Shown: piece after piece, positions 1 to 64,000 of the stretch
How the letters are laid out: every line of letters begins with the position of its first letter
Position numbering within the stretch: the stretch's first letter is position 1
NCBI GenBank assembly: GCA_963674595.2
Contig: CAXXFV010000004.1
Coordinates: 128,001-192,000 of the forward strand
Origin: a bacterium
Lineage (GTDB): Bacteria; Zhuqueibacterota; Zhuqueibacteria; Residuimicrobiales; Krinioviventaceae
Direction of reading: 5' to 3'
DNA: 64,000 nt
Program-made: the position numbers and the translations under genes
The notes under the pieces: generated by a model
The model's input: only the letters and a program-made list of their open reading frames with translations
The model's database searches: none
Told to the model about the DNA's origin: nothing

Positions 1-1589
1 CCGTGATATTTTACAAGAACTTGTTTTTCAACAACATTGTCTGAAATAACGTGCCGCCATTGATACCCAATACCGCCCGGGAACAGTTCTCTGTCTTTTA
101 ATTGACCGTCTGTTTGTATAATATATTTTCCATTGTTCTGAGCACATGTCATTTGGCCGTCATATTCGTAAAGATTTGTAAAATACCCGTCCTTGTCCGA
201 AAATTCTATTCTCGGGGTTACAGGTAATATGCCCGGCGCTTCCGGAAAGTGCATGGGTTCCCATTGATAATATTCGGTTTGACCGGCAAGCTGTAAAAAG
301 CCATAATCCTGCACCCACAAGTTGGAAATCGAACCGCCGGTAGCGCGATGCATATATTTGCTTTTATACCTTCGAAATATATCTTTATAACGATAAGCCG
401 TTATTGTGGTCATAAAATTTTTGGTTCGGGTTACGGTTACGTCAACCGTCTTGAATTCCTGCATCCAACCGATCTTATCTGATGGTAATGCGGGTAAGCT
501 GACATTTGTTTCATCCAATAATTCAAGAGACAAAGCCAAATTCTTTGCCCTGGCAAAGGTGGTGTAATTACAGGGTAAAACGTCAAAAATATCATAATAA
601 TGCGGACCATACCCTATCCATTCTGACTTGAAAAGCGATTTTAAATAGGTCAAATTTCGATAGGCTGCGGTATAGCACCGACTATCACGGGGGCCATATA
701 ATGTAAAAAGCACCTGACACCCGTCCGCAGTTGAACTGCCAAAGGTGGTCCATTTATTTGAACGAACACCCCAGGAGCCATCGATACTTCCATCCGGATA
801 AACAAAATAAAAGTGTGTTTTTACAGCATTAAAAACAAGACTATCAACAAAACTGTTACTGGTAATACGGGCATATAAAGCGAGCCCCCACAAAGACATA
901 TCCAGCTCGTAGCCAATGTCCGAACCATATTTAATACCGAAACTCCGGCCGCCTTCACCATGAATAAAACCGTCCCGGTCCATTTTATCTATTACCTGCC
1001 TGGCAAGCTTATCAGCCTTTCGAATATAGCTGGAATCCGGGAAAAGTTGAAAAACAGAAGCCAATGTTGCTGTTGAGGTCGCACAATAGTTTATACTGGC
1101 AAAATCCGGATCCATGACGTTTACCAAATAATCTGCTGCACGTTGAATACTATTTTGCCACGACTCGTATTCTTTTGATGTCAGAGAGTCTTTAACGATT
1201 GAAAAAGTACGGACCATCATAAGTAATTGATCGGTCGTTGTACCGGTCCATTCTTCCGGCGTTTCTTTCCATGCACCATTTTTCAATTGCTGTTTTATCA
1301 ACCAGTTCCCCAGACGGATTGCTGCTTGCAAATACTTGCTATTTTTTGAATTCTTATAAACAACAGCAAACGGGTACATGGCCTCTGCAGCCCGTGTATG
1401 GCGTATATCACATCTTTTACATTGCAAAGCGCCATAATCTGTATTATCTTTATCAAGTATCTGCGTTTCCAGCAATGTGTCTGTAAGGTTCTCCAGAAAT
1501 ACTCTATACTCATTTCCAATTTCAATTTTAGGAACCGGGGTGGTACAAAAAACAATAAAGGCAAGTAGACTATAGATCAAAAATTTCAT
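1..1589 (-). CDS. Hypothetical secreted or lipoprotein, probable (alpha/alpha) toroid carbohydrate-active-like protein; partial, runs off the left window edge
   Basis: Absent from the ORF track because it has no stop in the window. Hand translation from ATG 1589 (AGGAG upstream) gives MKFLIYSLLAFIVFCTTPVPK...HTRAAEAMYPF...AAIRLGNWLIKQQLKNGAW...YPDGSIDGSWGVRSNKW...VKYHG, open to position 1. The fold call is inference. Confidence 0.75.
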   Translation of the reverse strand, partial: MKFLIYSLLAFIVFCTTPVPKIEIGNEYRVFLENLTDTLLETQILDKDNTDYGALQCKRCDIRHTRAAEAMYPFAVVYKNSKNSKYLQAAIRLGNWLIKQQLKNGAWKETPEEWTGTTTDQLLMMVRTFSIVKDSLTSKEYESWQNSIQRAADYLVNVMDPDFASINYCATSTATLASVFQLFPDSSYIRKADKLARQVIDKMDRDGFIHGEGGRSFGIKYGSDIGYELDMSLWGLALYARITSNSFVDSLVFNAVKTHFYFVYPDGSIDGSWGVRSNKWTTFGSSTADGCQVLFTLYGPRDSRCYTAAYRNLTYLKSLFKSEWIGYGPHYYDIFDVLPCNYTTFARAKNLALSLELLDETNVSLPALPSDKIGWMQEFKTVDVTVTRTKNFMTTITAYRYKDIFRRYKSKYMHRATGGSISNLWVQDYGFLQLAGQTEYYQWEPMHFPEAPGILPVTPRIEFSDKDGYFTNLYEYDGQMTCAQNNGKYIIQTDGQLKDRELFPGGIGYQWRHVISDNVVEKQVLVKYH

Positions 1590-1713
1590 TCAAATTTATC
1601 TCCTTTTTTTGAAATATAGTACTTTTCGTTACTTTTTCAAGACAAATTGCTTTGAATTTTTCAGATAAAACTCTATATTAAATGACACTAAAAGACAGGA
1701 AAAACCAGATTTT

Positions 1714-4700
1714 ATGAATCAAAAGAAAACCAAACTCTTAAAAATTTTCTGCATTTTCCAATTTTTATCGCAGGGACATCATTTTCACAACAATTACAAA
1801 TAGTTGAACAAAATGCAACAACTATTCGGCTGCATTTAGCTACAGATTTCTCTCCGATTCTGGAGGGAGGAGGCACTTTTAATGATCTTGTGTCTCTGAC
1901 GGATCTGGCCCTTTTTAAAAAATCAAATGGTCAGGAAATACCCTATTATCCGGTTCTTTTGAATATTTCTTCAGACAGGGCGCAGGTCAATCTTTTATCT
2001 GCAAAGGATAAAGCAGTTGTTTTGGACCACGTTGTCAATTTTATTGACACCCCCCTTTCCGGGACAGATTCTTTAACGACTGACAACAGGTCCGGCAATA
2101 TAACCACACAAAATAACAACATGATACCCCCTGTTACAATCGAAAAAAAGGGCGTGTTACAAGGGAATAATATTTGGAAAGTGAATATTTACCCCTATGA
2201 TTTTAATTCAAACACGAATGAGATTATATATCGTTCAGATATTTTATTTGAAATAATCGTTCCATCTACCCCATCCAAAAACAATTCACAGCCATACAAG
2301 TTTGAAATTGTAAACGACATTAAAACTCTTTCCAATACATCTACATTAGCCTCATCTTTATCGGCACAAAGCCTGAAAAAAACCATGCAAACCGAAGAAG
2401 CCTGGAAAATCATTGTTGATACAGATGGCATTTATAAAATCACAGGAGAGGACCTTCGGGATGCTGGCTTGACATTACTGAATATTGATATCGAAACCCT
2501 GAAATTGACATGCAATAATAAAAATATTGCTGTTTTTGTTCATGGCTGGGAAGACGGGGAATTTGATGTGGATGATTATATTGAATTTTGGGGAGAAACC
2601 AATAAACAAACATTTCAAAACCTCGCACCCGATATGTATGTGGACCCGTACACAGCATCCAATATCTATTGGTTGAGCTGGGGCACTGAAAAAGGCACGT
2701 GGATGCTTGAGGAACAAGGCCAGGTAATTGAATCACAATCATCACAATACATTCGTCCCTATTCTTTCCGCCAGAAAGTACATGTGGAAAAAGACGTATA
2801 CTATGACCGATTGAGCGAAATTCCAGTTAATACGTTACGGGATTTATGGTTTTATGACACAGGTATTTCTGCAAGTAAAAAGAGAGATTATACTTTTGAA
2901 CTGTGGCACCCCGACGATCAGGCCTCATTTGGTGTTGAAGCCCGTTGTATTGTTGGTGGACGAACAAGTATTGACAGCATTCAGCATAACATTTCCGCAT
3001 TTATAAACGACAGTTATTTGTTTTCCGGTCAATGGAAAAACCAGGATTACATTGATTTACAATTACTTGAACCAAGTCCGGTAACAGGTGCGGATCTTGA
3101 AAACGGTGAAAATGTATTTAGTATTTATAATAATATAGATTACAAGCTTTATGATTATGTAATGCTTAACTGGTTTGAAATCTCCTATCCACGGCTTTAT
3201 CGTGCTCATGAAGATTATTTAGAATTTACAATTCCACCCGGTTATACTTCAGGGCATTTTCTGTTTAAAATTGATGGCTTTGAGTCAGAAATAATTGATA
3301 TTTATAAAATCGGTTACAGTAAAATTGTCGGCGGCAAAGTGATAGAGTATACCGATTATAAAGATTTTACATCAATGCAAATTTCTTTTCAGGATAATGT
3401 CACATCTCAGGAAACACATTATGTAGCAGTTACTCAGGATAAAAAACTTCTACCGCTTGCAATAATAAAAGACGAACCGTCTCAATTAAAAACCAGTAAT
3501 ATTGCTTCTGATTATATGATAATCGCTCACAAGCGGTTTATCAACGATGAAAGCATCGAAAAACTTTTACAACTGCGCCAGTCTCAAGGTTTACAAACAA
3601 GCAAAATTAATGTTCAGGATATTTATGATGAATTTAACTATGGACGTCCAAGCCCATACGCCATTAAAAGTTTTTTAAAATGGGCTTATGACAATTGGAA
3701 CCAGCCCAGGTTAAAGTATGTTCTGCTTGTGGGCGACGGATGTTATCAACGATATTCAGCGGTTGGCGACACCCTGGACCTGATACCGGTATTCATGCGC
3801 AAAACGCTTAATTTCGGTTCGGCTGCCAGCGACCATTGGTATGCCCTTCTTGATGGAAACGATGAACTGCCGGAAATTCATATCGGTCGTTTGCCTGTAA
3901 AAGAGACTCAGGAATTGGAAAATGTCATTGCAAAAATTATAAGCTACGAAACCGAACCTCCCAGTGGTGATTGGAGTAACCGATTATTATTTATCGGTGG
4001 AAATGGTCAAGTATTCCGCACTCAAGGCAACTCACTTGTCAGAACGACACCGGCACGATTTGAATCAAAAAAACTTTTTACCTTCAAAGATACCAATCTG
4101 GATTTTGACCCCTACCATGGATCGACAACAGATTTCCTTGATTATTATGATAAAGGATGTGCTTTAATAAGCTTTCACGGCCATGGCGGTGGTGCTATTT
4201 GGGCAGATAACGGTCTGTTGCGTCTTGATGATGTAGATCGTATGTACAGTCAAGGCAAATTGCCTTTTATTCTCAGCATGACATGTTTTACTGGTTCGTT
4301 CGAATCTCCTTCCACAGGGTCATTGGCCGATGCATTACTTTTCACCGAAAATGATGGGGTTGTCGGATTTTTGGGAGCCAGCGGTGTGGGCTGGACCTGG
4401 AATGACTATTACCTGCAATCGGAAATTTTAAAATATCTTTATACACATCCAACGGAGCCAATGGGTGCTATTATAGATGCCGGCAAGATTAATTATTATC
4501 TAAGTTATCAAACTGACCAAAATTTTTCTCAAGTCAACCAATACCATTTACTGGGAGACCCCGCAACTCGTCTTTATTTGCCATCTCAAATAATAAATGT
4601 TCAATTAGACAAACAGCTAACAACACAAAATGATTCTCTAACTGTCTCTGTAAAATTTCCCTATCAAAACGGCACCGGCAAAATTGTAATGACAGATAGT

Positions 4701-6527
4701 GTAAAAGATGATGTTCTATCGAAAGACATTTCTTTTTACGATGGTCAATATAGCACTATTTTCCGAGTCCCTAAATATTATCCTTTTCAAACCGGGTATT
4801 TTCGAATTTTTTCTCAAGATGGATCAGCAAATGCAAGGGTTCATGGCTCGGCAAATTTTGTATTAAAATCATTTTTATTCGACTCTGCTCTTGTTGAAAC
4901 TGAAAATGAAAAGCTGTATTTTTCATGCAAGTTGCAAACAACAGACGAAATAAAAGAAATGTATTGCAGGGTTGGTGGCGACACACTACTTTTGCAAAAA
5001 CAAAACAATTCTTGGTACAAAACACAAGAGGGATATGACTTTGAATATCAGGGTTATAACCTGTCATATATCTTTTATGCCATAAAAAATGATAATAGCA
5101 TAATATACAGCCCCACTTATGTGTACAATGTATCAAATGTGTATAATCTCTCGATTGATACAAATTCTATACAACTAGGCGGGCAAAATCAGGTAGAAAT
5201 TCAATTTGAAATTAACAATCTGTCTGAAAACAGTACCAATGTACCTGTTTCAGTATCCGGCAAAATTCCAGGTAATACAACATACTCTATAATAGGAACG
5301 GATACACTGTTCGTCATGCCCTATTCTCCATGTCGAGGCTCTGTTCCATTTTCAGCAACGACAGACATGATAGATATTCAGGTCACCATTGACCCGGATT
5401 CTTTATTAAATGAACAAAACAGATCTGACAACATTGCTTTTAAAAGTATTGAAATTAATAAATTCAACTTTAAACAAAACTCCGGCCTTTTTGTAAACAA
5501 TACACAAACCGACAGCCTTAAAAAAGATGAATTTAAAGCTATTATTTCAAAAAATTGTTTTTCCCAAACCGGTACTATCTCTTTGGAAAAATTGTCCAAA
5601 ATAACTATTCTCGAACAACCTGATTTTTCATCATTTTCGGGATTATCTGCTTTCACTCTCACACATTCTTTTGTTAATGAATCAGCTACCCCGATTATTG
5701 TACAGTTTTCCATAGATGACCTGACACTGGCAAAAATTGATTCTCAAAATTTGGAAACATATATCTATCAATATGTAGCAAATACAAATAAATGGCTTAA
5801 AATCCCGACCACCAGAGCAGGACGTTTATTTTCAGCACAAACAATAAACACCGGAACATTTGCACTTTTACATAGTGCCGACACACAAGGCCCAAATATT
5901 GAAATTTCAATAAACGGTCAGCCCTATGTTCCGAATTCATATTCAAGCCAGGAACCGCAAATCAGTATATACATTCAAGATCTAAACGGCATTGATATAT
6001 CCACAGACAAGCTACAGGTTTATTTAAATGGTGAAAAGCTGGACAACCATGATGAGCTGGCTTTACCGGATACAGTTAAAAATGGTAACCAGATCATGTT
6101 AGCCCTGAATCCCAAGCTATCATCCGGAAATCATTTTTTAAACATTGTAACCCTGGATTGTAACGGCAACATGACTGAATTGAATGATCTGACAATTAAA
6201 GTTGCAAACTCTTTTGAAATAAAAATGCTTGGTAATTATCCAAACCCGTTTTCGGAAGAAACAAATTTTGCCTATATATTGACACTACCCTGTGAAAATT
6301 TATCACTTAAAATTTATTCAGCATCAGGTCGGCTTATTCGCGACATAAATCCAAGAGAAATGAGTGAAGATCCCAATCCATATAGCTCCGATTACCATGA
6401 AATTCTATGGGACGGGACAGATAAAGAAGGATATCCGGTTGCGAACGGATTGTATTTTTATAAACTGTCCGCAATCGCTGATGGAAAAACTCATGAAATA
6501 ACCGGTAAAATAGCACGAATTCAATAA
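1714..6527 (+). CDS. C25 (gingipain) family cysteine peptidase, PorU-like, with T9SS C-terminal FlgD-Ig sorting domain; 1-nt frameshift near 1755
   Basis: C25 motifs DIYDEFNYG, YVLLVGDG, IGRLP, FHGHG (catalytic His), MTCFTG (catalytic Cys), LLGDP; CTD NYPNPF...WDGTDKEGYPVANGLYFY. The track ORF 1890-6527 lacks a signal peptide; ATG 1714 (MNQKKTKLLKIFCIF) joins the main frame (PIFIAGTSFSQQLQ) if one base is added at the T run 1754-1757. Confidence 0.85.
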
Positions 6528-6535
6528 AGCAGAAT

Positions 6536-7552
6536 ATGAAAAATCTAAAATTTTACATCCTTAGTTTAGCAATTCTATCATCCTCTATAAACCTGTTTGC
6601 CGGTGGACGTTATGCCGGAGCATCAATGGAATTAGGGATTGGGGCAAGACAACTGGCTTTAGGCGGTGCTGCAGCCGCTATGAACGGTTCTGCTGAAAAT
6701 TTCTATTATAATCCAGCATCATTGGGTTTAATTTCCAAACGGTCTTTTCAATTTATGTATGCCCCAACATTCGGCAGTTTAAAAGATCCCATGGCTTTTT
6801 ACAACTATATCGGCTTTACCTACCCCTTAAAAGGCGGCGGAACCGTCGCATTCAACTGGACCCGCTTTTCCGCAGACGACATACCACAATACCCGGAACT
6901 TAAAGGCAGTTCATTTGAAGAGCGGAATAACGATATCACCCTTCGGCCGGACGGTACAGTGCTGGGTTATTTTAAAGATACGGAAGATGTATATTATTTC
7001 TCTTTTGCCAAAATAATGAAAATTGTTATACCGCTTGGATGGTTATATACAGATCTGCCGGTTGATATTCCCTTTGGTGTAAATTTTAAGGTGCTAAGAC
7101 AAAAACTGTTCGATGCATCAGCTACAGGCATGGGAATTGATATCGGATCAATGATTCGTTTTAGCCTGGGAACTCTTTTTGACAAAAAATATTTGGGTGA
7201 TTTTTCAGTAGGGCTTTCTTTTTCCGATATTACACAAACTTCAATTATCTGGAATACAGACCATCAAGACAGGGTTCAAAGAACTATATTATTTGGTCTT
7301 GGTTATAATCAATACATCAAATTCCTTAACGCAGATCTTAATTTTTATTGGACACAATACAATAAATATGAAAAACATCATCTTTTCGGTACAGAAATTT
7401 TGTACCACGGTATTGCCATACGGACAGGGATAAACCAAACAGACCTTACATTCGGCGCCGGAATACATTTCTGGAAAACTTTGATTGATTATGCATTTAT
7501 CCCAACTGACCTTGATAAAGTTCATCGATTAAGTTGTTCTATTCAGTTTTAG
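6536..7552 (+). CDS. PorV/PorQ-family (UPF0164-like) outer-membrane beta-barrel
   Basis: Signal peptide; GIGARQLALGGA and FYYNPASL motifs typical of PorV/FadL-like N-termini; C-terminal Phe; directly follows the C25 gene as in porU-porV. Confidence 0.8.
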   Translation: MKNLKFYILSLAILSSSINLFAGGRYAGASMELGIGARQLALGGAAAAMNGSAENFYYNPASLGLISKRSFQFMYAPTFGSLKDPMAFYNYIGFTYPLKGGGTVAFNWTRFSADDIPQYPELKGSSFEERNNDITLRPDGTVLGYFKDTEDVYYFSFAKIMKIVIPLGWLYTDLPVDIPFGVNFKVLRQKLFDASATGMGIDIGSMIRFSLGTLFDKKYLGDFSVGLSFSDITQTSIIWNTDHQDRVQRTILFGLGYNQYIKFLNADLNFYWTQYNKYEKHHLFGTEILYHGIAIRTGINQTDLTFGAGIHFWKTLIDYAFIPTDLDKVHRLSCSIQF

Positions 7553-7555
7553 ACT

Positions 7556-8230
7556 ATGAAAAAATTTATATTCATAATAATTTTTAGCACTCTTTATCTA
7601 GTAAATTGTGAAAAAAATCTAAACAGCCCGATAATAGAGCTTGCAAAACCTGTTCTATTATCGACCCCCGCTGATACATTAATAAATGAGGCCGGAATTG
7701 ATGCAATCCCAGAAAAGGACGCCATTGAAATAAACTGGCTGCTAAACCCGGAATTTCATACTTTTCAACTTTACCGGAAAGCATCAAAAGACTCTGTTTT
7801 TAAACTATTGAGTGAATTCACACAAAAAGATAGTAATTATGTCGATGAAGACATTTTGTTAAACGAACGTTATTATTATTTTCTTATCGGTATTGATCAG
7901 CAAAATCGTAAAAGTGAACCGTCAGATACATTGGACTACCAGCTTGTAGAAAAAGCATTCAACTTGTTCACAAGTTTGCCTCAAGTCATTTTTCATTGGC
8001 AAATCAGCAATTTTTTTTATGACAGCTATATTATTAAATTATTTGATGATAACCAACAATTGATATGGATGAAACAAATTGATTCACCTCATCAACCCTT
8101 CAACTCAGACAGTACTGCTAAAATCTCAAAACTGGTTTCAGGGAAGAGATATAAATGGCGGGTTGATATTGTTGGAACTGAAATTCATTCGGGTAGTGAA
8201 TCTGACTGGAAATTCTTTTTAATGCCTTGA
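7556..8230 (+). CDS. Lipoprotein with fibronectin type III-like domains
   Basis: Lipobox-like LVNC; FN3-like motifs FQLYR, YVDEDI...YYYFLIGID...SEPS, YKWRV. Confidence 0.7.
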   Translation: MKKFIFIIIFSTLYLVNCEKNLNSPIIELAKPVLLSTPADTLINEAGIDAIPEKDAIEINWLLNPEFHTFQLYRKASKDSVFKLLSEFTQKDSNYVDEDILLNERYYYFLIGIDQQNRKSEPSDTLDYQLVEKAFNLFTSLPQVIFHWQISNFFYDSYIIKLFDDNQQLIWMKQIDSPHQPFNSDSTAKISKLVSGKRYKWRVDIVGTEIHSGSESDWKFFLMP

Positions 8231-8279
8231 AAGAAATTTTAATAACATGCAGGTAATTTAGAATATTTAAAGATTTATC

Positions 8280-8307
8280 TTGACTATTTAAAAAAAAATA
8301 TTAGATT
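8280..8307 (+). promoter_or_regulatory. Putative sigma70 promoter of the 8352 gene
   Basis: TTGACT-N16-TAGATT upstream of a GGAGG ribosome-binding site. Confidence 0.4.
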
Positions 8308-8351
8308 TAAGACAATAGTAACTTTATAAGCTCTTATGTGGAGGTTGGGAA

Positions 8352-9557
8352 ATGAAAACTAACAAGCCAACACTCATACTAATGCTCATGCTTCTGATGA
8401 TAAATGCAGCCGGAGCAGTAGTAATAAATAGCGGAAAGGGATTGCCCCATACAAAAGCCGCTTGGGTATCAGAAAAAGGCAGATTAACATTTTTATCTCA
8501 TACACGTTTCTGGGGTAAAGTTCATGAAAACGACAATATAGGGTTAAATGTAAAAACAGCTACAACCTTATGGAATGTTCAAGGTTTAGTCGGCCTGAAT
8601 TATGGGATAAGCGATCGAATCGAACTCAGTGTAACTCCTGTTTTATATCAGGATACACACAGAGGAAACGGCAAAGAATACCCGTGGGATACATTTATTA
8701 ACTTAAAAATCGGTTCATTTGGCAATAAAGCCAGTTCAATGAAATACGGTGTTGAGTTAAATACCAGGTTTGCTACCGGTGAACAATACAATTTCCCCTA
8801 TGAAGATTATTCTGCTGGTAAAACAGAATGGGGTTTTACCGGATTATTTAGCTATGCTCTGGATCCTCTTTATCCGGAAGATTCATTCAACTTGCATTTT
8901 AACCTGGGCTATTTGAATCATAATGATGTTGGTGCAAATCTTACTGACAATGAAACTGACAAGCTTAGCGAAGTCTTGAAACAAAGTCAGGAAATGCAAT
9001 ATGCCCTCGGTTTAACCATTCCTATGGAAGATTGGGATTATGGATTTGAGATTTACGGCATAAACTGGCTGCAACAACCACCACCGAATGCCGCAAGCCG
9101 TGAAAATTATACATATATGGCATTGACAATAAAGTATAAACCCTACCGATGGTTTAACTTTTATATAACCGGAGATTATCGATTATCTTCCGATAAAGAT
9201 GAAACAAATCGGATTGCTGCCAACAAAGCTTTTTATCAACCCGATGATATTCCAAATTACAATACCTGGCGAATTAATGCCGGTATTAAAATGGTTCTTT
9301 TACCGACCAATATCTTTCGTTTAAATGAACGTGACTTGTTAATGCAAAAAGCAGAAACACGCCGGGAATTGTTTGAACAAATCATTAAAGAGCGTCGTGA
9401 AACAGAATCAGCAGAAGAAGAACTTGATAGAATTAAAGATGAAAGACGTAAAGCAGAAAAAGAATTGGAGCGCTTACGGAAAATTCTTGAAGGTCAGACA
9501 GACAGACGCAATCAGCTTGAAGAAATGCGAAAAGAGCTGGAACCAACCAATCCATAA
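8352..9557 (+). CDS. Outer-membrane beta-barrel-like protein with C-terminal coiled coil
   Basis: Signal peptide (AAGA), about 290 aa of amphipathic beta-strands (LNYGISDRIELSV, LHFNLGYL, WRINAGIK), then a ~75-aa E/R/K-rich heptad tail. Confidence 0.7.
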   Translation: MKTNKPTLILMLMLLMINAAGAVVINSGKGLPHTKAAWVSEKGRLTFLSHTRFWGKVHENDNIGLNVKTATTLWNVQGLVGLNYGISDRIELSVTPVLYQDTHRGNGKEYPWDTFINLKIGSFGNKASSMKYGVELNTRFATGEQYNFPYEDYSAGKTEWGFTGLFSYALDPLYPEDSFNLHFNLGYLNHNDVGANLTDNETDKLSEVLKQSQEMQYALGLTIPMEDWDYGFEIYGINWLQQPPPNAASRENYTYMALTIKYKPYRWFNFYITGDYRLSSDKDETNRIAANKAFYQPDDIPNYNTWRINAGIKMVLLPTNIFRLNERDLLMQKAETRRELFEQIIKERRETESAEEELDRIKDERRKAEKELERLRKILEGQTDRRNQLEEMRKELEPTNP

Positions 9558-9566
9558 TAGAATTTG

Positions 9567-9599
9567 AAAACCTGTCATTTCGATGACAGGTTTTTTTTT
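9567..9599 (+). terminator. Rho-independent terminator
   Basis: aaaaCCTGTCAT-ttcg-ATGACAGG followed by T9. Confidence 0.9.
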
Positions 9600-9688
9600 G
9601 CCAAAACAAAAATTTGAAATGTATTGCTCTTTTTGTAAATACTTGCTATCTTTTAAAAATTTTTGTCTAACTAAAAAGGTGCTATTCT

Positions 9689-10567
9689 ATGGAAGGTATT
9701 TTAACAGCCCTTATTACTCCATTTAAAAATGAAAAAATAGACTGGGATGCCCTGTCTTTCCTTATAGACAAACAAATTCAAGCCGGTATTACCGGCCTTA
9801 TTATCAGTGGGACAACCGGTGAATCGCCGACATTATCTGTAGATGAAAAAAAACAACTTTTCAAGTTTGTGTTGGACCACGCCCGGAACAGTATTAAAAT
9901 AGTTGCCGGAACAGGTAATTATTCCACTATAGAATCCATAGAATTAAGTCAATGGGCGGCTGACCTTGGTATAGATGCGTTGTTAACGGTTGTACCTTAC
10001 TATAATAAACCTTCCCAGGAAGGATTGTTTCAACATTTTTCACGAATCGCTGATGCTGTTTCACCCACCCCAATTATACTTTACAACGTTCCTTCCCGAA
10101 CCGTTACGGATTTATTACCCGAGACAATAGCACGATTAGCAAAGATAGAAAATATAAAATATGTTAAAGAAGCCACCGGGAAAATGGAACGGGTAACGGA
10201 AATTTTAGAACAGGCGCCTCATTTAACAATCCTGTCTGGAGATGATACCACATTTTTTCAGGGAATGAAGCACGGCATGCACGGCATTATTTCAGTGGCC
10301 TCAAATATATTCCCGGAGGCAATGGTTGAACTTTATCAGCATTTTAAAACAGGAAATATGGGAAAAGCAGAATCAATCGATACCATTCTAACACCATTTT
10401 ACAAAGCACTGTTTTGTGAATCAAATCCGGTCCCGGTTAAAACAATGGCCGCACTAAAGGGCTGGATATCTCCGGAGGTTCGGCTGCCTTTGGTACAATT
10501 ATCATCACAAAACGCAGAAATTGTTCAAAATACTTTAAACAATGTTGATGAAAAATTAAATGTTTGA
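9689..10567 (+). CDS. dapA: 4-hydroxy-tetrahydrodipicolinate synthase
   Basis: TALITPF, GTTGES, PYYNKP, LYNVPSRT, VKEATG (Schiff-base Lys), SGDD, NPVPVK. Confidence 0.95.
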   Translation: MEGILTALITPFKNEKIDWDALSFLIDKQIQAGITGLIISGTTGESPTLSVDEKKQLFKFVLDHARNSIKIVAGTGNYSTIESIELSQWAADLGIDALLTVVPYYNKPSQEGLFQHFSRIADAVSPTPIILYNVPSRTVTDLLPETIARLAKIENIKYVKEATGKMERVTEILEQAPHLTILSGDDTTFFQGMKHGMHGIISVASNIFPEAMVELYQHFKTGNMGKAESIDTILTPFYKALFCESNPVPVKTMAALKGWISPEVRLPLVQLSSQNAEIVQNTLNNVDEKLNV

Positions 10568-10825
10568 GGGCAGCGACTAATAACATTTTTAGTTGTCATG
10601 ATTTTAGCGCTGCTTCGTTTTCAATATATTTAAAAGATATAAGCAAGGGGATAATGTTTAATTCTTAATATTAATAAAAATGATTTCTTGAATAACAAGA
10701 GTATTTCATACAAGTTCATTTCGTATTCAGTCTTAAAATAAAGCTATTCTTTGCCGACCAAATTAAAACCAGCAAAAAAAAATGTGTCACTCCACTTTTA
10801 ATAACGACTAGAAACTGTGTATAAA

Positions 10826-12169
10826 ATGAAAAAAGCATTTATTATCGGTATGGGAATAAGCGGCATGAGTGCCGCCGAATTATTAAACAGACATGGTTAT
10901 TCCGTTTTTGTCGCTGAAAATCGGCCTGCTGATAAAGTCAAAAATCAAACTCAAAAACTTGAACAACTCGGTGTTTCCTATGAAACAAATTGCCAGAGTT
11001 CGGTCCATTTAAATGACACAGACTTTATCGTAAAAAGTCCGGGGGTGCCAAACACCAACCCGTTCATTACAGAAGCTAAAATAAAAAAAATACCCATTCA
11101 CAGTGAAGTTGAAATTGCAAGTTGGTTTTGCAAAGCGCCGGTCATTGCAATTACAGGGTCAAACGGCAAGTCTACCACAACCTGTTTAACCGGAGCATTG
11201 ATCAAAGACCACTTTCCGCAAACATTTATCGGAGGTAATCTGGGGATACCTTTCAGCGAGCATGCTGATAAATTAACAGATAAAGATTACGCGGTTGTTG
11301 AACTCTCCAATTTTCAACTTGAAGACAGTACAATTTTTAAACCCTTTATTGCCATTTTGTTAAATATAACCCCGGACCATCTTGACCGTTATCCCTCCTT
11401 TTCTGCTTATATTGCTACTAAATTTCGTATCATTAAAGATCAAACACTTGACGATTATTTTATATACAATGTTGATGATCCAATAGTTATGCAAAACATG
11501 CGGGCAATCCCTTCACAGCCTCTTACGATCAGCCTGGATAAAAATCGTTGCAGCTTTGTCTATTTTGAAAAGGAGAAGCTTTATACAAAAGATGGAGACT
11601 TTATTATAAATTATAATGATATGAAATTAAAAGGGATCCATAATAAATATAACATTTTGGCTTCTGTAACCGCAGCCCTGTGCCTGAAAATCCCTCTTTA
11701 CATCATTCAAAAAAATTTATTATCTTTTGTGCCGATTGAACATCGACTGGAATATGTCGATACGATAAACGATGTTATTTTTTACAATGATTCCAAAGCA
11801 ACAAATACCGATGCAACAAAATGGGCGTTAAAGGGTTTTAACGAGTCTATTCATTTGTTGGTTGGAGGAAAATTTAAAGAAAAAGACTTTTCAGCAATTA
11901 TACCTGTTTTAAAAGAAAAAAAATTAACATTTTATATTTTTGGTAAAAGTAAAACGTTTATAGCAGATCAATTCAAAGACCTTGGTCATGATTTATACGT
12001 CTATGAAGATTTGGAAAGCGCTTTTAAACAAAGTTGTAAAAATGCAAAAGCGGGTGAAATAGTTCTTTTATCACCCATGTGCGCCTCATTAGACCAATAC
12101 AATAGTTTTGAAGAACGAGGGCGACATTTCAAAACACTTGTTAAAAATATAAAACAGCAGGATGTCTAA
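10826..12169 (+). CDS. murD: UDP-N-acetylmuramoyl-L-alanine--D-glutamate ligase
   Basis: GMGISG, KSPGVP, AITGSNGKSTT, GGNLG, ELSNFQL, NITPDHLDR, HRLE, NDSKATN, LLSPMCASLDQY...FEERG. ATG 10826 preferred over GTG 10817. Confidence 0.93.
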   Translation: MKKAFIIGMGISGMSAAELLNRHGYSVFVAENRPADKVKNQTQKLEQLGVSYETNCQSSVHLNDTDFIVKSPGVPNTNPFITEAKIKKIPIHSEVEIASWFCKAPVIAITGSNGKSTTTCLTGALIKDHFPQTFIGGNLGIPFSEHADKLTDKDYAVVELSNFQLEDSTIFKPFIAILLNITPDHLDRYPSFSAYIATKFRIIKDQTLDDYFIYNVDDPIVMQNMRAIPSQPLTISLDKNRCSFVYFEKEKLYTKDGDFIINYNDMKLKGIHNKYNILASVTAALCLKIPLYIIQKNLLSFVPIEHRLEYVDTINDVIFYNDSKATNTDATKWALKGFNESIHLLVGGKFKEKDFSAIIPVLKEKKLTFYIFGKSKTFIADQFKDLGHDLYVYEDLESAFKQSCKNAKAGEIVLLSPMCASLDQYNSFEERGRHFKTLVKNIKQQDV

Positions 12170-12172
12170 AAC

Positions 12173-13357
12173 ATGGAAAACCCGAAAAAACCGATAATTG
12201 TGCAAAAATATGGCGGCAGTTCACTTGCAACGCCGGAGCATATTAAAAATATTGCCAGACATATTGTAGACCGAAAAAATACAGGTATTGATTTGGTAAT
12301 AGTTGTTTCTGCAATGGGTAAAACAACAGACCAATATGTAAAACTGGCCCATGAGTTAAATCCTAATCCGGACCGTCGTGAAATGGACATGCTGTTATCC
12401 GTTGGTGAACGTATATCCATTGCAGCACTGGCATTGGCCATAAATGCAACGGGTGAACAAAAAGCAATCAGCTTTACCGGCAGCCAAATTGGAATTATAA
12501 CAGACAACAATCATACACAAGCCCGTATTCTGGAAATAAAAGGGCATCGTTTACTGCAAGCTTTGGACGAAGACAAAATTGTTATCGTTGCTGGCTTTCA
12601 GGGTGTTTCCTTGAACAAAGAAATTACAACTCTGGGAAGAGGCGGTTCGGACACAACGGCCGTAGCCCTTGCCGCCGCTCTCAAGGCCGATTATTGTGAA
12701 ATCATGTCTGATATTGACGGCATTTATTCGGCAGATCCCAAACTCATAAAAACCGCCAAACGAATTGATCATATTCATTACGACCAGGCCCTGGAAATGG
12801 CCTCTGCCGGGGCAAAAATGCTGCAACAGACATCGGTAGAGTTTGCCAAAAGACATCAGGTTAAATTGTCTCTGGGATCATCAGCTACCGGTGAAATCGG
12901 TACAATTGTTACCAACGAAAGCCTGAATAAAAATTGTGTCTCCGGGATTACAATCGATAAAAACTTGTCAATCATTCGATTTTCAACCAATCAAAACAAC
13001 ACCCTATTGCTGCCTTATCTTTTTTCAAAAGAAAAAATAATGGTTAAAATTTGGCAGCTTGTACAAGGATTGGGAATAATGGGAGTTTCTCAAAGCGATT
13101 CGGGTTTTGTTAAAAGACTTGTCGAACCACATATTAATAGCATACATATTGAGGATAAATGGGCGGCCTTAACGGTTGTCGGTGCCGGCGTCGGCATCGG
13201 CAGTAAAACCTGTCAACTCTTTCTCGAAACATTGGAAAAACTTTTAATTCAACCGGAACTTTTAAGATCTGACGAATTGTATCTTAAAATTATCATAGAA
13301 GAATCAAAGGCAGATAATCTGTTGGAGGAACTGCATAAAGTCTTTTTTAATGACTAA
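12173..13357 (+). CDS. lysC: Aspartate kinase
   Basis: VQKYGGSS, VVSAMGKTTD, SVGERIS, AGFQG, TTLGRGGSDTTA, DIDGIYSADP; degenerate ACT-like C-terminus. Confidence 0.93.
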   Translation: MENPKKPIIVQKYGGSSLATPEHIKNIARHIVDRKNTGIDLVIVVSAMGKTTDQYVKLAHELNPNPDRREMDMLLSVGERISIAALALAINATGEQKAISFTGSQIGIITDNNHTQARILEIKGHRLLQALDEDKIVIVAGFQGVSLNKEITTLGRGGSDTTAVALAAALKADYCEIMSDIDGIYSADPKLIKTAKRIDHIHYDQALEMASAGAKMLQQTSVEFAKRHQVKLSLGSSATGEIGTIVTNESLNKNCVSGITIDKNLSIIRFSTNQNNTLLLPYLFSKEKIMVKIWQLVQGLGIMGVSQSDSGFVKRLVEPHINSIHIEDKWAALTVVGAGVGIGSKTCQLFLETLEKLLIQPELLRSDELYLKIIIEESKADNLLEELHKVFFND

Positions 13358-13411
13358 AAAATAACTATATTAACTTTTAAAAAATAAAATTATAAAAAAT
13401 AAACGGTAAAC

Positions 13412-14695
13412 ATGGAAAAATTTGTTATTGAAGGCGGACACCAGTTAAAAGGGTCCGTGCGAATTTCCGGCAACAAAAACGAAGCGTTGCCTGTTTTGGC
13501 GGCTACACTTTTAACGGACGAAACAGTTATTTTGAGAAACGTTCCCCGCATTGGTGATGTCAACATGATGTTGGATATCATGAAAAGTATTGGTGTTAAA
13601 ATACGGGAACTATCGGAAAATGACCTGGAAATAAACAGCAGTGACATTAAACACGCCGAACTGGATGAAAAAAAATGTTCCACATTGCGGGCGGCTTTGC
13701 TGTTGGCAGGACCGTTAATTTCTCGATTTAATAAAGTATTACTTCCTCCCCCGGGTGGTGATGTTATCGGACGACGCAGGTTAGACACCCATTTTATAGC
13801 CTTTAAAAGCCTGGGTGTGGATGTGTCGGAAAAAAATAAAAAATACTATTTTGAAAAAAAACATTTACTGGGCAGTGACATTTTTTTAGAGGAACAATCG
13901 GTCACAGCTACTGAAAATGCGTTAATGGCAGCGTGTTTGGCAAAAGGAGAAACAATTTTACGTAATGCCGCCTGTGAACCACATGTTACCGGATTAGCCC
14001 GCATGTTAAACTCGATGGGGGCAAATATTACCGGCATTGGAACAAATATTTTAAAAATAAATGGTGTAGAAAAACTTGGCGGTACGGAACATGCCATCGG
14101 ACCGGATTATCTGGAAATCGGTGGTTACATTGTGCTGGCAGCGGTTACAAACTCGGAAATCACAATTCAAAATGTAAATTCCGATGATCTTTGTGTTATT
14201 CATTCCACATTTCGAAAAATCGGCATTAAATATGAAATTAACGGAAATGAAATGTTTGTACCGGCAAACCAAAAAATGGAAATTGAACCGGATTTCGCCG
14301 GAGACGTACCGAAAATTGATGACGGCACCTGGCCGGCTTTTCCTTCTGATTTAATGAGCATTATCGTTGTGGCGGCTACCCAGGCCAACGGCACAGCACT
14401 GATTTTTGAAAAAATGTACGACGGCCGGCTTTTCTTTGTCGATTATCTGATCTCCATGGGTGCGCGGATTGTATTATGCGATCCTCATCGCGCTGTTGTT
14501 GTTGGTCCTTCTCAGCTTTATGGGAGCGAATTACAAAGCCCGGATATTCGTGCCGGTATGGCCCTTATCATTGCCGCTTTATGTGCAAAGGGTAAAAGTA
14601 TCATTTATAACATCCGCCAAATCGACCGGGGTTATGAAAATCTGGAGAAAAAATTACAACAACTGGGCGCTAAAATAACACGTGTATCCGAGTAA
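13412..14695 (+). CDS. murA: UDP-N-acetylglucosamine 1-carboxyvinyltransferase, Cys-to-Asp active-site type
   Basis: SGNKNEALP, PGGDVIGRR, SVTATEN, NAACEP, FPSD, PDIRAG, IDRGYE. Confidence 0.95.
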   Translation: MEKFVIEGGHQLKGSVRISGNKNEALPVLAATLLTDETVILRNVPRIGDVNMMLDIMKSIGVKIRELSENDLEINSSDIKHAELDEKKCSTLRAALLLAGPLISRFNKVLLPPPGGDVIGRRRLDTHFIAFKSLGVDVSEKNKKYYFEKKHLLGSDIFLEEQSVTATENALMAACLAKGETILRNAACEPHVTGLARMLNSMGANITGIGTNILKINGVEKLGGTEHAIGPDYLEIGGYIVLAAVTNSEITIQNVNSDDLCVIHSTFRKIGIKYEINGNEMFVPANQKMEIEPDFAGDVPKIDDGTWPAFPSDLMSIIVVAATQANGTALIFEKMYDGRLFFVDYLISMGARIVLCDPHRAVVVGPSQLYGSELQSPDIRAGMALIIAALCAKGKSIIYNIRQIDRGYENLEKKLQQLGAKITRVSE

Positions 14696-14701
14696 TAATT
14701 G

Positions 14702-15601
14702 ATGAATACAGACTTTTCCGATAAATTTAAAATTCAACATAATGTCTCACTGGCAGATTATACATCTATAAAAATCGGGGGTAATGCTAAATATTTAGCC
14801 TCCATCTCCGACCTTAATTTGTATATAGAACTGTATCTTTTTTGCAAAGAAAAAAATATCCGCTTTTTATCACTGGGGCATGGTACAAATGTATTTTTCC
14901 CCCAAACAGGTTTTGACGGACTTGTTGTGATAAATAAAATGGATAAAATATGTACATGCAGCGGAAACTCGATCCTTGCCCAGTCAGGCGCTTCTCTTGC
15001 TGATGTAAACAAAACATGTCTTGAAAATTCATTGACGGGTTTTGAATTTACCTCGGGCATCCCGGGCTCAGTTGGCGGCGCTGTTTTCGGAAACGCCGGC
15101 GCCTACGGATGTGCTATTGGCAACAGACTGATACGTGCAAAAATATTGACACCGGAAGGAAAAATTTCATTTGTAGATAATGATTTTTTTAAATTTTCTT
15201 ATCGCAGCTCATACCTCAAAGTTTATAATGCCATACTTTTAGAAGCAGAATTTCAATTCCAAAAAGGGGACCAGCAGATTATTGAAAATAAAATCAATGA
15301 AATTTTGGAACTTCGCAGGCAAAAATTACCTGATCATAATGTCCCGACTGCCGGTTCGTATTTTAAAAATTTAAAAGACCAAAAGGGAAACCCGATCGCG
15401 GCGGCAAAATATCTTGATGCTGTAAACAGCAAACAAACCAGTGTTGGCGACATTGGCGTTCATTTTAAACATGCCAACATTTTTTATAATAAAGGCAAGG
15501 GCACTGCCGACCAGGTGCTGGAACTTGAAAAAATTTTAAAAGATAAAGTCCTTAAAAAGTTTGGAATCGACCTGGAAAGAGAAGTCATGTTCCTGGAATA
15601 A
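14702..15601 (+). CDS. murB: UDP-N-acetylenolpyruvoylglucosamine reductase
   Basis: TSIKIGG, GHGTNV, GIPGSVGGAVFGNAGAYG, FSYRSS, AGSYFKN, HANIF, LEREV. Start could be TTG 14699. Confidence 0.93.
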   Translation: MNTDFSDKFKIQHNVSLADYTSIKIGGNAKYLASISDLNLYIELYLFCKEKNIRFLSLGHGTNVFFPQTGFDGLVVINKMDKICTCSGNSILAQSGASLADVNKTCLENSLTGFEFTSGIPGSVGGAVFGNAGAYGCAIGNRLIRAKILTPEGKISFVDNDFFKFSYRSSYLKVYNAILLEAEFQFQKGDQQIIENKINEILELRRQKLPDHNVPTAGSYFKNLKDQKGNPIAAAKYLDAVNSKQTSVGDIGVHFKHANIFYNKGKGTADQVLELEKILKDKVLKKFGIDLEREVMFLE

Positions 15602-15683
15602 AACAATTCTGTGTTTTTTTTAATTTTTTGCACGGGGATTTGAAACGAATTTATCAATTTTGATTTTATAAACCGCTATAACG

Positions 15684-15715
15684 TACAAAAGGTCCGGAGG
15701 ACCGGACCTTTTGTA
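15684..15715. terminator. Bidirectional Rho-independent terminator (end of the mur operon on +, end of the candidate sRNA on -)
   Basis: Perfect 14-bp inverted repeat TACAAAAGGTCCGG-agga-CCGGACCTTTTGTA, T runs on both strands. Confidence 0.85.
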
Positions 15716-15853
15716 ACTGGGCAATGTTAATGCGGGGGTGAATGGAGTTTTTATAAAAACCAGAGCTCACTGATGAATATCAATGGGGCTCTTCAGGGGA
15801 TGTTAAAAATGTAACTCGGCCATCCCGATAGTGAACCCTGGATTCGTTTTCTA
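15684..15853 (-). ncRNA. Candidate sigma54-dependent small RNA (~170 nt); no family recognised
   Basis: GC-richer island in an AT-rich intergenic region, bounded by a -24/-12 motif and a terminator. Several hairpins (GGGATG/CATCCC; AGAGC..CATTGAT-attc-ATCAGTG..GCTCT; GTTTTT-at-AAAAAC) and a C-rich linker CTCCATTCACCCCCGC. No convincing ORF inside the predicted transcript. Confidence 0.55.
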
Positions 15854-15863
15854 CTTTTACTTT

Positions 15864-15879
15864 AGCAACATTCATTCCA
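15864..15879 (-). promoter_or_regulatory. Putative sigma54 (-24/-12) promoter of the candidate sRNA
   Basis: Minus strand TGGAAT-GAATG-TTGCT versus consensus TGGCAC-N5-TTGCW; GG and GC correctly spaced. Confidence 0.55.
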
Positions 15880-15961
15880 TTTTGGAAACATTTATCCAAA
15901 AACAATTAAAAAAAATATTGCACAAGTCTTTATTTTACAATACCAAAAAATGTTAATTTTT

Positions 15962-15975
15962 TGTCAAAACAGACA
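15962..15975. promoter_or_regulatory. Putative enhancer-binding-protein site
   Basis: Palindrome TGTC-aaaaca-GACA (TGT-N8-ACA) about 83 bp upstream of the -24 box. Confidence 0.4.
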
Positions 15976-16049
15976 GGCGGGCCAATGATTGAGGCCTGAA
16001 TGAAAAAAACGACATAAATGGATGACAAAAGTCTTAAAAAAGTGTCGGG

Positions 16050-17741
16050 TTAATTTTTATAATAGAGAGTTATACCCCATGAATCCGGATTATCAGGTTC
16101 GCAAGCATTCCAATCTTCAAAGCTGTGGCTATCATCACTGATATAATAAAGCACATAATCTCCAACGTGCAAATTTATTTGATCTTTACATAAACGATTT
16201 TTTTGAGCGCCGCCGGCACTGGTCGTATTTTGATATTCCATCTTCCAGACGACAGTTCCCTTAGAATCTTCAATCCAGCCATAATCATACATTTCCATTT
16301 GTTCCCCTTCCCCAAGGGCATAGATAAGGATGGGGGAATTCTGAGAAACAGTAAATTGCTTTTGTCTTTTTTCATTATCGCCGACTTTAGTAATGGAAGC
16401 GATATAGTTCGGATCATTTTCTTTAACATAAGAAATAACATCATCCGGTACAAACGAGCTGTCAGCCGGGAAAAGAGAAATTCCCCAAAATTCAGAATCA
16501 ACCGGAGGTGCATCGTTCCATTGATTATAGGCATGAGAATCATCTGAACGATAATACAGGTAATAAGCCCCTGCGGGCAGTTCAATAATCTGGTCCGCCA
16601 TGCGGTTCTTTTTTGCTCCACCGGCATGTACAGTATTATTTCTATTCATTGACCACACCGTTTCATGGGTTCCGGCATTAACAATCCAACCATGATCAGA
16701 AAATTGTTTACTATGTTTTACCTGTTCACCAAGAGCATAGATTCTCACCTTGGTATCTTTTAACAGCTCAAAGCCCTTTTTAATAAAAGCATTGTCTTGC
16801 ACATTGGTAATTTTAATAATGGTTTTATCAATAATTTCTTTGTTGTTTAAAAATTCCACAAATTTCATATCTTTCGGAGAGAACCACAAAGTTATTCCCC
16901 AGTATTCCGGATCATAGGGAATACAATCATTAAATTCTTCAAAGGAATGAGAATCGTCTGTAATAAAAGTCAGTTCATATTCCCCCGGAGGAATGGAAAT
17001 TATTTCTCTAAAAAGTCTGTTTTTTCTGCTGCCACCGGCATAACGTCCTTGTCCGGATTGGGGCTGCCAAACAACCTTTCTTGTTTTTGCATTTAAAATA
17101 ACGCCATAATCAAACAAATCCCGGTCCGACCTCTGGGCTTCCCCCAGCATATAAATTTCAGCTTTTATGGTTTTTTTAACCACAAACAACGATTTTAAAG
17201 ACTGATCATCCCCAACCTTAGTTAATTGAATACCGGGCCGGCTGGTAATAAAATTTTTTAACGGATAGCATTGATCCTGGTTGCTTTTATAGGGTGTAAT
17301 TTTCAGGTAAAAGTTGTCTTTTTTTGATTTTAATTTCAGCCCAGCCATCAATTCGTCAAATAAGCCTTTATCATGTTCATTTACTTCCTGTTCAAAGCAT
17401 AAAATACCGGCATAGGCTTCGTAGGATCCTTTTCTTAAAACAACCTGATTTTGAATTGTTACAAAATTATAATCTTTTGAGGAAACATCGGTTCGGTCCA
17501 CTTTCCATACAAGGTCACGCGATTCGGAATCCAGCAACCAAAATAAAGCTATAGGTTCTTCATCCACCACCGGAATAACAGCATCTATTTTTACTGTCAT
17601 TTCATCATCGACCCGAAATGATTGTTTTTCCCACTGGTTTTCCTCAAATTGATTAATAAGGACGACCGGGTCACCCCAGGTTTGAGCCGTTAAGAGTTGA
17701 ACAGAAAAAATCCAAAATCCTAAAATTAATTTTATATACAT
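16050..17741 (-). CDS. Secreted protein built from four tandem ~120-130 aa beta-rich repeats, unknown function
   Basis: Signal peptide LLTA/Q; repeats 2-4 share IYxLGE, D(Y/H)Gx I, VW, AGGxxKNR, GxYxL, DDSH(S/A), PxxxxxWGI(T/S)L; repeat 1 is degenerate. Confidence 0.8.
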   Translation of the reverse strand: MYIKLILGFWIFSVQLLTAQTWGDPVVLINQFEENQWEKQSFRVDDEMTVKIDAVIPVVDEEPIALFWLLDSESRDLVWKVDRTDVSSKDYNFVTIQNQVVLRKGSYEAYAGILCFEQEVNEHDKGLFDELMAGLKLKSKKDNFYLKITPYKSNQDQCYPLKNFITSRPGIQLTKVGDDQSLKSLFVVKKTIKAEIYMLGEAQRSDRDLFDYGVILNAKTRKVVWQPQSGQGRYAGGSRKNRLFREIISIPPGEYELTFITDDSHSFEEFNDCIPYDPEYWGITLWFSPKDMKFVEFLNNKEIIDKTIIKITNVQDNAFIKKGFELLKDTKVRIYALGEQVKHSKQFSDHGWIVNAGTHETVWSMNRNNTVHAGGAKKNRMADQIIELPAGAYYLYYRSDDSHAYNQWNDAPPVDSEFWGISLFPADSSFVPDDVISYVKENDPNYIASITKVGDNEKRQKQFTVSQNSPILIYALGEGEQMEMYDYGWIEDSKGTVVWKMEYQNTTSAGGAQKNRLCKDQINLHVGDYVLYYISDDSHSFEDWNACEPDNPDSWGITLYYKN

Positions 17742-17751
17742 AATAAATCCG

Positions 17752-18594
17752 TTATTTTACAGTTATATCCAGTTCGCCAATTCCCGATGAAATGACAAGA
17801 TATAATGAATTTTCAGCCGTGTTATAGTTTTCCGAATAAAGATATTTGCCTTTTTTTGAAAACCTGGTCGGAAAATTAATTTGGGACAAAAAAGATAAAG
17901 ATGAAACTTTGATTTTTGTACCAACCGATTCAGGAATAATTACCGATGTTTCACCAATGTCGAGATCGATTTTGGCCATGGTTCGGTGTATTCTCTCACC
18001 GGTAAAATCGACAGTCATTTCACCAATGCCGCCGTTTATGTCAGCTTCTTTAAAATTCGCATTTCCAAGATTTCTTAATGTAAGCTCACCGACTTTAACA
18101 TTGACGTCAAATGTTTCCATGGGTATTTTATTGGGCTGGAAAAAGTCAACATCAACTTGACCTGCCCAGTTTATCAAATCAAAATTTTTTATTCTCAAGC
18201 CGCCTACATCATACTTGATTTCACCAGCCTTTATTCTGCTTTTTATATTAATAAAGGGCTTTTCAGGCAAACGAACGATGAGTTTTGCGCTTTCCTGACC
18301 ATTTGTGTTTTTCCAGACTTTCCAGTTTTTAAAATCAAATTTAATATCGAGTTCATTTTTTCTTTCATTAAAACGGATATCACCTCTGCTGTTTTTTTCA
18401 CTGTACTTTAGTGAAACCCAAACATAATCCTCATCATGTCTTTCGACAATGACAATGCCGCCGTCTACCTCCAAATTAATCTGAACATTGTCTTCCACGA
18501 CATAAGATTCTTCTATAACTACCCGTTGTTCCTGCGCAAAGACACAGGTAACGAGCAACAAAAAAAATGAACATAAGATAATAAACTGCTTCAT
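17752..18594 (-). CDS. Secreted LiaF/DUF2154/toast-rack-like beta-solenoid protein
   Basis: Signal peptide VFA/Q; repeated GE/GIGE turns (KAGEI, KVGEL, GGIGEM, DIGET, SGIGEL). Confidence 0.65.
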   Translation of the reverse strand: MKQFIILCSFFLLLVTCVFAQEQRVVIEESYVVEDNVQINLEVDGGIVIVERHDEDYVWVSLKYSEKNSRGDIRFNERKNELDIKFDFKNWKVWKNTNGQESAKLIVRLPEKPFINIKSRIKAGEIKYDVGGLRIKNFDLINWAGQVDVDFFQPNKIPMETFDVNVKVGELTLRNLGNANFKEADINGGIGEMTVDFTGERIHRTMAKIDLDIGETSVIIPESVGTKIKVSSLSFLSQINFPTRFSKKGKYLYSENYNTAENSLYLVISSGIGELDITVK

Positions 18595-18632
18595 CAGTCC
18601 TCCTGATTCCCAAAAATTTTATACAAAAAAAA

Positions 18633-20396
18633 TTAAAATTCCTTTTTCAATCGTATTGTAACAACAATATCGCCGTCTCCGACATCGGTCCGTTTTGCAA
18701 AATTGATGCGGAAATCATCATCATCACTGGACAGGCCAATTCCGACATTTGTTTTTAAAGAACTCCATGTCAATGAGCTAAAAGAGTCATCCAGCTTTTT
18801 CTCGTTCATTTTGTCCACATATTTCGGGTCCATGGGCCAATACGATTGCATTTCAGGAGTATTGCTTTCAGCGAACCAGGCACATCCGGAATCAACAAAT
18901 AATACAAGGTTCATTTCATCGAACAACGTCCAGTCCAATTCACTGGTTTCTAACGTGTATTCAATATTTGCTAATAACATCCGGTCACCTGTAAATTCTT
19001 TATGACGGTACCCTCTCAAAGTCGACAATCCTCCCAAATCAAACCAATACATGGGCGGTAAAACACCATTTGACGAACCAATTCGCAGCCGAAGGTCCAG
19101 TCCTTCATCCCATCCAAGTGGTTGATATCGCCTCACATCAAGAATTTGTCTTTGGAAATCAAGATCACTTTTCAGACCATTTCCGGCTTTTTCAGCAAAA
19201 AGATTAATAAACCATCCACGTTCCGGGTTTTCGTCATCATCCCTGGTGTCATAAACCAGATTAAATGAATAACTTTGCAGATTCATGTGGGGATCATTAC
19301 CGGCCGCTATCTCGTTCAAGCAGTAACCATAGGGAAGAGCCCAGGGATTGGGCCGAAAATCTTTACTCTTGCCAAACACGGCCCATTCGGTATTTTTTTC
19401 CAAATTATTTATTTTATCGTTATGATAGCCAAATTTTAATGACAACTGATCAAAAAATCTGTTTTTTGCATATATCGAAAAACCTTCCCGTTTATAATAG
19501 TCCCGGAAATCTTCATTTATTAAAAATGCACCCAGGGCATTTTCCAAATCACTGATAATCCAACGGTCTTGTGTATCTGTCATATCGTGGGCCTCGGCCC
19601 CGACTGTACACGCAAAAATTGGAAACACACAACGTTCCAGACCTATTTGATATTGTATATTTTTGCTTGAAAAGGAATAACCAACTTTACCTATTACACC
19701 GATTCTTTTTTGCTCTTTACGCCACCATTCGCTTGACGGAAAATTGAAACCGAGTGTCAACCCATCAACCCGGTTATAATCCGCGTAAACAGGTTCATGA
19801 TCTGACTGGAAGTTATGACGAACAATTTTGCGTTTTGGACGATGATGCTCGGTTGTAACATGAATTTCTTGTTCCTGCCTTTCCTCATCCGAAACACGGT
19901 TATAATGATTTGAACTTTGTCGCTCTATAATATCACCTTCAACAAAAGCATTTCGATCTTTCCAGATTTTACCGTCTACACAAACAACGTCTCCCTCAAC
20001 ATAAGCATCTGCTTCAAGATGAATATCTCCAAACAAGGTCAATATCGTTCCTTCAACCTGTCCGTATAACGTCAGGGTGCCTTTTACAACTAATATATCC
20101 GACCCAATCACTTTATCGGACGCAATTTCAACATCACCAAAGTATCTTTCAATATGGTTACCAACTCTTTCCTCTTCACCGATTTCGCCCTCTGTCTCTT
20201 TACCGGTACGAAATTCATTCATCCCTAGATACTTTTTCTCCATCTTTTCAGCAATTTCCTGCTCCTTTTCTGAAAGATTGGAATATTTCGGATCCTGAGC
20301 ATAAGTCCTTTTTGTCAGTAATAAGCTTAAAATAATAATAATTGCCATAATAGCCCAAATCCAGTACAGAATTTGTTTTGCCCGTGATTGTCCCAT
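18633..20396 (-). CDS. Omp85 (BamA/TamA-like) outer-membrane protein with bactofilin-like beta-helix N-domain
   Basis: Signal peptide TYA/Q; GDVEI/GTLTLYGQVEG/GDIHL/VEGDVV repeats; barrel begins at YNRVDGLTLG; Omp85 lid motif LGGLSTLRGY; C-terminal Phe. Confidence 0.75.
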   Translation of the reverse strand: MGQSRAKQILYWIWAIMAIIIILSLLLTKRTYAQDPKYSNLSEKEQEIAEKMEKKYLGMNEFRTGKETEGEIGEEERVGNHIERYFGDVEIASDKVIGSDILVVKGTLTLYGQVEGTILTLFGDIHLEADAYVEGDVVCVDGKIWKDRNAFVEGDIIERQSSNHYNRVSDEERQEQEIHVTTEHHRPKRKIVRHNFQSDHEPVYADYNRVDGLTLGFNFPSSEWWRKEQKRIGVIGKVGYSFSSKNIQYQIGLERCVFPIFACTVGAEAHDMTDTQDRWIISDLENALGAFLINEDFRDYYKREGFSIYAKNRFFDQLSLKFGYHNDKINNLEKNTEWAVFGKSKDFRPNPWALPYGYCLNEIAAGNDPHMNLQSYSFNLVYDTRDDDENPERGWFINLFAEKAGNGLKSDLDFQRQILDVRRYQPLGWDEGLDLRLRIGSSNGVLPPMYWFDLGGLSTLRGYRHKEFTGDRMLLANIEYTLETSELDWTLFDEMNLVLFVDSGCAWFAESNTPEMQSYWPMDPKYVDKMNEKKLDDSFSSLTWSSLKTNVGIGLSSDDDDFRINFAKRTDVGDGDIVVTIRLKKEF

Positions 20397-20435
20397 TGTA
20401 TCCTCAAATTATAAATATCTGTTTTTTCGGTAATA

Positions 20436-20451
20436 CGCAATCCTTATGCCA
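20436..20451 (-). promoter_or_regulatory. Sigma54 (-24/-12) promoter of the 20396-16050 operon
   Basis: Minus strand TGGCAT-AAGGA-TTGCG, 40 bp upstream of ATG 20396, which has a GAGGA ribosome-binding site. Confidence 0.7.
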
Positions 20452-20525
20452 CAAAACGACCCAACTTAAAACGGCGTAATTCAAATAAAAACAATGTAAG
20501 TTATTTAAAACGATTCACGCCCTGT

Positions 20526-20539
20526 TGTTAAAATACACA
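20526..20539. promoter_or_regulatory. Putative enhancer-binding-protein site
   Basis: TGT-taaaatac-ACA (TGT-N8-ACA) about 75 bp upstream of the -24 box; a second TGTAggaattTTACA-like palindrome lies at 20557-20571. Confidence 0.4.
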
Positions 20540-20574
20540 GTAAAATATTTAATTAATGTAGGAATTTTACACAA

Positions 20575-21555
20575 TCAATAAAAACTGGAATTTCTTAATT
20601 CTTCCAATAATTGATTCATGTCATCGGGGATTGGGGCTTCAAAGCGAACAACCTCATCTGAAACAGGATGTTTGAATGAAAGACACCTGGCATGCAGCAT
20701 TTGACGTTTATACTCCTTGAGAAGACTGTTGACAAATTGAGAGCGTTTTTTATTAAGCCCGGCTAATTGTTTTCCTCTTCCTCCATAGACAGAGTCGGAA
20801 AACACGGGATGCCCCAACGAGGTCATGTGGACCCGAATTTGATGTGTACGTCCGGTTTCCAGATTAAGTTTTACATAGGACGTTAAGGCCATTTCCTCTA
20901 AAACCTGGTAATGTGTAATAGCATGTTTCCCATCATTCCGGATCATCATACGAGTCCGGTCCTTTGGGCTTCGTGCGATGGCTGCTTCAACCGTGCCGGA
21001 AGGTTCTTTAAAATGCCCCCAAACAATGGCCCTGTATTCTCTTTCCATTTTATATTGAGAAAGCTGTTTAGCCAATGTTACATGGGTCACATCGTCTTTT
21101 GCAACAACAAGCAGGCCGGATGTGTCTTTGTCCAGGCGGTGGACAAGCCCCGGCCGGGTATCACCCCCAACATCCGACAATTTTTTGCAATGCGAGAGCA
21201 AAGCATTTACAAGAGTGCCTTTCATATTTCCATAGGCAGGATGAACAACCATGTTCGGCGGCTTGTTGACAACAAGCAAATATTCATCTTCAAATACAAT
21301 ATCCAATGGAATGTCTTCCGGTTCCAGCGTTGTTTCTTGTCTGGCGGGAAAAACAACATGTATTTTTTCTCCGGGACGAATCAGGTACCCTGCCTTAACA
21401 GACCGTCCATCAACAGTAATCCTGTCCTCGTCAACAAGTCTTTTTAACTTGGCCCGGGTGACAGATGTCAATTGAGCGGCTATAAATTTATCCAACCGTT
21501 CCTTTACGACGCCATCAGGAACGATAAATTCCAAATCTTTTTCTTCCATTACCAA
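20575..21555 (-). CDS. rluD: RluA/RluD-family 23S rRNA pseudouridine synthase with S4 domain
   Basis: ERLDKF (S4), VNKPPNMVVHP, VHRLDKDTSG, LETGRTHQIRVH, QMLHA. Start may be ATG 21549. Confidence 0.93.
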   Translation of the reverse strand: MVMEEKDLEFIVPDGVVKERLDKFIAAQLTSVTRAKLKRLVDEDRITVDGRSVKAGYLIRPGEKIHVVFPARQETTLEPEDIPLDIVFEDEYLLVVNKPPNMVVHPAYGNMKGTLVNALLSHCKKLSDVGGDTRPGLVHRLDKDTSGLLVVAKDDVTHVTLAKQLSQYKMEREYRAIVWGHFKEPSGTVEAAIARSPKDRTRMMIRNDGKHAITHYQVLEEMALTSYVKLNLETGRTHQIRVHMTSLGHPVFSDSVYGGRGKQLAGLNKKRSQFVNSLLKEYKRQMLHARCLSFKHPVSDEVVRFEAPIPDDMNQLLEELRNSSFY

Positions 21556-21668
21556 AAACTCCTAAACGGAATTTTGAAAAATAATACTTGCTCTGTTATT
21601 TTATAAGCTTTATTATTAAGAAAATACAAAACCGGTTTGAGTTGAGCAACAATTTCTTTGTTTTATTC

Positions 21669-21697
21669 TTGACTTTAGCCTTATAAAATTATATAAT
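21669..21697 (+). promoter_or_regulatory. Sigma70 promoter
   Basis: TTGACT-N17-TATAAT, near-consensus. Confidence 0.7.
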
Positions 21698-21738
21698 ACA
21701 TCTCTTTTTGAGATAACTATTTTTTTTTGGAGACGATA

Positions 21739-22980
21739 GTGCAAAGTAAAAATATAGGTTCTTTTTTAACAATATGCCTATGTGTTCTTTTGCTCCTTTC
21801 TTGTTCAAAATATAAACCTGACACGCCGTTTCCAATTATTGCCTGGTACGGACCTGAAGTAACAACTTTACAGAATTCCTATAATTTGGTAAAAGAGGCT
21901 GGATTCACAGTCCTTTTTCCCGGATTTAACGATCCCTCTCAAAACCTTAAAGCTTTAGACGCAGCAGATTCCAGCGGCTTGCAGCTTTTATTAAGCGATC
22001 CGCGTATTGAACAACTGCGTACAGGTAAAGACTCGGTTTTTACAAGGCTGGACAGTGTTATTACCGATTACCAAACTCATCCCGCATTTTGGGGTTATTA
22101 TTTACATTTCGAAGCAGGATTAAAAGATATAGACAGATTAATGTTAATAAAAAATTACATCGAAAAAAAAGATTCCGTTCATTATGTTTACCTGAACTTG
22201 TTGCCGATATACACCCCCATTAGTCAGCTTGATACAACAACATATACAGCCTATTGCAAAACTATGGTCCAACAATTAAATCCCAAATTTATCAGTACTC
22301 CACTTTTTTCGATAACAACAAACGGACTAGAACCAGAATATTACAAAAACCTGGAAATTATGAATTGGCTTTCGGAAAAATTTCAAATACCATTTTGGAC
22401 CTTTGTTTTGACAACTCCCCATAGTAATTATGTCGAGCCTTCCCTTTCCAGGCTGAAATTTCAAGTTTTTAGCGCATTAGCTCATGGAGCAACAGGGCTT
22501 GAATATTTTACCTATGCAACCCCGAATATTAATTCATGGAAATGGGGTGCCTCAATGGTAGATGAAAATGGAGCGCCAACCCATACCTATAATCTGGTGA
22601 AATCAATAAATAATCAAGTTAATAACTGGATACCATATTTCAGTAAATTCACACCAAAAGGAACATTTCACAGTTCTCCTGTTCCTACCGGTTCCAGAGA
22701 TATTGAACAGTCGAACATTATTATAAAAATAAATGGGTCATCTATTTTAGCCGGCTTTTTCAAAGATGAGGACAACCATCAATACGTTTTACTGGTCAAT
22801 AAAAACTATACCCACGGATCCATGCCCCTTATCTATTTTTCTCCCCAAATCACAAAAATCCGGGAAATCCCTAAAAACAACATTCGTCCTCTGGTACTAA
22901 AATGGACGGTAGATGAAGAAAAAAGTCATAAATTTATTTTCAAGGCAGGTGGCGCCCGATTGTTTCGGCTTTATTACTAG
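21739..22980 (+). CDS. Lipoprotein, probable glycoside-hydrolase-like TIM barrel of unknown specificity
   Basis: Lipobox LLSC; FPIIAWY, EAGFT, HPAFWGYY, LAHGATGLEYFTY pattern. GTG 21739 with GGAG upstream preferred over TTG 21727. Confidence 0.6.
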   Translation: MQSKNIGSFLTICLCVLLLLSCSKYKPDTPFPIIAWYGPEVTTLQNSYNLVKEAGFTVLFPGFNDPSQNLKALDAADSSGLQLLLSDPRIEQLRTGKDSVFTRLDSVITDYQTHPAFWGYYLHFEAGLKDIDRLMLIKNYIEKKDSVHYVYLNLLPIYTPISQLDTTTYTAYCKTMVQQLNPKFISTPLFSITTNGLEPEYYKNLEIMNWLSEKFQIPFWTFVLTTPHSNYVEPSLSRLKFQVFSALAHGATGLEYFTYATPNINSWKWGASMVDENGAPTHTYNLVKSINNQVNNWIPYFSKFTPKGTFHSSPVPTGSRDIEQSNIIIKINGSSILAGFFKDEDNHQYVLLVNKNYTHGSMPLIYFSPQITKIREIPKNNIRPLVLKWTVDEEKSHKFIFKAGGARLFRLYY

Positions 22981-23072
22981 AAACAGATTTAAAAAGCATT
23001 GCCTTGATTAATTTAAAATAAATCATTATTATCATCATTTAATCAACACTAAATCATACAATCGGAGGAATA

Positions 23073-24791
23073 ATGTTATCCTTTTCAAAAAGAATTGATC
23101 CATTTACAGGAGAAGAATTTGTAGAAATACCGTTTAAAGGACGTTTTTTAACAGAACATCCTATTTTTAATAAAGGCACGGCGTTTCCGGAAGATGAAAG
23201 ACAGGCACTGGACTTGTGTGGAATTTATCCGGATACCGTTACAACGCTTGAATTACAAAAACAACGGTCTTATGCATGTTTTTCATCCAAAACAGATGAA
23301 TTGGACAAGTATACGTATTTAATGGCACAACAAGACAGAAACGAAACATTATACTATGCAATGATTTTGGACCATCTTGAAGAAATGCTGCCTATCGTTT
23401 ATACACCAACAGTTGGTAAAGCTTGTCAAAAATTCAGTCAATTATTTCGTCGCCCCAGAGGTTTGTATATAAATTCCAGCAATATCCAGCACATCGATAA
23501 AATGTTATCATCAGCTTCATTTTCTAATATATCTTTGATTGTTGTTACAGACGGCGAACGAATTCTCGGACTTGGCGACCTTGGTGCAAACGGTATGGGT
23601 ATCCCAATCGGCAAAACAAGTTTATATGTTGCTGCAGCGGGTTTACATCCGGCTTATTGTTTACCTGTTTGTATAGATGTAGGGACAAACAGACAGGAAT
23701 TACTGGATGATCCTCTTTATATCGGTCTGCGACAAAAACGCCTGACCGGAGATGCTTATGACCAGATTATAGAAACTTTTGTAAACGCTGTAAAACGAAA
23801 ATTTCCCAGTGCCCTGCTTCAGTGGGAAGATTTTGGCAAAGGTAATGCATTCCGGTTATTAGACAGATACAAAGAACGAATTTGTTCATTTAACGATGAC
23901 ATTCAGGGTACCGGCTCTGTAGCATTGGGTGTTTTACTTTCTGCTGTAAAAATTAAAAAACAAAAATTTGCAGACCAAAAATTCATTCTTTACGGCCAGG
24001 GTCAGGCTGGTTTAGGAATTGGACGAGCAATTTATACAGGCCTTCGAATGGAAGGATTAAGCGATCAGGAAGCAAGAAACCGAATTTTTGGAATTGATAT
24101 TGACGGTCTGCTTGTCGAAGGAATGAATGTCAGTGAAGAACAAAAATTACTGTTAAAAGATAAATCCATGGTGGCAGACTGGAAACTGGAAAATCCGAAT
24201 AAAATTGGACTGCTGGATACGATCCGTAATTCAGGAGCCACAGTGCTGATCGGTGTTACCGGACAAAGCGGTGCGTTTAATGAAGACGTTATCAAAGCAA
24301 TGGCGGCAAATGATGAAATGCCTATTTTTATGCCGCTATCTAATCCCACAATTAAAGCAGAATGTACACCGGAATCCGCATTAACAATTACAAACGGCAA
24401 GTGTTTAATAGCAACAGGAAGCCCATTCAAACCTGTAACCGTAAACGGAAAAGAACACGTTATTTCACAATGTAATAACCTGTACATCTTCCCGGGCGCC
24501 GGTTTGGGAGCATTGGTTTCCGGCACACCCAAAGTAACGAATGAAATGTTTATGGCTGGTTCTAAAGCGTTGTGTAGTCTGGTACCGGAAAGCATGCTGA
24601 AATCAGGAAGAATGCTGCCGGCAATCAATTCCATTCGTGAAGTTTCTGCTCAGGTCGCATTGGCTGTGGCAATAGAAGCACGTGAATCCGGATTGGGAAT
24701 ACGAGCGGATGATGAAACGTTATTAAAAATGATTAAAAAAGCAATGTGGGAACCAAAATATCTGCCTTATCGATATGTAAAACCGGAATAA
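23073..24791 (+). CDS. maeA: NAD-dependent malic enzyme
   Basis: FNKGTAF, PIVYTPTVG, VTDGERILGLGDLG, GIPIGK, QWEDF, FNDDIQGTG, PLSNPT, ATGSPF, QCNNLYIFPG. Confidence 0.93.
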   Translation: MLSFSKRIDPFTGEEFVEIPFKGRFLTEHPIFNKGTAFPEDERQALDLCGIYPDTVTTLELQKQRSYACFSSKTDELDKYTYLMAQQDRNETLYYAMILDHLEEMLPIVYTPTVGKACQKFSQLFRRPRGLYINSSNIQHIDKMLSSASFSNISLIVVTDGERILGLGDLGANGMGIPIGKTSLYVAAAGLHPAYCLPVCIDVGTNRQELLDDPLYIGLRQKRLTGDAYDQIIETFVNAVKRKFPSALLQWEDFGKGNAFRLLDRYKERICSFNDDIQGTGSVALGVLLSAVKIKKQKFADQKFILYGQGQAGLGIGRAIYTGLRMEGLSDQEARNRIFGIDIDGLLVEGMNVSEEQKLLLKDKSMVADWKLENPNKIGLLDTIRNSGATVLIGVTGQSGAFNEDVIKAMAANDEMPIFMPLSNPTIKAECTPESALTITNGKCLIATGSPFKPVTVNGKEHVISQCNNLYIFPGAGLGALVSGTPKVTNEMFMAGSKALCSLVPESMLKSGRMLPAINSIREVSAQVALAVAIEARESGLGIRADDETLLKMIKKAMWEPKYLPYRYVKPE

Positions 24792-24821
24792 TTTTGATTT
24801 CTTAAAAATACTTTCAACAAA

Positions 24822-24855
24822 AAAAGGCATATAATTTTTAAATTATATGCCTTTT
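24822..24855 (+). terminator. Rho-independent terminator-like hairpin
   Basis: AAAAGGCATATAATTT-tt-AAATTATATGCCTTTT after the malic enzyme stop. Confidence 0.7.
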
Positions 24856-24885
24856 GTATTAATTAAATTTGGAACGACACTCAAT

Positions 24886-25884
24886 ATGAGAATACCGTTT
24901 AAAAAAATGCATCAGGAATTTTTTAGAATTTTAAGTAATCTGGGCATGAAACCTGAACGGGCTGAGCTTTGTGCAAAAATATTTACAGAAACAAGCTGTG
25001 ACGGGGTCTATTCCCACGGTTTAAATCGTTTTCCCAAATTTGTCGAATACATTGAATCCGGTCTTGTAGACATTCATGCCTTCCCGGATAAAGTCAACTC
25101 TTTTGGTGCATTGGAACAATGGGATGGAAATCGCGGTCCGGGAATTTTAAACGCCCATCATTGCATGCAAAGGGCCATTAACCTGGCCGAACAAAACGGC
25201 ATGGGGTGCGTTGCTTTAAAAAATACAAACCACTGGCTGCGAGGCGGCACTTATGGCCGACAGGCAGCGGAAGCAGGATTTATGGGAATATGCTGGTCAA
25301 ACACCGAACCAAACCTGCCGGCATGGGGTGCAGCGGAACCTGTTACGGGCAATAATCCGCTTGTAATTGCCATTCCCAGAAAAAGCGGTCATATTGTGCT
25401 GGACATGGCCATGTCACAATTTGCTTATGGAAAGCTGGAGACCTATCGCAGAAACCAGGAAAAACTCCCTTTTGCCGGAGGATATGATTTAAACGGACAG
25501 CTCACGGATGACCCGGCCCTTATTGAACAGTCAAGGCGACCACTCCCTATTGGATATTGGAAAGGTTCCGGATTGGCACTGGTGCTGGATATGATGGCAG
25601 CAATCCTTTCCGGTGGTTTGGCTTCATTTGAAATTCAAAAACAACAAAAAGAAACCATGTTGTCTCAGGTATTCATCGCTTTTGACATTTCAAAAATCGG
25701 AGGTAAAACGTTAACGGATAAAATGGCTCAGGAAATTATCGATCATTTTCATTCTGCAAAACCGAAAGATAAAAACAGCAGAATATATTATCCGGGAGAA
25801 CGTACCTTGGAAATACGTTCCGAAAATTTACAAAAAGGTATCCCTGTCGATAAAGAATATTGGCACCAAATTCTGAACATGTAA
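24886..25884 (+). CDS. yiaK: 3-dehydro-L-gulonate 2-dehydrogenase / 2,3-diketo-L-gulonate reductase (Ldh_2 family)
   Basis: GVYSHGLNRFP, NTNHWLRGGTYG, GNNPLVIAIP, LDMAMSQF, LPIGYWKGSGL, YYPGE. ATG 24886 preferred because the track start 24847 lies inside the terminator hairpin. Confidence 0.9.
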   Translation: MRIPFKKMHQEFFRILSNLGMKPERAELCAKIFTETSCDGVYSHGLNRFPKFVEYIESGLVDIHAFPDKVNSFGALEQWDGNRGPGILNAHHCMQRAINLAEQNGMGCVALKNTNHWLRGGTYGRQAAEAGFMGICWSNTEPNLPAWGAAEPVTGNNPLVIAIPRKSGHIVLDMAMSQFAYGKLETYRRNQEKLPFAGGYDLNGQLTDDPALIEQSRRPLPIGYWKGSGLALVLDMMAAILSGGLASFEIQKQQKETMLSQVFIAFDISKIGGKTLTDKMAQEIIDHFHSAKPKDKNSRIYYPGERTLEIRSENLQKGIPVDKEYWHQILNM

Positions 25885-25885
25885 A

Positions 25886-26608
25886 TCAGCTATTGTTTAT
25901 AATCTCATAAAATGCCTGTAAGGTATTACCGGCCTCACCAATGGGCGGTGTATATTTCCAGTTTATGGAATCCTCTCCGTCATGATTTATAATCACATGA
26001 GAATAATTTTTACTCCATTGCACCTCTTCCCACGCATGCGAAGCGCGTATTTGAACGTCTTTTAACACAGCCGGTGTTAATAACTTGTTCTGTTGTTGGT
26101 AACGTGATAACAATTTTGGAGTCATTATATGTGTTGCAGCTTCAGCAGGACTATTCAGGTTATTAACTTTTTGAATAGTTGCCAATTCCTCATCCGTAAA
26201 AGGCTTTATAAAGACGGATGTGACTTTGTGTTTTTCAAAAAGAGATGAAAAACTTTTATGTTTTATTATCGTTTCAACCAGTGTCGGATAGGCTTCCAAA
26301 ATGATTATGTTTTCCTTTTGTAAAACATTTTTAGTCGTTTTAATATCCAAAGCCTGCCACAAATGGCGTACAGGCCCGATAATAAAATCATCCTGAGGCA
26401 AATTTTTAATAAATTCTTCTGATCGGAAAATAAAATCCTGACCGTCAATTTCGTTTTGCCGTGGTTCCCGGCTTGTGTATAAAACGGGTTGTTCGAACCT
26501 GAAATGTTTATACACCATCCTGAGTTTTTTTATTAAAGGTGTTTTCCCCACACATGAAGGTCCTGATAAAAAGACAATTTTTTTTAACACCCGGTCCTCC
26601 GTAGTCAA
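25886..26608 (-). CDS. Guanylate kinase-like P-loop kinase (divergent)
   Basis: LSGPSCVGKT P-loop, YTSREPRQNEIDGQDFIF, SVFIKP, HVIIN; the canonical YGT GMP-binding motif is missing. Confidence 0.7.
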   Translation of the reverse strand: MTTEDRVLKKIVFLSGPSCVGKTPLIKKLRMVYKHFRFEQPVLYTSREPRQNEIDGQDFIFRSEEFIKNLPQDDFIIGPVRHLWQALDIKTTKNVLQKENIIILEAYPTLVETIIKHKSFSSLFEKHKVTSVFIKPFTDEELATIQKVNNLNSPAEAATHIMTPKLLSRYQQQNKLLTPAVLKDVQIRASHAWEEVQWSKNYSHVIINHDGEDSINWKYTPPIGEAGNTLQAFYEIINNS

Positions 26609-26792
26609 ATTTAACTCTATAAATATTCTGCTTTTAGTAAATTTAAATAAAAATACCTTTTTGGTTTAATAAAAAATTAAATATATTAATCATACTTTAA
26701 ATATAAAAATTTTATTTATAATAATTCTTTTATTCTGCATTTCGTTGGAACAACATCTATATTATATAAACTGTAAGAAAAGCAAGCGTTGT

Positions 26793-27599
26793 TTACAAAA
26801 TATCGGGATAAAAATATTGAATTAGTTTTTCTTCAGGAGTTAGTCCATCAATGCCTTTATGAGGTCTTACTCCGTTGTAATAATTGACAAATCTTTTTAG
26901 CTCATTTTTACGATGGGCTGATGATTTAAAAACAGTTTTATTATGCCAAAGCTCGACAAGAGTTCGTATAACTCTTTCAGCTTTGCCATTTGTTTGTGGC
27001 CTTTTAACTTTGGTAAATTTTTGTTCAATACCATGTTCTTTGCACAACTTCATAAACTTATGATTATTCGGATCACCTCGGTACTCTCGGCCATTATCAG
27101 TATAAAATTGTTCTATTGTATATGGACATTCATCCACGACTTGCTCCAAAAACTTTTTAGCTGAATATTGGGTTTTATCAGGTAAAATAGCAGCATACAG
27201 TTCTCTAGAAAAGTCATCAATGGCCACAAACAGGTATTCCGTTCGTTCAAAAGGAGATTCCCCCTTAATTAAGGGAAGTTTTTTAGTGTCACCATGTATC
27301 ATTTGTCCTGGATAGTCTTTATTATATCGTTTGGCCTGACGTTTTAGCTTGTCCTCAAGTTTTTTTTCGATTTTAGCCAAACGTTTAATGCCGTATTTTA
27401 AACAGCGAAAACGCTTGTTTACACTCTTGTGAATTGAATAATCTTTTTGTCGGCCATTATGGATTATTTTATAAATTGTAGGTCGACTGACATGAAACTC
27501 TCGTGCTAAATCACAAACACGTCTTTTTTCGGAAAAATATAATGTGCAAACTTTTTCCCGTTGAATCGGCGTTAATCTGGTCTTTTTATGAATTACCAT
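26793..27599 (-). CDS. IS481-family DDE transposase
   Basis: N-terminal HTH (LAREFHVSRPTIYK), HGDTK, AIDDFSR, TDNGREY, PQTNGKAER, YNGVRPH. Confidence 0.93.
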   Translation of the reverse strand: MVIHKKTRLTPIQREKVCTLYFSEKRRVCDLAREFHVSRPTIYKIIHNGRQKDYSIHKSVNKRFRCLKYGIKRLAKIEKKLEDKLKRQAKRYNKDYPGQMIHGDTKKLPLIKGESPFERTEYLFVAIDDFSRELYAAILPDKTQYSAKKFLEQVVDECPYTIEQFYTDNGREYRGDPNNHKFMKLCKEHGIEQKFTKVKRPQTNGKAERVIRTLVELWHNKTVFKSSAHRKNELKRFVNYYNGVRPHKGIDGLTPEEKLIQYFYPDIL

Positions 27600-27658
27600 A
27601 GGATCTCCTTTTATTAAAAATTAGGAAATCCCGAAATTGCAAACAACATTAAATTTGC

Positions 27659-27712
27659 TTCTCATGAATTGAATCCTATCTCTTTATAAGGAACGGATTC
27701 AATTCATGAGAA
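27659..27712. repeat. Perfect 18-bp inverted repeat inside the transposase-upstream end of the IS
   Basis: TTCTCATGAATTGAATCC-N18-GGATTCAATTCATGAGAA. Confidence 0.9.
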
Positions 27713-27768
27713 AACTGTAAACAACTCTAATTTAATTTACATATAAACATAAAAATTTATCACTTCAT

Positions 27769-27784
27769 TGGCATTAAAATTGCC
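27769..27784 (+). promoter_or_regulatory. Putative sigma54 promoter of the glycosyltransferase/beta-helix genes
   Basis: TGGCAT-TAAAA-TTGCC oriented toward 27944. Confidence 0.5.
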
Positions 27785-27943
27785 GTTTAACTATTATTCA
27801 AAAATTTTTAAAATATATTTATTTTTTCAAGCGTAAAAAGTCTCTTAATTTAAAAAAAACAACCAATCTGGATCCACAAAAAACAAATAAAATGGCATAA
27901 CGACACAAATTTGTGACACCAAAAGAGATAAAAAGGGTTTACA

Positions 27944-29785
27944 TTGAAAGCAGAGCTGGAAAATAATTTAACCTCGAAAAATCATACAATCTGGATTCTT
28001 TTAGCACTTGTTATATTGGCTGCGGGATTAAGAATTTATCACCTGTCTTACAAAAGTATATCAATCGACGAAGCCATTGGTAGTTTTTATGCTGTTGAGG
28101 ACCTGGAGCGAGTCGTCATTTTAACGATTAATGATGTTCATCCGCCGTTGTTTTATGTTGTACATCATTTTTGGATTAAAATATTCGGCACGAGTGAAAT
28201 GGCCCTCAGAAGCATTGCCATATTTTTTGCACTGCTTTCCATCCTGTTATTATACCGACTCGGCAGTATTATATTCAATAGAAAAATAGGGCTTATAGCC
28301 GCCTTTCTCCTGAGTATTTCTCCCTGGCATGTTTGGATCAGTCAAAATGCCCGCTCCAATTCAATGTTGCTATTTTTGGTGCTTTTATCAACCTATTGTT
28401 TTTATAAAACCATCCAAAACGGTCATAAAAAATGGTTGGTTTTTTATACCATTGTTACTTCCATTTCATTATACACACATTATTTTTCTTTTATGGTCTG
28501 GTTTGCTCAAAACCTTTATGCTCTTTCCAGTCCTTATATTAGAGAACATAAATCAAAAAACTGGTGGCAGGCACAAATCATTATCGTTTTGCTTTATTTT
28601 TTATGGCTTCCTTTTATGATAAGTCAGTTTATCACCAAAAGCCGGCCAATGTATAAAGTCTTTTCCGTACATTTTCTTGAAAATTTGTTTGATCATTTAA
28701 ATGCCTATGCGCCAATAAGCAAATCCCCACTGTTTATTGCCGGACAAATTTTATTTCTCTTTCTCTTTTTATTCGGAATTTATAAAATTTTTCGTACCCG
28801 GGCTACAATCCAGCCATCATTAACGAATAATGAAGAACCTCTTTTAATGAAAAATAAAACCCTGGCAACGCTGTTTATTTTAGCAACAGTACTTTTTGTA
28901 ATAATCGGTATTTATTTCAACTATGCCCGTGTTATGCCGATGCTCGAATCACACATTGACCAAAATTGTAAAGTTATTTATGCATCAAAAATTAAACCCT
29001 ACCATATCGAACAAATTCGCTCATTACCCTATTCATTTTTTGGTGCAGCCATAATCAGCTATATTTTATTTATTTTAACAATATTTTTCTCAAAATTTGT
29101 TCAGGCATTATCATATATCGGAAAATTTTTAGAAAAAACATTTAAAACAAAGAACAATTTTTCCATATTGGCTTTTTTATTGGTGCATTTGATTTTACCG
29201 ATAATCATTGCTGCCCTGTTATCTATAAAAAGTCCATATCTACTATTACGAAACATGATAATTGCGTTTCCCGCATATTTGTTAATTATATCGTGCGCTA
29301 TTTATTATTTACCCAGATTATGGACGAAATCACTTGTTTTTATTGCAATAATCTTTTTAACCGTGTTTTCTTTTTTAAATTTTGAAAACTGGGAAATGAA
29401 AAACGATTGGCGTCATGCCGCTTTAACGGCAAAAGAACACATTAAAGACGGAGATATCATCCTTCTCGATCATCTGTTTGGGAAAAAACCGTTTTTCTAT
29501 TATGGATTGGAAACAGTTAAACCATTAAAAAGGTTCAAGTCAGAAAAGGAAATCAAGGAATTTCAGGGAGATATTTGGTTTCTAATGTCATATCCCAATA
29601 AATGGTCTGCTTATCAATTACTGGAAGAAAACTTTGAAAAAGAGCAGGTTTGGAGTTTCACAGGTTCAACAAACCAGGATGACATGTCAACAATTGACGG
29701 AAAAATCCACCTGATTCACTTTAAAAAGAAAAACAAATCAATAACTGAAAAACAAAATCTTGCAATTAATAATAAAGAAGGTTAA
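27944..29785 (+). CDS. GT-C fold glycosyltransferase (GT39/ArnT/PMT-like)
   Basis: LRIYHL..SISIDEA, DVHPPLFY, FGTSEMALR, ISPWHVWISQNAR, LYTHYF; many transmembrane helices. Confidence 0.85.
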   Translation: MKAELENNLTSKNHTIWILLALVILAAGLRIYHLSYKSISIDEAIGSFYAVEDLERVVILTINDVHPPLFYVVHHFWIKIFGTSEMALRSIAIFFALLSILLLYRLGSIIFNRKIGLIAAFLLSISPWHVWISQNARSNSMLLFLVLLSTYCFYKTIQNGHKKWLVFYTIVTSISLYTHYFSFMVWFAQNLYALSSPYIREHKSKNWWQAQIIIVLLYFLWLPFMISQFITKSRPMYKVFSVHFLENLFDHLNAYAPISKSPLFIAGQILFLFLFLFGIYKIFRTRATIQPSLTNNEEPLLMKNKTLATLFILATVLFVIIGIYFNYARVMPMLESHIDQNCKVIYASKIKPYHIEQIRSLPYSFFGAAIISYILFILTIFFSKFVQALSYIGKFLEKTFKTKNNFSILAFLLVHLILPIIIAALLSIKSPYLLLRNMIIAFPAYLLIISCAIYYLPRLWTKSLVFIAIIFLTVFSFLNFENWEMKNDWRHAALTAKEHIKDGDIILLDHLFGKKPFFYYGLETVKPLKRFKSEKEIKEFQGDIWFLMSYPNKWSAYQLLEENFEKEQVWSFTGSTNQDDMSTIDGKIHLIHFKKKNKSITEKQNLAINNKEG

Positions 29786-29824
29786 CTTTTATCCGTAAAA
29801 CGTGATTAATCAAACATTTTATGG

Positions 29825-32137
29825 ATGAAAGGTATTCGTGTGAAATATAGGGTTTTTTTCGGATTTTTATTATCAGCTTCTTTATCCATCTATCTTTCTT
29901 CATTAAACGCATCAACATTTACAGTAACAAAAACTACCGGACATGCCGATAGCACACTCATTTGGGCGTTGGAGCAATGCCAAACCAATCCCGGTGCGGA
30001 CACTGTTAACTTTGATCTTTCACAAGACGATCCTCAATATAATTCACAATTCTGGACAATAGAACTCGATGGATCCCTTCCCACCCTGACAGACGATGCT
30101 ACATTTATCGACGGCCAGACGCAGAAGGACAGAATTTCCTATGAATGGGATGGACCGGTCATTGAAATAAACGGCCTGGCGTCATCTGCCAGCCATCCGG
30201 GGCTGCAAATAAATTCAAGTTATAATATTATTTCTCATCTTGCATTTGTAAATTTTCCGGCAACAGCAATTTCCATTTCCGGCGCAAGTTCCAAATACAA
30301 TACAATAACAGGTTGTTATATAGGAATCTCTGCTGACGGCAGCACAAGTAAAGAAAATAACGGAAACGGTATTGAATGTGTTAATTATTCAAGCCATACC
30401 AGTATTTGTTACGGTAATGTCATATCAAACAATACCCGCTATGGGATCCAATTTGAAAACAGCAGCGATAACAAAATTTTAGGAAACATTGTCGGCACCG
30501 ATGCATCCGGTTTGGAAGCCAGGCCAAACGGAGCTTATCCAAAAAAATATGCCGGAGTCAATATTTCGCACATCTCTAAAAATAATCAGGTAGGAGACGG
30601 AACAGAAACAGGAAGGAATATATTATCCGGTAATCATCGTACAGGGATAAGATTTGAAAAAACAGGCGCAGAAAATAATATCCTTCAGGGAAATTATATC
30701 GGAGTCGGTTCTGATGGTATTACCAAAATTCCCAATGGAGAAGCCGGTTTGTTAATTGGCCGGGATGCAAAATACAATATAGTCGGTGGAGACACACCGG
30801 AGCAGGCAAATATCATCTCCGGTAACCATTCCAGTGGTGTTCAAATGGCCAGAGAATCTTCTTTTAATACTTTGAAAGGTAATTTGATAGGTCTGGATGC
30901 AAGTGGAACGGTTGCCGTCCCCAATGATCATAACGGTATCTATTTTTACGGGAATGATGAGGAAGGGTATCCCCATGACAACACAATAGGTCCCGGTAAT
31001 ATTATTTGTGGAAACGGTACTTCGCCCTATGATCAGTTTTGGGCAGCTATCTCAATAGACAATCGCGGTACTGTAAACAATACATGTTACGGCAACTGGT
31101 TAGGAACAAATCCCTATACATCTTTTAACGACGGACAACCCACCGGCATTTTGGTCCAGCACGGCGCCCATAACAATATTTTAGGACCGGACAATGTTAT
31201 TGTAAACTGTGATTTTAACGGTGTTCATATTTTAAACGACAGCACAACGTCCAATAAAATCACACGTAATCTTATCTATAATTATCAGGAAAAACCAATA
31301 CTAAATGAAGACGGCGGCAACAATTCTTTAGAGCGGCCGACAATTCACACGGCAACTGGTAAAAGAATTACCGGAAAAAGCTTTGCTTTTGCAGTTGTGG
31401 AACTTTACGCCGGCTATACAGGTGCGGCAAACGAATATTTGGGCTCTGCAACAGCCGATTCAACAGGTTATTTTCAATGGTTTGGCGCTGTTCCGGATGC
31501 ACTTATTTCGGCAACCGCAACAGACCAAAACGGAAACACGTCAGAATTTTCCGAAAGCGTTCCTTTACCGGTAGAAATGTTATCGTTTACAGTCACTCAA
31601 CAAAACAAAGAGACTGTTTCACTGATTTGGCGGACAACCAATGAAATTAATAATCATGGCTTTCGAATAGAACGAAAACATGATGACTTACAGTTTGAAA
31701 ATATTGGTTTTGTACAAGTTAAAACTGAAGGCTCTGTGTGTGAATACCAATTTGATGATAAAATACAATCACCCGGTAATTATTCCTATAGAATCATACA
31801 AATTGACAACAATGGTAACGAAACAATTTCCGGGTTGCAGTCGATTTTCATTTCCCCGGAACAATTCAAACTTGTTCTTGAAAACTATCCAAATCCATTT
31901 AACAACTCAACCAAAATTGACTATTATGTCCCGGGTTCTGAAAGAACAAAAATAGAAATATTCAACCTTAAAGGTCAGCTCTTGAAATCTTTTACAAACA
32001 TTTCATTAAATAAAAGTAATTCCCTTATTTGGGATGGAACGGATAGTGAAGGCAAAATTGTAAACAGCGGGCAATATTTTATCATTTTATCCAACTCTCA
32101 AAATCGCTTTGTTAAAAAATGCCTTTTCATTAAATAA
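29825..32137 (+). CDS. T9SS cargo: right-handed parallel beta-helix protein with C-terminal sorting domain
   Basis: GNxISGN and GNxIG repeats, TATDQNGNTSEFS, PLPVEMLSF, CTD NYPNPFN...WDGTDSEGKIVNSGQYF. Confidence 0.85.
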   Translation: MKGIRVKYRVFFGFLLSASLSIYLSSLNASTFTVTKTTGHADSTLIWALEQCQTNPGADTVNFDLSQDDPQYNSQFWTIELDGSLPTLTDDATFIDGQTQKDRISYEWDGPVIEINGLASSASHPGLQINSSYNIISHLAFVNFPATAISISGASSKYNTITGCYIGISADGSTSKENNGNGIECVNYSSHTSICYGNVISNNTRYGIQFENSSDNKILGNIVGTDASGLEARPNGAYPKKYAGVNISHISKNNQVGDGTETGRNILSGNHRTGIRFEKTGAENNILQGNYIGVGSDGITKIPNGEAGLLIGRDAKYNIVGGDTPEQANIISGNHSSGVQMARESSFNTLKGNLIGLDASGTVAVPNDHNGIYFYGNDEEGYPHDNTIGPGNIICGNGTSPYDQFWAAISIDNRGTVNNTCYGNWLGTNPYTSFNDGQPTGILVQHGAHNNILGPDNVIVNCDFNGVHILNDSTTSNKITRNLIYNYQEKPILNEDGGNNSLERPTIHTATGKRITGKSFAFAVVELYAGYTGAANEYLGSATADSTGYFQWFGAVPDALISATATDQNGNTSEFSESVPLPVEMLSFTVTQQNKETVSLIWRTTNEINNHGFRIERKHDDLQFENIGFVQVKTEGSVCEYQFDDKIQSPGNYSYRIIQIDNNGNETISGLQSIFISPEQFKLVLENYPNPFNNSTKIDYYVPGSERTKIEIFNLKGQLLKSFTNISLNKSNSLIWDGTDSEGKIVNSGQYFIILSNSQNRFVKKCLFIK

Positions 32138-32175
32138 AGAGCCGGCTTGTAATTTATTAAAATTTTACCCAATAA

Positions 32176-32208
32176 AAAAGGCAGTCGATGATATATCGAC
32201 TGCCTTTT
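32176..32208. terminator. Bidirectional terminator between convergent T9SS cargo genes
   Basis: AAAAGGCAGTCGAT-gatat-ATCGACTGCCTTTT. Confidence 0.85.
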
Positions 32209-32232
32209 GTGTTTTGTTTATTTAAACAGATC

Positions 32233-35200
32233 TTATTTTACCAAAAGCATTTTAATTGTTTTATCAAAATTGTCTGCCTGAATTCTGGCAAAGTAAATAC
32301 CTGCCGCTACAGTGAGTCCGTTATTATCCTTCCCATCCCATTGAACATAATGTGTACCTGCCTGGAACCTCTGATTATCGATTGTTTTGACATATCTTCC
32401 AAGCGCATTAAATATGCTTATAGATACATTTTGGACCTGAGGTACGGAAAAGGAAATGGTTGTTGTCGGGTTAAAAGGATTCGGATAGTTTTGATATAGG
32501 GTAAACTTTTCCGGAATCTGAGTTGTTTCAGAATTTTCCACATCTGTCGGCAGAATATCATCAATGCTGCCATCTTCAACCATAATATCGATATCTGTGG
32601 TTGATGCATTTGAATAAACCTGAACACCCTGCGCCATTGGCGGAATTTCCTCACTAAAAGGCAACGGCAAATAATAAGGTAACATTGAGGTATTAAAATC
32701 ATTAGGCGTTCCGTAACTTGATAGTCCGAATAAAAACTGCTGAATATCAAAATTCATAGCTGCCGGTACGTTTTTATACCAATAATCCTTAAAGACATTT
32801 AAAGAAAATTCGGAAAAATCAAGACCATCGCCTAATATAGACGCCAGATCAAAACCTTCTGAAAATCCGGTTACCATGTTTAATAATGCAGAAGCCTGAA
32901 TTAAAGAGGTCATGGCAACAGTGCGAATATAATAAGTTCCGGGATTAAGCCCACTGATGAGGTATTGTCCGGTTTCCGAAAGTGAAATTTCTTTCAAAAC
33001 ATCATAATCTGAAAAAGCAAAACCAACAGGATGACCGGATGCATCATAAGCCACAACCATAATCATGGAAAGAGCTGCACCAGTCTGCCGATGCGTAATA
33101 TGGCCCTGAATAGAGCCGGTTGCCTGTGTCAATGTCAGATCAATGTCCTTAACATCACCATAGTCCACCGTGACAATTTGATTTAAAGCGTCGTTAAACG
33201 TATTTCCGCCGCCATAATAAGTCGTTGCAAAGTCAGAAGGCATGGGGATGGCAGCGATTTTATAATCACCAGGCACTAGATTTGAAACCCTGTAACCGCC
33301 ATTAAACTGTACCCAATCGTAACTGGCTAGCGCGCCGGTAACTGCATCGTAAATAACAACAGGAAAACCATAAAGTGTATCAGCACCGGCATATACATCT
33401 TGTGCCTGTTTTGCCAGGCTAACAAATCCCTGAATTGTTGCACCCTGGTCCAGGGCAATATCAATACCTGTCAGCACAGGGCCGTTTAATTGTAAAACCG
33501 TTGCATTTTCAAAGGTTCTCTTGTTATTATAAAATTCCGGCAAATATTCAATCCCACCTTCGGACCCTGGTAAAGCCAATAATTTATAATCACCTGTAGG
33601 CAATGGGCCGAGAACATAATTACCGTCATCTTCAATTTGTGCCCAGGGAAGATATGGAAATCCGGATGTTGTATCCAAAGCGACGATAATCAAATCAGAA
33701 AAGGGCGCACCGTTTTGAGCAATCGTTACTTTACCGGAAATAAACCGTGCTGCATCGAGAGAAAAATTAATATTAGCGGTTTCTTCAGGAACAACAACAG
33801 ACACTTTAGTAGATTCATTAATTTTTAAAATATTATGTACACCACCATAATACTCATCAACCACGTTTTCTGCATGTTTTCCCTGTATAATCAATTCACC
33901 CCCATCCATCAAACTGGCAAGGTCCGGATTGAGAACAAAGGAAGAAATGGTTCGTAAATAATAATCACCTGTTTGTAAACCGGTAATCTCATATTCTCCA
34001 TCTGTATTGGTAACAGCAGCACCTATTTGCATATTTGCCAAAAAGGGTTCACCGGTAGAATCAGATAAAACATTATTAATTGCAACAACCATCAAAGAAT
34101 CCAATGGTTGGCCAAATTCATCCGTTACGGTTCCGGTAATTGAAGCACCCGGTTCCAGGACAAAATCGATATCTTCAGTCAACACTCCTGCATTAACAGT
34201 TACAGGCTGGGCCTCACCAATGGAATAGGCATCACTAAAATATTCACCCAAAAAGTTACCGGTTCCCAATAAACTTCCGGTATAATCGTTGGCATAAATG
34301 TAATACTCTCCTTCGGCCAAACCGTTTATTTCATAGGCGCCTAAAATTCCGAGCCCTAATCCGGCAAAAGAAGAATCCGCAACATCAAAAGCGGCAATAA
34401 CAGACAAAAATGCCGGCATGGGTACAAAACCGCCCTTGACAGAAATTTTACCGGTAACACCACCGGTCAGTTCTTCCTCCGGTATTGCAGCCATGTTAAA
34501 GTTTACGTTTGTTAAATAATCATCATAACTATTTATGGAAATAACATCAGCCGCTTCCCAGGTTTGCTGCTGGGTATGCCATGACAAATTATATCCTTCA
34601 GCATAGGCCACCGCTTTAAAATCACCCAAAACAGGAACACCAACACTGTCATATTTTCCATTTTCAAGATCTACAATTTCCTCATAAAGAGGGATGGGCT
34701 GATCAGCCCGAAATAAAACGATGGTTGCATAATTATTATCAACAGGTGTAACGCCATCCTCATTAAAAATCGTTCCGGCAATAAACGCACCTGTTTCCAA
34801 ATCAAAATTTACATTTGCCTGGTTTGTAACAACTTTTTGGGCCTGTCGCCAGGTTTCCAGAGAAGACAGGGGGGCTTTAACATCATCATACAATTCATCA
34901 ATATAGTGACGACTCAGAGTCAGCACATAAAAAGAATCACCGGATGTTGTTTCTATCTCATAACTTCCATCCTGATTGGAGACGGTATCTATACCGGCAA
35001 AATAACCATGATCATCAAAAGCCAGCATGATAACAGGGCTATCCGGCACATTCCCTTCAACGGTTACAGTCCCGCTAATTGTACCGACATCGAATGTTAT
35101 ATTTTGTTCATACTCATTAGCTAATGCTAAAGCAGACACATCCTGTTGCTGTAATTGTTTTAAAAAAGTCGGAACCAATACATCGGGACGACTGTGAAGT

Positions 35201-35454
35201 GTGATTTCCTTTTTTATTTTATCTGTTGTTGATTGAACCTTGAGGTTTTCTATCAACTTTTGTTCAACTTGCGATATTTCCTTAATGTGATTCTTTGTTT
35301 TTGCGAGTTCGTTTGTTGTTTGTGCTTTTGAAATTTGCTGAGAAACGAGTAAATATCTTTGCATCTTAACTTCACCGTCTTTGGGAAATACTGTGGAAAT
35401 AAAAACAAATAATATTCCACAATAAACACCAAAATATTTTAACAATCTTGACAT
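32233..35454 (-). CDS. T9SS cargo with repeated carboxypeptidase-regulatory-like (transthyretin-like) domains
   Basis: Repeated G(S/T)IxGxV, GxYxIxGLxxGxY and EYY/EFY motifs; CTD QNYPNPFNPTT...WDGKDNNGLTVAAGIYF. Confidence 0.85.
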   Translation of the reverse strand: MSRLLKYFGVYCGILFVFISTVFPKDGEVKMQRYLLVSQQISKAQTTNELAKTKNHIKEISQVEQKLIENLKVQSTTDKIKKEITLHSRPDVLVPTFLKQLQQQDVSALALANEYEQNITFDVGTISGTVTVEGNVPDSPVIMLAFDDHGYFAGIDTVSNQDGSYEIETTSGDSFYVLTLSRHYIDELYDDVKAPLSSLETWRQAQKVVTNQANVNFDLETGAFIAGTIFNEDGVTPVDNNYATIVLFRADQPIPLYEEIVDLENGKYDSVGVPVLGDFKAVAYAEGYNLSWHTQQQTWEAADVISINSYDDYLTNVNFNMAAIPEEELTGGVTGKISVKGGFVPMPAFLSVIAAFDVADSSFAGLGLGILGAYEINGLAEGEYYIYANDYTGSLLGTGNFLGEYFSDAYSIGEAQPVTVNAGVLTEDIDFVLEPGASITGTVTDEFGQPLDSLMVVAINNVLSDSTGEPFLANMQIGAAVTNTDGEYEITGLQTGDYYLRTISSFVLNPDLASLMDGGELIIQGKHAENVVDEYYGGVHNILKINESTKVSVVVPEETANINFSLDAARFISGKVTIAQNGAPFSDLIIVALDTTSGFPYLPWAQIEDDGNYVLGPLPTGDYKLLALPGSEGGIEYLPEFYNNKRTFENATVLQLNGPVLTGIDIALDQGATIQGFVSLAKQAQDVYAGADTLYGFPVVIYDAVTGALASYDWVQFNGGYRVSNLVPGDYKIAAIPMPSDFATTYYGGGNTFNDALNQIVTVDYGDVKDIDLTLTQATGSIQGHITHRQTGAALSMIMVVAYDASGHPVGFAFSDYDVLKEISLSETGQYLISGLNPGTYYIRTVAMTSLIQASALLNMVTGFSEGFDLASILGDGLDFSEFSLNVFKDYWYKNVPAAMNFDIQQFLFGLSSYGTPNDFNTSMLPYYLPLPFSEEIPPMAQGVQVYSNASTTDIDIMVEDGSIDDILPTDVENSETTQIPEKFTLYQNYPNPFNPTTTISFSVPQVQNVSISIFNALGRYVKTIDNQRFQAGTHYVQWDGKDNNGLTVAAGIYFARIQADNFDKTIKMLLVK

Positions 35455-35600
35455 TTTATACTCCTTGGCTTTATAAAAATAATTATTAAAATCCTTATCA
35501 CGTTACAAACATGTATAAAAAATTAAATATTTCGCAATATAATTTTTAAACATGCTAAATTTAAAAGAAATGGAGCTATACCATTTGATACAAATCACAA

Positions 35601-36275
35601 CTATTTTAAAAACTGTAATTGTTTTGTTGAATTGATCACAAAATCATCGGATTTTAGAGAAAAATCCTTGTCACCAAAACCTAATACGTCAATTAAGACA
35701 TTAAACAGTTTTCCCCTTCTCACATGTTTTGGTTTTCCCTGCAAATCAGGAGAAGAACGTCCTTCAAGCCAATCTTTTAATTCGTGATAAGTTTCAGCAG
35801 AAACAGGTTGGTAAGATATTTCAATGCTGATATAATATTTCGCACCGATCTCCAACTCTGACAAGCTCAAAACCGGAAAATCAATTCGTTGCGAACAAAG
35901 CTTCTGGACCGAAAGCACGTCGCCGGTCAGGCGCCGTTCCGTTTCTGTAATAACTGTAAATTTGTCTTCCCAATTGTCATAATAAATTTTTACAGGTATT
36001 ACATACTCTTTTACTATGCCGCTGAAAATGGCTTTTTTCTTCCAAAGACGAATATGATGGATAATTTCTGAAGTAAACCCTCTTTCAAGTCCCTGCACGG
36101 TTTTTTTATTCATTAAACCGTCAATATGATACCCCAGGACCAACTGCTTTTCATGAATAACCAGGCTATCCAAAACAATTTTACGCTCAACAGCAAACAA
36201 AGAGTGCCCATAAAAAAGCACGAGTAAAAAGAAGGCTTTAAAAAGGCACTTTTTCATATATATTCTTTTTTTCAA
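35601..36275 (-). CDS. DUF4390-like exported protein
   Basis: Signal peptide SLFA; GLERG..I.HHIRLW and IYYDNWEDKF pattern resembling DUF4390. Confidence 0.55.
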   Translation of the reverse strand: MKKRIYMKKCLFKAFFLLVLFYGHSLFAVERKIVLDSLVIHEKQLVLGYHIDGLMNKKTVQGLERGFTSEIIHHIRLWKKKAIFSGIVKEYVIPVKIYYDNWEDKFTVITETERRLTGDVLSVQKLCSQRIDFPVLSLSELEIGAKYYISIEISYQPVSAETYHELKDWLEGRSSPDLQGKPKHVRRGKLFNVLIDVLGFGDKDFSLKSDDFVINSTKQLQFLK

Positions 36276-37150
36276 GTACTTTTATAAGCGGAAAATGCAA
36301 CCCATTCATCTTCAGCCAAAACTTCATTAATCACCAGTTTATTGTCTTGTAAAGCATGTTTAATTAAATGCTCTTCGGTTTTTAATATTCCGGATAGTAA
36401 AAGGATATTCTGATAATCTAACATTTTTGATAATAATGGCAAGATATTTAATATAACAGTTCTGTTAACATTTGCCATAATCAAATCAAAAGGAGATTTA
36501 TTTATCGCATCAAGGGTTCCGGTAAAAAATTCTATTGAAACAGGAACATGATTCAATTTTGAATTTTTTCTGGCAGTTTCAGAAGCAATCGGATCAATAT
36601 CAAAAGCCGTAATTTTTTTTGCGCCGATTAAAGCCGCAGCAATAGCCAAAATTCCTGTTCCCGTACCGACATCCAGAATATTTTCGTTTTTATCAATATA
36701 TTTTTCAAGCAGTTGCAATGTCAGCCGGGTGGTTGCATGGGTTCCCGTTCCAAAAGCCATCTCCGGATCAATTTCGATGACAACAGGCGGTGCATCATCA
36801 GGTGTTTCCAACCAGCTTGGGCGGATCATTAGTTTATCTGAAACTCGCAAGGGTTTGTAATTCTTTTTCCATTCAGAGTTCCAGTCTATATCGCGAATAA
36901 GATTTATTTCAATTTTTGGAAACGATTCCTCTCCGGTCTCCACAAACAGGTGATTTAGAGAGGTTTTTATTTTATTTTTTAACTCATCCGTGGAAATTTC
37001 AACAGGTATATAACCTGTAATTAAATCATTCTCTTCGATGATACCGTTTGCATTTAACCCGAAAAGAACATCACTGATAATTTCCGAGGTTTCCATATTT
37101 GCCTGAATTTTTATTTCATACCACTCTTTATTTGGAACGTATGTATTCAT
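36272..37150 (-). CDS. prmA: Ribosomal protein L11 methyltransferase
   Basis: DWNSEWKK, IRPSW, IDPEMAFGTGTHATT, LDVGTGTGILAI, DIDP, LSGIL. Confidence 0.93.
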   Translation of the reverse strand: MNTYVPNKEWYEIKIQANMETSEIISDVLFGLNANGIIEENDLITGYIPVEISTDELKNKIKTSLNHLFVETGEESFPKIEINLIRDIDWNSEWKKNYKPLRVSDKLMIRPSWLETPDDAPPVVIEIDPEMAFGTGTHATTRLTLQLLEKYIDKNENILDVGTGTGILAIAAALIGAKKITAFDIDPIASETARKNSKLNHVPVSIEFFTGTLDAINKSPFDLIMANVNRTVILNILPLLSKMLDYQNILLLSGILKTEEHLIKHALQDNKLVINEVLAEDEWVAFSAYKST

Positions 37151-38073
37151 TAAAGGCCCTCATAAATTAAAGACACAATCAAATCACCCACTTTTTGCAG
37201 ACTTTTATCGGAGCATTTATCCGGTGTATCCTCAACAGTATGCCAATATTTGTAATCAAAATCTATCAAATCAATACAGGGTATCCCTGCTTCCAACAAA
37301 GGAATATGATCGTCAAATATGGCATATCCGGTTTCCGGTACAAACTCGATTATTCCCAAATCCTGGGCACGCTTCCAAACCTGGTCTACAATCGTTGGAG
37401 CATATTGTTGTGAATACGCTTCTTTATAAACAGACAAATCTTTATCCCCTATCATGTCCAGCAGAATACCAAAATATGGAGGCGTTATTAAATTCATTTG
37501 CGCGGCAAAAGCCGCCGAACCCTGTGCATAACTGCGATTTTTATCGTGCTGTCCGGCATCTTCGCCGTCAAAAAGGACAATATCAATACCAACAGGTGGT
37601 ATATTTTGGTGAAGGATATGGGCAATTTCCAGTAAAACAGCAACACCGGAAGCACCATCATTGGCGCCTGCAATTGGTGTGTTTTTATTGGCAGGATTCG
37701 GGTCCATATCGGCCCAGGGCCTTGTATCCCAATGAGCACATAATAAAACACGTTGTTTGTTTTGGGGATTAAAAGCGGCAATGATGTTATTTGCAGATAC
37801 GGTTTGTGCAGGGCTTCCAAAAGTCAATAAAAAGGATTGTGTTTTTACATCAGCGCCAAAATCCTGTAATGTTGAACACAAATAATCCAAACACTTTTTA
37901 TGGCCTTCAGAACCCGGATTCCGGGGGCCAAAGTCACATTGCTTTTTTAAATATTGAAAAGCCTGTTGACCATTAAACTTTGGAGTTTGACAAAAAGAAT
38001 TATTAACGCTTGTTAAAAAAAACAGGGAGATAAATAATAAAAATTTGACTTTAAATGACAAAAAAAAATCCAT
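37150..38073 (-). CDS. M28-family zinc enzyme, probable glutaminyl cyclase
   Basis: FGPRNPGS, CAHWDTR, GANDGASGVAVLLE, FDGED, LLDMIG, DDHIP, YWHT. Confidence 0.8.
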   Translation of the reverse strand: MDFFLSFKVKFLLFISLFFLTSVNNSFCQTPKFNGQQAFQYLKKQCDFGPRNPGSEGHKKCLDYLCSTLQDFGADVKTQSFLLTFGSPAQTVSANNIIAAFNPQNKQRVLLCAHWDTRPWADMDPNPANKNTPIAGANDGASGVAVLLEIAHILHQNIPPVGIDIVLFDGEDAGQHDKNRSYAQGSAAFAAQMNLITPPYFGILLDMIGDKDLSVYKEAYSQQYAPTIVDQVWKRAQDLGIIEFVPETGYAIFDDHIPLLEAGIPCIDLIDFDYKYWHTVEDTPDKCSDKSLQKVGDLIVSLIYEGL

Positions 38074-38097
38074 AAGATTTTACCTTATATTGGAAAA

Positions 38098-41000
38098 TTA
38101 GTTACCCCGGATAGCAATATTAACATCAATACCTAACTCTTTATAGGAAGAGTCTCCAACCAATTTGTTACTGGTTTTTCCGATTTCAAAATAAGCCCCA
38201 CCTTTAACACGATCACTAAAGCTATAACTCATATTAGGTTTCAAGAACCATTTACTTGTTTCACTGGTAACAACAAAATCTTCATCTTTTCTGTTTTTAT
38301 AGGTTATATTATCACCCATATTAAAAGTCAATGAAATATCAACACTGTTTTTTAATCGTTTGTTAAAAAATGGTAGCGGAATTCTGAAATTACCACGTTT
38401 GGTGTATCGGGCGGATATTGACAGATCTGTACTTGTGTTTTTCTGTCCACCGGAACCACCTTTTAAAGTATAAGTCGTTCTTTCTGTACTATTATATTTA
38501 ACAGCCATGGAGATACCATTCTTCCATGAAAATGTCAAACCAATTAATGGCCGAAAACTTATATCAGTCGCCTCTTTTGTCGGTGTTTTAACTCCGGCAT
38601 CTACATCATAATTTCCAGAAATCTTGCCTGAATAATTATGATCAAAAGAAACCCGGCTCATATATTTATTCAGAAAGGGTAACTTTTCCATTCCACTGAC
38701 ACGTACCGTCCAGTCAGGAAACGGCATGCTGACATCTTCACCAAATTTCAACCAACTTTCACTTGTTTGTCCGCTGGTCGTGGTTGAACTTGAGTTTTCG
38801 GATGCACTGTTATCATATTTTAAACTTAGTTTTACATTACGACTCAAACTAAAGCCTGAAGAGACCTGCAAACTGGTGCTTTGGCTTTCGGAATTTTTTT
38901 TACCCGATGTGTTTCCTTCATAAATTTCCGAAGGAACACCTGTATCTTTACTAAAACCGAATTGAAAAGCTGTTGTCGGAACGCCTGCCAAATCGTAAGC
39001 ACTCATTTGAGTTCGTTCGGAATAACTAATGCTAAAAGGATCAAATATATTAAAAAATCCGGAAAAAATTCCTAATACAGAAAATCCTCCTCCGGAATTA
39101 TTATCAGTCTGTTGTGACTGTTTTGATTTAGCGCCAGGCGCTTGTCTTCTTGAAGTGGAACGTCTTTGTCCTCCACGTGAAGGACGATAAATTGAACTAA
39201 ACAAAGTCCCAAGTTTAACCGAACCCGAAGCCATATAATTAATACTTTGGGTTGCGCTTCGAGGCCTTACGGATTGCTGCCGGTTAAAATTAAACTTGTA
39301 AGTGGTGCTATATGAAAAATTACTGGTCATCCAGGAAAACAGTTGCGGCCTGTATTTTACGCCAAAATTTTGATCGACACTGGTCAACAGACCCATTTTA
39401 AATTGTTTTAACTGTTCTTTTAAAGTATCTGTATCAACATCTCGTAAATCATTGACATAAGAACGACTGATATCAACCTGGACACTTTCCGTTACATCCA
39501 TTGTGCCACTGACATTTCTACTAACATTAAAGCTGCTGTTTTCTGTTTCAATTCCGGATCGTAATAATGTGTTGTTCTTAGATCGGGTACCGCTAATTTT
39601 TGTGTTGATTGTTCTGGGCGTATAATAAAGTTTCATTTCTGCAATTCGTGTTACAAGTCTTCCTTTTCCAAGCCAACTGAACGGACGAATATAGTTATTA
39701 TTACTAAAATTAACACCCCAATTCATACTACCGGATTCATTTTTCGTATCTGCGGCTTTTGTTGTGGAACTACGGCTGTGACCAAGATTTTGACTATAAT
39801 TGGCGCTAAATTTTGATAACAGATGTTTTACAACAAAGTTCTGAGATCGGGAATTAATTCGAAATGAAACACTCATTCCTCGTTGTTCACTTATAGTTTG
39901 TGTTTTTTCAATAGTAGAATCCGGCAATGAATCTGAAATCTGCACATCCGTACCCGGAATATATTTTGGTGTTGATTCACTTCGTGAATAATTAATACTT
40001 ACCGGTAATGCAATCCCCAGTTGTGACGGTAAAAATTTATCCACATTAAAACTGGTAGTAAACCGACCACTTAATTTATTATTACCATCACCAAATCGTG
40101 TTTGTATATCATGAAAATCTGCATCTTTTTTTTCCATTTCGCCACTAAAGCGCGCCAGGTCAGCCAAGGAAAAATCCATCTTGGCCCTATAGGCCATACC
40201 TTTGTCTTTTTTTACATTTGACAATCGAAGTTCATTAACCCATACTTGACCGACAAAAGGCATCAAATCATTGGCCTTATCTCCCAATTCGTCCTGACCA
40301 AGGTTTTTAACACCCATAACCAGTTGACGGATGTTTCTTAACGCGGGGTTACCCTTTACAGTAATAAAATGCCCGTCTATTGTATCGACACGAACAGTAA
40401 CCGTAGAGTTTTCATCTTCTACCAGGGTGCCTGTATATTTAACTTGTGATAATTTAACCAAATCAATTTCAATATTGTTCTTTGTCCAGCCGGGAAACAC
40501 AGGCCGCCGGATTTCATAATAATTGTTTTTATCTGCACCTAATCGTAGAAAAAACTCTATTCGTGTCGAATCATTTGTAATGTGCTGTCCAAAATCATCC
40601 TTACCATAGACAAACATCTTTAGGGTATTATAATTAATATAGTCTTGTGCTTCATAAAAGGTCTTAATTATCGTACCGTTATATCCGGGATTCAGATTGT
40701 TTACCTTTATAACCAGAGATTGTTCCCGCTGCTGAACCTGAGTTACACGGTCTACAACACCTTGCACACCGGGAGGCGCCAAACCGGCAGCATATTCCGG
40801 ATTATCATGTGTGTTGATAACTGTTACGGCAATAACAGAATCCTGAGTTATTTCATATTCTTCAGGAAATTCCGGGGAAGCAATTCCCATCTCTTTCCAT
40901 TCACTACCGACAAGGTTAACTTCTGCAATTTGAATGGTATAATAGCTATTTCGGTCTATTTTTTCAAAACCATCCATCCAGATACGAATATATTCAATCT

Positions 41001-44000
41001 GGGAAAAGTTGGGAGAACCAATAACAGTTTTAGTTGGTTCAGGTGCGTTTAAAGGGATTCGATATTGACGCCAGCCGTAACTACCAGAACTACCGGAAAT
41101 AAACGCCGTATCCGGGTGGTCCGAACGTAATGAAAAAGTATATTCAAAATAATCATTCCGAAGATCAACATCGCCGTTACCGTTCAAATCTTCCGTATCA
41201 GGAATTCGACCACCGGCATCATCGGCATTTCCCTCTGTTCCATTAACATTTAAAAAGTTATAGTTCCTGTTTTGTTCCTGGCTGTAACTGTAATCATCGT
41301 TACTAAAGGGTTCACCATAATCCCTTTTCTCGTTTCTATTTATGTCCCAAAAATCGCCGCCATACTTTTGTGCAATCGGACTGTTGTTGGCCATACCATC
41401 AAGGCCTACATCTTCACCGTCATCTAAAATACTGTTTCGTATAGAATTGACTTCTTTATCTTCAGTGTCATATTCTCCATTGGGAATAACGTCTTCAGAA
41501 ATTTGGCCCATATCAATATGCAACGTTCCTGTTGTATGGCGTTGGCTTTCCGGAATTTTAACCCAAACTTCAAGATACTTGGCTTCAGTTTGATCGCTGT
41601 ACCCCGATGATAGTGCTTTTTGAATTCCGTTCCATGATGACCGCACATCATCCACCGTATCCGCAGGAGTAAATTGCAACATTAAAGTTGCAACAGACTT
41701 GGCAACATCTCCGCTAATATCACGTTCCGGCCAAATTTCTTTCATAGATGTTTGTACAACTGGATTATCATATATCAGCTTTCCACGGTGTTCAAGTGTT
41801 ATATCATTTTTACCTTCGTATAACTCACTTTTTGGATAAGACGAATAACTCCAGCTTCTTCGGGTAATAGGAATAGGTGTAACCTGTTTGGATGCTTCAA
41901 AATCGTCAATATAGGCAACACCATCATTATCACCGGTTGATTCATTGTTCCTGGTATTTGGATTCGGTAAAATTTGAGCAACTTCACCTTCAAAGTTAAT
42001 TTTTGATTCTGCTCGGGTATCCACAAACGGTAAATAATTTGCCGCCTTTGTCAGAAAAAAAGGTGTAAACGTCAACTTTGAACTCAAGTCCCAAATCATG
42101 TTACGCATGGGTCCTTTGCCAACACGCACTTTTTGGTCCAGGGTACGTTCATTTAAATAAGTAAAAACACCTGAAATATAGCTGTCATCCCACAAATTAT
42201 ATTTTGCATAAGCTCCCATCATGGTCTTTTTGTCAATTTGAAACAATTGATTGCTTTCATAAGAAATTTCGATCTGTGCATTTGCCGCTGTGGCGTCTGC
42301 AGTCAATAATCGAAGCGTTCCAGTGAAATAATCAATCGTATAATCTGTTCCCCGGTTTAAAGTTCTGCCGTTTAAAAGGACTTCTTCAGAATTTTCGATA
42401 ACATTCATACCCAGACGATATTCCGAACTACGGGTTTTAGAGGTATATTGAATATAAAACTGGCTTGCTTCATTAATAACAGTCTGCACAGTGGTGTCGT
42501 ACAACGCCGAAGCCCAATTATCTTCCGGTAAAAGTTTCTTAACTTCTTCCAACTGCGGATTAAAAGGCGTGAGATCCGGAAAATACAACTCACCGAGAGC
42601 AAAATTAATAATATTTTGATTATCATCAATAATATTGTCCGGAGTCTTAATTCCAGCCTCATTCACCCTGTCTAATCCAAATACCTGTAACCATGTTTTC
42701 TTGCCTTCAGGTGTATCTATTGTTTCAATTGGATCTCCCGAGGCAGGTTTATATAATATTTTTAAATCAAATCCGTCTCTCGGAATATTAGAGGCGCCCA
42801 GACTATACACATTTTTCCATTCAAGATACCACGACCTGTTGGAAGGCTGTGGATTTTTGCCCTTAATCATCCTGAGAACAATATTTTCATCTGTTTCAGG
42901 GTCAAAATAAACATCACCCATTTCATGGCCCGAAGTATCGCGAAAAGCGACAGCCAAAACTTCTTCAGAGTTAAGGGGGGATTTTAGCCGAACATAACCC
43001 ATTTGTTCATCAAAAACATAATCTTCTTTTTCTAAACGTATGAAATATCCACTATAGTGGTTGGCATCTTCATCATCGTTCTGTTCAAGTCGAATCGTGG
43101 CCCAATCTTGCTGATCAGCAGTTGGAGCAATAGCAAAACCTTTTACAGATTCAGCATACATTGTATTATAATTTCTGCCTGATTTATAAAATTCAAATTT
43201 TGAAAGAACTTTGGAAGGATCATAAGTCGGATTACCACTTGCATCTTTGTTTAAAAAATTAAGACGATAATAATCATCAATAAAGAAATAAACATTTCTC
43301 AGGTAATTATAATCTTCAATTCTTTTTTCACTTTCTGATGCACCACCGCTAAGTGACAATTTCTTTTTTTCACCCTTTTCCTGGCTGGCAATTGCCTGCA
43401 ACTCTAAATTACCGATCTCGGCTGTCACTTTAATACCAAATAACCCCTGGCTTGATCCTCCGACAAAACGCGTTCCCGATAATGAAAGACTGGTATTACC
43501 CGCTTCAATAGACTTGATAATCTCATCAGGATGGCCTTTATAATTCAAGTGGAGATTGTTTTCAAATTCAAAGGCTCGTTCCGAATCCTGATCCACACCG
43601 ATTGTAACTTTATCACCAATTTTTCCGTCAACACGGAATCTTTGGGTTTGTTCCATTTTAAAACTGTTGTCGGAACCGCTGTTATAGGTTGTTTTTACCT
43701 GGCTTTGTTTCTCATTACGAAATCCCCCTTTAATTGTAATATCACCAGAAACATCCAGGGCAACCGTTCCGGTTCCGAAAACTTTTTGAAAAGCTTTATT
43801 TTTAATTTCGACGGGAATTTCCAAACGGATAGCACTACCGGCCCCGGACCGGCCTGTTTCTACACCAATGCCACTGACAACAGACTTTCGCCACATTTCG
43901 TTCAGATTATTTTGTCTTCTTTTTTCCACATAATCAGAAAGTTTTAAAAATGTAGGTTGTCGAAAATCAAAATCTCCGAGTTTTTCCGTCAAATTAACAT

Positions 44001-44286
44001 TTTGTCCGGTCGTATCGATTAACACTTTACGGCTAAAACTGGTAAACTTGCGTTTTAAAATCGGCGTACGAACCCCATCAATAAACATCCCCAAATAAGG
44101 CATTTCTTCAGAAATAGAAACACAAGGATCTGCTATAATAGACGCACGTATCCCTATATAGGATGAACGAGTCGATTGAGAAAAAGATATACTCGAAGGA
44201 AATATTCCTAAAATAAAAAATAAAAAAACCCCAAAAATATAGGATTTCACTGTCAATTTAAGCCGTTTAAATGTCATTAATTGCAA
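38098..44286 (-). CDS. sprA: Type IX secretion outer-membrane translocon SprA/Sov
   Basis: 2062 aa; GKIGDKV...FENNLHLNYKG..DEIIKSIEAGN, GLFGIK, DYTIDYFTG, YIDDFE, IPDTEDLNGNG, WRQYRIPL, VWVNELRL; large C-terminal barrel. Confidence 0.9.
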   Translation of the reverse strand: MQLMTFKRLKLTVKSYIFGVFLFFILGIFPSSISFSQSTRSSYIGIRASIIADPCVSISEEMPYLGMFIDGVRTPILKRKFTSFSRKVLIDTTGQNVNLTEKLGDFDFRQPTFLKLSDYVEKRRQNNLNEMWRKSVVSGIGVETGRSGAGSAIRLEIPVEIKNKAFQKVFGTGTVALDVSGDITIKGGFRNEKQSQVKTTYNSGSDNSFKMEQTQRFRVDGKIGDKVTIGVDQDSERAFEFENNLHLNYKGHPDEIIKSIEAGNTSLSLSGTRFVGGSSQGLFGIKVTAEIGNLELQAIASQEKGEKKKLSLSGGASESEKRIEDYNYLRNVYFFIDDYYRLNFLNKDASGNPTYDPSKVLSKFEFYKSGRNYNTMYAESVKGFAIAPTADQQDWATIRLEQNDDEDANHYSGYFIRLEKEDYVFDEQMGYVRLKSPLNSEEVLAVAFRDTSGHEMGDVYFDPETDENIVLRMIKGKNPQPSNRSWYLEWKNVYSLGASNIPRDGFDLKILYKPASGDPIETIDTPEGKKTWLQVFGLDRVNEAGIKTPDNIIDDNQNIINFALGELYFPDLTPFNPQLEEVKKLLPEDNWASALYDTTVQTVINEASQFYIQYTSKTRSSEYRLGMNVIENSEEVLLNGRTLNRGTDYTIDYFTGTLRLLTADATAANAQIEISYESNQLFQIDKKTMMGAYAKYNLWDDSYISGVFTYLNERTLDQKVRVGKGPMRNMIWDLSSKLTFTPFFLTKAANYLPFVDTRAESKINFEGEVAQILPNPNTRNNESTGDNDGVAYIDDFEASKQVTPIPITRRSWSYSSYPKSELYEGKNDITLEHRGKLIYDNPVVQTSMKEIWPERDISGDVAKSVATLMLQFTPADTVDDVRSSWNGIQKALSSGYSDQTEAKYLEVWVKIPESQRHTTGTLHIDMGQISEDVIPNGEYDTEDKEVNSIRNSILDDGEDVGLDGMANNSPIAQKYGGDFWDINRNEKRDYGEPFSNDDYSYSQEQNRNYNFLNVNGTEGNADDAGGRIPDTEDLNGNGDVDLRNDYFEYTFSLRSDHPDTAFISGSSGSYGWRQYRIPLNAPEPTKTVIGSPNFSQIEYIRIWMDGFEKIDRNSYYTIQIAEVNLVGSEWKEMGIASPEFPEEYEITQDSVIAVTVINTHDNPEYAAGLAPPGVQGVVDRVTQVQQREQSLVIKVNNLNPGYNGTIIKTFYEAQDYINYNTLKMFVYGKDDFGQHITNDSTRIEFFLRLGADKNNYYEIRRPVFPGWTKNNIEIDLVKLSQVKYTGTLVEDENSTVTVRVDTIDGHFITVKGNPALRNIRQLVMGVKNLGQDELGDKANDLMPFVGQVWVNELRLSNVKKDKGMAYRAKMDFSLADLARFSGEMEKKDADFHDIQTRFGDGNNKLSGRFTTSFNVDKFLPSQLGIALPVSINYSRSESTPKYIPGTDVQISDSLPDSTIEKTQTISEQRGMSVSFRINSRSQNFVVKHLLSKFSANYSQNLGHSRSSTTKAADTKNESGSMNWGVNFSNNNYIRPFSWLGKGRLVTRIAEMKLYYTPRTINTKISGTRSKNNTLLRSGIETENSSFNVSRNVSGTMDVTESVQVDISRSYVNDLRDVDTDTLKEQLKQFKMGLLTSVDQNFGVKYRPQLFSWMTSNFSYSTTYKFNFNRQQSVRPRSATQSINYMASGSVKLGTLFSSIYRPSRGGQRRSTSRRQAPGAKSKQSQQTDNNSGGGFSVLGIFSGFFNIFDPFSISYSERTQMSAYDLAGVPTTAFQFGFSKDTGVPSEIYEGNTSGKKNSESQSTSLQVSSGFSLSRNVKLSLKYDNSASENSSSTTTSGQTSESWLKFGEDVSMPFPDWTVRVSGMEKLPFLNKYMSRVSFDHNYSGKISGNYDVDAGVKTPTKEATDISFRPLIGLTFSWKNGISMAVKYNSTERTTYTLKGGSGGQKNTSTDLSISARYTKRGNFRIPLPFFNKRLKNSVDISLTFNMGDNITYKNRKDEDFVVTSETSKWFLKPNMSYSFSDRVKGGAYFEIGKTSNKLVGDSSYKELGIDVNIAIRGN

Positions 44287-44575
44287 ACAGAGTAGCTATA
44301 CTCATTCCTGTAAAGAATTCAAAAATAACAAAAGATATTTCATTTACCGTATCAATAACTTTTATAAGCTTCTCCATTATTTTAGGTTTTATAGGCAGGA
44401 TTTTATATTTAAATTAATTCTATGCCGGAACTGCTTTAGGCAATATTCGTTCAATTTATTAAAACTAGATGTTAAATTCAATATAAAAAAATTGTATTGC
44501 AGCATTCAAATCATTATATTTTATCGTTTACTGTTGTGATAAGTTCCATTTTTTTTCAAAAAGAAAGAGAAAATC

Positions 44576-45982
44576 GTGCTTATTTTATGGCGCTACATAA
44601 TTAAAGAACATATAAAACCTTTTTTCTTTGCTATCAGTGTTATTACTCTTGTATTTCTACTGAATCTTGTTTTCCGTGAGTTAGGTCGTATTTTAAGCAG
44701 AGGTCTCAGTTTTCCGCTGGTTGCCGAATTCTTTTTTTTAAACCTCGCTTCCATTATTGCTCTATCGGTGCCCATGGCTGTGCTGGTTTCAACATTAATG
44801 GCATTTGGCCGACTTTCCGGGGACAGTGAAATTATAGCTATGAAAGCCAGCGGTGTCAGCATTATTCGGATCATGTTGCCTATTCTGTTTATGTCGTCCC
44901 TTCTGGCTATTTTTTTAATGTGGTTTAATAATCAAATACTACCGGACTTTAATCACCGTTCACGCCTTTTGGCAAGTGACATTGCCAGGAAAAGACCCAC
45001 TCTCAACCTTGAAGCAGGCGTCATCTATAGAGACATTCCTGACTATAATATTCTGGTACAGTCTATTAAAGAAACACAGGATACGGCTTTTGTAAAATCA
45101 ATCTTTATCGAAGAAAAAAGCGACCCAACCAAAAGTCTGATTATTTTTGCTGAACATGGAAAAATCTTTTCTCAGGAAACCAGAGGACTTATTTACCTGA
45201 TTTTGTATGATGGAGAAATGCATGAGATGGACCTTGAAAAGATGGACCATTATCGCAAACTGGAGTTTCCAAAACAAATTTTAACCATTAACATCCCGGA
45301 AATGATACTACACCGAAGTGATTCTGAATATCGTGGTGACCGGGAAAAAAGCGCACAACAAATGCACAAAGAAGTTCAGGAAAACAGAAAATCCATTAAC
45401 GAAAGAAAAGTAAATATAGCAAACGCTATAAACAGACATTTTGAAAAATATTTTCCTTTAAAAGCCCAAAATATTAAAACACAAAAAGTTGAGGAGCTTG
45501 AACCGGACACTTACCGGCAACTGTCCCTGCCTGTAAAAAACAATGAAAAACAATTAATCGGAAAAATCAGAAGAGACCATCAAAATCTTTTACAACAGAT
45601 TAAAAGTGAACGACATATTATATCACAACTGGAACGAGGCAATTCCGGTCTTTTGGTTGAAATACATAAAAAATATTCAATCCCAATTGCCTGTATTGTT
45701 TTTATTCTGATTGGTTCTCCATTGGGAATTATGGCAAGAAAAGGAAATATGGCTGTTGCCACCGGCATAAGTTTTGTCTTTTTTCTTATCTATTGGATAT
45801 CACTCATCGGAGGAGAAGACCTGGCAGATCGTCAAATTATCTCTCCTATTATTGCTATGTGGGGGGCCAATATTATTGTAGGCATAAGCGGACTATATCT
45901 TGTTATACACTCTATACGTGAAACCACATTTGTTAACTGGACAGCCTTGCAAAACTTTTTTACACGAAAGAAAAATAAATGA
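44576..45982 (+). CDS. lptF: LPS export ABC transporter permease LptF (LptF/LptG family)
   Basis: FGRLSGDSEIIAMKASGVS, EIHKKYSIPIAC, six transmembrane helices; tandem with a second LptF/G gene. Confidence 0.85.
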   Translation: MLILWRYIIKEHIKPFFFAISVITLVFLLNLVFRELGRILSRGLSFPLVAEFFFLNLASIIALSVPMAVLVSTLMAFGRLSGDSEIIAMKASGVSIIRIMLPILFMSSLLAIFLMWFNNQILPDFNHRSRLLASDIARKRPTLNLEAGVIYRDIPDYNILVQSIKETQDTAFVKSIFIEEKSDPTKSLIIFAEHGKIFSQETRGLIYLILYDGEMHEMDLEKMDHYRKLEFPKQILTINIPEMILHRSDSEYRGDREKSAQQMHKEVQENRKSINERKVNIANAINRHFEKYFPLKAQNIKTQKVEELEPDTYRQLSLPVKNNEKQLIGKIRRDHQNLLQQIKSERHIISQLERGNSGLLVEIHKKYSIPIACIVFILIGSPLGIMARKGNMAVATGISFVFFLIYWISLIGGEDLADRQIISPIIAMWGANIIVGISGLYLVIHSIRETTFVNWTALQNFFTRKKNK

Positions 45983-47055
45983 CCCTGCTTGATCGCTATA
46001 TATCAAAACGCTTTTTACAGGTTTTGTTTTTTTCTCTGTTTGCATTTTTAACTGTATTTGTGGTCGTTAATATGATTGAAAAGATGGATGACTTTTTAAA
46101 TCAGAACGTCCCCAAATTTGTTATTATGCAATTTTATCTCAGCTCACTTCCATATTTTGTTGTGCTTTGTTTACCAATTTCAATGCTGTTGGCAAGTTTA
46201 TTTAGCGTCGGCAACATGACAAGACAAAATGAAATAATGGCCATGAAAGCATCCGGAATTTCTCTTTACCGAATCTTTTTGCCGCTATATTTTATCGGAT
46301 TTCTGGTCAGCATCGGGGCATTTTATTTTGGAGAATATGTCGTTCCTTATGCCAGTGAAAAAAGGGAATATATTAAAGATGAGTATATGGAAAAACATCG
46401 TGAAAGCTGGCGAAAATCCATCAAAGACGTTTATGCGCGCGATAATATGGACCGTTTGATAAATATTCGCTCTTATAACACAGCCAGAAATGTCGGCAGA
46501 ATCGTCAGCGTTCGAAAATTTGAAGGGGATGAACTTGTTAAAAGGATTGATGCCAAAACCATTACCTGGAAAGACAGTTCCTGGATTCTTCATGACGGCT
46601 ACCAAAGATCTTTCCCGGAAAGCCCTGAAAATACCGGTCCATTCCGGGAAATGCATCTGCAAAATTGCAATTTAACCCCAAAAGACTTTGCTAAAAACCT
46701 GAAACTTCCTGAAGAAATGTCATCAGTAGAACTTGGGGAGTTTATTAAAGAAGTCGAAAGAAACGGCAGTAATCCGGAAAAATGGCTGGTAGATTATTAT
46801 TTAAAATTTTCTTTTCCCCTGGCAAACCTGATCATAGTCCTTTTTGGTGCACCTTTTTCATCTCAAACCCGCCGTGGCAGTGCCGCAACCGGTTTTGGTA
46901 TAAGTTTACTTGTCTGCTTTGTGTATTTTGGTATTGTAAAAACATCCCAAGCTGTTGGTCACAACGGCTATTTGCCGCCGCTTATTGCTGCCTGGCTGGC
47001 AAATATCGTATTTCTGGTCGGGGGTGTTTTTGTAACTTTTAAAGCACCCAAATAA
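45979..47055 (+). CDS. lptG: LPS export ABC transporter permease LptG
   Basis: LLDRYI, NEIMAMKASGIS, PEEMS, KFSFPL, PPLIAAWLAN. Confidence 0.85.
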   Translation: MTLLDRYISKRFLQVLFFSLFAFLTVFVVVNMIEKMDDFLNQNVPKFVIMQFYLSSLPYFVVLCLPISMLLASLFSVGNMTRQNEIMAMKASGISLYRIFLPLYFIGFLVSIGAFYFGEYVVPYASEKREYIKDEYMEKHRESWRKSIKDVYARDNMDRLINIRSYNTARNVGRIVSVRKFEGDELVKRIDAKTITWKDSSWILHDGYQRSFPESPENTGPFREMHLQNCNLTPKDFAKNLKLPEEMSSVELGEFIKEVERNGSNPEKWLVDYYLKFSFPLANLIIVLFGAPFSSQTRRGSAATGFGISLLVCFVYFGIVKTSQAVGHNGYLPPLIAAWLANIVFLVGGVFVTFKAPK

Positions 47056-47059
47056 GTAG

Positions 47060-48055
47060 TTAACTTCCACTATTTGTTAAAGTATATAACAATTTTTCAA
47101 CTTTTTTGGCAATTTCAGACGAATCTTGAGACACATCAACCGGCAGTTTTTCACCATTTTGGTTCTGGAAATAGATGGCATTTAAAAAATCCTGTAATAC
47201 ATCTTTGGGCAGTTTTGCAGAATATATAAAAATCCGGTTTCGTCTGTTTGTGCGGCTCATTTCAATTTTTTTCGCTCCAATTGGTGTGAGTAGCGTAAAC
47301 TCGTTTTTGGGAGATATTTGCTTCTTTTCTAAAAAACGTTTATCAACAAGTTTATTTAGGACAATATCAAGTTCAGATCTTGTCATTCCGCCAGTGGTAT
47401 CAAATTGTGCAAAAATGTCCAGGTCTGAAACCTCACCCTTTTCATAGATAACACTCATGGCTTGCATCTCTTTCTCATCAGGGAAAAAATCAAGTTCCGG
47501 ATTCGTATTTTTGGGTAATATCTTTTCTTTTACAGCCTTTAAGCCTTTAAATAAAAGATAAGGTACGTCAACAGTTTGATCATGTCCGGTTTGCTGTTTT
47601 TTAATATTTTGTTCAATTTGGTCATTAATTAAGGCAGGGTTCGGCGCCTTATTGCCGGAATTGGTTAATAAATCAGCATTAAATCGATTGGATGTTTTTA
47701 CCGTGTCCTTAAAATTTTGAAAATGAAATTGAGGCTGCAAGGCAAACAACCGCTCCCGAACGGATTGTTTTACAGTATCCTGAGCCGCAACCTTTTCAGG
47801 CCTTAAAACCGGCTCAATAAATGATTCTTTTTCCAGGTCCTTTATAACCGGTTCAGTCGGTTGCTTAAATACAGAACGTGGTGCCGGCGGCGTAACAAGG
47901 GGTTTTTCAATAATGGCAGGTGGTTCATTCATGAGTGAAATATCAAACTTTAAATATTTTATCTTTTTTTCAGGTACATTTATACGGCCAAGCAATAATA
48001 CAATTAAAACATGAAAAAGCAGTGAACAAACAACAGCAATATGGAAAGGTTTCAT
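47060..48055 (-). CDS. TonB-like membrane-anchored protein with a BlaI/CopY-like winged-helix C-terminal domain
   Basis: N-terminal helix AVVCSLLFHVLIVLLL (SxxxH), Pro-rich linker, then EKEMQAMSVIYEKGEVS...LNKLVDKRFL...RIFIYSAKL. The ORF is solid; the domain calls are by eye. Confidence 0.6.
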   Translation of the reverse strand: MKPFHIAVVCSLLFHVLIVLLLGRINVPEKKIKYLKFDISLMNEPPAIIEKPLVTPPAPRSVFKQPTEPVIKDLEKESFIEPVLRPEKVAAQDTVKQSVRERLFALQPQFHFQNFKDTVKTSNRFNADLLTNSGNKAPNPALINDQIEQNIKKQQTGHDQTVDVPYLLFKGLKAVKEKILPKNTNPELDFFPDEKEMQAMSVIYEKGEVSDLDIFAQFDTTGGMTRSELDIVLNKLVDKRFLEKKQISPKNEFTLLTPIGAKKIEMSRTNRRNRIFIYSAKLPKDVLQDFLNAIYFQNQNGEKLPVDVSQDSSEIAKKVEKLLYTLTNSGS

Positions 48056-48211
48056 AATTCAAATGTGCCCAACATGACCCGAAAAAAACATTTAATTATT
48101 AATACGTTTTTTACCCAAAACAGTTCCCTCGATTTCGATAAATAACTTGCTTTTTATTATGTTATAGACTAAGTTTTTAATCAATAAAAAATTGTTTTTA
48201 AAGGAATATTC

Positions 48212-48529
48212 ATGGACTCTTTTATTCTTGTATTCAGCACATTTAGTTCTGAAGAAGAAGCAAAAAAAATCAGCAATCAGGTTGTAAAAGCAAGGCTGGC
48301 CGCCTGTGCCAATATAGTACCTAAGGTACACTCTATATTTCACTGGAAAAACGAATTATCGCATGAAGATGAAGTTATAGTTTTAATGAAAACACAAAAA
48401 AAACATTTAAAAGAACTTGTACTATGGATACAATCGCACCATAGCTATGAACTTCCCGAAGTGATAGCGTTACCGATTATCGGCGGTTCAGAAGAGTATT
48501 TAGACTGGATTAAAGAAGAAACATCCTGA
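48212..48529 (+). CDS. cutA: Divalent-cation tolerance protein
   Basis: LAACANIVP, SIFHW, E..VLMKT, HSYELPEVIALPI..GSEEYLDW. Confidence 0.93.
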   Translation: MDSFILVFSTFSSEEEAKKISNQVVKARLAACANIVPKVHSIFHWKNELSHEDEVIVLMKTQKKHLKELVLWIQSHHSYELPEVIALPIIGGSEEYLDWIKEETS

Positions 48530-48544
48530 CCCATAGGAAATATA

Positions 48545-49300
48545 TTGAAACTAACAATATTAGGTTCCGGTACCTGCGTGCCTGTAAAAAATCGTTCCTG
48601 CGCATCATATTACATACAATTTGAAAACCAACACCTGATTTTTGACATCGGTTGCGGAACGTTGCGGCGGATGGCAGAAGCCGGGGTTCCCTATTCTGAA
48701 ATCGATAGTGTGATGATTACCCATACTCACCCGGACCATGTGTCGGACCTTGCGCCGTTTATTATGGCACTTAATCATACACCCGGCCTGCACAGGACAA
48801 AACCGTTAAATCTTTATGGACCTGCCGGATTTACCGATTTTATCAACAACCTCAAAGAAACATTTGGGACAAGTTTGCTGGAACCCAAAACATTTCAACT
48901 GAACATTATTGAAATGGAAAACGAATCTATTCAGAACTCTGATTATAAACTGGCAGCCTTAAACCTTAAACACAGCCGGAATACAGTCGGATATCGTTTG
49001 GAACATAAACATAAAGTTTTCGTTTACTCTGGTGATACCGAACTCTGCGATAATATTATCAAACTGGCACAAAACGCCGATATGGCTTTGCTGGAATGCT
49101 CTGCACCGGACCATGAACCTTTACCGGGACATTTAACGATTTCACAAACTTTGGATATTGCAGAAAAAGCAGGCTGCAAAAAACTCATTTTAACCCATTT
49201 TTATCCGGCAATGGAAGAAATTCAATTAACCCGGGATTATGAAAAAAAATTCTCCGGTGACATAATAAAAGCGCAAGATTTTTTAATTACAAACGTTTAA
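48545..49300 (+). CDS. Metallo-beta-lactamase-fold hydrolase, RNase Z/BN-like
   Basis: LTILGSG, DIGCG, THTHPDH, YSGDT, GHLT, LILTHFYP. Confidence 0.85.
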   Translation: MKLTILGSGTCVPVKNRSCASYYIQFENQHLIFDIGCGTLRRMAEAGVPYSEIDSVMITHTHPDHVSDLAPFIMALNHTPGLHRTKPLNLYGPAGFTDFINNLKETFGTSLLEPKTFQLNIIEMENESIQNSDYKLAALNLKHSRNTVGYRLEHKHKVFVYSGDTELCDNIIKLAQNADMALLECSAPDHEPLPGHLTISQTLDIAEKAGCKKLILTHFYPAMEEIQLTRDYEKKFSGDIIKAQDFLITNV

Positions 49301-49320
49301 ACCTCTAAAAAGAACTTGGA

Positions 49321-50283
49321 ATGCCCCTTTTCATTCAAAAACATTTTACAAAAATAGCAATTATTGTTTCTATTATCCTGCACTTATTGTTTTTCCTGAC
49401 ATACAGGTATTGGGCTAATATGTTTGGCCTTTTATCCATTCTTAAAAATCTGGAAGCAACAACTGAAGTTGAACCTATCGAGTTTGAACTTGTTGATCCG
49501 GCGCCTCCCCCAAAAAGAAGTAATGAGATTATAGAAACCCCGGATGAAGCAAAGATTGATGCCCCGTCCCCTAACGCTAAATATGCTTCCGACAAAAACA
49601 CACAAGCCCAGGACCTTTATGAAAATAAGGATTTACCGACAGGAGAATCTTATTCTAACGGAATTTCCAAATATCATCTGTTTGCCGGTGGAGGAATGCC
49701 GCAGGAAGTAAATCAATCCCAAAAACAGGAAAATGAAGGGACAGAGGGAGAGCAAAGCAGAAATCAGGAAAACAATAAGGGTGAATTTGCGCAAACACAG
49801 GAAGGAGATATCGATTTAGGATCTGTTCAGCGGCAATCGAGCAGAACATCCCGGTTTACCAAAGAACTGTTATCCGGTAAAGGCAATATCCAAAATCAAC
49901 ATACACAAGCGTTCAGCGACGATGCTGACTGGAAAAATATTGATACAAACGCCGATGTATTGGGCGGTATTTCTCTTAGCGCCTACGATTGGGATTTTGC
50001 ACCCTATATTCTATACCTTAAAAAGCGTATACGTCAACACCTTTATCCTCCTGCTGCATTTTATCGAATGGGAATGATAAGCGGCGAGGTGACAATAAAA
50101 TTTAGAATACACCCCGACGGTACATTATCCGATGTGGAAGTTGTTTCCACCAAAGGACACAAAGCGTTTGTGCCGCCAAGTGAAAATTCCATTATTGCAT
50201 CAAGCCCGTTTCGGCCGTTGCCTGACAGTTTCAAACACCCTTTTTTAGACATTACAAGTACCTTTATGTTTAACATATATTAG
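49321..50283 (+). CDS. tonB: TonB/TolA-family energy transducer
   Basis: N-terminal helix with SIILH, Pro/Glu linker, C-domain YPPAA...GEVTIKFRIHPDGTL...PFRPLP; precedes exbB and exbD. Confidence 0.8.
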   Translation: MPLFIQKHFTKIAIIVSIILHLLFFLTYRYWANMFGLLSILKNLEATTEVEPIEFELVDPAPPPKRSNEIIETPDEAKIDAPSPNAKYASDKNTQAQDLYENKDLPTGESYSNGISKYHLFAGGGMPQEVNQSQKQENEGTEGEQSRNQENNKGEFAQTQEGDIDLGSVQRQSSRTSRFTKELLSGKGNIQNQHTQAFSDDADWKNIDTNADVLGGISLSAYDWDFAPYILYLKKRIRQHLYPPAAFYRMGMISGEVTIKFRIHPDGTLSDVEVVSTKGHKAFVPPSENSIIASSPFRPLPDSFKHPFLDITSTFMFNIY

Positions 50284-50322
50284 AATAAATTTACTTTCAA
50301 CCTACAAAAGGACCGACAATTC

Positions 50323-50943
50323 ATGAATCAAGTTATTTCAACACTGGCTCGCGGCGGCATTGTAATGATCCCGCTGGTTCTCTGCTCTATCATCGGCCTT
50401 GCCGTTGTTATTGAAAAATTTTACAATTTGAGAAAAAATAAAATCCTGATACCGGAAATTATTTCGGTCATCGAATCCATTAAAAGCCTTCAGGACGTTA
50501 AACTGGCCACAACAATATGTGAACGCAATAACGGCCCGTTTCCAAATATTATCCTTTCAGGCCTGAGAAACCAGAACCTTGAAATGGAAGAAATTAAAGA
50601 GCTTATAAACGACGAAGGGCGTCAACAGGTGAGAACGCTCGAACGCGGTCTGCCGGTCCTTGAAACCGTAGCAAGCATAGCGCCCCTGCTTGGACTTTTG
50701 GGAACTGTTCTTGGTATGATCAAAGTGTTTACTGTTATCTCAACACAAGGTACCGGACAGGCAAGCCTTTTGGCCGGAGGTATTTCGGAAGCGCTTATCA
50801 CCACCGCAACCGGACTTGTTATCGGTATCCCTTTGCTGGTGGCTTTTAATTATTTTACAAACAAGGCAGAAAATTTTATCATGGATATTGAAAAATATTC
50901 AACAGACCTGCTGCAAAAAATTCGCTTAATTAATGAGAAATAA
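50323..50943 (+). CDS. exbB: MotA/TolQ/ExbB proton channel protein
   Basis: GGIVMIPL, IAPLLGLLGTVLGMI, AGGISEALITTATGLVIGIP. Confidence 0.9.
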   Translation: MNQVISTLARGGIVMIPLVLCSIIGLAVVIEKFYNLRKNKILIPEIISVIESIKSLQDVKLATTICERNNGPFPNIILSGLRNQNLEMEEIKELINDEGRQQVRTLERGLPVLETVASIAPLLGLLGTVLGMIKVFTVISTQGTGQASLLAGGISEALITTATGLVIGIPLLVAFNYFTNKAENFIMDIEKYSTDLLQKIRLINEK

Positions 50944-50946
50944 TTT

Positions 50947-51353
50947 ATGCAGTTTAAAGAAAAAAAGAAAAAAGCACACGGTATTAATATTACATCATTA
51001 ATTGATGTTATGTTTATCCTTTTAATATTTTTATGGTTTCTTCGAGTTTTGTAGAACAACCGGGAATGAAACTTGAACTGCCCACCATAAAATCAAAACA
51101 AGTCGCACGTATTGAAAATTTGGTCATTTACATATCCAAAGACGATCAAGTTTATTTGCAAAACCAAAAAGTCGAACTTGAAACCCTTGGTGAAGCAATT
51201 AAAAAGCAAATCCCCAATCTTGAAGAAAAAACACTGGTATTAAAGGCAGATAAAGAAGCAGAGCATGGTATTGTCGTTCAGATTATGGATATTGCCAAAC
51301 AAAGTGGTTTGAAAAAAATCGTCATAGGAACCCGTATTGAAGGTGAAGGTTAA
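50947..51353 (+). CDS. exbD: ExbD/TolR biopolymer transporter; 1-nt frameshift near 51030
   Basis: ATG 50947 reads MQFKEKKKKAHGINITSLIDVMFILLIF; adding one T to the T5 run 51028-51032 continues as FMVSSSF into track ORF 51033-51353 (LKADK...VQIMD). Confidence 0.88.
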
Positions 51354-51367
51354 ACCTTTCACCTTCA
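51338..51367 (+). terminator. Hairpin overlapping the exbD stop codon
   Basis: TGAAGGTGAAGGT-taa-ACCtTTCACCTTCA; no immediate U tract. Confidence 0.4.
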
Positions 51368-51477
51368 TGAATGCTGTTTTTTTCCAGCTTGTTTTAAAAA
51401 AAGATAGCACCCTCGCAACTTTTTTAATATATTATTCCTTCCGGTATAATTAAAAAAATAAAACAACAACTAATGCT

Positions 51478-53370
51478 ATGGGAAAAATGGTTTTCAAAAA
51501 TCGATATATCATTTATTTATATCCGGCATTTACCTGCCGGCATTTTATTCGAATTTTTCTCATAACAGTATTTATTTTTCTGTTTAACATAAAAACCACA
51601 GGTGCACAACCGCATGTTCACTCACAGGACAGTTATCTCAACCGGCAGAATTACGGATACCTGCTTAAACAGAATAATAATATAAATATCTGGTGGTGCG
51701 ACGCTACCCAAAAAATCGGTAAACACCGACCGGTTCCTTATGAAAAAAGTAAAACAATATCCTGTTCCGCAGCAAAAAACGAATTCGAACCTGTTCAGTT
51801 GGTGGTTTATCCGGAAACCGACCTTGCCGGGCTAAAAATCAGGGCCGGCCGTTTAAAACACACATCCGGGTACAAACTGCCAATGGATGCTGTAAAAATT
51901 TATCGTGTAGAGTATGTGAATATTGAAAAACCGACTGATGAAATTGGTACGGTCGATGCCTGGCCTGATCCGTTACCGCCGGTTTTGCAGCCGGTATCGA
52001 TTCATAAAAATGAAAACCAGCCTTTCTGGATATTGATTCAAATTCCTGAAAAGGCCAAACCCGGAAATTATAACAGTACCATTTACCTGGAAACAGAAAC
52101 CTGGCAGGATTCGGTCCACCTTGATCTGCATGTTTGGGATTTTCAACTGCCCCACAAAACCCATCTGCAAACAGCCTTTGGTTTTAATCCCTGGCTTGTC
52201 AGAGACTATCATAATTTCCCGGACAACCGGGATTTTGAAAAAGTTATGGATAAATATTATCAAAACTTTGCCCGGCACCGCATTTCACCCTACGATCCCT
52301 TTACCTTTGGCTATTTTAAAGAACAATTTGACACCACAGCGTTAAAAGTTCATATAGATTTTGGAAAATTTGATGCCCTGGCAAACCACTTTTTCGATGA
52401 GCTGGGTTACAACAGTTTCCGGATGCGTTTAAAAGGCCTGGGAAGCGGAACATTTCATTCCCGCCGGAAAGGTAAAATAGCCGGATTTGAGCAGGGCACA
52501 CCGCAATATCAAAAATTGATGTTTGATTATCTGGCGCAAGTTGAGCAGCATTTGGATAAAAGAGGCTGGCTGGACGAAGCCTATATTTACTGGTTTGACG
52601 AACCAACAGAAAAAGATTATGACTTTGTCAAAGAAACCATGAATATGATCCATCAGGCGGCCCCCCGTCTGACGCGTATGCTGACCGAACAACCGGAACC
52701 GGAACTGTATGGCTCTGTGGACTTGTGGTGTCCTATAACAGCCCATTATGATCACGAAATTGCCGAACAACGCCGTGCCAAAGGAGAGCGCTTCTGGTGG
52801 TACATTTGTACCGGGCCAAAAGCGCCCTATTGCACCCTGTTCATCGACCACTATGCTGTTGAACTGAGAACATGGTTATGGCAAACATGGAAATATGGTA
52901 TTGAAGGGATTCTCATCTGGCAAACCAACTATTGGACCAGTCCGACGGCTTTTCCAAAACCGCAAAAACAAAACCCGTATCAGGACCCCATGAGTTATAG
53001 AACAGGTTATGGTATGAAATCCGGTGAAATCGGTTATTGGGGAAACGGTGACGGACGTTTTATCTACCCGCCGGAGTCGGTTTTCAGTTCATCAGAAAGA
53101 TGTTTTCAGGGACCTGTCAACTCGATTCGTTTTGAAATGCTGCGTGAAGGTATTGAAGACTGGGAATATTTCTGGATATTGCGTGATCTGATACAAAAAA
53201 TCGAAAAGGAAAAACCGTCATTTCCTTATTTAAAACAGGCAAAAGAATTATTAAACGTCCCGGAAAGCGTTACGACATCATTGACGGAATTTTCTCTTTC
53301 CCCGGAACCCATTTACACACATCGTCAAAAAATAGCTGAAATGATCGAATTTTTGAACAGAGGTCTTTAA
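51478..53370 (+). CDS. DUF4091/DUF6067-type glycoside hydrolase (GH123-like)
   Basis: AAKNEFEPVQLV, WPDPL, YWFDEP, WWYIC, GILIW, GDGRFIYP, SIRFEMLREGIEDWEY. Confidence 0.8.
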   Translation: MGKMVFKNRYIIYLYPAFTCRHFIRIFLITVFIFLFNIKTTGAQPHVHSQDSYLNRQNYGYLLKQNNNINIWWCDATQKIGKHRPVPYEKSKTISCSAAKNEFEPVQLVVYPETDLAGLKIRAGRLKHTSGYKLPMDAVKIYRVEYVNIEKPTDEIGTVDAWPDPLPPVLQPVSIHKNENQPFWILIQIPEKAKPGNYNSTIYLETETWQDSVHLDLHVWDFQLPHKTHLQTAFGFNPWLVRDYHNFPDNRDFEKVMDKYYQNFARHRISPYDPFTFGYFKEQFDTTALKVHIDFGKFDALANHFFDELGYNSFRMRLKGLGSGTFHSRRKGKIAGFEQGTPQYQKLMFDYLAQVEQHLDKRGWLDEAYIYWFDEPTEKDYDFVKETMNMIHQAAPRLTRMLTEQPEPELYGSVDLWCPITAHYDHEIAEQRRAKGERFWWYICTGPKAPYCTLFIDHYAVELRTWLWQTWKYGIEGILIWQTNYWTSPTAFPKPQKQNPYQDPMSYRTGYGMKSGEIGYWGNGDGRFIYPPESVFSSSERCFQGPVNSIRFEMLREGIEDWEYFWILRDLIQKIEKEKPSFPYLKQAKELLNVPESVTTSLTEFSLSPEPIYTHRQKIAEMIEFLNRGL

Positions 53371-53374
53371 TTAT

Positions 53375-54318
53375 ATGCAAAATATTATTTTTACATCCAG
53401 CATTGTTATGCCGGTATTTTTACTCGTCTTTTTAGGCGTGTTTTTAAAAAAGAAGAATTTAATCAACGAAGCATTTATGCAGGTTTCATCAAAGGTTGTG
53501 TTTCGGGTGGCGCTTCCTTCTTTGGTATTTCAAAAAATTTCATCAACAGATTACAGCAAAGTACTAAATCCGAAACAAATAGTTTTTGCGGTTGTTTATA
53601 TTATACTTTTTTGTCTGTTTGCAGGTATTGTTACATATTTTTTCACGAAAAACGGAAAAACCCAGGGAGCTGTTATCCAGGCAAGTTTTCGGACCAATTT
53701 TTCCATTATAGGCTTTGCATTGATTTTTAATGCCTTTGGAGAAATGGCCCTGGCAAACGCCGCTATCTTACTTGCGTTTATTATGCCCCTGCTTAATATT
53801 TTGTCCGTATTTGCCTTGACAATCCCGTTGCATCGGGAAGGAAACGTTAACATAAAGAAAATTTTTAAAGATATTATTACAAATCCATTAATTATTGCAG
53901 CAATGGCAGCCGTACCATTTTCTTTTTTTCATATTCAGATACACCCTATTTTCAGTCGCACAATCGGTTACCTGGCAGGACTTACATTACCGTTAGCCCT
54001 TTTGTCAATCGGCGGTTCATTGAGCTTTCATAGTGTAAAAAAAGAGTTTTCAGCCGCTGCACTGGCAACTTTTTTTAAAATTGTGCTTATGCCGGCAATA
54101 GGAATGTTCCTGGCTGTTTATCTCGGGTTTCGGGAATGGAACTGGGTGTTCTTTTCTTTTTGTTTGCCGGTCCGACAGCCATAGCCAGCTACATTATGGC
54201 CGACGCCATGGGCAGCAACGGAGAGCTGGCCGGAAATATTATTCTCACAACAACACTTGGATCAATTGTTACGTTATCTTTAGGTTTGCTGTTACTAAAA
54301 ACACTGTCTCTCATCTAA
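53375..54318 (+). CDS. AEC (auxin efflux carrier/malate permease) family transporter; 1-nt frameshift near 54133
   Basis: PVFLLVFLG, VFRVALPSLVF, NPLIIA, PLALLSIG; the C-terminal part PTAIASYIMA..MGSNGELA lies in ORF 54136-54318; adding one G to GGG 54132-54134 gives FRGMELG. Confidence 0.85.
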
Positions 54319-54337
54319 TTAAAAGGAGATCACCGGT

Positions 54338-55698
54338 ATGCTTACAGTATCTCGAACAAAAAAACACTATATCATAGTTACGGTTTTTGTTTCCATTCTG
54401 GTTCTTGCTTCCTGTACAACTCCAAAAGTTACACCTGAAACGGCGTTACAAAGCTATTTGCAAACACCGGAACCGGATTACAACTGGAAAATAATCAAAT
54501 CAGATACGCTGGACGAAACAACAGTTAATTACCTGCTCCTGACATCACAAAGGTGGAGAGATACATTATGGACACATCAATTGGCCATTATTATCCCCAA
54601 ACACCTTAAAACCACCGATGCATCTCTGTTATTTATAACCGGCGGCAAAAATGACAACGGCAAGCCCAGATGGCGAAAAAATGAAGACAAGACAATTAAA
54701 AGAATGCAAAAAATTGCCGACGCCAATAAAGCCCCGGTTGCTGTTATATGCCAGGTTCCCAATCAACCTTTGTACGGCGGTAAAACCGAAGACGAATTGA
54801 TTTCCTACACATTGCACAAGTACAAAGAAACAAAAGATTTTACCTGGCCGCTGTTGTTCCGATGACAAAAAGCGCCGTCAAGGCCATGGACGCTGTTCAG
54901 GAATATTTTCAAAACGAACACGGACTTTTAATAGAAAGTTTTGTTGTATCCGGCGCTTCCAAACGCGGCTGGACAACCTGGCTCACCGGCGCCAGTGATC
55001 CCAGGGTCATTGGTATTGCGCCCATGGTAATTGATGTTTTGAACATGAGCGCTCAAATGGATTACCAGGTAAAAACCTGGGGTGATTACAGTCCGGAAAT
55101 TCAGGACTATGTAAATCTGGGAATTACGGATGAATTACAAACGGAAAACGGTAAAGAATTGACTGCCATGATCGATCCCTATTCCTATCGTGATAAAATA
55201 ACCATGCCGAAACTTTTATTCATCGGCACCAATGATCCCTACTGGCCGGTTGATGCCGTAAAAAATTACTTTAATGACCTGGTCGGATCAAAATATATAC
55301 ACTATGTTGCCAACGTTGAACATGGTCTTGGTGACGGTGTTCAGGCAACTCAGGCCCTCAGCTCCTTCTATGCCGCCTGTATCGCCAGCCAGCATCCAAA
55401 CCTGACATGGGAAACGACAACATCCAATCCAAGTGTATCTGTAAAAATAAATACGGATACACCCTATAATGCCGTAAAACTGTGGACATGTACCTCGCCG
55501 GACAGGGACTTTCGAAACGATACATGGACATCAAAAATCATAGACACAAAAGGGAATAATCAATTTACGGTTGATGTTGAATTGCCACAAAACGGTTTTT
55601 TAGCGTTTTATATTGACATTGTTTATAACAGCCTGGTGGGAGGAGAATACTCTAAAAGCACCAGAATGTTTGTAGCAGACAGTAAGGACATATTATAA
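54338..55698 (+). CDS. PhoPQ-activated pathogenicity-related (PqaA-like) alpha/beta hydrolase lipoprotein; 1-nt frameshift near 54860
   Basis: Lipobox LASC; LTSQRW, WTHQL, VPNQPL, EDELIS; adding one C at CC 54859-54860 gives WPLLFPMTKSAV and joins GASKRGWTTW, IDPYSY, NVEH. Confidence 0.85.
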
Positions 55699-55714
55699 TC
55701 ACAAGGGTAAAAAT

Positions 55715-56191
55715 ATGAAAGTAGCACTCATGTCCGACAGCCATGACAATCTGGATGCATTACAGCGCGCTGTGGACTATTGTAACAACCAAAAAGTTGA
55801 TGCCGTACTTCATGCCGGAGACCTGGTGGCGCCTTTTGTCAAGCGGGTTTTAAAAAATTTAAATGCGCCGTTAACAATTGTTTTCGGCAATAATGACGGT
55901 GAGCGCAATGGACTGCGGCAGGTTTTTAGGGACATTATTTTTGAACCGCCTCACGAACTAACCATTGACGACCGTAAAGTACTGATGCTTCATGATCCGA
56001 TTTTATTGAATGTTTTAAAAGAAACCGACATGTATGACCTGGTATTATACGGACATTTGCATGAAATTGAAATCAGCAAAAATAAAAATTTGATTGTTAA
56101 TCCCGGCGAAATAGGCGGCTGGTTGACAGGAAAATCCACAATAGCTGTTTGGGACACAAAATTAAACGACGCCCAAATTGTAACTATTTAA
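55715..56191 (+). CDS. YfcE/MJ0936-family metallophosphoesterase
   Basis: SDSHDN, HAGD, GNND, YGHLH, NPGE. Confidence 0.9.
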   Translation: MKVALMSDSHDNLDALQRAVDYCNNQKVDAVLHAGDLVAPFVKRVLKNLNAPLTIVFGNNDGERNGLRQVFRDIIFEPPHELTIDDRKVLMLHDPILLNVLKETDMYDLVLYGHLHEIEISKNKNLIVNPGEIGGWLTGKSTIAVWDTKLNDAQIVTI

Positions 56192-56211
56192 TCAATCTCA
56201 GGAATACAGAA

Positions 56212-57345
56212 TTGACACGACGCGAACGACTTTTGAACACGATACAGGGAAAACCGGTTGACAGACCGGCTGTTTCCTTTTATGAGATTAACGGATTTGA
56301 TGAGAATCCGACAAATGATGACCCCTTTAATATTTTCAACCATCCATCCTGGCAGCCGCTTATTCAACTTGCCGCCGAAAAAACCGACCGTATTGTTATG
56401 CGCGGCATCGCTTTTGACGACCGGCTGCCGGACCCGGTTGACGAAATTGCTGAAATAGAAACTTTAAATAAAAATGACAGTCTTTACAGCATTAAAAAAG
56501 TGAAAACATCCAAAGGTGTTTTAACAACACGAACAAGAAGAGACAAGGATGTTAAAACAACCTGGACAGAAGAACATTTGTTAAAAAACACCCAGGACCT
56601 GCAGGAATTTTTAACAGTGCCGCAAACTGCTGAATTTAACCTGCCGGATTTTGATGTCATATTAGAGGAAGAAAAACAACTCGGTGATACCGGCATAATC
56701 ATGCTGGATACCCCGGACCCGCTCTGTCTGGCAGCACTTTTGTTCGATATGAGCGAGTTTACCATCATTGCAATGACGGAACAAAAACTGTTTCATCAAC
56801 TTTTGGAACGTTTTCACGAACAACTTTTACCGAGGATCGAAGCAGCGGCAAAGGCGGTACCCGGGCGGCTTTGGCGGATCTATGGTCCCGAATTCGCATC
56901 AACACCTTATCTGCCGCCGAAATTATTTAATGAATATGTGGTCAAATATGATAAACCCATCGTTGATATTATTCATAAATACGGCGGTTATGCCAGAATT
57001 CACTCTCACGGAAATTTAAAAGCCATTCTGGATGATATTGTTGCAACCGGTTGTATGGGGCTCGACCCAATTGAGCCGGCGCCGCAAGGTGATGTGGAAC
57101 TAAAATATGTCCGGGAAAATTATGGCAAAGAACTGGTCCTGTTCGGCAACCTGGAAGCCAGTGACATTGAAAACCTGCCGACCCCGGAATTTGCCGAAAA
57201 AGTGAAACGCGCTCTGGACGAAGGAACAAGCGGCGAGGGCCGCGGTTTTGTTCTTATGCCTTCGGCATGCCCCTATGGACGAATTTTGACAAAACTGGCT
57301 ATGAACAATTATGAAAAAATGATTGAACTGGTTGATAAATTTTAA
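56212..57345 (+). CDS. Uroporphyrinogen decarboxylase-like / MtaA-type methyltransferase-family protein
   Basis: TRRERLL...PVDRP N-terminus, IHSHG, LDPIEP..GD, LFGN, GFVLMPS. TTG 56212 after AGGA preferred over the overlapping track start 56149. Confidence 0.75.
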   Translation: MTRRERLLNTIQGKPVDRPAVSFYEINGFDENPTNDDPFNIFNHPSWQPLIQLAAEKTDRIVMRGIAFDDRLPDPVDEIAEIETLNKNDSLYSIKKVKTSKGVLTTRTRRDKDVKTTWTEEHLLKNTQDLQEFLTVPQTAEFNLPDFDVILEEEKQLGDTGIIMLDTPDPLCLAALLFDMSEFTIIAMTEQKLFHQLLERFHEQLLPRIEAAAKAVPGRLWRIYGPEFASTPYLPPKLFNEYVVKYDKPIVDIIHKYGGYARIHSHGNLKAILDDIVATGCMGLDPIEPAPQGDVELKYVRENYGKELVLFGNLEASDIENLPTPEFAEKVKRALDEGTSGEGRGFVLMPSACPYGRILTKLAMNNYEKMIELVDKF

Positions 57346-57376
57346 CTAGACTGCAATTTTTATAAAGGAAGAAAAA

Positions 57377-57808
57377 ATGTTAAAAGGTATTTCCCCGGTT
57401 TTTAGCCCGGAATTACTGGCCACAATTTATCGTATGGGCCATGGAGATGAAATTGTTTTGGCGGATGCCCACTTTCCGGGAGAAAGTGTCAACCCAAATG
57501 TCATCCGCGCAGATGGCATTCAAATTACGGACCTGCTGTCCGCCATTCTTCCGCTCTTTGCTGTTGATACCTATGTTGACGATCCCGTAGTGATGATGGA
57601 ACCTGTCCCGGGTGACCAGGCCGATCCGGCTGTTCATGCTGCCTATCGTGGTATCATTGACCAATATGCACCGGAAACACCGGAAACCGCTTTTATCGAA
57701 CGATTTGCCTTTTATGAACGCGCCGAAAAAGCATTTGTTGTGGTCCTTTCCGGCAGCGTAACAAAGTATGGAAATATTATTTTAAAAAAAGGCGTTACAC
57801 CTCTCTAG
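57377..57808 (+). CDS. fucU: L-fucose mutarotase (RbsD/FucU family)
   Basis: MLKGISP, MGHGDEIVLADAHFP, RADG, ERFAFYERA, YGNIILKKGV. Confidence 0.9.
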   Translation: MLKGISPVFSPELLATIYRMGHGDEIVLADAHFPGESVNPNVIRADGIQITDLLSAILPLFAVDTYVDDPVVMMEPVPGDQADPAVHAAYRGIIDQYAPETPETAFIERFAFYERAEKAFVVVLSGSVTKYGNIILKKGVTPL

Positions 57809-57904
57809 TTCGATATGAGGTCAAATTTTGTGATATTGTTTCGTTTTGTGATCGGTGACGGAATAATTTTGATCCGGAACAAGGCAAAAAATATCTGTTT
57901 AACC

Positions 57905-57930
57905 GGAAACAAAATTAAATATTTAACGTA
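57905..57930 (+). promoter_or_regulatory. Putative ECF sigma promoter of the S8 peptidase
   Basis: GGAAAC-N16-CGTA, close to the SigW-type consensus TGAAAC-N16-CGTA. Confidence 0.4.
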
Positions 57931-58003
57931 CCTATATACGAAATAACATCATAAATATTATAACCTTGAACAAACAGTTCATTCAGAACTCATAGGAGGT
58001 TCC

Positions 58004-59866
58004 ATGAAGAAAATGTCAAGAATCATTACTCAACTCACTGTTATCGTTTTTATGTTAACATCGGTAGCATTGGCACAAAAGCAAAAAATCCAAAAGCTGG
58101 ATGACCTGCCCAGACATACCTATACGATTTCCGAAAAACTAGCAGATATTGTTTTAACAGATGAAAAATTTCAATCCTTTGGTGAACAGGTCAAAACGGA
58201 CATTGAAAACATTTTAAACTCCTATGAAATTGAAGACAAAACCACGTTAAAATCACTATACAGGACTCTCTTGCGTTTTGACATTTTAACAGGTGATTAT
58301 GATAAAGCTAAAGAAAAAATCGAACTGATAAAAACACTGGAAGAAAAACCGGCGGACAAATTACTCAGCAGTACATTAACATCCGCCCTGTTACAAGCCA
58401 TGCAGGAAACATCGGATGCCGACGAAATGCGATCCAAATTCGAAACATATTACAAAAACATCCTTAAAGATATGCCCTGGGACGTTGTTCAGGATGATGT
58501 TGAAGGTCAAAAAGGACAATTGGAAATTATCAGCCAAAATCTTATTCTAGGCCTCATTCAAAGTCAAATCGAACCGGCATTTGAAAAAACCGGCAACATC
58601 AGCCGTGATATTGCCCAACAGCTTGTAAGCTTTCATTATTGGATTAAAGTGTTGCTACCAGTTAAAGAAAATGCAATTGCCGTACTGCAGGATTATATTG
58701 ACACACATAAAGTAGAAAAACCGGATATTTGGAGCGATAGAAACGTGGAACTTGATCCGGCAGCAGGATTAAATCCCGTAATCGTTGGCATTTGGGACAG
58801 CGGTGTTGATACGGATATTTATAAAGGCCAGCTATTTGTTAATACCAAAGAAAAAATTGACAATGTTGATAATGATAACAATGGTTTTATTGATGACGTC
58901 AACGGTATAGCCTATAATATCGATATTGATCCGACAACGGAACTCTTGTACCCGTTACCCCCGGAAGCAAAAAACAAAATATCAGAAATGAAAGACCAGA
59001 TCAAGGGTTTGCAGGATTTACAGGCGGCCATCGACAGTCCCGAAGCCATTGCCCTGAAAAAGAAACTATCCGAATTGAAACCGGAAGAGGTCAAACCTTT
59101 TATTGAAGAACTGGGATTATTTGCGATTTACAGTCACGGAACACACGTTGCCGGTATTTCTGTTGAAGGGAATCCCTATGCGAAAATCCTGGTATCGCGT
59201 ATTACCTTTGATCACAGAATGATACCCATTCCACCGACAGTTGAACGAGCCAAAAAAGATGTCGTATCATTCCAAAAAAGTGTGGACTATTTTAAAGAAC
59301 ATAACGTTCGGGTGGTTAATATGAGCTGGGGTGGTTCATTAAAAGAAGTGGAAGGCCAGCTTGAGGCCAACGGCATTGGAAAAGATGCGGAAGAACGCGG
59401 CAAAATGGCCCGGGAAATTTTCGACATTGAAAAAGACGGACTTTATAATGCCTTAAAAAGCGCCCCGGAAGTTCTGTTTGTCATTGCCGCAGGCAACTCA
59501 GATAATGATGTAGCGTTCGACGAAGTCATCCCATCCTTTTTTGATTTGCCCAATATTTTAACCGTTGGCGCTGTTGACCAGGCAGGAGAAGAAACCTCCT
59601 TTACGAGTTTCGGCGAAAGTGTGGATGTCCATGCCAACGGATTTGAAGTAAACAGTTATGTGCCCGGCGGAGAAAAAATGAAAATGTCCGGCACTTCTAT
59701 GGCGGCCCCCAATGTAACCAATCTGGCGGCCAAAGTTTTGGCCTGTAATCCGGACCTGACCCCGGCACAAGTTTCAAAAATCATTATAGAAAATGCTGAT
59801 AAATCCGAGGATGGACGGCGGATTTTAATCAATCCGAAAAACACGATTAATAAAGTCAAAAAATAG
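58004..59866 (+). CDS. S8 subtilisin-family serine peptidase with helical N-terminal domain
   Basis: IWDSGVD (Asp), HGTHVAG (His), AAGNS, SGTSMAAP (Ser); DNDNNGFIDD calcium loop; signal peptide VALA/Q. Confidence 0.92.
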   Translation: MKKMSRIITQLTVIVFMLTSVALAQKQKIQKLDDLPRHTYTISEKLADIVLTDEKFQSFGEQVKTDIENILNSYEIEDKTTLKSLYRTLLRFDILTGDYDKAKEKIELIKTLEEKPADKLLSSTLTSALLQAMQETSDADEMRSKFETYYKNILKDMPWDVVQDDVEGQKGQLEIISQNLILGLIQSQIEPAFEKTGNISRDIAQQLVSFHYWIKVLLPVKENAIAVLQDYIDTHKVEKPDIWSDRNVELDPAAGLNPVIVGIWDSGVDTDIYKGQLFVNTKEKIDNVDNDNNGFIDDVNGIAYNIDIDPTTELLYPLPPEAKNKISEMKDQIKGLQDLQAAIDSPEAIALKKKLSELKPEEVKPFIEELGLFAIYSHGTHVAGISVEGNPYAKILVSRITFDHRMIPIPPTVERAKKDVVSFQKSVDYFKEHNVRVVNMSWGGSLKEVEGQLEANGIGKDAEERGKMAREIFDIEKDGLYNALKSAPEVLFVIAAGNSDNDVAFDEVIPSFFDLPNILTVGAVDQAGEETSFTSFGESVDVHANGFEVNSYVPGGEKMKMSGTSMAAPNVTNLAAKVLACNPDLTPAQVSKIIIENADKSEDGRRILINPKNTINKVKK

Positions 59867-59876
59867 GAAATTTCAC

Positions 59877-59908
59877 AGGAGAGTGGATTTTTTTCACTCT
59901 CCTTTTTT
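59877..59908 (+). terminator. Rho-independent terminator
   Basis: AGGAGAGTG-N9-CACTCTCCT followed by a T run. Confidence 0.75.
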
Positions 59909-59972
59909 ACTCAAGCACCTCTCAACCAGTTAATCCGGCTATTCCATTGAAACAACTCAAACATTTAAACAC

Positions 59973-60001
59973 TTGAAAATCTTTATAAAAATTATTACTA
60001 T
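59973..60001 (+). promoter_or_regulatory. Putative sigma70 promoter
   Basis: TTGAAA-N17-TACTAT. Confidence 0.4.
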
Positions 60002-60024
60002 AATTTTTACTTTTGGAGATTTCT

Positions 60025-60978
60025 GTGAAACCTATATTTACCTATAAAAATCCTGTTTATTGCAAAAACATTGATGCCATACGTGACTGCCAGATCCTAA
60101 AACATAAAGATATATATTATCTCACCGGGACCTGCCCCCCATTTTGGCCGGGCCAGGGTGAAAATCCCGGCATAAAGCTTTATTCCTCCTCTGATCTTGT
60201 AAACTGGGAATTTGAAAATTACCTTCTCACCCGCGACCAATTTGATGTTGATAACTGGAGCCGCGACCGGTTCTGGGCACCGGAGATTCATTACATTAAT
60301 AATAAATTTTACTTGATTTATACCTGCTGGAATGAAAAAAACCGGTTTCCGCGGTCATGTGGAATGGCGGTATCAGATTCAATTACCGGTCCATTTAAAA
60401 TTTTATCAACCGATAAACCTCTTGTAGAACGGGGATGGGACTTGACTCTTTTTACAGACGACAAGGATGTTTTCTGTTACTGGACGGACGGATTTCATAT
60501 ATACGGTCAAAAAATTGATCTTGAAAATTACCAACTCATTAAAAGTCCTTTTGTTTGCATTCGTAATGAGAATGCAAAATGGGACAGTATCGGAATAGAA
60601 GGGCCCTGGCTCATTAAAAGAGACGGATTGTATTACATGTTTTACTCGTCCTGGACACGTGGATACGAAATTGGATACGCTACGGCAAACTCACCCAAAG
60701 GCCTCTGGACAAAAGCAGCCAACAATCCGTTTTTTGGCGCACAAAACAAAGATGTATGCAAAATGAATCGTCTGCCGTTTTCCGGTAATCCGAAAAGTCC
60801 GTTTATCGGTATCGGTCACAATGCCGTATTTACCGGGCCCGATAATCGAGACTGGATCGTATGTCATTACCAGGAAAAAGACAAACCGGAATCTTTGGGA
60901 TTTGATCCCATTACAATTTCAAATGGAATGATAATAAGCGACGGTCCCACCTGGACAGAACAACGTATTCAAATTTAA
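60025..60978 (+). CDS. Glycoside hydrolase family 43 (five-bladed beta-propeller)
   Basis: IRDCQI, SSDLVNW, FWAPEI, EGPWL, YYMFYS, GHNAVF. GTG 60025 after GGAG preferred over TTG 60013. Confidence 0.85.
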   Translation: MKPIFTYKNPVYCKNIDAIRDCQILKHKDIYYLTGTCPPFWPGQGENPGIKLYSSSDLVNWEFENYLLTRDQFDVDNWSRDRFWAPEIHYINNKFYLIYTCWNEKNRFPRSCGMAVSDSITGPFKILSTDKPLVERGWDLTLFTDDKDVFCYWTDGFHIYGQKIDLENYQLIKSPFVCIRNENAKWDSIGIEGPWLIKRDGLYYMFYSSWTRGYEIGYATANSPKGLWTKAANNPFFGAQNKDVCKMNRLPFSGNPKSPFIGIGHNAVFTGPDNRDWIVCHYQEKDKPESLGFDPITISNGMIISDGPTWTEQRIQI

Positions 60979-61015
60979 CTATTATAAAATAAAACCTTAA
61001 ATTCGGAGAAAACCG

Positions 61016-62200
61016 ATGAGAAAAACTACTCTTCTCCTTCTGTTACCCCTTCTTTTGTGTTTTTGCTCAAAGAAAAACATACAAACGCCTCAAACCATTA
61101 TCAAACACATAACGGTTTACGGGAATGATAACGACTATTGTGCCTGGCCATCTATTGCCAAAACAGAAAACGGTGACATTCTGGTCGGTTTTTGCAAAAC
61201 CGAAGAGCATTTGGGGCCGGACGGGGCCATTGTTTACATGCGCTCAAAGGACAACGGTGAAACCTGGCAGGGCCCTGAGGTCCTTTTTAACAGTATTATT
61301 GATGACAGGGAAATTGGATTTACCGTTTCAAAAAACCATGCCCTGATTGCCCATATATGGTCCACCCATTTTACACCGGAATATTACGACAAGCTTTCAG
61401 AGAATTCTTATCAATCGCAGATAATAGAGCGCTGGAAAAAGCATGTTCAAACATCAGCCTATAAAAACGCCCAAAACCTGCAGGGTAGAACCATGGCCGT
61501 ATCAACAGATAATGGTATGACCTGGAAAGCAGGAGAACAAAAAGGAGCGGACTCTATTCATGGAGGGATTGAGTTACAAAACGGTACATTTCTGGTTGCC
61601 TCCTATCGTCAGGAAAAAGGCAAAATTGCCCTTTACAGTGCAAAAGATTATAATGCAGATTGGGAAAAAATTGCCGAGGTTGTCTGCCCGTCATCAGATA
61701 CACTGTCATTCGGTGAGCCGCATGTTTTGCAGCTTTCCACCGGACGAATTATTATGATGATTCGAACAACTGAAAAGCAGCCTTATAACGATCAGGGCGC
61801 AGATAATTTTTTATGGGAAACCTATTCAGATGATAACGGTAAAACCTGGATTGATGTATATAAAACATCGATATGGGGCTTTCCGCCTCACTTGCTTCAG
61901 TTAAGTGACGGCAGGGTATTATGTACCTATGGATACCGACGCGCACCATTCGGGCAGCGAGCATGTATAAGTAATGACGGCATTACCTGGAATGTTAAAA
62001 ATGAAATCATTCTCCGTGATGATGCTTATAATGGGGACCTAGGTTATCCGGCCTCTTTGGAAGTGGAGCCAGGTAAAATTCTAACGATCTATTACCAACC
62101 CAGACAGGAAGAAAAAGCCCCTGAAATGCACCCGCCCGATCCAAATCGCGCCAAACCGGATATTCTGGGAACGTTTTGGAACGTACCTGAAAAAATATAA
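61016..62200 (+). CDS. BNR/Asp-box sialidase-like beta-propeller lipoprotein
   Basis: Asp boxes SKDNGETW, STDNGMTW, SDDNGKTW, SNDGITW; DLGYP; N-terminal LLCFC lipobox-like. Confidence 0.8.
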   Translation: MRKTTLLLLLPLLLCFCSKKNIQTPQTIIKHITVYGNDNDYCAWPSIAKTENGDILVGFCKTEEHLGPDGAIVYMRSKDNGETWQGPEVLFNSIIDDREIGFTVSKNHALIAHIWSTHFTPEYYDKLSENSYQSQIIERWKKHVQTSAYKNAQNLQGRTMAVSTDNGMTWKAGEQKGADSIHGGIELQNGTFLVASYRQEKGKIALYSAKDYNADWEKIAEVVCPSSDTLSFGEPHVLQLSTGRIIMMIRTTEKQPYNDQGADNFLWETYSDDNGKTWIDVYKTSIWGFPPHLLQLSDGRVLCTYGYRRAPFGQRACISNDGITWNVKNEIILRDDAYNGDLGYPASLEVEPGKILTIYYQPRQEEKAPEMHPPDPNRAKPDILGTFWNVPEKI

Positions 62201-62204
62201 AGAG

Positions 62205-62237
62205 AAAAGGCGATCAGATAAAATGATCGCCTTTTTT
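62205..62237. terminator. Bidirectional terminator
   Basis: AAAAGGCGATCA-gataaaa-TGATCGCCTTTTTT between convergent genes. Confidence 0.85.
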
Positions 62238-62279
62238 AATAACAAATTTATCTTATAACCGGAAATTCAAAGTTATAAA

Positions 62280-63101
62280 TTAAGCAAACATAACCAAACT
62301 GACCGCCATAATTATCATCCCCGCGATTAATCCAAAGATCGCAATATGGTGTTCACCATATTCTTCAGCAGTCGGCAACAATTCATCAAGTGAAATATAA
62401 ACCATAATACCGGCAACACTGGCAAAAACCAAACCAAATGTCGCATCATTAAAAAAACTTTTTAATATAAAATACCCAACCAAAGCACCGACCGGCTCTG
62501 CAAATCCAGAAAGAAAAGAATAATTAAAAGCCTTCTTTTTACTTTTAGTAGCATAATAAATGGGTACTGAAACAGCAATTCCTTCAGGGATATTATGGAT
62601 TGCAATAGCAGCGGCTATACTGACTCCCATTTGGGGATCGTGTAATGCACCCATAAATGTTGCTAAACCTTCAGGAAAATTATGGATACCAATGGCTAAT
62701 GCCGAAAATATCCCCATACGCATTAATTTTCTATCGCTGTCATTATCATTTTCATTGCTTTTAAGGTTTTTCAACTCATGTGGATTTTCAAAAGAAGGAA
62801 CCATTTTATCTATAAGCGCAATGATACCGATCCCAATAAAAAAGGAAATAACCGTTGCCCAATATCCTGGTTTTTCTCCGAAAACAACCATTAATGAATC
62901 TTTTGCTTTAACAAATATTTCGACCAATGAAACATAAATCATAACGCCAGCGGAAAAGCCTAAAGAACCGGCAAGAAATTTAGGATTAAACTTTTTAGAG
63001 AAAAAGGCCATAATACTGCCAATTCCTGTTGATAATCCTGCGAAAAGGGCTAATCCAAATGCAAATAAAATATTTCCATGTTCCAAAATTTGCTCCTCCA
63101 C
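62280..63101 (-). CDS. zupT: ZIP-family zinc transporter
   Basis: AGLSTGIG, GFSAGVMIYVS, ENPHE, HNFPEG, HNIPEG, AEPVGA, DELLP. Confidence 0.95.
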   Translation of the reverse strand: MEEQILEHGNILFAFGLALFAGLSTGIGSIMAFFSKKFNPKFLAGSLGFSAGVMIYVSLVEIFVKAKDSLMVVFGEKPGYWATVISFFIGIGIIALIDKMVPSFENPHELKNLKSNENDNDSDRKLMRMGIFSALAIGIHNFPEGLATFMGALHDPQMGVSIAAAIAIHNIPEGIAVSVPIYYATKSKKKAFNYSFLSGFAEPVGALVGYFILKSFFNDATFGLVFASVAGIMVYISLDELLPTAEEYGEHHIAIFGLIAGMIIMAVSLVMFA

Positions 63102-63856
63102 TAATTGTTATCCAAACCAAAACGAAAAGAAAAACCAGCACCAATAATCAAATCGGCACTGTAATTGTTTAATCCTTTGCCTAAATATAAATCTAATTGT
63201 GCAACTGGTGTTAGCAAGTATGTGACACCACCATCAAAAACTGGTTGCCACGGTTCACTGTCAGGAACCTCTGCCAGTAATTCTATAAAAGTGCCCAATT
63301 TATCATTTATTTCGATTCCCAAAGCGACTGATGCCAAAGACATTATTTCTCTATCAGAACCGCCATCCGCCAAAATAGCCCCTAAATTTGCGCCCAATCC
63401 CATCCTATCATTCAAATTATAACTGCAGGCAAACTTGACACCTACTTGGGTAGCGTCAACAGAAACCTGTTCATCACCGGTCGGAAGTGTGGATACAAGC
63501 ATTAATGCCATAGGTACTTTTGCACTTGATGATGTGATTTGATATTTGGTTTCCAAAATTATATCATTTAAAAAAGTATTAGAGTTGCTACCGATTCTTT
63601 CATTCAGCCAACCAGAAAATCCCAAACGGACTTCGAGGTTATATCCAATACCAATACGGGCCAAAATGCTTGGGTATGAAAAAGTTGATACTGAATTAAA
63701 ATCTTCAAACTCAACACCACCTTCAAGTTGTATTATTTTCGGTGAAACGACAAACGCACTCTCTGTGAAATCAGGTCGATCTGTAACTAAATCCTGAGCG
63801 CTAGATATTGATAATATACCAAAAATTAAAAATATAATTAAAAAAAATTTATTCAT
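63101..63856 (-). CDS. Outer-membrane beta-barrel transporter (MetA-pathway phenol degradation/CopB-like family)
   Basis: TDRPDFTES plug motif, IQLEGG, TLPTG, terminal GAGFSFRF. ATG 63856 (MNKFFLII, signal peptide SSA/Q) preferred over 63892; its stop overlaps the zupT GTG. Confidence 0.75.
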   Translation of the reverse strand: MNKFFLIIFLIFGILSISSAQDLVTDRPDFTESAFVVSPKIIQLEGGVEFEDFNSVSTFSYPSILARIGIGYNLEVRLGFSGWLNERIGSNSNTFLNDIILETKYQITSSSAKVPMALMLVSTLPTGDEQVSVDATQVGVKFACSYNLNDRMGLGANLGAILADGGSDREIMSLASVALGIEINDKLGTFIELLAEVPDSEPWQPVFDGGVTYLLTPVAQLDLYLGKGLNNYSADLIIGAGFSFRFGLDNN

Positions 63857-64000
63857 AATATTTCCTTTCCATCTGATTATTACGACATGCAAAATAAATA
63901 AATTATTCTATTACATGACTCAATAATAATTTAATGGAATAACAACAGAACAATGATATAAATTATTTCTTAATCTATATATTTTTTTAATCCGCCCTAT

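Follow-up and report, generated by a model that had tools for sequence, protein, structure and literature searches.

The window, that is the whole 64,000-nt stretch of DNA analysed here, belongs to an assembly of 6.6 Mb (38.8% GC, 37 contigs) and contains two convergent genes, murB and a gene for a 563-aa protein, separated by a gap of 448 nt (15602-16049; C4:143602-144049 on the contig). Compared with the 424 convergent pairs of the genome, as delimited by crude ORF calls, this gap is long: the median is 61 nt and 10.8% of the pairs have a gap as long. Read on the minus strand, the order is the stop codon of the 563-aa gene (16052-16050), a weak hairpin followed by U7, a palindrome, an AT-rich stretch, a sigma-54-like box, a GC-richer body, a 14-bp hairpin and the murB stop codon. 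In coordinates of the window, the features are:

14699-15601, plus strand: murB, 300 aa, Pfam MurB_C and FAD_binding_4, converging on the gap from the left

15684-15715, both strands: putative two-way intrinsic terminator (T2), a perfect 14-bp inverted repeat (15684-15697/15702-15715, 100% complementary) with a 4-nt loop

15716-15853, minus strand: GC-richer body, 43% GC, predicted stems 15841-15830/15771-15760 and 15826-15821/15802-15797

15732-15747, minus strand: C-rich linker CUCCAUUCACCCCCGC, 16 nt, predicted unpaired, candidate pairing seed

15780-15875, minus strand: 31-codon ATG ORF, coding-like codon score, no Shine-Dalgarno (SD) sequence

15854-15950, minus strand: AT-rich stretch, 97 nt, 23% GC, upstream of the body

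15864-15879, minus strand: sigma-54-like box TGGAAT-N5-TTGCT, 15.6 bits on the in-genome matrix

15975-15962, minus strand: palindrome TGTC-N6-GACA (TGTCTGTTTTGACA), whose last six bases are a perfect TTGACA

16003-16047, minus strand: weak hairpin CGACA/UGUCG closing a large loop, then U7, directly 3' of the 563-aa stop codon (candidate terminator T1)

16050-17741, minus strand: 563-aa gene without a Pfam domain, the right-hand member of the convergent pair

The palindrome, the box, the linker and the 14-bp repeat had all been named in a preliminary description of this DNA and are indeed present where listed when the minus strand is read.

MurB was found in 16 of the 19 family genomes, the source genome included, with full-length matches at 51-59% identity, and the 563-aa protein (35-43% identity) in nine of the 19, i.e. 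eight of the 18 others. Upstream of the 563-aa gene are a LiaF-like/DUF4097 gene and an Omp85/DUF5686 gene (window 17752-18594 and 18633-20396). No congeneric genome was among the genomes compared, and, judged by MurB (55% identity or similarity), the closest record with a name is a genome of candidate division KSB1, a lineage that we take to belong to the FCB group; the organism had been guessed to be of this group, and the match fits that guess. Our ORF set comprises 5086 long ORFs, called crudely, which cover 88.1% of the genome. SD use is strong, with a GGAG peak at position -10 in 274 of 5074 starts against a background of about 5. The genome contains rpoN and 37 matches to PF00158 (30 of them at 197 bits or more), and no Hfq was detected in it at 97.6% completeness. 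Its sigma-54 regulon is very large: beside the 37 PF00158 matches there are 55 gene-facing -24/-12 sites against 4.6 by chance. A tRNA-Sec gene is found at C27:246263.

The terminator hairpin and the rearrangement junction

Relatives mostly carry a convergent gene of ~137 aa after murB and, after the 563-aa gene, mostly a co-directional membrane-protein gene of ~200 aa or, in one genus, a tight terminator. In the source genome these ancestral neighbours lie on the same contig as the gap, at C4:349344-349793 and C4:326911-327480, i.e. 183-206 kb off, and the gap is therefore a rearrangement junction. The ~200-aa membrane-protein gene, the usual partner of the 563-aa gene in relatives, is the one that sits 183 kb off. 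Three kinds of relic were rejected as the origin of the intervening DNA: a remnant of either ancestral neighbour gene (tblastn best E 0.6, and intact copies exist elsewhere), a tRNA relic (aragorn finds no tRNA near the locus) and a mobile-element relic (no terminal repeats beyond AT-rich runs).

The 14-bp hairpin has all the marks of a two-way intrinsic terminator: a stable GC-rich stem, a U-tract on both strands and a position between convergent genes. Its predicted stability is -23.0 kcal/mol (z -7.83) when read on the minus strand and -23.1 kcal/mol (z -5.81) on the plus strand, and none of 200 shuffles folds as well. On both strands TTTTGT follows the hairpin and an A-tract precedes it, and a terminator scan calls its core. 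The hairpin lies 83 nt from the murB stop codon, an ordinary distance, and 335 nt from the 563-aa gene. We infer that it acts in both directions, and murB needs such a stop anyway. The flanking genes are convergent, and the 14-bp terminator is therefore no orphan: the preliminary description was right that the hairpin exists, but it had given it to an RNA of its own, whereas it is common to both genes. The same description had read CCUCC in the terminator loop as an anti-SD sequence, which does not hold: three of these bases belong to the tetraloop and the other two to the stem, where the predicted unpaired probability is 0.00-0.01, leaving the motif inaccessible.

At the other end of the gap, the T1 candidate consists of a branched hairpin (16047-16010) and U7 (16009-16003), with a predicted stability of -7.4 kcal/mol (z -3.13; one of 200 shuffles as good). 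The terminator scan does not call it, and finds no strong site between the 563-aa stop codon and the 14-bp hairpin. T1 may end the 563-aa transcript early.

Promoter-like sequences on the minus strand

The test of the box rests on sites of the genome itself, the general sigma-54 consensus being background knowledge: every GG-N10-GC site was scored, and a matrix was built from 36 gene-facing in-genome sites. Sites matching at least six of the eight flexible positions are enriched in intergenic DNA, which has 52 of them, 42 facing the next ORF. With 15.6 bits on the matrix, the box is near the bottom of the range covered by the 36 training sites (15.1-25.5). Real sites in this genome read TGGCA[C/T]-N5-TTGC[A/T]; the box retains GG-N10-GC and TTGCT but is off at two positions of the -24 element, and it is the sole intergenic score-6 box to deviate in this way.

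There are 21 boxes that read TGG[not C]...TTGCW, where Markov-random intergenic sequence would give 20.2±3.5, and 10 score-6 sites that lack the -24 C (5.8±2.6 expected). In the 15-16-bit bin, all intergenic sites taken together, there are 16 (two of them training sites) against 4.3±1.8 expected. At 15 bits or more, sites facing a same-strand gene are greatly in excess (55 observed, 4.6±2.0 expected), whereas those facing no gene are eight against 4.6±1.5, and the box of the gap is the second lowest of these eight. Boxes reading GG[T/A]AC occur elsewhere in the genome 40-136 nt upstream of genes. Behind the remaining gene-less boxes lie small ORFs or repeats (several of these boxes precede a small ORF with an SD sequence or are repeat copies), and no RNAs similar to the candidate were seen there. 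The sigma-54 promoter of the preliminary description thus stands as a box within the in-genome score range, but the gene-less class to which it belongs is close to chance, and that it is a working sigma-54 promoter seems to us a poor prospect.

Two other loci came up in the course of the box analysis. At G000:C15:7777 (minus strand) a strong box of 21.6 bits faces no long ORF and is followed by a 42-codon hydrophobic ORF; as an unannotated small gene driven by sigma-54, C15:7777 makes a better candidate than the murB gap. At C3:50317 (plus strand) and C3:65154 (minus strand) lie near-identical copies of at least 330 nt, inverted and 15 kb apart, which start with an 18.3-bit sigma-54-like box.

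Sigma-54 promoters need an upstream enhancer-binding protein, as the preliminary description had noted. On the contig the locus lies at 143.8 kb and its closest PF00158 matches at 214370, 44424 and 23999; no such activator gene lies within 70 kb of it on this contig, the nearest being at least that far away. The palindrome, separated from the box by 83 nt of AT-rich DNA, is of a pattern found at chance level: the 781 kb of intergenic DNA contain 216 copies of TGT-N8-ACA (0.071 per 260 nt), and the regions upstream of sigma-54-like boxes show no excess of it (5 in 52, 3.7 expected). Neither an adjacent activator gene nor an activator site above chance frequency is thus seen at the locus.

The box can also be read as a sigma-70-type promoter, TTTCCA (15888-15883)-N18-TGc-TAAAGT (15864-15859), which agrees with the consensus at 8 of 12 hexamer positions and would give the same start. 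A second reading, also below threshold, lies further upstream as TTGACA-N19-TATTGT. The promoter scan calls no minus-strand sigma-70 promoter in 15400-16300; the tRNA promoters of the genome are of the classical TTGAC-N17-TATATT type.

Body, linker, small ORF and homology searches

The body had been described as forming three hairpins. A 177-nt fold that includes the terminator does reach z -4.84, because the terminator hairpin carries it: without the terminator, the 141-nt body has z -1.53, 12 of 200 shuffles fold as well, and stability over shuffles, a generic mark of a structured RNA, is not significant. On the plus strand this stretch has z +0.60, and such structure as exists is therefore found on the minus strand only. 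The first predicted helix begins 2-5 nt downstream of the predicted start (~15852).

The C-rich linker is predicted to be largely single-stranded, with a mean unpaired probability of 0.74 in a 169-nt context and 0.72 in a 366-nt context. Three or more C-runs within 100 nt occur on 34 of 4578 intergenic strands, mostly in repeats, and the gap is one of the 34. The same scan turned up two families of GC-rich repeated intergenic elements, with palindromic GGGG...CCCC cores and in tandem, at C17:83.4-86.3 kb, C27:156.3 kb and C16:547.7 kb and also on C13, C26 and C29. A look-alike C-rich motif at C23:486.3 kb was rejected, as it lies in a divergent promoter region and has no terminator. When a 25-nt stretch containing the linker was paired with the 5074 start regions, the best duplex reached -21.3 kcal/mol, a value matched by 31 of 60 composition-matched shuffles. 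Partners at -12 kcal/mol or below were 394 start regions, against 244±86 for the shuffles, three of 60 of which reach that number. The best predicted partner is the start region of C7:90067-92409, with a perfect 10-nt match to the linker; on current statistics this gene has no special standing as a target. No good partner was found among the neighbouring genes. Predicted pairing of the linker with start regions is thus a mild and non-specific signal. The seed proposed in the preliminary description survives insofar as the linker is predicted to be single-stranded in a genome with strong SD use; it fails to single out a target.

In codon usage the 31-codon ORF scores 0.225 per codon, where coding sequences have 0.241±0.135; among 2586 intergenic ATG ORFs it ranks within the top 5.6%. 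Its frame is the best of six, but the other frames also score 0.10-0.17 and GC content confounds the score. No SD sequence is present at -12 to -7 of this ORF, in a genome with strong SD use. It has no paralogue in its own genome (best E 0.053), no match in Pfam at E up to 10 and no word-sharing homologue among 5.8 billion proteins. The sole match among 1.84 billion representatives, a repeat protein that is presumably ankyrin-like and was aligned in six short stretches, was rejected as repeat-inflated. In 125 class genomes two matches were found, one being the source genome itself and the other having E 0.074. Neither an SD start nor a conserved frame, the marks of a small-protein gene, was found for this ORF, and none of the searches gave a homologue. 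In the window at 15669-15905 (minus strand), open stretches of 41 and 37 codons lie in the same frame with a single TGA (15782-15780) between them; the shared frame is taken to be a coincidence, because the second stretch crosses the terminator hairpin.

That the candidate matches no known RNA family was confirmed: a covariance search of the whole window against Rfam 15 gave no match at the gathering score, and the six weak matches within the gap (best E 0.36) all fall far below gathering. The candidate was also rejected as a 6S RNA, the genome's best 6S match lying elsewhere. This match (C6:365010-365194, minus strand) is full-length but, at 34.4 bits (E 6.8e-5), stays below the gathering score of 46.4; it is probably the divergent 6S RNA of the lineage. 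A blastn search of the gap against 40 relatives returned only a 38-nt AT-rich match (E 3.6e-4). The gap is single-copy in its own genome, without a paralogue, and has no match in phage and plasmid collections. In metagenome contigs, the 563-aa protein as query gave 17 pattern matches, none of them related, and a query of 18 nt from the linker hit 10 loci, each over no more than 18-20 nt; a search of species genomes with MurB alone found no match. A single-sequence covariance model run on 43 order-level and 125 class-level genomes (124 others) retrieved no true homologue: its matches were a coding region and two weak ones that are ordinary gene terminators. The missing homologues say little either way, because the relatives are too distant.

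Readings of the gap and comparison with known systems

The terminator is the sole well-supported functional element of the gap. We favour, at a little under an even chance, the reading in which the gap holds an ordinary shared terminator and a lineage-specific junction spacer. The hairpin at 15684-15715 would stop plus-strand transcription of murB and also minus-strand read-out from the 563-aa gene; the minus-strand segment 15716-16003 would be an untranslated tail or an untranscribed spacer, with a body lacking a function of its own; and both the sigma-54-like box and the palindrome would have arisen by chance in AT-rich DNA. Several observations argue against a spacer: (i) an island of 43% GC follows a stretch of 23% GC, in a gap that is long for a convergent pair, (ii) the 15-16-bit bin of boxes is enriched, (iii) the linker is predicted to be accessible and has extra pairing with start regions and, (iv) the fold is confined to the minus strand, with the predicted start close to the first helix.

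If T1 ends the 563-aa transcript early, the succession of weak hairpin and U7, AT-rich stretch, GC island and strong terminator looks like a separate small transcription unit. An orphan small RNA with a promoter of its own is therefore kept as a candidate, tentatively and clearly below an even chance; if a processed 3'-UTR form is counted too, the candidate comes close to even. A promoter other than sigma-54 could be either the extended -10 TGc-TAAAGT over the box or TTGACA-N19-TATTGT, upstream of an RNA with the same C-rich seed. The order of elements just described argues for such an RNA, and since the tRNA promoters are classical a sigma-70-type reading applies; glmY and NcS25, discussed below, offer precedents for the overlapping promoters and for the shared terminator. 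However, both promoter readings are below scan criteria (8 of 12 positions in one, a 19-nt spacer in the other), the fold is not significant and no conservation was found in the genomes searched, and we consider this RNA unlikely.

The preliminary description had instead proposed an independent RNA of ~170 nt transcribed from the sigma-54 box; in this reading it would start at ~15852, end at the shared hairpin and pair through its exposed linker with G-rich ribosome-binding sites independently of Hfq. The presence of rpoN, the large regulon with its excess of gene-facing boxes, the elements retained in the box together with its score and the GG[T/A]AC boxes upstream of genes elsewhere are all in its favour, as are the AT-rich DNA between box and palindrome, the unpaired linker in a genome with strong SD use and the failure to detect Hfq, which fits chaperone-free pairing of the kind described for 6C. 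Against it stand the two -24 deviations, the chance level of boxes facing no gene, the distance of any activator gene, the unenriched palindrome type and a best target that half of the shuffles equal, with none next door; no conservation was found either, though this is uninformative at these distances. We regard this proposal as quite unlikely, and less likely still the full version in which the ~170-nt orphan, driven by a weak sigma-54 promoter and ended by the murB-shared hairpin, would act through its linker to repress G-rich ribosome-binding sites with no need of Hfq.

The tail of the 563-aa mRNA could also be cut to release a 3'-UTR-derived small RNA. The linker and terminator together are shaped like such an RNA, and no strong terminator is called between the stop codon and the large hairpin; but T1 may already end the mRNA, no mark of a processing site was seen and relatives have no such tail, which makes this origin improbable. 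Equally improbable is a coding island, whether a gene for a 31-aa protein (15875-15780, minus strand) or a gene relic broken by the rearrangement: the codon score near the coding mean and the junction itself would suit it, but no SD sequence, homologue, paralogue or Pfam match was found for it, and its rival frames also score 0.10-0.17.

At present the case mainly carries three cautions: a -24/-12-like box that faces no gene is no evidence alone, the terminator of a convergent gene is not countable as an orphan, and a terminator hairpin alone can carry the z-score of a whole fold. If the small RNA were true, candidate division KSB1, for which we found no literature on small RNAs, would have its first described regulatory RNA, and there would be a first handle on RNA regulation and on a very large sigma-54 regulon in an uncultured lineage of the FCB group.

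Each part of the candidate has a counterpart among known systems. Small RNAs that depend on sigma-54 include GlmY, Qrr and CrcZ. Like GlmY/GlmZ of Enterobacteriaceae, the candidate has a -24/-12-type box before what would be a short structured RNA with its own terminator, but it has no sequence or Rfam match to them. The gene for the activator of glmY lies adjacent to it, whereas no activator gene is near the candidate. Overlapping sigma-54 and sigma-70 promoters with one start site are reported for glmY (PMC3045617), and the candidate box, too, can be read as a sigma-70 promoter with the same predicted start. The same paper reports three conserved activator sites upstream of glmY (PMC3045617), against one chance-level palindrome here. 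GlmY acts as a protein decoy rather than through a C-rich seed (PMC7073468), the mode proposed for the candidate.

Among small RNAs with C-rich seeds, such as 6C and RsaE, the linker recalls 6C of Mycobacterium, whose C-rich loops pair with G-rich ribosome-binding sites independently of a chaperone (PMC6486639). The candidate shares with it C-runs in regions predicted to be unpaired, a genome in which no Hfq was found and a proposed G-C pairing at ribosome-binding sites; it differs in that its main C-run would lie in a linker rather than in a loop, in the low GC content of the genome and in having neither an Rfam match (6C included) nor a standout target. NcS25 of Burkholderia is a small RNA that shares the hairpin of a two-way terminator with a convergent neighbour (PMC10117139); it is conserved across genera and in its context, whereas the candidate has no relative in the genomes searched.

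The hairpin itself resembles known bidirectional terminators in its perfect GC-rich stem, its short loop, its A-tract and T-tract on both strands and its place between gene ends. It is unlike them in its unequal distances from the two genes (83 nt and 335 nt), with ~290 nt of the gap left unexplained. Taken together, these comparisons suggest that the candidate, even if real, would be a member of already known kinds, with a precedent for each of its pieces.

Follow-up and report, generated by a model that had tools for sequence, protein, structure and literature searches.

The window, by which we mean the whole 64-kb stretch of DNA that was analysed, carries on its minus strand three co-oriented open reading frames encoding a barrel protein, a Toastrack protein and a four-repeat protein (Table 1), with intergenic gaps of 38 and 10 nt. 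A hydrophobic, signal-peptide-like segment was recognized by eye at the start of all three, and the products are probably exported envelope proteins with predicted Sec export. The description in an earlier note on this DNA of three tightly packed, co-oriented genes for exported proteins following a sigma54 box was thus borne out. On the far side of a bidirectional terminator, the operon lies tail-to-tail with a convergent murA/murB operon.

Table 1 Features of the operon and its flanks (positions within the window)
Feature	Position	Strand	Basis
Bidirectional intrinsic terminator	15684..15715	.	Perfect inverted repeat with A- and T-tracts; terminator scan; self-complementary match
Candidate non-coding RNA body	15716..15856	-	GC-richer, modest hairpin
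Possible second sigma54 box, TGGAATGAATGTTGC / TGGAATGAATGTTGCT	about 15864..15879	-	Pattern match, not conserved
Second TGT-N8-ACA string, TGTCTGTTTTGACA	15962..15975	-	1.3 bits, rank 140 in window; not the operon activator's site
Exported four-repeat protein, 563 aa, CUB/PPC-like jelly-rolls	16050..17741	-	AF2 pLDDT 91
Exported Toastrack protein, 280 aa (DUF4097 + LiaF-like_C beta-helix)	17752..18594	-	Pfam above curated cut-offs
POTRA-less Omp85 (barrel) protein, 587 aa	18633..20396	-	Pfam, AF2, Foldseek, VIA
Predicted sigma54 -24/-12 promoter, TGGCATAAGGATTGCG	20436..20451	-	Box conserved ahead of the barrel gene, 46/80 related loci
Proximal enhancer site, TGTGTATTTTAACAACA	20523..20539	-	18.8 bits, second in window
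Distal enhancer site (UAS), TGTGTAAAATTCCTACA	20557..20573	-	22.4 bits, best in window
rluD-type pseudouridine synthase	20575..21555	-	Pfam; usual upstream neighbour, before the operon's own promoter

Gene order and protein architecture

The operon was compared with 80 related loci around barrel genes, its nearest relatives being found in KSB1 (Zhuqueibacterota); partner counts were restricted to the 54 loci with at least 3.5 kb of downstream sequence. The earlier note had treated the three genes and a downstream sRNA as one unit beside the peptidoglycan operon. A Toastrack gene follows the barrel gene in 42/54 loci, but the exact order barrel-Toastrack-repeat occurs in only 8/54, an sRNA homolog in 0/80 (within 10 kb of the barrel gene) and neighbouring mur genes in 0/80, so that a meaning of the tail-to-tail arrangement is not supported. 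The repeat gene was found in 18 loci, immediately after the barrel gene in Calditrichia, and is missing in 36, while ten loci have none of the barrel's partners. The rluD-type family is present in 38/80 loci. Neither rpoN nor an activator gene was found within the window, and the related loci show no conserved neighbouring gene for a sigma or anti-sigma factor, a kinase or an activator: an ECF sigma family occurs in four, and activator motifs lie near the operon in only 4/80, with NtrC-family activators in L004, L006 and L065.

The barrel protein comprises a long signal peptide (residues ~1–33), a helix (43–61), a bactofilin-like beta-helix (82–160), a disordered linker and a barrel with 16 strands between residues 203 and 582 (AF2 model, pLDDT 88). 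It matched Pfam Omp85 (E 4e-19; 69.6 bits, cut-off 24) as well as DUF5686, and Foldseek searches with the model returned BamA/TamA (E 1e-16 to 1e-13). VIA comparisons gave Z scores of 19–24 to Sam50, BamA and TamA (Sam50 23.6, TamA 21.7), above the 15–17 obtained for FhaC/CdiB; with the NCBIfam BamA model the protein scored 40.7 against a cut-off of 297. Both lid-lock motifs defined in PMC11358297 are present, LRGY (residues 460–463) in loop 6 and FVDSG (500–504) in strand 13, and among 100 homologs the RG motif is found in 66 and the FxDxG column in 96. No POTRA domain was detected in Pfam searches up to E 1, the beta-helix occupying that position in the model, and insertase activity is uncertain because of this missing domain. 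Around 170 residues precede strand 1, including the well-folded beta-helix (pLDDT >90), which resembles the bactofilins 6ria (Z 10.1, rmsd 2.8, 73 aligned) and 2n3d (Z 9.2, rmsd 1.8, 74 aligned). The Pfam Bactofilin score is below the cut-off in the window protein (12.6 vs 27.9) and above it in three of the four longer homologs scanned, which contain up to three such stretches. As a signal peptide precedes it, the bactofilin-like domain should not be cytoplasmic as the self-polymerising bactofilins are. A long hydrophobic N-terminus is shared by the barrels of sigma54-type loci.

The Toastrack protein scored above the cut-offs for LiaF-like_C (33.8 vs 29 bits) and DUF4097 (29.4 vs 22.9), and below that of NCBIfam LiaF_C_term (31.7 vs 57). 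It has one N-terminal hydrophobic segment ending at Ala20, nearly invariant in 38 sequences. Its earlier description as LiaF-like is apt for the Toastrack beta-helix, which LiaF has in common, but not for LiaF's multi-pass membrane domain; LiaF proper was rejected, since the LiaI-LiaF multi-pass domain is absent and the operon has no two-component genes. Two natural fusions connect the partners: P0394 joins a Toastrack to a barrel 42% identical to that of the window, and P0393 joins a Toastrack to the repeats, either of which could be an assembly artefact, as each is a single sequence and P0394 lacks the barrel end. Multimer folding, a check proposed in the earlier note for all three proteins, weakly favoured the barrel-Toastrack pair (score 0.32, best control 0.00), in a score range up to 0.60 that holds only 18 of the 157 solved complexes and both of the mismatches; overall, the co-fold mark was reached by 116/157 solved complexes and 2/215 mismatches. 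Between runs, at least 51% of the contacts agreed, with a partner pLDDT of at least 81.

The repeats of the third protein resembled PPC and CUB domains in VIA comparisons (Z 7.0–8.8, rmsd ~3 over 89–109 residues), values in the range of common folds. Repeats 2–4 share a conserved GE..DYG..TDDSH motif. Among 120 homologs, 110 have four repeats and ten have five or six; GE..D[YFHW]G and [TS]Dx[SG]H were found in 309/375 and 332/375 of the non-first repeats, respectively, and each in 1/120 of the first repeats. A single copy is also inserted in one beta-lactamase-family protein and in 25 propeller sensor kinases/phosphatases, in the latter within the extracytoplasmic part and with the acidic motif intact. 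The repeat protein has no PDB sequence match and no NCBIfam family, its Pfam matches are sub-threshold or inconsistent, its Atlas neighbours are all 'hypothetical', and no CUB or PPC family appeared among the Pfam matches listed (best five per protein) for 42 homologs. Type IX secretion was rejected for this protein, which has no type IX secretion tail. Genes for SprA and for a C25 protein of PorU-like type are also present in the window.

A sigma54 promoter with a tandem enhancer, and its ECF-type counterpart

The sigma54 consensus is a GG-N10-GC -24/-12 box. The pattern TGGMAY-N5-TTGC has three matches in the window, including TGGCATAAGGATTGCG and TGGAATGAATGTTGC, and is weak evidence by itself, as shuffled sequences gave a mean of 1.03 matches and at least three in 6/100 cases. 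The putative promoter box at 20451–20436 is instead validated by the conservation of its sequence before the barrel gene. With a 17-bp enhancer matrix trained on related loci, the window excluded, the two best sites in the window fall upstream of this box: the distal one immediately after the rluD stop, 122 nt upstream of the -24 box, and the proximal one 34 bp from it, at -88. The consensus is a tandem 17-bp TGTGT-N9-ACA with copies 33–35 bp apart, and the exact pattern has two matches in the window, a number reached in 0/100 shuffles. Each of the 46 related sigma54-type loci has at least one site; with the window counted, at least two sites were found at 31/47 promoters, 27 of these 31 with the 33–35 bp spacing, and the top-scoring site has at least 9.9 bits in all 47. 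A further 25 sites of at least 14 bits were found in 2.49 Mb, 21 of them within 500 nt of a barrel gene. IHF-like sites occur in 7/47 sigma54-type regions versus 0.7 in shuffles, and no match was found in the window's own promoter region. Sigma54 and tandem-enhancer control of the operon, as predicted from these sequences, is highly probable.

The earlier note had named TGT-N8-ACA as the regulator's motif, from a pair of such strings, one upstream of each proposed promoter. Both strings exist, and that at 20526 lies inside the true proximal 17-bp site, but the string at 15962 misfits and the distal partner at 20557–20573 had been overlooked. TGT-N8-ACA itself was rejected as the enhancer motif: it occurs 20 times in the window and in only 9/47 sigma54-type upstream regions, compared to 45 with N9 and 41 with N11 spacing. 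A literature search on enhancer spellings such as TGT-N11-ACA gave nothing relevant, only one unrelated LysR paper, and among the matches listed no paper joined KSB1 with sigma54 or RpoN. E. coli sigma54 promoters gave no match, nine promoter regions all scoring 7.8 bits or less on the KSB1 matrix (pspA 2.8, pspG -1.4, zraP 6.5, glmY 7.5); for PspF these scores carry the caveat that the motif of a distant ortholog could have drifted. For EbpA of Leptospira, another candidate activator, the part of the review consulted (PMC12655853) gave no motif.

Among the 29 loci without a sigma54 box, 19 have a sigmaW-type ECF promoter (G[T/A]AAC-N16/17-CGTA), which agrees with the sigmaW consensus TGAAAC/CGTA (PMC5758882). 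The motif occurs in only 2/47 sigma54 loci against a background of 0.005 per region, a distribution with a Fisher p of 8e-9 that overstates independence, as the motif was first spotted by eye in the same, related loci. The window has sigma54 in place of an ECF promoter. As the ECF promoter replaces the sigma54 box in sister loci, one operon appears to be wired to two regulators. Two loci, L002 and L022, have a -12 box that overlaps with an ECF promoter still intact, an arrangement that resembles, at the sequence level, what a transitional state would show. On the tree, sigma54 control needs three changes, and a single clade was not rejected (p-AU 0.11).

A candidate envelope-stress module and its alternatives

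The operon that the earlier note proposed, with exported envelope proteins under sigma54/enhancer control, is conserved in KSB1 and relatives, and its envelope-stress role is likely, with a sigmaW-type promoter replacing sigma54 in sister lineages; ECF sigma factors have non-stress roles too. The regulation is well supported, and it is the biochemistry that we infer. Sequence evidence places a pair of 17-bp activator sites on the same face of the helix, ~90–120 bp upstream of the sigma54 promoter, and shows a sigmaW-type ECF promoter driving the same genes among sister lineages; the activator itself is presumably an enhancer-binding protein of the NtrC/Fis family that responds to envelope damage. 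All three products would be exported by Sec. The barrel would be inserted in the outer membrane, its loop-6 lid in the locked state and its periplasmic beta-helix in the position of the POTRA domains of BamA, and the Toastrack protein could dock as an adaptor on its periplasmic face. The CUB-like repeats may grip protein or peptide ligands, such as mis-assembled envelope proteins or membrane-active peptides, via acidic, probably Ca2+-coordinating sites, and deliver these ligands to the barrel, where they would be inserted, cleared or sequestered. We lean slightly towards a physical module formed by the three products, and regard the full mechanism, a stress-induced accessory outer-membrane assembly or repair module, as a tentative reading with somewhat less than an even chance. 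A wider proposal is doubtful: that an unrecognised FCB-group Omp85 branch is a stress-induced alternative insertase/repair machine, with right-handed beta-helices (bactofilin-like and Toastrack) for POTRA domains, Ca2+-dependent CUB-like repeats catching substrates in the periplasm, and ECF/sigma54 rewiring under an undescribed activator.

The barrel could also act in two-partner-like export, carrying the repeat protein across to the surface, where it would serve as adhesin or ligand trap, and the Toastrack protein would then be a periplasmic chaperone. Passengers encoded in the same operon are indeed translocated by Omp85/TpsB barrels, a point taken up for noNterm Omp85 in PMC11358297, and both the Calditrichia gene order and the adhesin-like variation from four to six repeats fit such a role. 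We nevertheless consider it unlikely, given that the repeat gene is missing in 36/54 loci, that the barrel is nearer to Sam50/BamA/TamA (Z 19–24) than to FhaC/CdiB (Z 15–17), that there is no POTRA domain to recognise a passenger, and that the repeat is found fused to Toastrack (P0393) and embedded in inner-membrane sensors. Those sensor kinases and RsbU phosphatases would suit a system for sensing or uptake, in which an external ligand is captured by barrel and repeats and the signal or cargo is passed inward through the beta-helices to the operon's regulator; Toastrack has been proposed as a signalling scaffold (PMC11237479), the dedicated promoters fit a feedback loop, and the long hydrophobic N-terminus of sigma54-type barrels could be an inner-membrane anchor. 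Such trans-envelope sensing is nonetheless distinctly unlikely, as there is no conserved regulator neighbour (ECF sigma family in four loci, activator motifs in four) and the lid-lock motifs speak for a closed pore. A structural scaffold, in which periplasmic polymers of the bactofilin-like domain brace the outer membrane together with Toastrack, would draw on the resemblance to bactofilins (Z 10.1 and 9.2) and the multiple above-cut-off Bactofilin stretches of longer homologs; Toastrack can, however, replace the bactofilin-like domain (P0394), and tight inducible promoters fit a response better than a constitutive skeleton, leaving this reading a slim chance.

The slimmest chance falls to the model of the earlier note, in which a single enhancer-binding protein governs the operon together with an sRNA encoded downstream, in connection with the peptidoglycan operon. 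A good -24/-12 match does lie 170 nt into the gap, ~165 nt before the terminator, the TGT-N8-ACA string at 15962–15975 looks like the proximal site by eye, and the candidate RNA, a 173-nt stretch, is GC-richer (0.45) than its flanks (0.27–0.30). However, this string scores 1.3 bits, against 22.4 and 18.8 bits for the operon's own sites and at least 9.9 for the best site of all 47 promoters, and it has no second site in register; a box after the last operon gene was found in just 2/69 loci tested (the window and L033). Folding of the stretch is weak without the terminator (z -1.6 to -2.5, compared to -5.0 with it), and the convergent operons account for a terminator that acts in both directions. 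The window had no Rfam match at gathering (six chance matches in 15550–16100, best E 0.36), and no tRNA or tmRNA was found. No homolog of the candidate RNA was detected by blastn/nhmmer within 10 kb of the 80 barrel genes (best nhmmer E 0.69) or in phages, and plasmids gave one 62-nt match (E 0.02). Its 48-nt unpaired stretch had no convincing target among the start regions of the 43 window genes, the best duplex (z -2.6, a short 3' match) being what chance predicts, and its sequence contains only very short ORFs with no clear ribosome site. A shared small-RNA arm is therefore not supported by the sequence comparisons; the RNA could be either an orphan sRNA or a 3' trailer of the operon, and we propose that it lies outside the operon's regulon.

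If the reading as an envelope-repair module is true, the operon represents an undescribed system. To our knowledge, no function has been established for any of the POTRA-less Omp85 proteins, widespread though they are. The present family brings partners (the operon, two fusions, a weak co-fold), an enhancer motif and an ECF-type promoter, and with named partners, a precise motif and a second promoter the POTRA-less Omp85 question therefore becomes testable in cultured relatives from Calditrichota or Ignavibacteriota. The operon would further widen the range of Toastrack, from stress systems in the cytoplasm beneath the membrane to the periplasm and outer membrane, reveal the repeat as a ligand-binding-type domain that lacks annotation and is shared with sensor kinases, and offer a clean natural example of an operon whose control has switched between an ECF sigma factor and sigma54.

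Relation to known systems

The barrel fold and lid-lock are common to the operon barrel and BamA/TamA (VIA Z 19–22), from which it differs by the missing POTRA domains, patchy accessory partners and an inducible promoter. Non-POTRA Omp85 subfamilies, noNterm among them, have been described by Heinz and Lithgow 2014 (PMC4104836), and Leptospira paralogs in PMC11358297. The noNterm proteins likewise have a 16-strand barrel, RG(Y/F) in loop 6, FxDxG and no POTRA, with a proposed link to stress; in Leptospira their periplasmic part is only 22–43 aa (PMC11358297), whereas the operon barrel has a folded periplasmic bactofilin-like beta-helix and sits with Toastrack and repeat genes under its own sigma54 or ECF promoter. 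A barrel with such a helix is not among the subfamilies of PMC4104836 section 10, and no paper pairing Omp85 with bactofilin was found.

The Toastrack beta-helix recurs in PSP/Lia stress operons (LiaG, LiaF-C, YvlB, LiaX; PMC11237479), often as two paralogs per operon and with stress-type promoters, as among the barrel loci. There it is seen as intracellular, while the operon protein carries a signal peptide and is paired with a barrel of the outer membrane, and PspA, PspC, the LiaI/LiaF membrane domain and a two-component system are absent. No paper combining DUF4097, Omp85/BamA, sigma54 and envelope stress was found. Ca2+-binding CUB and PPC/collagen-binding domains are jelly-rolls in tandem copies, as the repeats are predicted to be, and the conserved Glu, Asp-Tyr and Asp-Asp of the repeats recall the CUB Tyr-Glu-Asp-Asp motif (PMC10850435, PMC8051872), a likeness seen at the sequence level only; the repeats differ in having no sequence-level match to these domains and no conserved disulfides.

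In regulation, the 19 ECF-type loci share with the B. subtilis sigmaW regulon (ECF01) the -35 element (T)GAAAC/GTAAC, often a T-tract, and a -10 CGTA 16–17 nt away, but belong to diderm FCB-group bacteria. The PspF/pspA, ZraR/zraP and GlrR/glmY systems of E. coli, where GlmY is a sigma54 sRNA, also place sigma54 and a tandem enhancer over envelope proteins, and the zraP-zraS region has a tandem 17-bp palindrome of similar geometry to the KSB1 enhancer, although the target genes differ from those of the barrel operon. Phage-shock systems are split between sigmaW and sigma54/PspF, and the sigma54/ECF rewiring suggested here would, if true, parallel that split.

A conserved operon of three exported-type proteins

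As the earlier note had described, three tightly packed, co-oriented ORFs of exported type lie in the window, with intergenic gaps of 38 nt (genes 1/2) and 10 nt (genes 2/3) and signal-peptide-like N-termini in all three products (read by eye). The operon is flanked by rluD on one side and by a convergent dapA-murD-lysC-murA-murB operon on the other, and the best named protein matches and nearest tree neighbours belong mostly to candidate division KSB1.

Coordinates of the operon, its enhancer sites and other window features
Feature	Position	Strand	Remark
Gene 1	18633-20396	minus	ORF, 587 aa
Gene 1 signal segment	20298-20396	minus	long, hydrophobic, Trp-rich in many close homologs
Gene 2	17752-18594	minus	ORF, 280 aa
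Gene 3	16050-17741	minus	ORF, 563 aa
Enhancer sites	20573-20557 and 20539-20523	minus	two best matrix scores in window
Third sigma54-like box, TGGCATTAAAATTGCC	27769-27784	plus	15.4 bits; 175 nt 5' of PMT-family glycosyltransferase gene
Lipoprotein-like gene	21727-22980	plus	strand opposite rluD; homologs in 12 related loci; no Pfam or NCBIfam family
IS481-like transposase	26793-27599	minus	198 bits vs cut-off 224
PorU-like C25 protein	1890-6527	plus	type IX secretion component
SprA	38098-44286	minus	type IX secretion component
Proteins with type IX cargo-type tails	29825-32137 and 32233-35454		

In the gene 1 model (pLDDT 88), a signal peptide and a helix precede a beta-helix (82-160), which a disordered linker joins to a barrel of 16 strands. 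Sam50, BamA and TamA were closer matches to this barrel (Z 19-24) than FhaC/CdiB (Z 15-17), and it contains both lid-lock motifs as defined in PMC11358297; the beta-helix resembled bactofilins (Z 10.1 and 9.2), and a Pfam search found no POTRA domain. From 7998 candidates scored, 185 homologs were returned, and Atlas neighbours include clusters from Calditrichota, Zixibacteria, Gemmatimonadota and Rhodothermota. The signal segment may be cleaved slowly or kept as an inner-membrane anchor.

Gene 2 encodes a Toastrack protein (Pfam) with a signal-peptide-like start in 38/38 aligned sequences; the protein, earlier labelled 'LiaF-like', is a Toastrack member but no LiaF. Of 4214 profile hits for gene 2, the top 150 include a single sequence (P0394) that fuses a gene 2-type Toastrack to the gene 1 barrel family (42% identity over 290 residues), and a single one (P0393) in which such a Toastrack is joined to two copies of the gene 3-type repeat. 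Co-folding of barrel and Toastrack scored 0.32 against 0.00 for the best control, with contact agreement of at least 51% and partner pLDDT of at least 81, and lends weak support to a physical pairing; in the benchmark, 18 of 157 solved pairs passed with scores of 0.60 or below, as did both of the two mismatches (n = 215) that passed.

The gene 3 product is modelled as four jelly-roll repeats (pLDDT 91) with middling structural similarity to PPC and CUB domains. It has 2493 homologs, and a lone repeat copy is inserted in 26 longer proteins (P0241-P0266): one belongs to the beta-lactamase family, and the other 25 are sensor kinases or RsbU phosphatases of propeller/YYY type. Their named sources are Bacteroidota and Ignavibacteriales. 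The motif GE..DYG is kept in 24/26 single-copy insertions and TDDSH in 21/26; among 375 non-first repeats they occur in 309 and 332, respectively, and both are lost from first repeats. Passages of PMC8051872 and PMC10850435 describe a Tyr-Glu-Asp-Asp site in Ca2+-binding CUB domains, to which, by analogy, the two motifs could be equivalent. As a candidate CUB member, gene 3 could function in the way these domains do, and the unannotated repeat merits its own domain model.

Sigma54 and ECF promoters of the barrel gene

The 64-kb window holds three sigma54-like boxes (1.03 expected), two of which are those of the earlier note, correctly placed. Its sigma54 promoter for the operon is upheld by recurrence: 46/80 related loci carry a -24/-12 box 5' of the barrel gene (L077, which carries the ECF motif, was left unscored). 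Both proposed TGT-N8-ACA strings exist, along with 18 more in the window. A 17-bp enhancer matrix trained on sigma54-type upstream regions, with the window left out, gave the consensus TGTGT(A/C)WWWWWNCNACA. Sites were present in 47/47 such regions (window included), with two or more in 31, spaced 33-35 bp apart in 27 of the latter; three further loci (L018, L063 and L073) combine the enhancer with a weaker box. A prefiltered 2.49-Mb scan yielded 25 further sites of at least 14 bits, 21 of them beside a barrel gene, and nine E. coli promoter regions all scored below 8 bits. No site for the operon's activator was found upstream of the third box. Sites matching the usual IHF consensus exactly were enriched (7/47 regions versus 0.7 when shuffled) and were absent from the window's own upstream region. 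Linked activator motifs were seen in only four related loci. NtrC/AtoC-like sigma54 response regulators lie a few kb 3' of the operon in L004 (15409-16758), L006 (9413-10756) and L065 (14252-15631, minus strand); they are activator candidates whose position is not conserved.

The sigmaW-type (ECF) motif G[T/A]AAC-N16/17-CGTA, picked by eye before being counted over loci that share kinship, occurs in 19 of 29 non-sigma54 loci having upstream sequence (five without it were omitted) versus 2/47 sigma54 loci; 2.46 Mb of background sequence held 26 matches. The highest enhancer score among these 19 was 8.2 bits. The motif fits the sigmaW consensus in passages of PMC5758882, including its T-tract. 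By eye and outside the counts, L009 (CGTC -10) and L071 (GCAAC -35) are ECF-like near-misses and L050 a sigma54-like one. A rapid tree of 78 barrel rows, from which L077 and two short rows were excluded, places ECF promoters in Calditrichia, Ignavibacteria and one KSB1 subclade, requiring three changes; the test on 68 labelled rows did not reject a single sigma54 clade (p-AU 0.11). Barrels from records labelled Synechococcus (L070) and Actinomycetota (L016), probably mis-binned contigs, group with Ignavibacteria and KSB1. In L002 (~9919-9944) and L022 (~7891-7916) an intact GAAAC-N17-CGTA overlaps the sigma54 box, the ECF -10 sharing bases with the sigma54 -12, possibly as a transitional or dual promoter. 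The window promoter retains TTGCGTA, without an ECF -35. Dual sigma54/ECF regulation of the barrel operon is unusually clear.

Operon partners and the downstream RNA candidate

A genome scan gave 327 barrel relatives, and because the best 80 were taken (flanks up to 10 kb), the survey is skewed to KSB1 and Calditrichota. Where 3.5 kb or more of downstream sequence was available (54 loci), the gene 2 family follows the barrel in 35, a second Toastrack family (DUF4097/LiaG-like) in 19 and either family in 42; the repeat gene is present in 18, together with a Toastrack in 16. The exact window order recurs in eight loci, and ten have no partner at all. A YciC/BPSS1780-like membrane protein (19 loci, e.g. 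L035:12657-13277) and an NAD-dependent epimerase (11 loci, e.g. L014:11949-13019) often belong to the operon in related loci and are missing from the window. The suggested tie to the peptidoglycan operon was not borne out, as dapA, murD, lysC, murA and murB are near the barrel gene in 0/80 related loci.

An RNA arm sharing the operon's activator fared no better and is highly improbable: the TGT-N8-ACA string at 15962-15975 scored 1.3 bits (rank 140) on the enhancer matrix. No homolog of the RNA was found in the 80 related loci, within 10 kb of the barrel gene; no Rfam family fits, and a sigma54 box 3' of the operon occurs in only 2/69 loci (window and L033). The candidate folds strongly only with the terminator included, a bidirectional one that the convergent operons account for. 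The good sigma54 box, higher GC and 449-nt gap leave room for an orphan sigma54 sRNA driven by a different activator, a somewhat doubtful reading.

Proposed function and relation to known systems

Beyond what is demonstrated, namely the architecture of the promoters, the domain content, the linkage and the fusions, we infer as the most likely course that envelope damage would activate the enhancer-binding protein (an ECF sigma in relatives) and switch the operon on. Its three exported products would assemble at the periplasmic side of the outer membrane, where the lidded barrel would present a lateral gate, the beta-helices would serve as docking surfaces in place of POTRA, and clients, either proteins or peptides, could be captured by the acidic repeats of gene 3. 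This proposal, with its stress trigger, binding, Ca2+ use and insertase/repair activity, is tentative, at slightly under an even chance. Export of the repeat protein to the cell surface is unlikely, sensing across the envelope marginally more so, and a structural scaffold improbable.

The gene 1 architecture, operon and enhancer are not described in PMC4104836 (section 10, passages, supplement term search), PMC11358297 (abstract, passages, Discussion), PMC11237479 (passages, section 27, supplement term search) or passages of PMC5758882, PMC12316311, PMC12655853, PMC8051872 and PMC10850435. No relevant paper emerged from the literature searches; outside their reach, the operon could be listed in subscription journals, in the complete tables of PMC4104836, or in the web app and larger tables that accompany PMC11237479. 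The operon is a real, conserved variant of Omp85/Toastrack envelope systems, apparently undescribed so far, and gene 1 is a member of the Omp85 superfamily, yet belongs neither to BamA/TamA nor to noNterm.

Follow-up and report, generated by a model that had tools for sequence, protein, structure and literature searches.

What does a protein that joins a TonB-type membrane anchor to a repressor-type winged helix do beside a tonB-exbB-exbD locus? The question is raised by P0001, the product of a gene in the window (i.e. the whole stretch of 64,000 nucleotides analysed here) that is transcribed divergently from the following neighbors.

47060..48055, minus strand: target gene (P0001), stop codon included, 331 aa from an ATG start
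48056-48211: intergenic region of 156 bp between the target gene and cutA
48212-48529, plus strand: cutA (Pfam CutA1, E 5e-36)
48545-49300, plus strand: gene for an MBL-fold hydrolase (Pfam Lactamase_B_2, E 1.7e-20)
49321..50283, plus strand: tonB of a distinct single-copy subtype, with an SxxxH helix, an IEFELVD strand and a TonB_C domain (28.5 bits)
50323-50943, plus strand: exbB (MotA_ExbB, E 3e-35)
50947-51353, plus strand: exbD (ExbD, E 3e-20), its frame shifted in the window where five T follow one another (51028-51032)

The target open reading frame is a real gene. Its comparison with contigs of near-identical strains gave no indels and 21 listed differences, among which synonymous changes outnumber non-synonymous ones by 14 to 7. 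This ratio, together with the wide occurrence of the family in the phylum (below), speaks for its reality. The out-of-frame exbD probably reflects assembly: at the T run, contigs from two other studies have one more T and the contigs of two further runs end there.

P0001 is a three-part protein in which an SxxxH helix, a D-box-like strand and a Pro-rich spacer are followed by two conserved helices and then by a C-terminal winged helix. An earlier note on this sequence had proposed the fusion of a TonB-type anchor to a BlaI/CopY-like winged helix, and profiles, an AF2 model and a fold search all agree with that proposal. The AF2 model was built with the family alignment and has a mean pLDDT of 77.5, with values above 90 in the head; from the single target sequence the mean pLDDT was only 38.9. 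The parts of the protein, all encoded on the minus strand, are as follows.

47984..48049, minus strand: N-terminal transmembrane helix, residues 3-24 (AF2 helix, pLDDT 77-95)
48011-48025, minus strand: SxxxH core of that helix, S11 and H15 (family conservation)
47930..47950, minus strand: D-box/motor-box-like strand FDISLMN, residues 36-42, followed by EPP (fit to the D-box pattern)
47624..47929, minus strand: Pro-rich spacer, predicted to be disordered, residues 43-144 (Pro content, pLDDT 47-71)
47501..47623, minus strand: two conserved helices preceding the winged helix, residues 145-185, with D145 and G157 conserved (AF2, conservation)
47336..47479, minus strand: HTH core of the BlaI-type winged helix, residues 193-240, with AF2 helices at 194-206, 211-217 and 226-238 (Pfam, profiles, AF2, fold search)
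47210..47335, minus strand: enlarged wing of four strands and a short helix, residues 241-282 (AF2, conservation)
47072..47209, minus strand: two C-terminal helices, residues 283-328 (AF2 helices 284-299 and 312-328)

At the N-terminus (...CSLLFHVLIV...), S11 and H15 lie within an apolar helix of 20-22 residues. Conservation of SxxxH in homologues had been set beforehand as a test of the TonB-type reading, and in the aligned columns of the 137-sequence family alignment S is present in 103 and H in 94 members. Positions His+7 and His+11 are variable, such that of the SHLS motif only S and H are conserved in this family. The likeness to the N-terminus of the neighboring TonB that had been noted earlier is also recovered by alignment: hhalign matched the helix of the target family to that of the neighboring-TonB family over 25 columns (E 1.1e-5), in such a way that the two Ser and the two His coincide, and pairwise BLAST of P0001 against the window TonB found the same 15 residues at E 0.046. 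As a check on chance, we scanned the 6.6-Mb genome for the pattern and found nine open frames of at least 150 aa with an N-terminal SxxxH helix, four of which are P0001 itself, the window TonB, a second TonB adjoining exbB and a 350-aa frame adjoining another MotA/ExbB gene.

The D-box of TonB is described as a hydrophobic/polar pattern with a flanking proline (Loll et al. 2024, PMC10907165), and FDISLMN-EPP of P0001 fits both the pattern and the proline. Across the family, 49 of the 86 anchored members have a five-residue alternating strand pattern (21.5 expected from shuffles), which is enriched at His+18..23 and peaks at His+21; the strict seven-residue D-box pattern occurs in only 25 of 86 vs 8.1 in shuffles. 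Proline accounts for 14 of the 120 residues at 25-144 of P0001 and for 9 of the 46 at 25-70. The median spacer is 122 aa long with 11.5% Pro in anchored members and 84 aa long with 7.0% Pro in the others, and a Pro-rich spacer is confined to the anchored members. We also considered a lipoprotein attached through C10, the sole cysteine of the protein, and rejected it under the general lipobox rule, since the preceding A-V-V makes a poor lipobox and the cysteine is not conserved in the family.

The winged helix of the head is homologous to the BlaI/MecI/CopY repressors (PF03965). Pfam Penicillinase_R matches residues 194-251 of P0001 at E 0.0022 and 18.8 bits, under its cut-off of 22.6, and NCBIfam CopY/TcrY matches at E 0.0055; within the family, Penicillinase_R matches 72 of the 137 members at E<=0.01 (best 1.5e-9). 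Searched against PDB sequences, the family profile found CopR (2k4b, E 1.1e-5), BlaI (1p6r, E 1.8e-4) and MecI (1okr, E 0.075), and hhalign aligned it with the genome's own canonical BlaI at E 1.9e-5. A BlaI-type winged helix had been predicted for the C-terminal domain, with a structural search as the proposed check. In our fold search MecI was indeed the first match (1okr_A, Z 11.0, rmsd 1.9 A over 87 residues), followed by the Rv1846c regulator (Z 10.3), and Foldseek gave a probability of 1.0 for both BlaI and MecI. The C-terminal helices of P0001 occupy the place of the BlaI/MecI dimerisation helices, with the limit that the MecI alignment ends at residue 299 and covers only the first of them. 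The two helices that precede the winged helix (146-156 and 164-179 in the AF2 model, pLDDT 68-82) occur in anchored members and in those of the signal-peptide type alike, and together with the head they form the part that is conserved throughout the family.

The wing of the head is enlarged. The 87 aligned MecI residues span model residues 188-299, which leaves 25 extra residues, and the match of the family profile to BlaI is interrupted between profile positions 246 and 276. In the AF2 model this region consists of strands 242-246, 252-257, 260-265 and 276-280 and a helix at 268-272, all with pLDDT >90. Its near-invariant residues are S248, P249, E265, S267, N270, R271, N273 and Y278, and the insertion has the conserved pattern S-P...E-x-S-x-x-N-R-x-N...Y. 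The net charge of wing plus insertion is +7 in P0001 and +3.75 on average in the family (range +1 to +8, positive in 137 of 137), so that the basic wing insertion of about 25 residues reported in the earlier note is confirmed by the MecI alignment, the break in the BlaI profile and the charge.

A basic wing on the fold of a DNA-binding repressor raises the possibility, also proposed in the earlier note, that the head binds nucleic acids or another polyanion in the periplasm through the wing (NRRNR), for instance in DNA uptake energised by ExbBD. Winged-helix wings often contact the DNA backbone. However, the HTH core is acidic on average (family mean -2.4, P0001 -5), as is the recognition helix (family mean -1.5), vs +3 and +4 for the corresponding part of the genome's two canonical BlaI proteins, and conservation is highest at residues (S-P, E, S, N, N, Y) that are not typical of DNA contacts. 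Moreover, no competence genes were found among the examined neighbors of the target gene and its relatives, the conserved neighbors being cutA, the MBL hydrolase gene, tonB and exbBD. We therefore regard nucleic-acid binding of this kind as very improbable. Binding of a non-nucleic polyanion (LPS or lipid phosphate) by the head is still conceivable, and it overlaps with the explanation that we favor below.

On which side of the membrane might the head reside? Signal peptides were called by a simple heuristic on the N-termini of the 137 aligned members, which assigned 84 to the SxxxH-anchored class and 44 to a class whose N-terminus is short and apolar and has ..AQ/GQ/SQ at its end. Orthologues at the same locus that have such a signal-peptide-like N-terminus occur in genomes G009, G025, G030, G034, G139 and G140. 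That about a third of homologues begin in this way argues, at the level of sequence, that the head domain is exported, and the periplasmic C-terminus assumed in the earlier note gains support from these forms (44/137), which include orthologues in the tonB-adjacent position. The opposite arrangement, in which P0001 is a membrane-tethered transcription factor of reversed topology with a cytoplasmic head that regulates the divergent cutA-tonB-exbBD operon, would fit the homology to BlaI-family repressors and the divergent gene order. In P0001 alone, the flanks of the helix also oppose an N-in orientation, with more positive charge after the helix (five K/R and two D/E) than before it (+2). Nevertheless, the mean flank charges of anchored members are +2.66 on the N-terminal side vs +0.43 on the C-terminal side, the N-flank is the more positive one in 64 of 86, and an N-in orientation is also what SxxxH and strand motifs of the TonB type imply. 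The acidic recognition helix further speaks against a cytoplasmic head, as do the signal-peptide-like N-termini found in about a third of the family, some of them in orthologues at the same locus. A reversed-topology regulator, which the earlier note had offered as a second option, is hence extremely improbable in our judgment, and both it and DNA uptake can be considered unlikely. The three outcomes that the earlier note had named as fatal to its reading (a C-terminal domain that does not model as a winged helix, an unconserved SxxxH and a cleaved N-terminal helix in P0001) were not observed.

The family has neither a Pfam model nor a name. A word-indexed homologue search with P0001 returned only P0001 itself, the same search with the family profile returned eight proteins that are all unnamed or 'hypothetical', and the Protein Atlas gave no usable match for either the whole protein or residues 140-331. 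Of 167 genomes from the phylum (KSB1/Calditrichota-labelled MAGs), 152 nevertheless encode a member (two of these 152, G158 and G162, are unpublished), as do 99 of the 105 high-quality ones, making P0001 the product of a near-universal core gene of this KSB1/Calditrichota-type phylum. Since roughly nine in ten genomes of the phylum encode a member of this unannotated family, it is likely to matter to these uncultured bacteria in the biology of their envelope.

The association with tonB is common among relatives of the source genome. Of 41 relatives, 31 have the tonB subtype, and in 22 of the 26 genomes with both genes no more than 3 kb separate it from the target's orthologue, across three taxonomic families; these linkage counts come from related genomes and not from independent samples. 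Co-occurrence is not strict, as eight relatives have the family gene and lack the tonB subtype (E<=1e-20) and five show the converse. In every neighborhood examined the family gene is divergent from the tonB locus; the order tonB-exbB-exbD seen in the window is shared by many relatives, and cutA and the MBL-fold hydrolase gene, which lie upstream of tonB and divergent from the target gene, recur adjoining the family gene in relatives. The target gene was probably born beside its tonB. In a wider sample of 18 loci from the phylum, the tonB subtype lies no more than about 4 kb from each of the four clearly anchored members, whereas ten loci are of the signal-peptide type and lack a tonB over a distance of about 7 kb. 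The source genome itself holds a second copy of the signal-peptide type (G000:C15:308294-309115), in which the Penicillinase_R match is above the cut-off (26.5 bits). For the neighborhoods of signal-peptide-type members we found no common theme; their neighbors include a rhomboid and TPR genes, a phosphoesterase beta-propeller gene, and an aspartyl protease gene with a B12-type ABC importer. None of the genome's TolB_N matches adjoins any of its six MotA/ExbB loci.

These distributions bear on whether the anchor transmits force at all. P0001 might instead be a periplasmic accessory or regulatory Ton factor whose helix is only a tether and whose head acts alone, for example by binding TonB, ExbD, a TonB-dependent transporter or peptidoglycan, with the SxxxH helix either parking the protein near the motor or competing with TonB for its site on ExbB. 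The anchorless orthologues named above, which sit beside cutA-(MBL)-tonB-exbBD, are consistent with this possibility, as are the ten of 18 phylum-sampled loci of the signal-peptide type away from tonB, the genome's own second copy of that type, and the fact that the part conserved in all members is the head with its two preceding helices. Because signal-peptide-type orthologues include tonB-adjacent ones, the head appears to work without motor docking in many lineages, and force may be unneeded. However, a plain tether requires neither a Ser/His pair nor a strand at fixed distance nor a Pro-rich spacer, all of which co-vary in the anchored members, and the four clearly anchored members of the phylum sample all lie close to the tonB subtype. 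We thus consider a pure tether rather unlikely, while giving it serious weight.

The explanation that we favor, with modest confidence, is that P0001 is an exported, Ton-associated protein that docks on ExbB-ExbD through a TonB-type module and presents a BlaI-derived head to a ligand other than DNA. Beyond the architecture, homology, sequence-predicted export, conservation and synteny described above, we infer its motor binding, force transmission and ligand as follows. P0001 would be tethered to the inner membrane as part of the Ton system, and residues 1 to ~45 would form a docking module of the TonB/TolA type, in which the SxxxH signal-anchor helix corresponds to the motif that contacts ExbB/TolQ in TonB and TolA and the D-box-like strand to the kind that is clamped by the periplasmic ExbD dimer in TonB. 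The Pro-rich spacer of ~100 residues would bring the head of ~185 residues into the periplasm. There, the winged helix descended from the BlaI/MecI/CopY family may have lost its basic DNA-reading face (the recognition helix being acidic) and gained a strictly conserved polar/basic, four-stranded wing, which would serve as a ligand site for an envelope partner, be it a protein strand or some anionic component of the envelope, and not for DNA. P0001 might dock on the motor formed by ExbB and ExbD, whose genes lie 2 kb from its own, beside or in alternation with the adjacent TonB, and the docked protein could thereby place or pull the partner of its head under the control of the proton-motive force. 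Such coupling is plausible and is further favored by the D-box-like motif and by the conserved position of the gene next to tonB-exbBD. A complex prediction with two ExbD periplasmic domains and residues 24-70 of P0001, run without controls, gave a score of 0.29 and a mark of 0.32, values that speak neither for nor against docking.

How does this architecture compare with that of known transducers? With TonB and TolA, P0001 shares a signal-anchor helix with Ser-x3-His, a D-box/motor-box strand, a Pro-rich spacer and a globular C-terminal head (the SHLS helix and motor-box/D-box being defined as in PMC12204202 and PMC10907165), as well as the placement of its gene beside tonB-exbB-exbD. It differs from them in that its head is matched by neither TonB_C nor TonB_2 at E<=1 and folds as a winged helix, that the Leu and second Ser of SHLS are not conserved in its family, and that many orthologues lack any anchor. 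The closest parallel is a class of SHLS-anchored transducers with a non-TonB vWA head that was proposed in 2025, with function inferred from architecture (PMC12204202). These share with P0001 the SHLS helix, a predicted motor box, a spacer of ~100 residues, a head unlike those of TonB and TolA, and synteny with motor genes. In contrast, the head of P0001 is a BlaI-type winged helix with no vWA family among its Pfam matches at E<=1, its partner locus additionally encodes a regular TonB, and it comes from KSB1/Calditrichota-labelled MAGs, the string 'Calditrich' being absent from the main text of PMC12204202. The earlier note's remark that no protein with this architecture had been described agrees with our literature search, the supplementary tables of PMC12204202 excepted, although the principle of a different head was published for the vWA class in 2025.

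TonB and TolA were long held to be the sole carriers of ExbBD/TolQR energy across the periplasm, until the 2025 survey proposed the vWA-headed class. To these the target family adds an unexpected head, a repressor-type winged helix gone from the cytoplasm. It might represent a further head type for periplasmic transducers driven by the proton-motive force, i.e. an exported descendant of the BlaI fold that is moved by ExbB-ExbD and acts on a partner in the outer envelope, a suggestion that we offer tentatively and toward which we lean a little less than even. If true, this would be the first BlaI/Penicillinase_R-family domain to work outside the cytoplasm. The anchored and signal-peptide forms of one head constitute a natural experiment on the contribution of motor tethering. 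At a practical level, a sub-threshold BlaI/CopY match behind a long N-terminal region is no ground for annotating a protein as a transcriptional regulator.

With BlaI, MecI and CopY themselves, P0001 shares a homologous winged helix followed by C-terminal helices as in BlaI. Unlike them, it is predicted from its relatives' N-termini to be exported rather than cytoplasmic, has ~190 residues before the domain, and combines a 25-residue wing insertion with an acidic recognition helix. The head has no cysteine and therefore no CopY-type metal site. No M56 sensor-protease gene is present among the target's neighbors in the window; the genome's two strong M56 matches are located on contigs C14 and C16, each paired with a canonical BlaI gene. 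A further weak Penicillinase_R match on contig C36 of the same genome, a 197-aa frame beside an apparent ferrous-iron transporter gene, seems unrelated and was set aside; we take it to resemble an iron-dependent repressor. The M56 protein on C16 (G000:C16:437967-439616) has a TonB_C match and adjoins the canonical BlaI gene at 439702-440103. BlaR1-like M56 proteins that end in a TonB_C domain and pair with BlaI are probably frequent among these bacteria, and this one provides a second link between BlaI/BlaR1 and TonB in the same genome. Its arrangement is the mirror image of that of P0001: there the sensor-protease bears a TonB head and BlaI is cytoplasmic, whereas here a TonB-type anchor bears a BlaI-like head.

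The protein with a TonB-type anchor and a BlaI-like winged-helix head is encoded by a real gene, an open reading frame of 331 codons with an ATG start on the minus strand of the window (47060-48055). Its neighbors, as identified with Pfam, are:

44576-47055, lptF-lptG, convergent with the family gene
48212-48529, cutA, divergent from it
48545-49300, an MBL-fold hydrolase gene, divergent
49321-50283, plus strand, tonB, divergent
50323-50943, exbB, divergent
50947-51353, exbD, divergent

Other studies provide contigs of near-identical strains that span the family gene without indels. Of the single-base strain differences listed (16 further ones go beyond the list), 21 fall within the gene (14 synonymous and 7 non-synonymous), which amounts to at least 21 per 996 bases versus at least 4 per about 1600 bases of tonB and exbB. 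This excess, in keeping with the low identity between genera (25-35%), suggests that the gene evolves fast.

The neighboring tonB belongs to a recognizable subtype that is single-copy and occurs in 31 of 41 relatives (E ≤ 1e-20). Both genes occur in 26 of these relatives, the family gene only in 8, this tonB only in 5 and neither in 2, and the two genes lie less than 3 kb apart in 22 of the 26 (14 of family f1, five of f2 and three of f4), although these linkage counts are descriptions and not statistics because the genomes are not independent. The remaining four comprise one pair 11 kb apart and three on different contigs. Wherever both genes are seen they are divergent, and the BLAST-annotated loci of 20 relatives include tonB in 13, cutA in 10 and lptF/G in 10. 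In a phylum-wide sample of 20 loci the family gene was called in 18, eight of which have the tonB subtype within about 4 kb (four anchored members, of which one has Ala for Ser, two of signal-peptide type and two unclear). The other ten are all of signal-peptide type, and the tonB subtype is missing within about 7 kb of them.

In the window, a one-base frameshift at five consecutive T (51028-51032) breaks the exbD reading frame. ExbD is intact in all seven aligned relatives, spanning contigs of two other studies (X3 and X7) have one extra T at the run, and contigs of two further runs (X1 and X10) stop exactly there; an assembly problem at the homopolymer, not a dead motor, is the most likely cause of the break. 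In its own alignment the neighboring TonB subtype shows long conserved mid-part motifs that are absent from ordinary TonB linkers (for example ELVETP, SDKNA-A-D, FAGGG and LGG-SLSTY-W--APY). Its best NCBIfam match is TolA (E = 1.1e-6, below the TolA cut-off), and it may function either as TonB or as TolA.

The AF2 model of the family protein, computed with the family alignment, had a mean pLDDT of 77.5, with residues 190-300 above 90, and contained the following elements:

146-156 and 164-179, two helices
194-206, 211-217 and 226-238, the three helices of the HTH
242-246, 252-257, 260-265, 268-272 (a short helix) and 276-280, the four-stranded wing with its helix
284-299 and 312-328, two C-terminal helices

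In a structure search against representatives the best match was MecI (1okr_A; Z 11.0, rmsd 1.9 Å over 87 residues, model residues 188-299), followed by the Rv1846c regulator of M. tuberculosis (Z 10.3), with CopR at Z 9.1. Since dozens of other winged helices scored Z 8.4-9.8, the fold is certain and the lead of the BlaI family is modest. Foldseek returned BlaI and MecI with probability 1.0 and target-normalised TM of 0.5-0.7. It is sequence comparison that settles membership in the BlaI family: the family profile matched the solved proteins CopR (2k4b, E = 1.1e-5), BlaI (1p6r, 1.8e-4) and MecI (0.075), 72 of the 137 aligned members matched Pfam Penicillinase_R (E ≤ 0.01; best 1.5e-9), and hhalign paired the profile with the genome's own canonical BlaI at E = 1.9e-5. 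The structural and profile matches bear out the earlier note's reading of the C-terminus as a BlaI/MecI/CopY winged helix, and its wing insertion of ~25 residues is placed by both profile and structure alignments between the two wing strands of BlaI. Most of the near-invariant family residues (S248, P249, E265, S267, N270, R271, N273 and Y278) are sited in this insertion.

At the N-terminus, Ser occupies alignment column S11 in 103 members and His column H15 in 94, and by a simple rule SxxxH lies within the first apolar run of at least 17 residues in 84 of 137. When the family was aligned by hhalign with 15 orthologues of the neighboring TonB, the helices matched over 25 columns (E = 1.1e-5, a score possibly inflated by transmembrane composition). 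The parallel with this TonB proposed previously holds; the motif is conserved in the family, and the profile alignment pairs its Ser and its His with those of the TonB helix. A whole-genome pattern scan found nine frames of at least 150 aa with such an N-terminus, four of which are the family protein, the window TonB, a TonB beside exbB on contig C14 and a 350-aa frame beside a MotA/ExbB gene near 397 kb on contig C4. This last frame (C4:398536-399588, plus strand) has only a weak TonB_C match (22.7 bits). The gene that it adjoins is the sixth MotA/ExbB gene (C4:396982), and the frame could encode a transducer that is TolA-like or otherwise non-canonical.

The D-box of TonB, described by Loll et al. 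(2024, PMC10907165) as clamped by two ExbD periplasmic domains, follows a hydrophobic-polar-hydrophobic-polar-hydrophobic-hydrophobic-polar pattern with prolines at the flanks. Both the sequence after the helix of the family protein (FDISLMN-EPP) and that of the neighboring TonB (IEFELVD-P) match this pattern. An alternating pattern of five residues is present in 49 of 86 anchored members versus 21.5 expected from shuffled 42-residue windows, with a peak 21 residues after the His, and the strict seven-residue pattern in 25 versus 8.1 expected. The spacer that follows is rich in proline, the window protein having 14 Pro within residues 25-144; the median spacer is 122 residues with 11.5% Pro in anchored members versus 84 residues with 7.0% Pro in those without the anchor.

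A short apolar N-terminus without the His, typically ending in AQ, GQ or SQ, was called heuristically in 44 of the 137 members. These signal-peptide-type members are not a separate, unrelated subfamily, since they include orthologues in the same tonB-adjacent position (genomes G009, G025, G030, G034, G139 and G140) and a second copy in the window's own genome, which thus carries both types. This copy (contig C15:308294-309115, 273 aa; locus L046:8295-9116, minus strand) scores above the Pfam Penicillinase_R cut-off (26.5 bits). On one side of it is a TPR/aspartyl-protease gene and on the other a gene of the PP-loop type (Diphthami_syn_2), and further on lie the gene of a periplasmic binding protein (Peripla_BP_2) and then frames that by eye resemble an ABC ATPase, a permease and a CobU-like kinase. 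A head so regularly preceded by a signal peptide, as judged by this heuristic, works outside the cytoplasm.

The best explanation is grounded on what the analysis shows: how the protein is built, that each of its ends has a homologue, that the head is exported, and that both the protein within the phylum and its adjacency to tonB-exbBD are conserved. By analogy with TonB and TolA (Williams-Jones et al. 2025, PMC12204202, sections 4 and 8; PMC10907165), the SxxxH helix would dock on ExbB, the D-box-like strand would be clamped by an ExbD dimer, the spacer would span the periplasm and the conserved wing of the head would bind an envelope partner. We lean, with some reserve, towards this mechanism as a whole. 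In the main alternative, which the many signal-peptide forms favor but which we consider less likely, the helix would be a mere tether and the head would act without force. For the motor-docked mechanism, the flank charges bear on topology: the N-flank of anchored members is net +2.66 versus +0.43 for the C-flank, and is the more positive in 64 of 86, but the window protein departs from this trend, with +2 ahead of its helix and five K/R and two D/E following it, which is a point against that mechanism's topology.

Both the HTH core and the recognition helix carry a net negative charge (core: family mean −2.4, window protein −5; recognition helix: mean −1.5), the two canonical BlaI of the same genome have +3 and +4 over their first 62 residues, and the wing, insertion included, is basic in each of the 137 members (+1 to +8). 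The contrast between acidic core and basic wing, the export of the head and a neighborhood devoid of competence genes together make sequence-specific DNA binding improbable. The wing could bind a protein strand or, in line with the polyanion-binding role suggested earlier, a polyanion.

No M56 sensor-protease gene adjoins the family gene. The protein is not a BlaI repressor, from which it differs in location and in partner, nor is it a TonB, because it lacks a TonB-type head. The genome's two M56 (BlaR1-like) genes each adjoin a canonical BlaI (C14:92052-93977, locus L045, and C16:437967-440103, locus L044). The C16 M56 protein also has a TonB_C domain, and this BlaR1-TonB fusion is the mirror image, in the same genome, of the fusion between TonB anchor and BlaI-like head.

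A word-indexed homologue search with the window protein found no match except itself, and Pfam and NCBIfam hold no family covering it apart from weak repressor matches. An exhaustive phmmer comparison with 1.84 billion representatives yielded 189 proteins at E ≤ 0.001, 111 of them at E ≤ 1e-10. The named records are 'hypothetical protein' from MAGs and are labeled Calditrichaeota/Calditrichota, candidate division KSB1 or Candidatus Zhuqueibacter, with a few further labels that are probably loose (uncultured Cytophagia, Deferribacteres). By whole genome, the gene is present in 34 of the 41 close relatives and, as judged with the family profile, in 152 of 167 phylum genomes (150 of 165 without two unpublished genomes, G158 and G162), mostly in single copy. 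Among the high-quality genomes 99 of 105 carry it, and it is represented in 94 of 100 genera. The terms 'BlaI', 'winged' and 'Calditrich' are absent from the main text of Williams-Jones et al. (PMC12204202) on vWA-headed SHLS transducers, and full-text searches turned up neither a BlaI-like head on an anchor of TonB type nor a periplasmic winged helix; the combination is apparently undescribed.

Other frames in the window may also be interrupted. At 53375-54318 (plus strand) a 269-aa membrane-protein frame and, overlapping it downstream, a 60-aa frame stand where relatives have a single 314-aa frame, and this split may be another assembly frameshift. Frames of 175 and 278 aa with a four-base overlap at 54338-55698 (plus strand) may likewise be one frameshift-split gene. 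Upstream of lptF-lptG, a 2062-aa frame (38098-44286, minus strand) with 50-57% identity in relatives is called SprA-like (type IX secretion), a putative assignment from its size and sequence.
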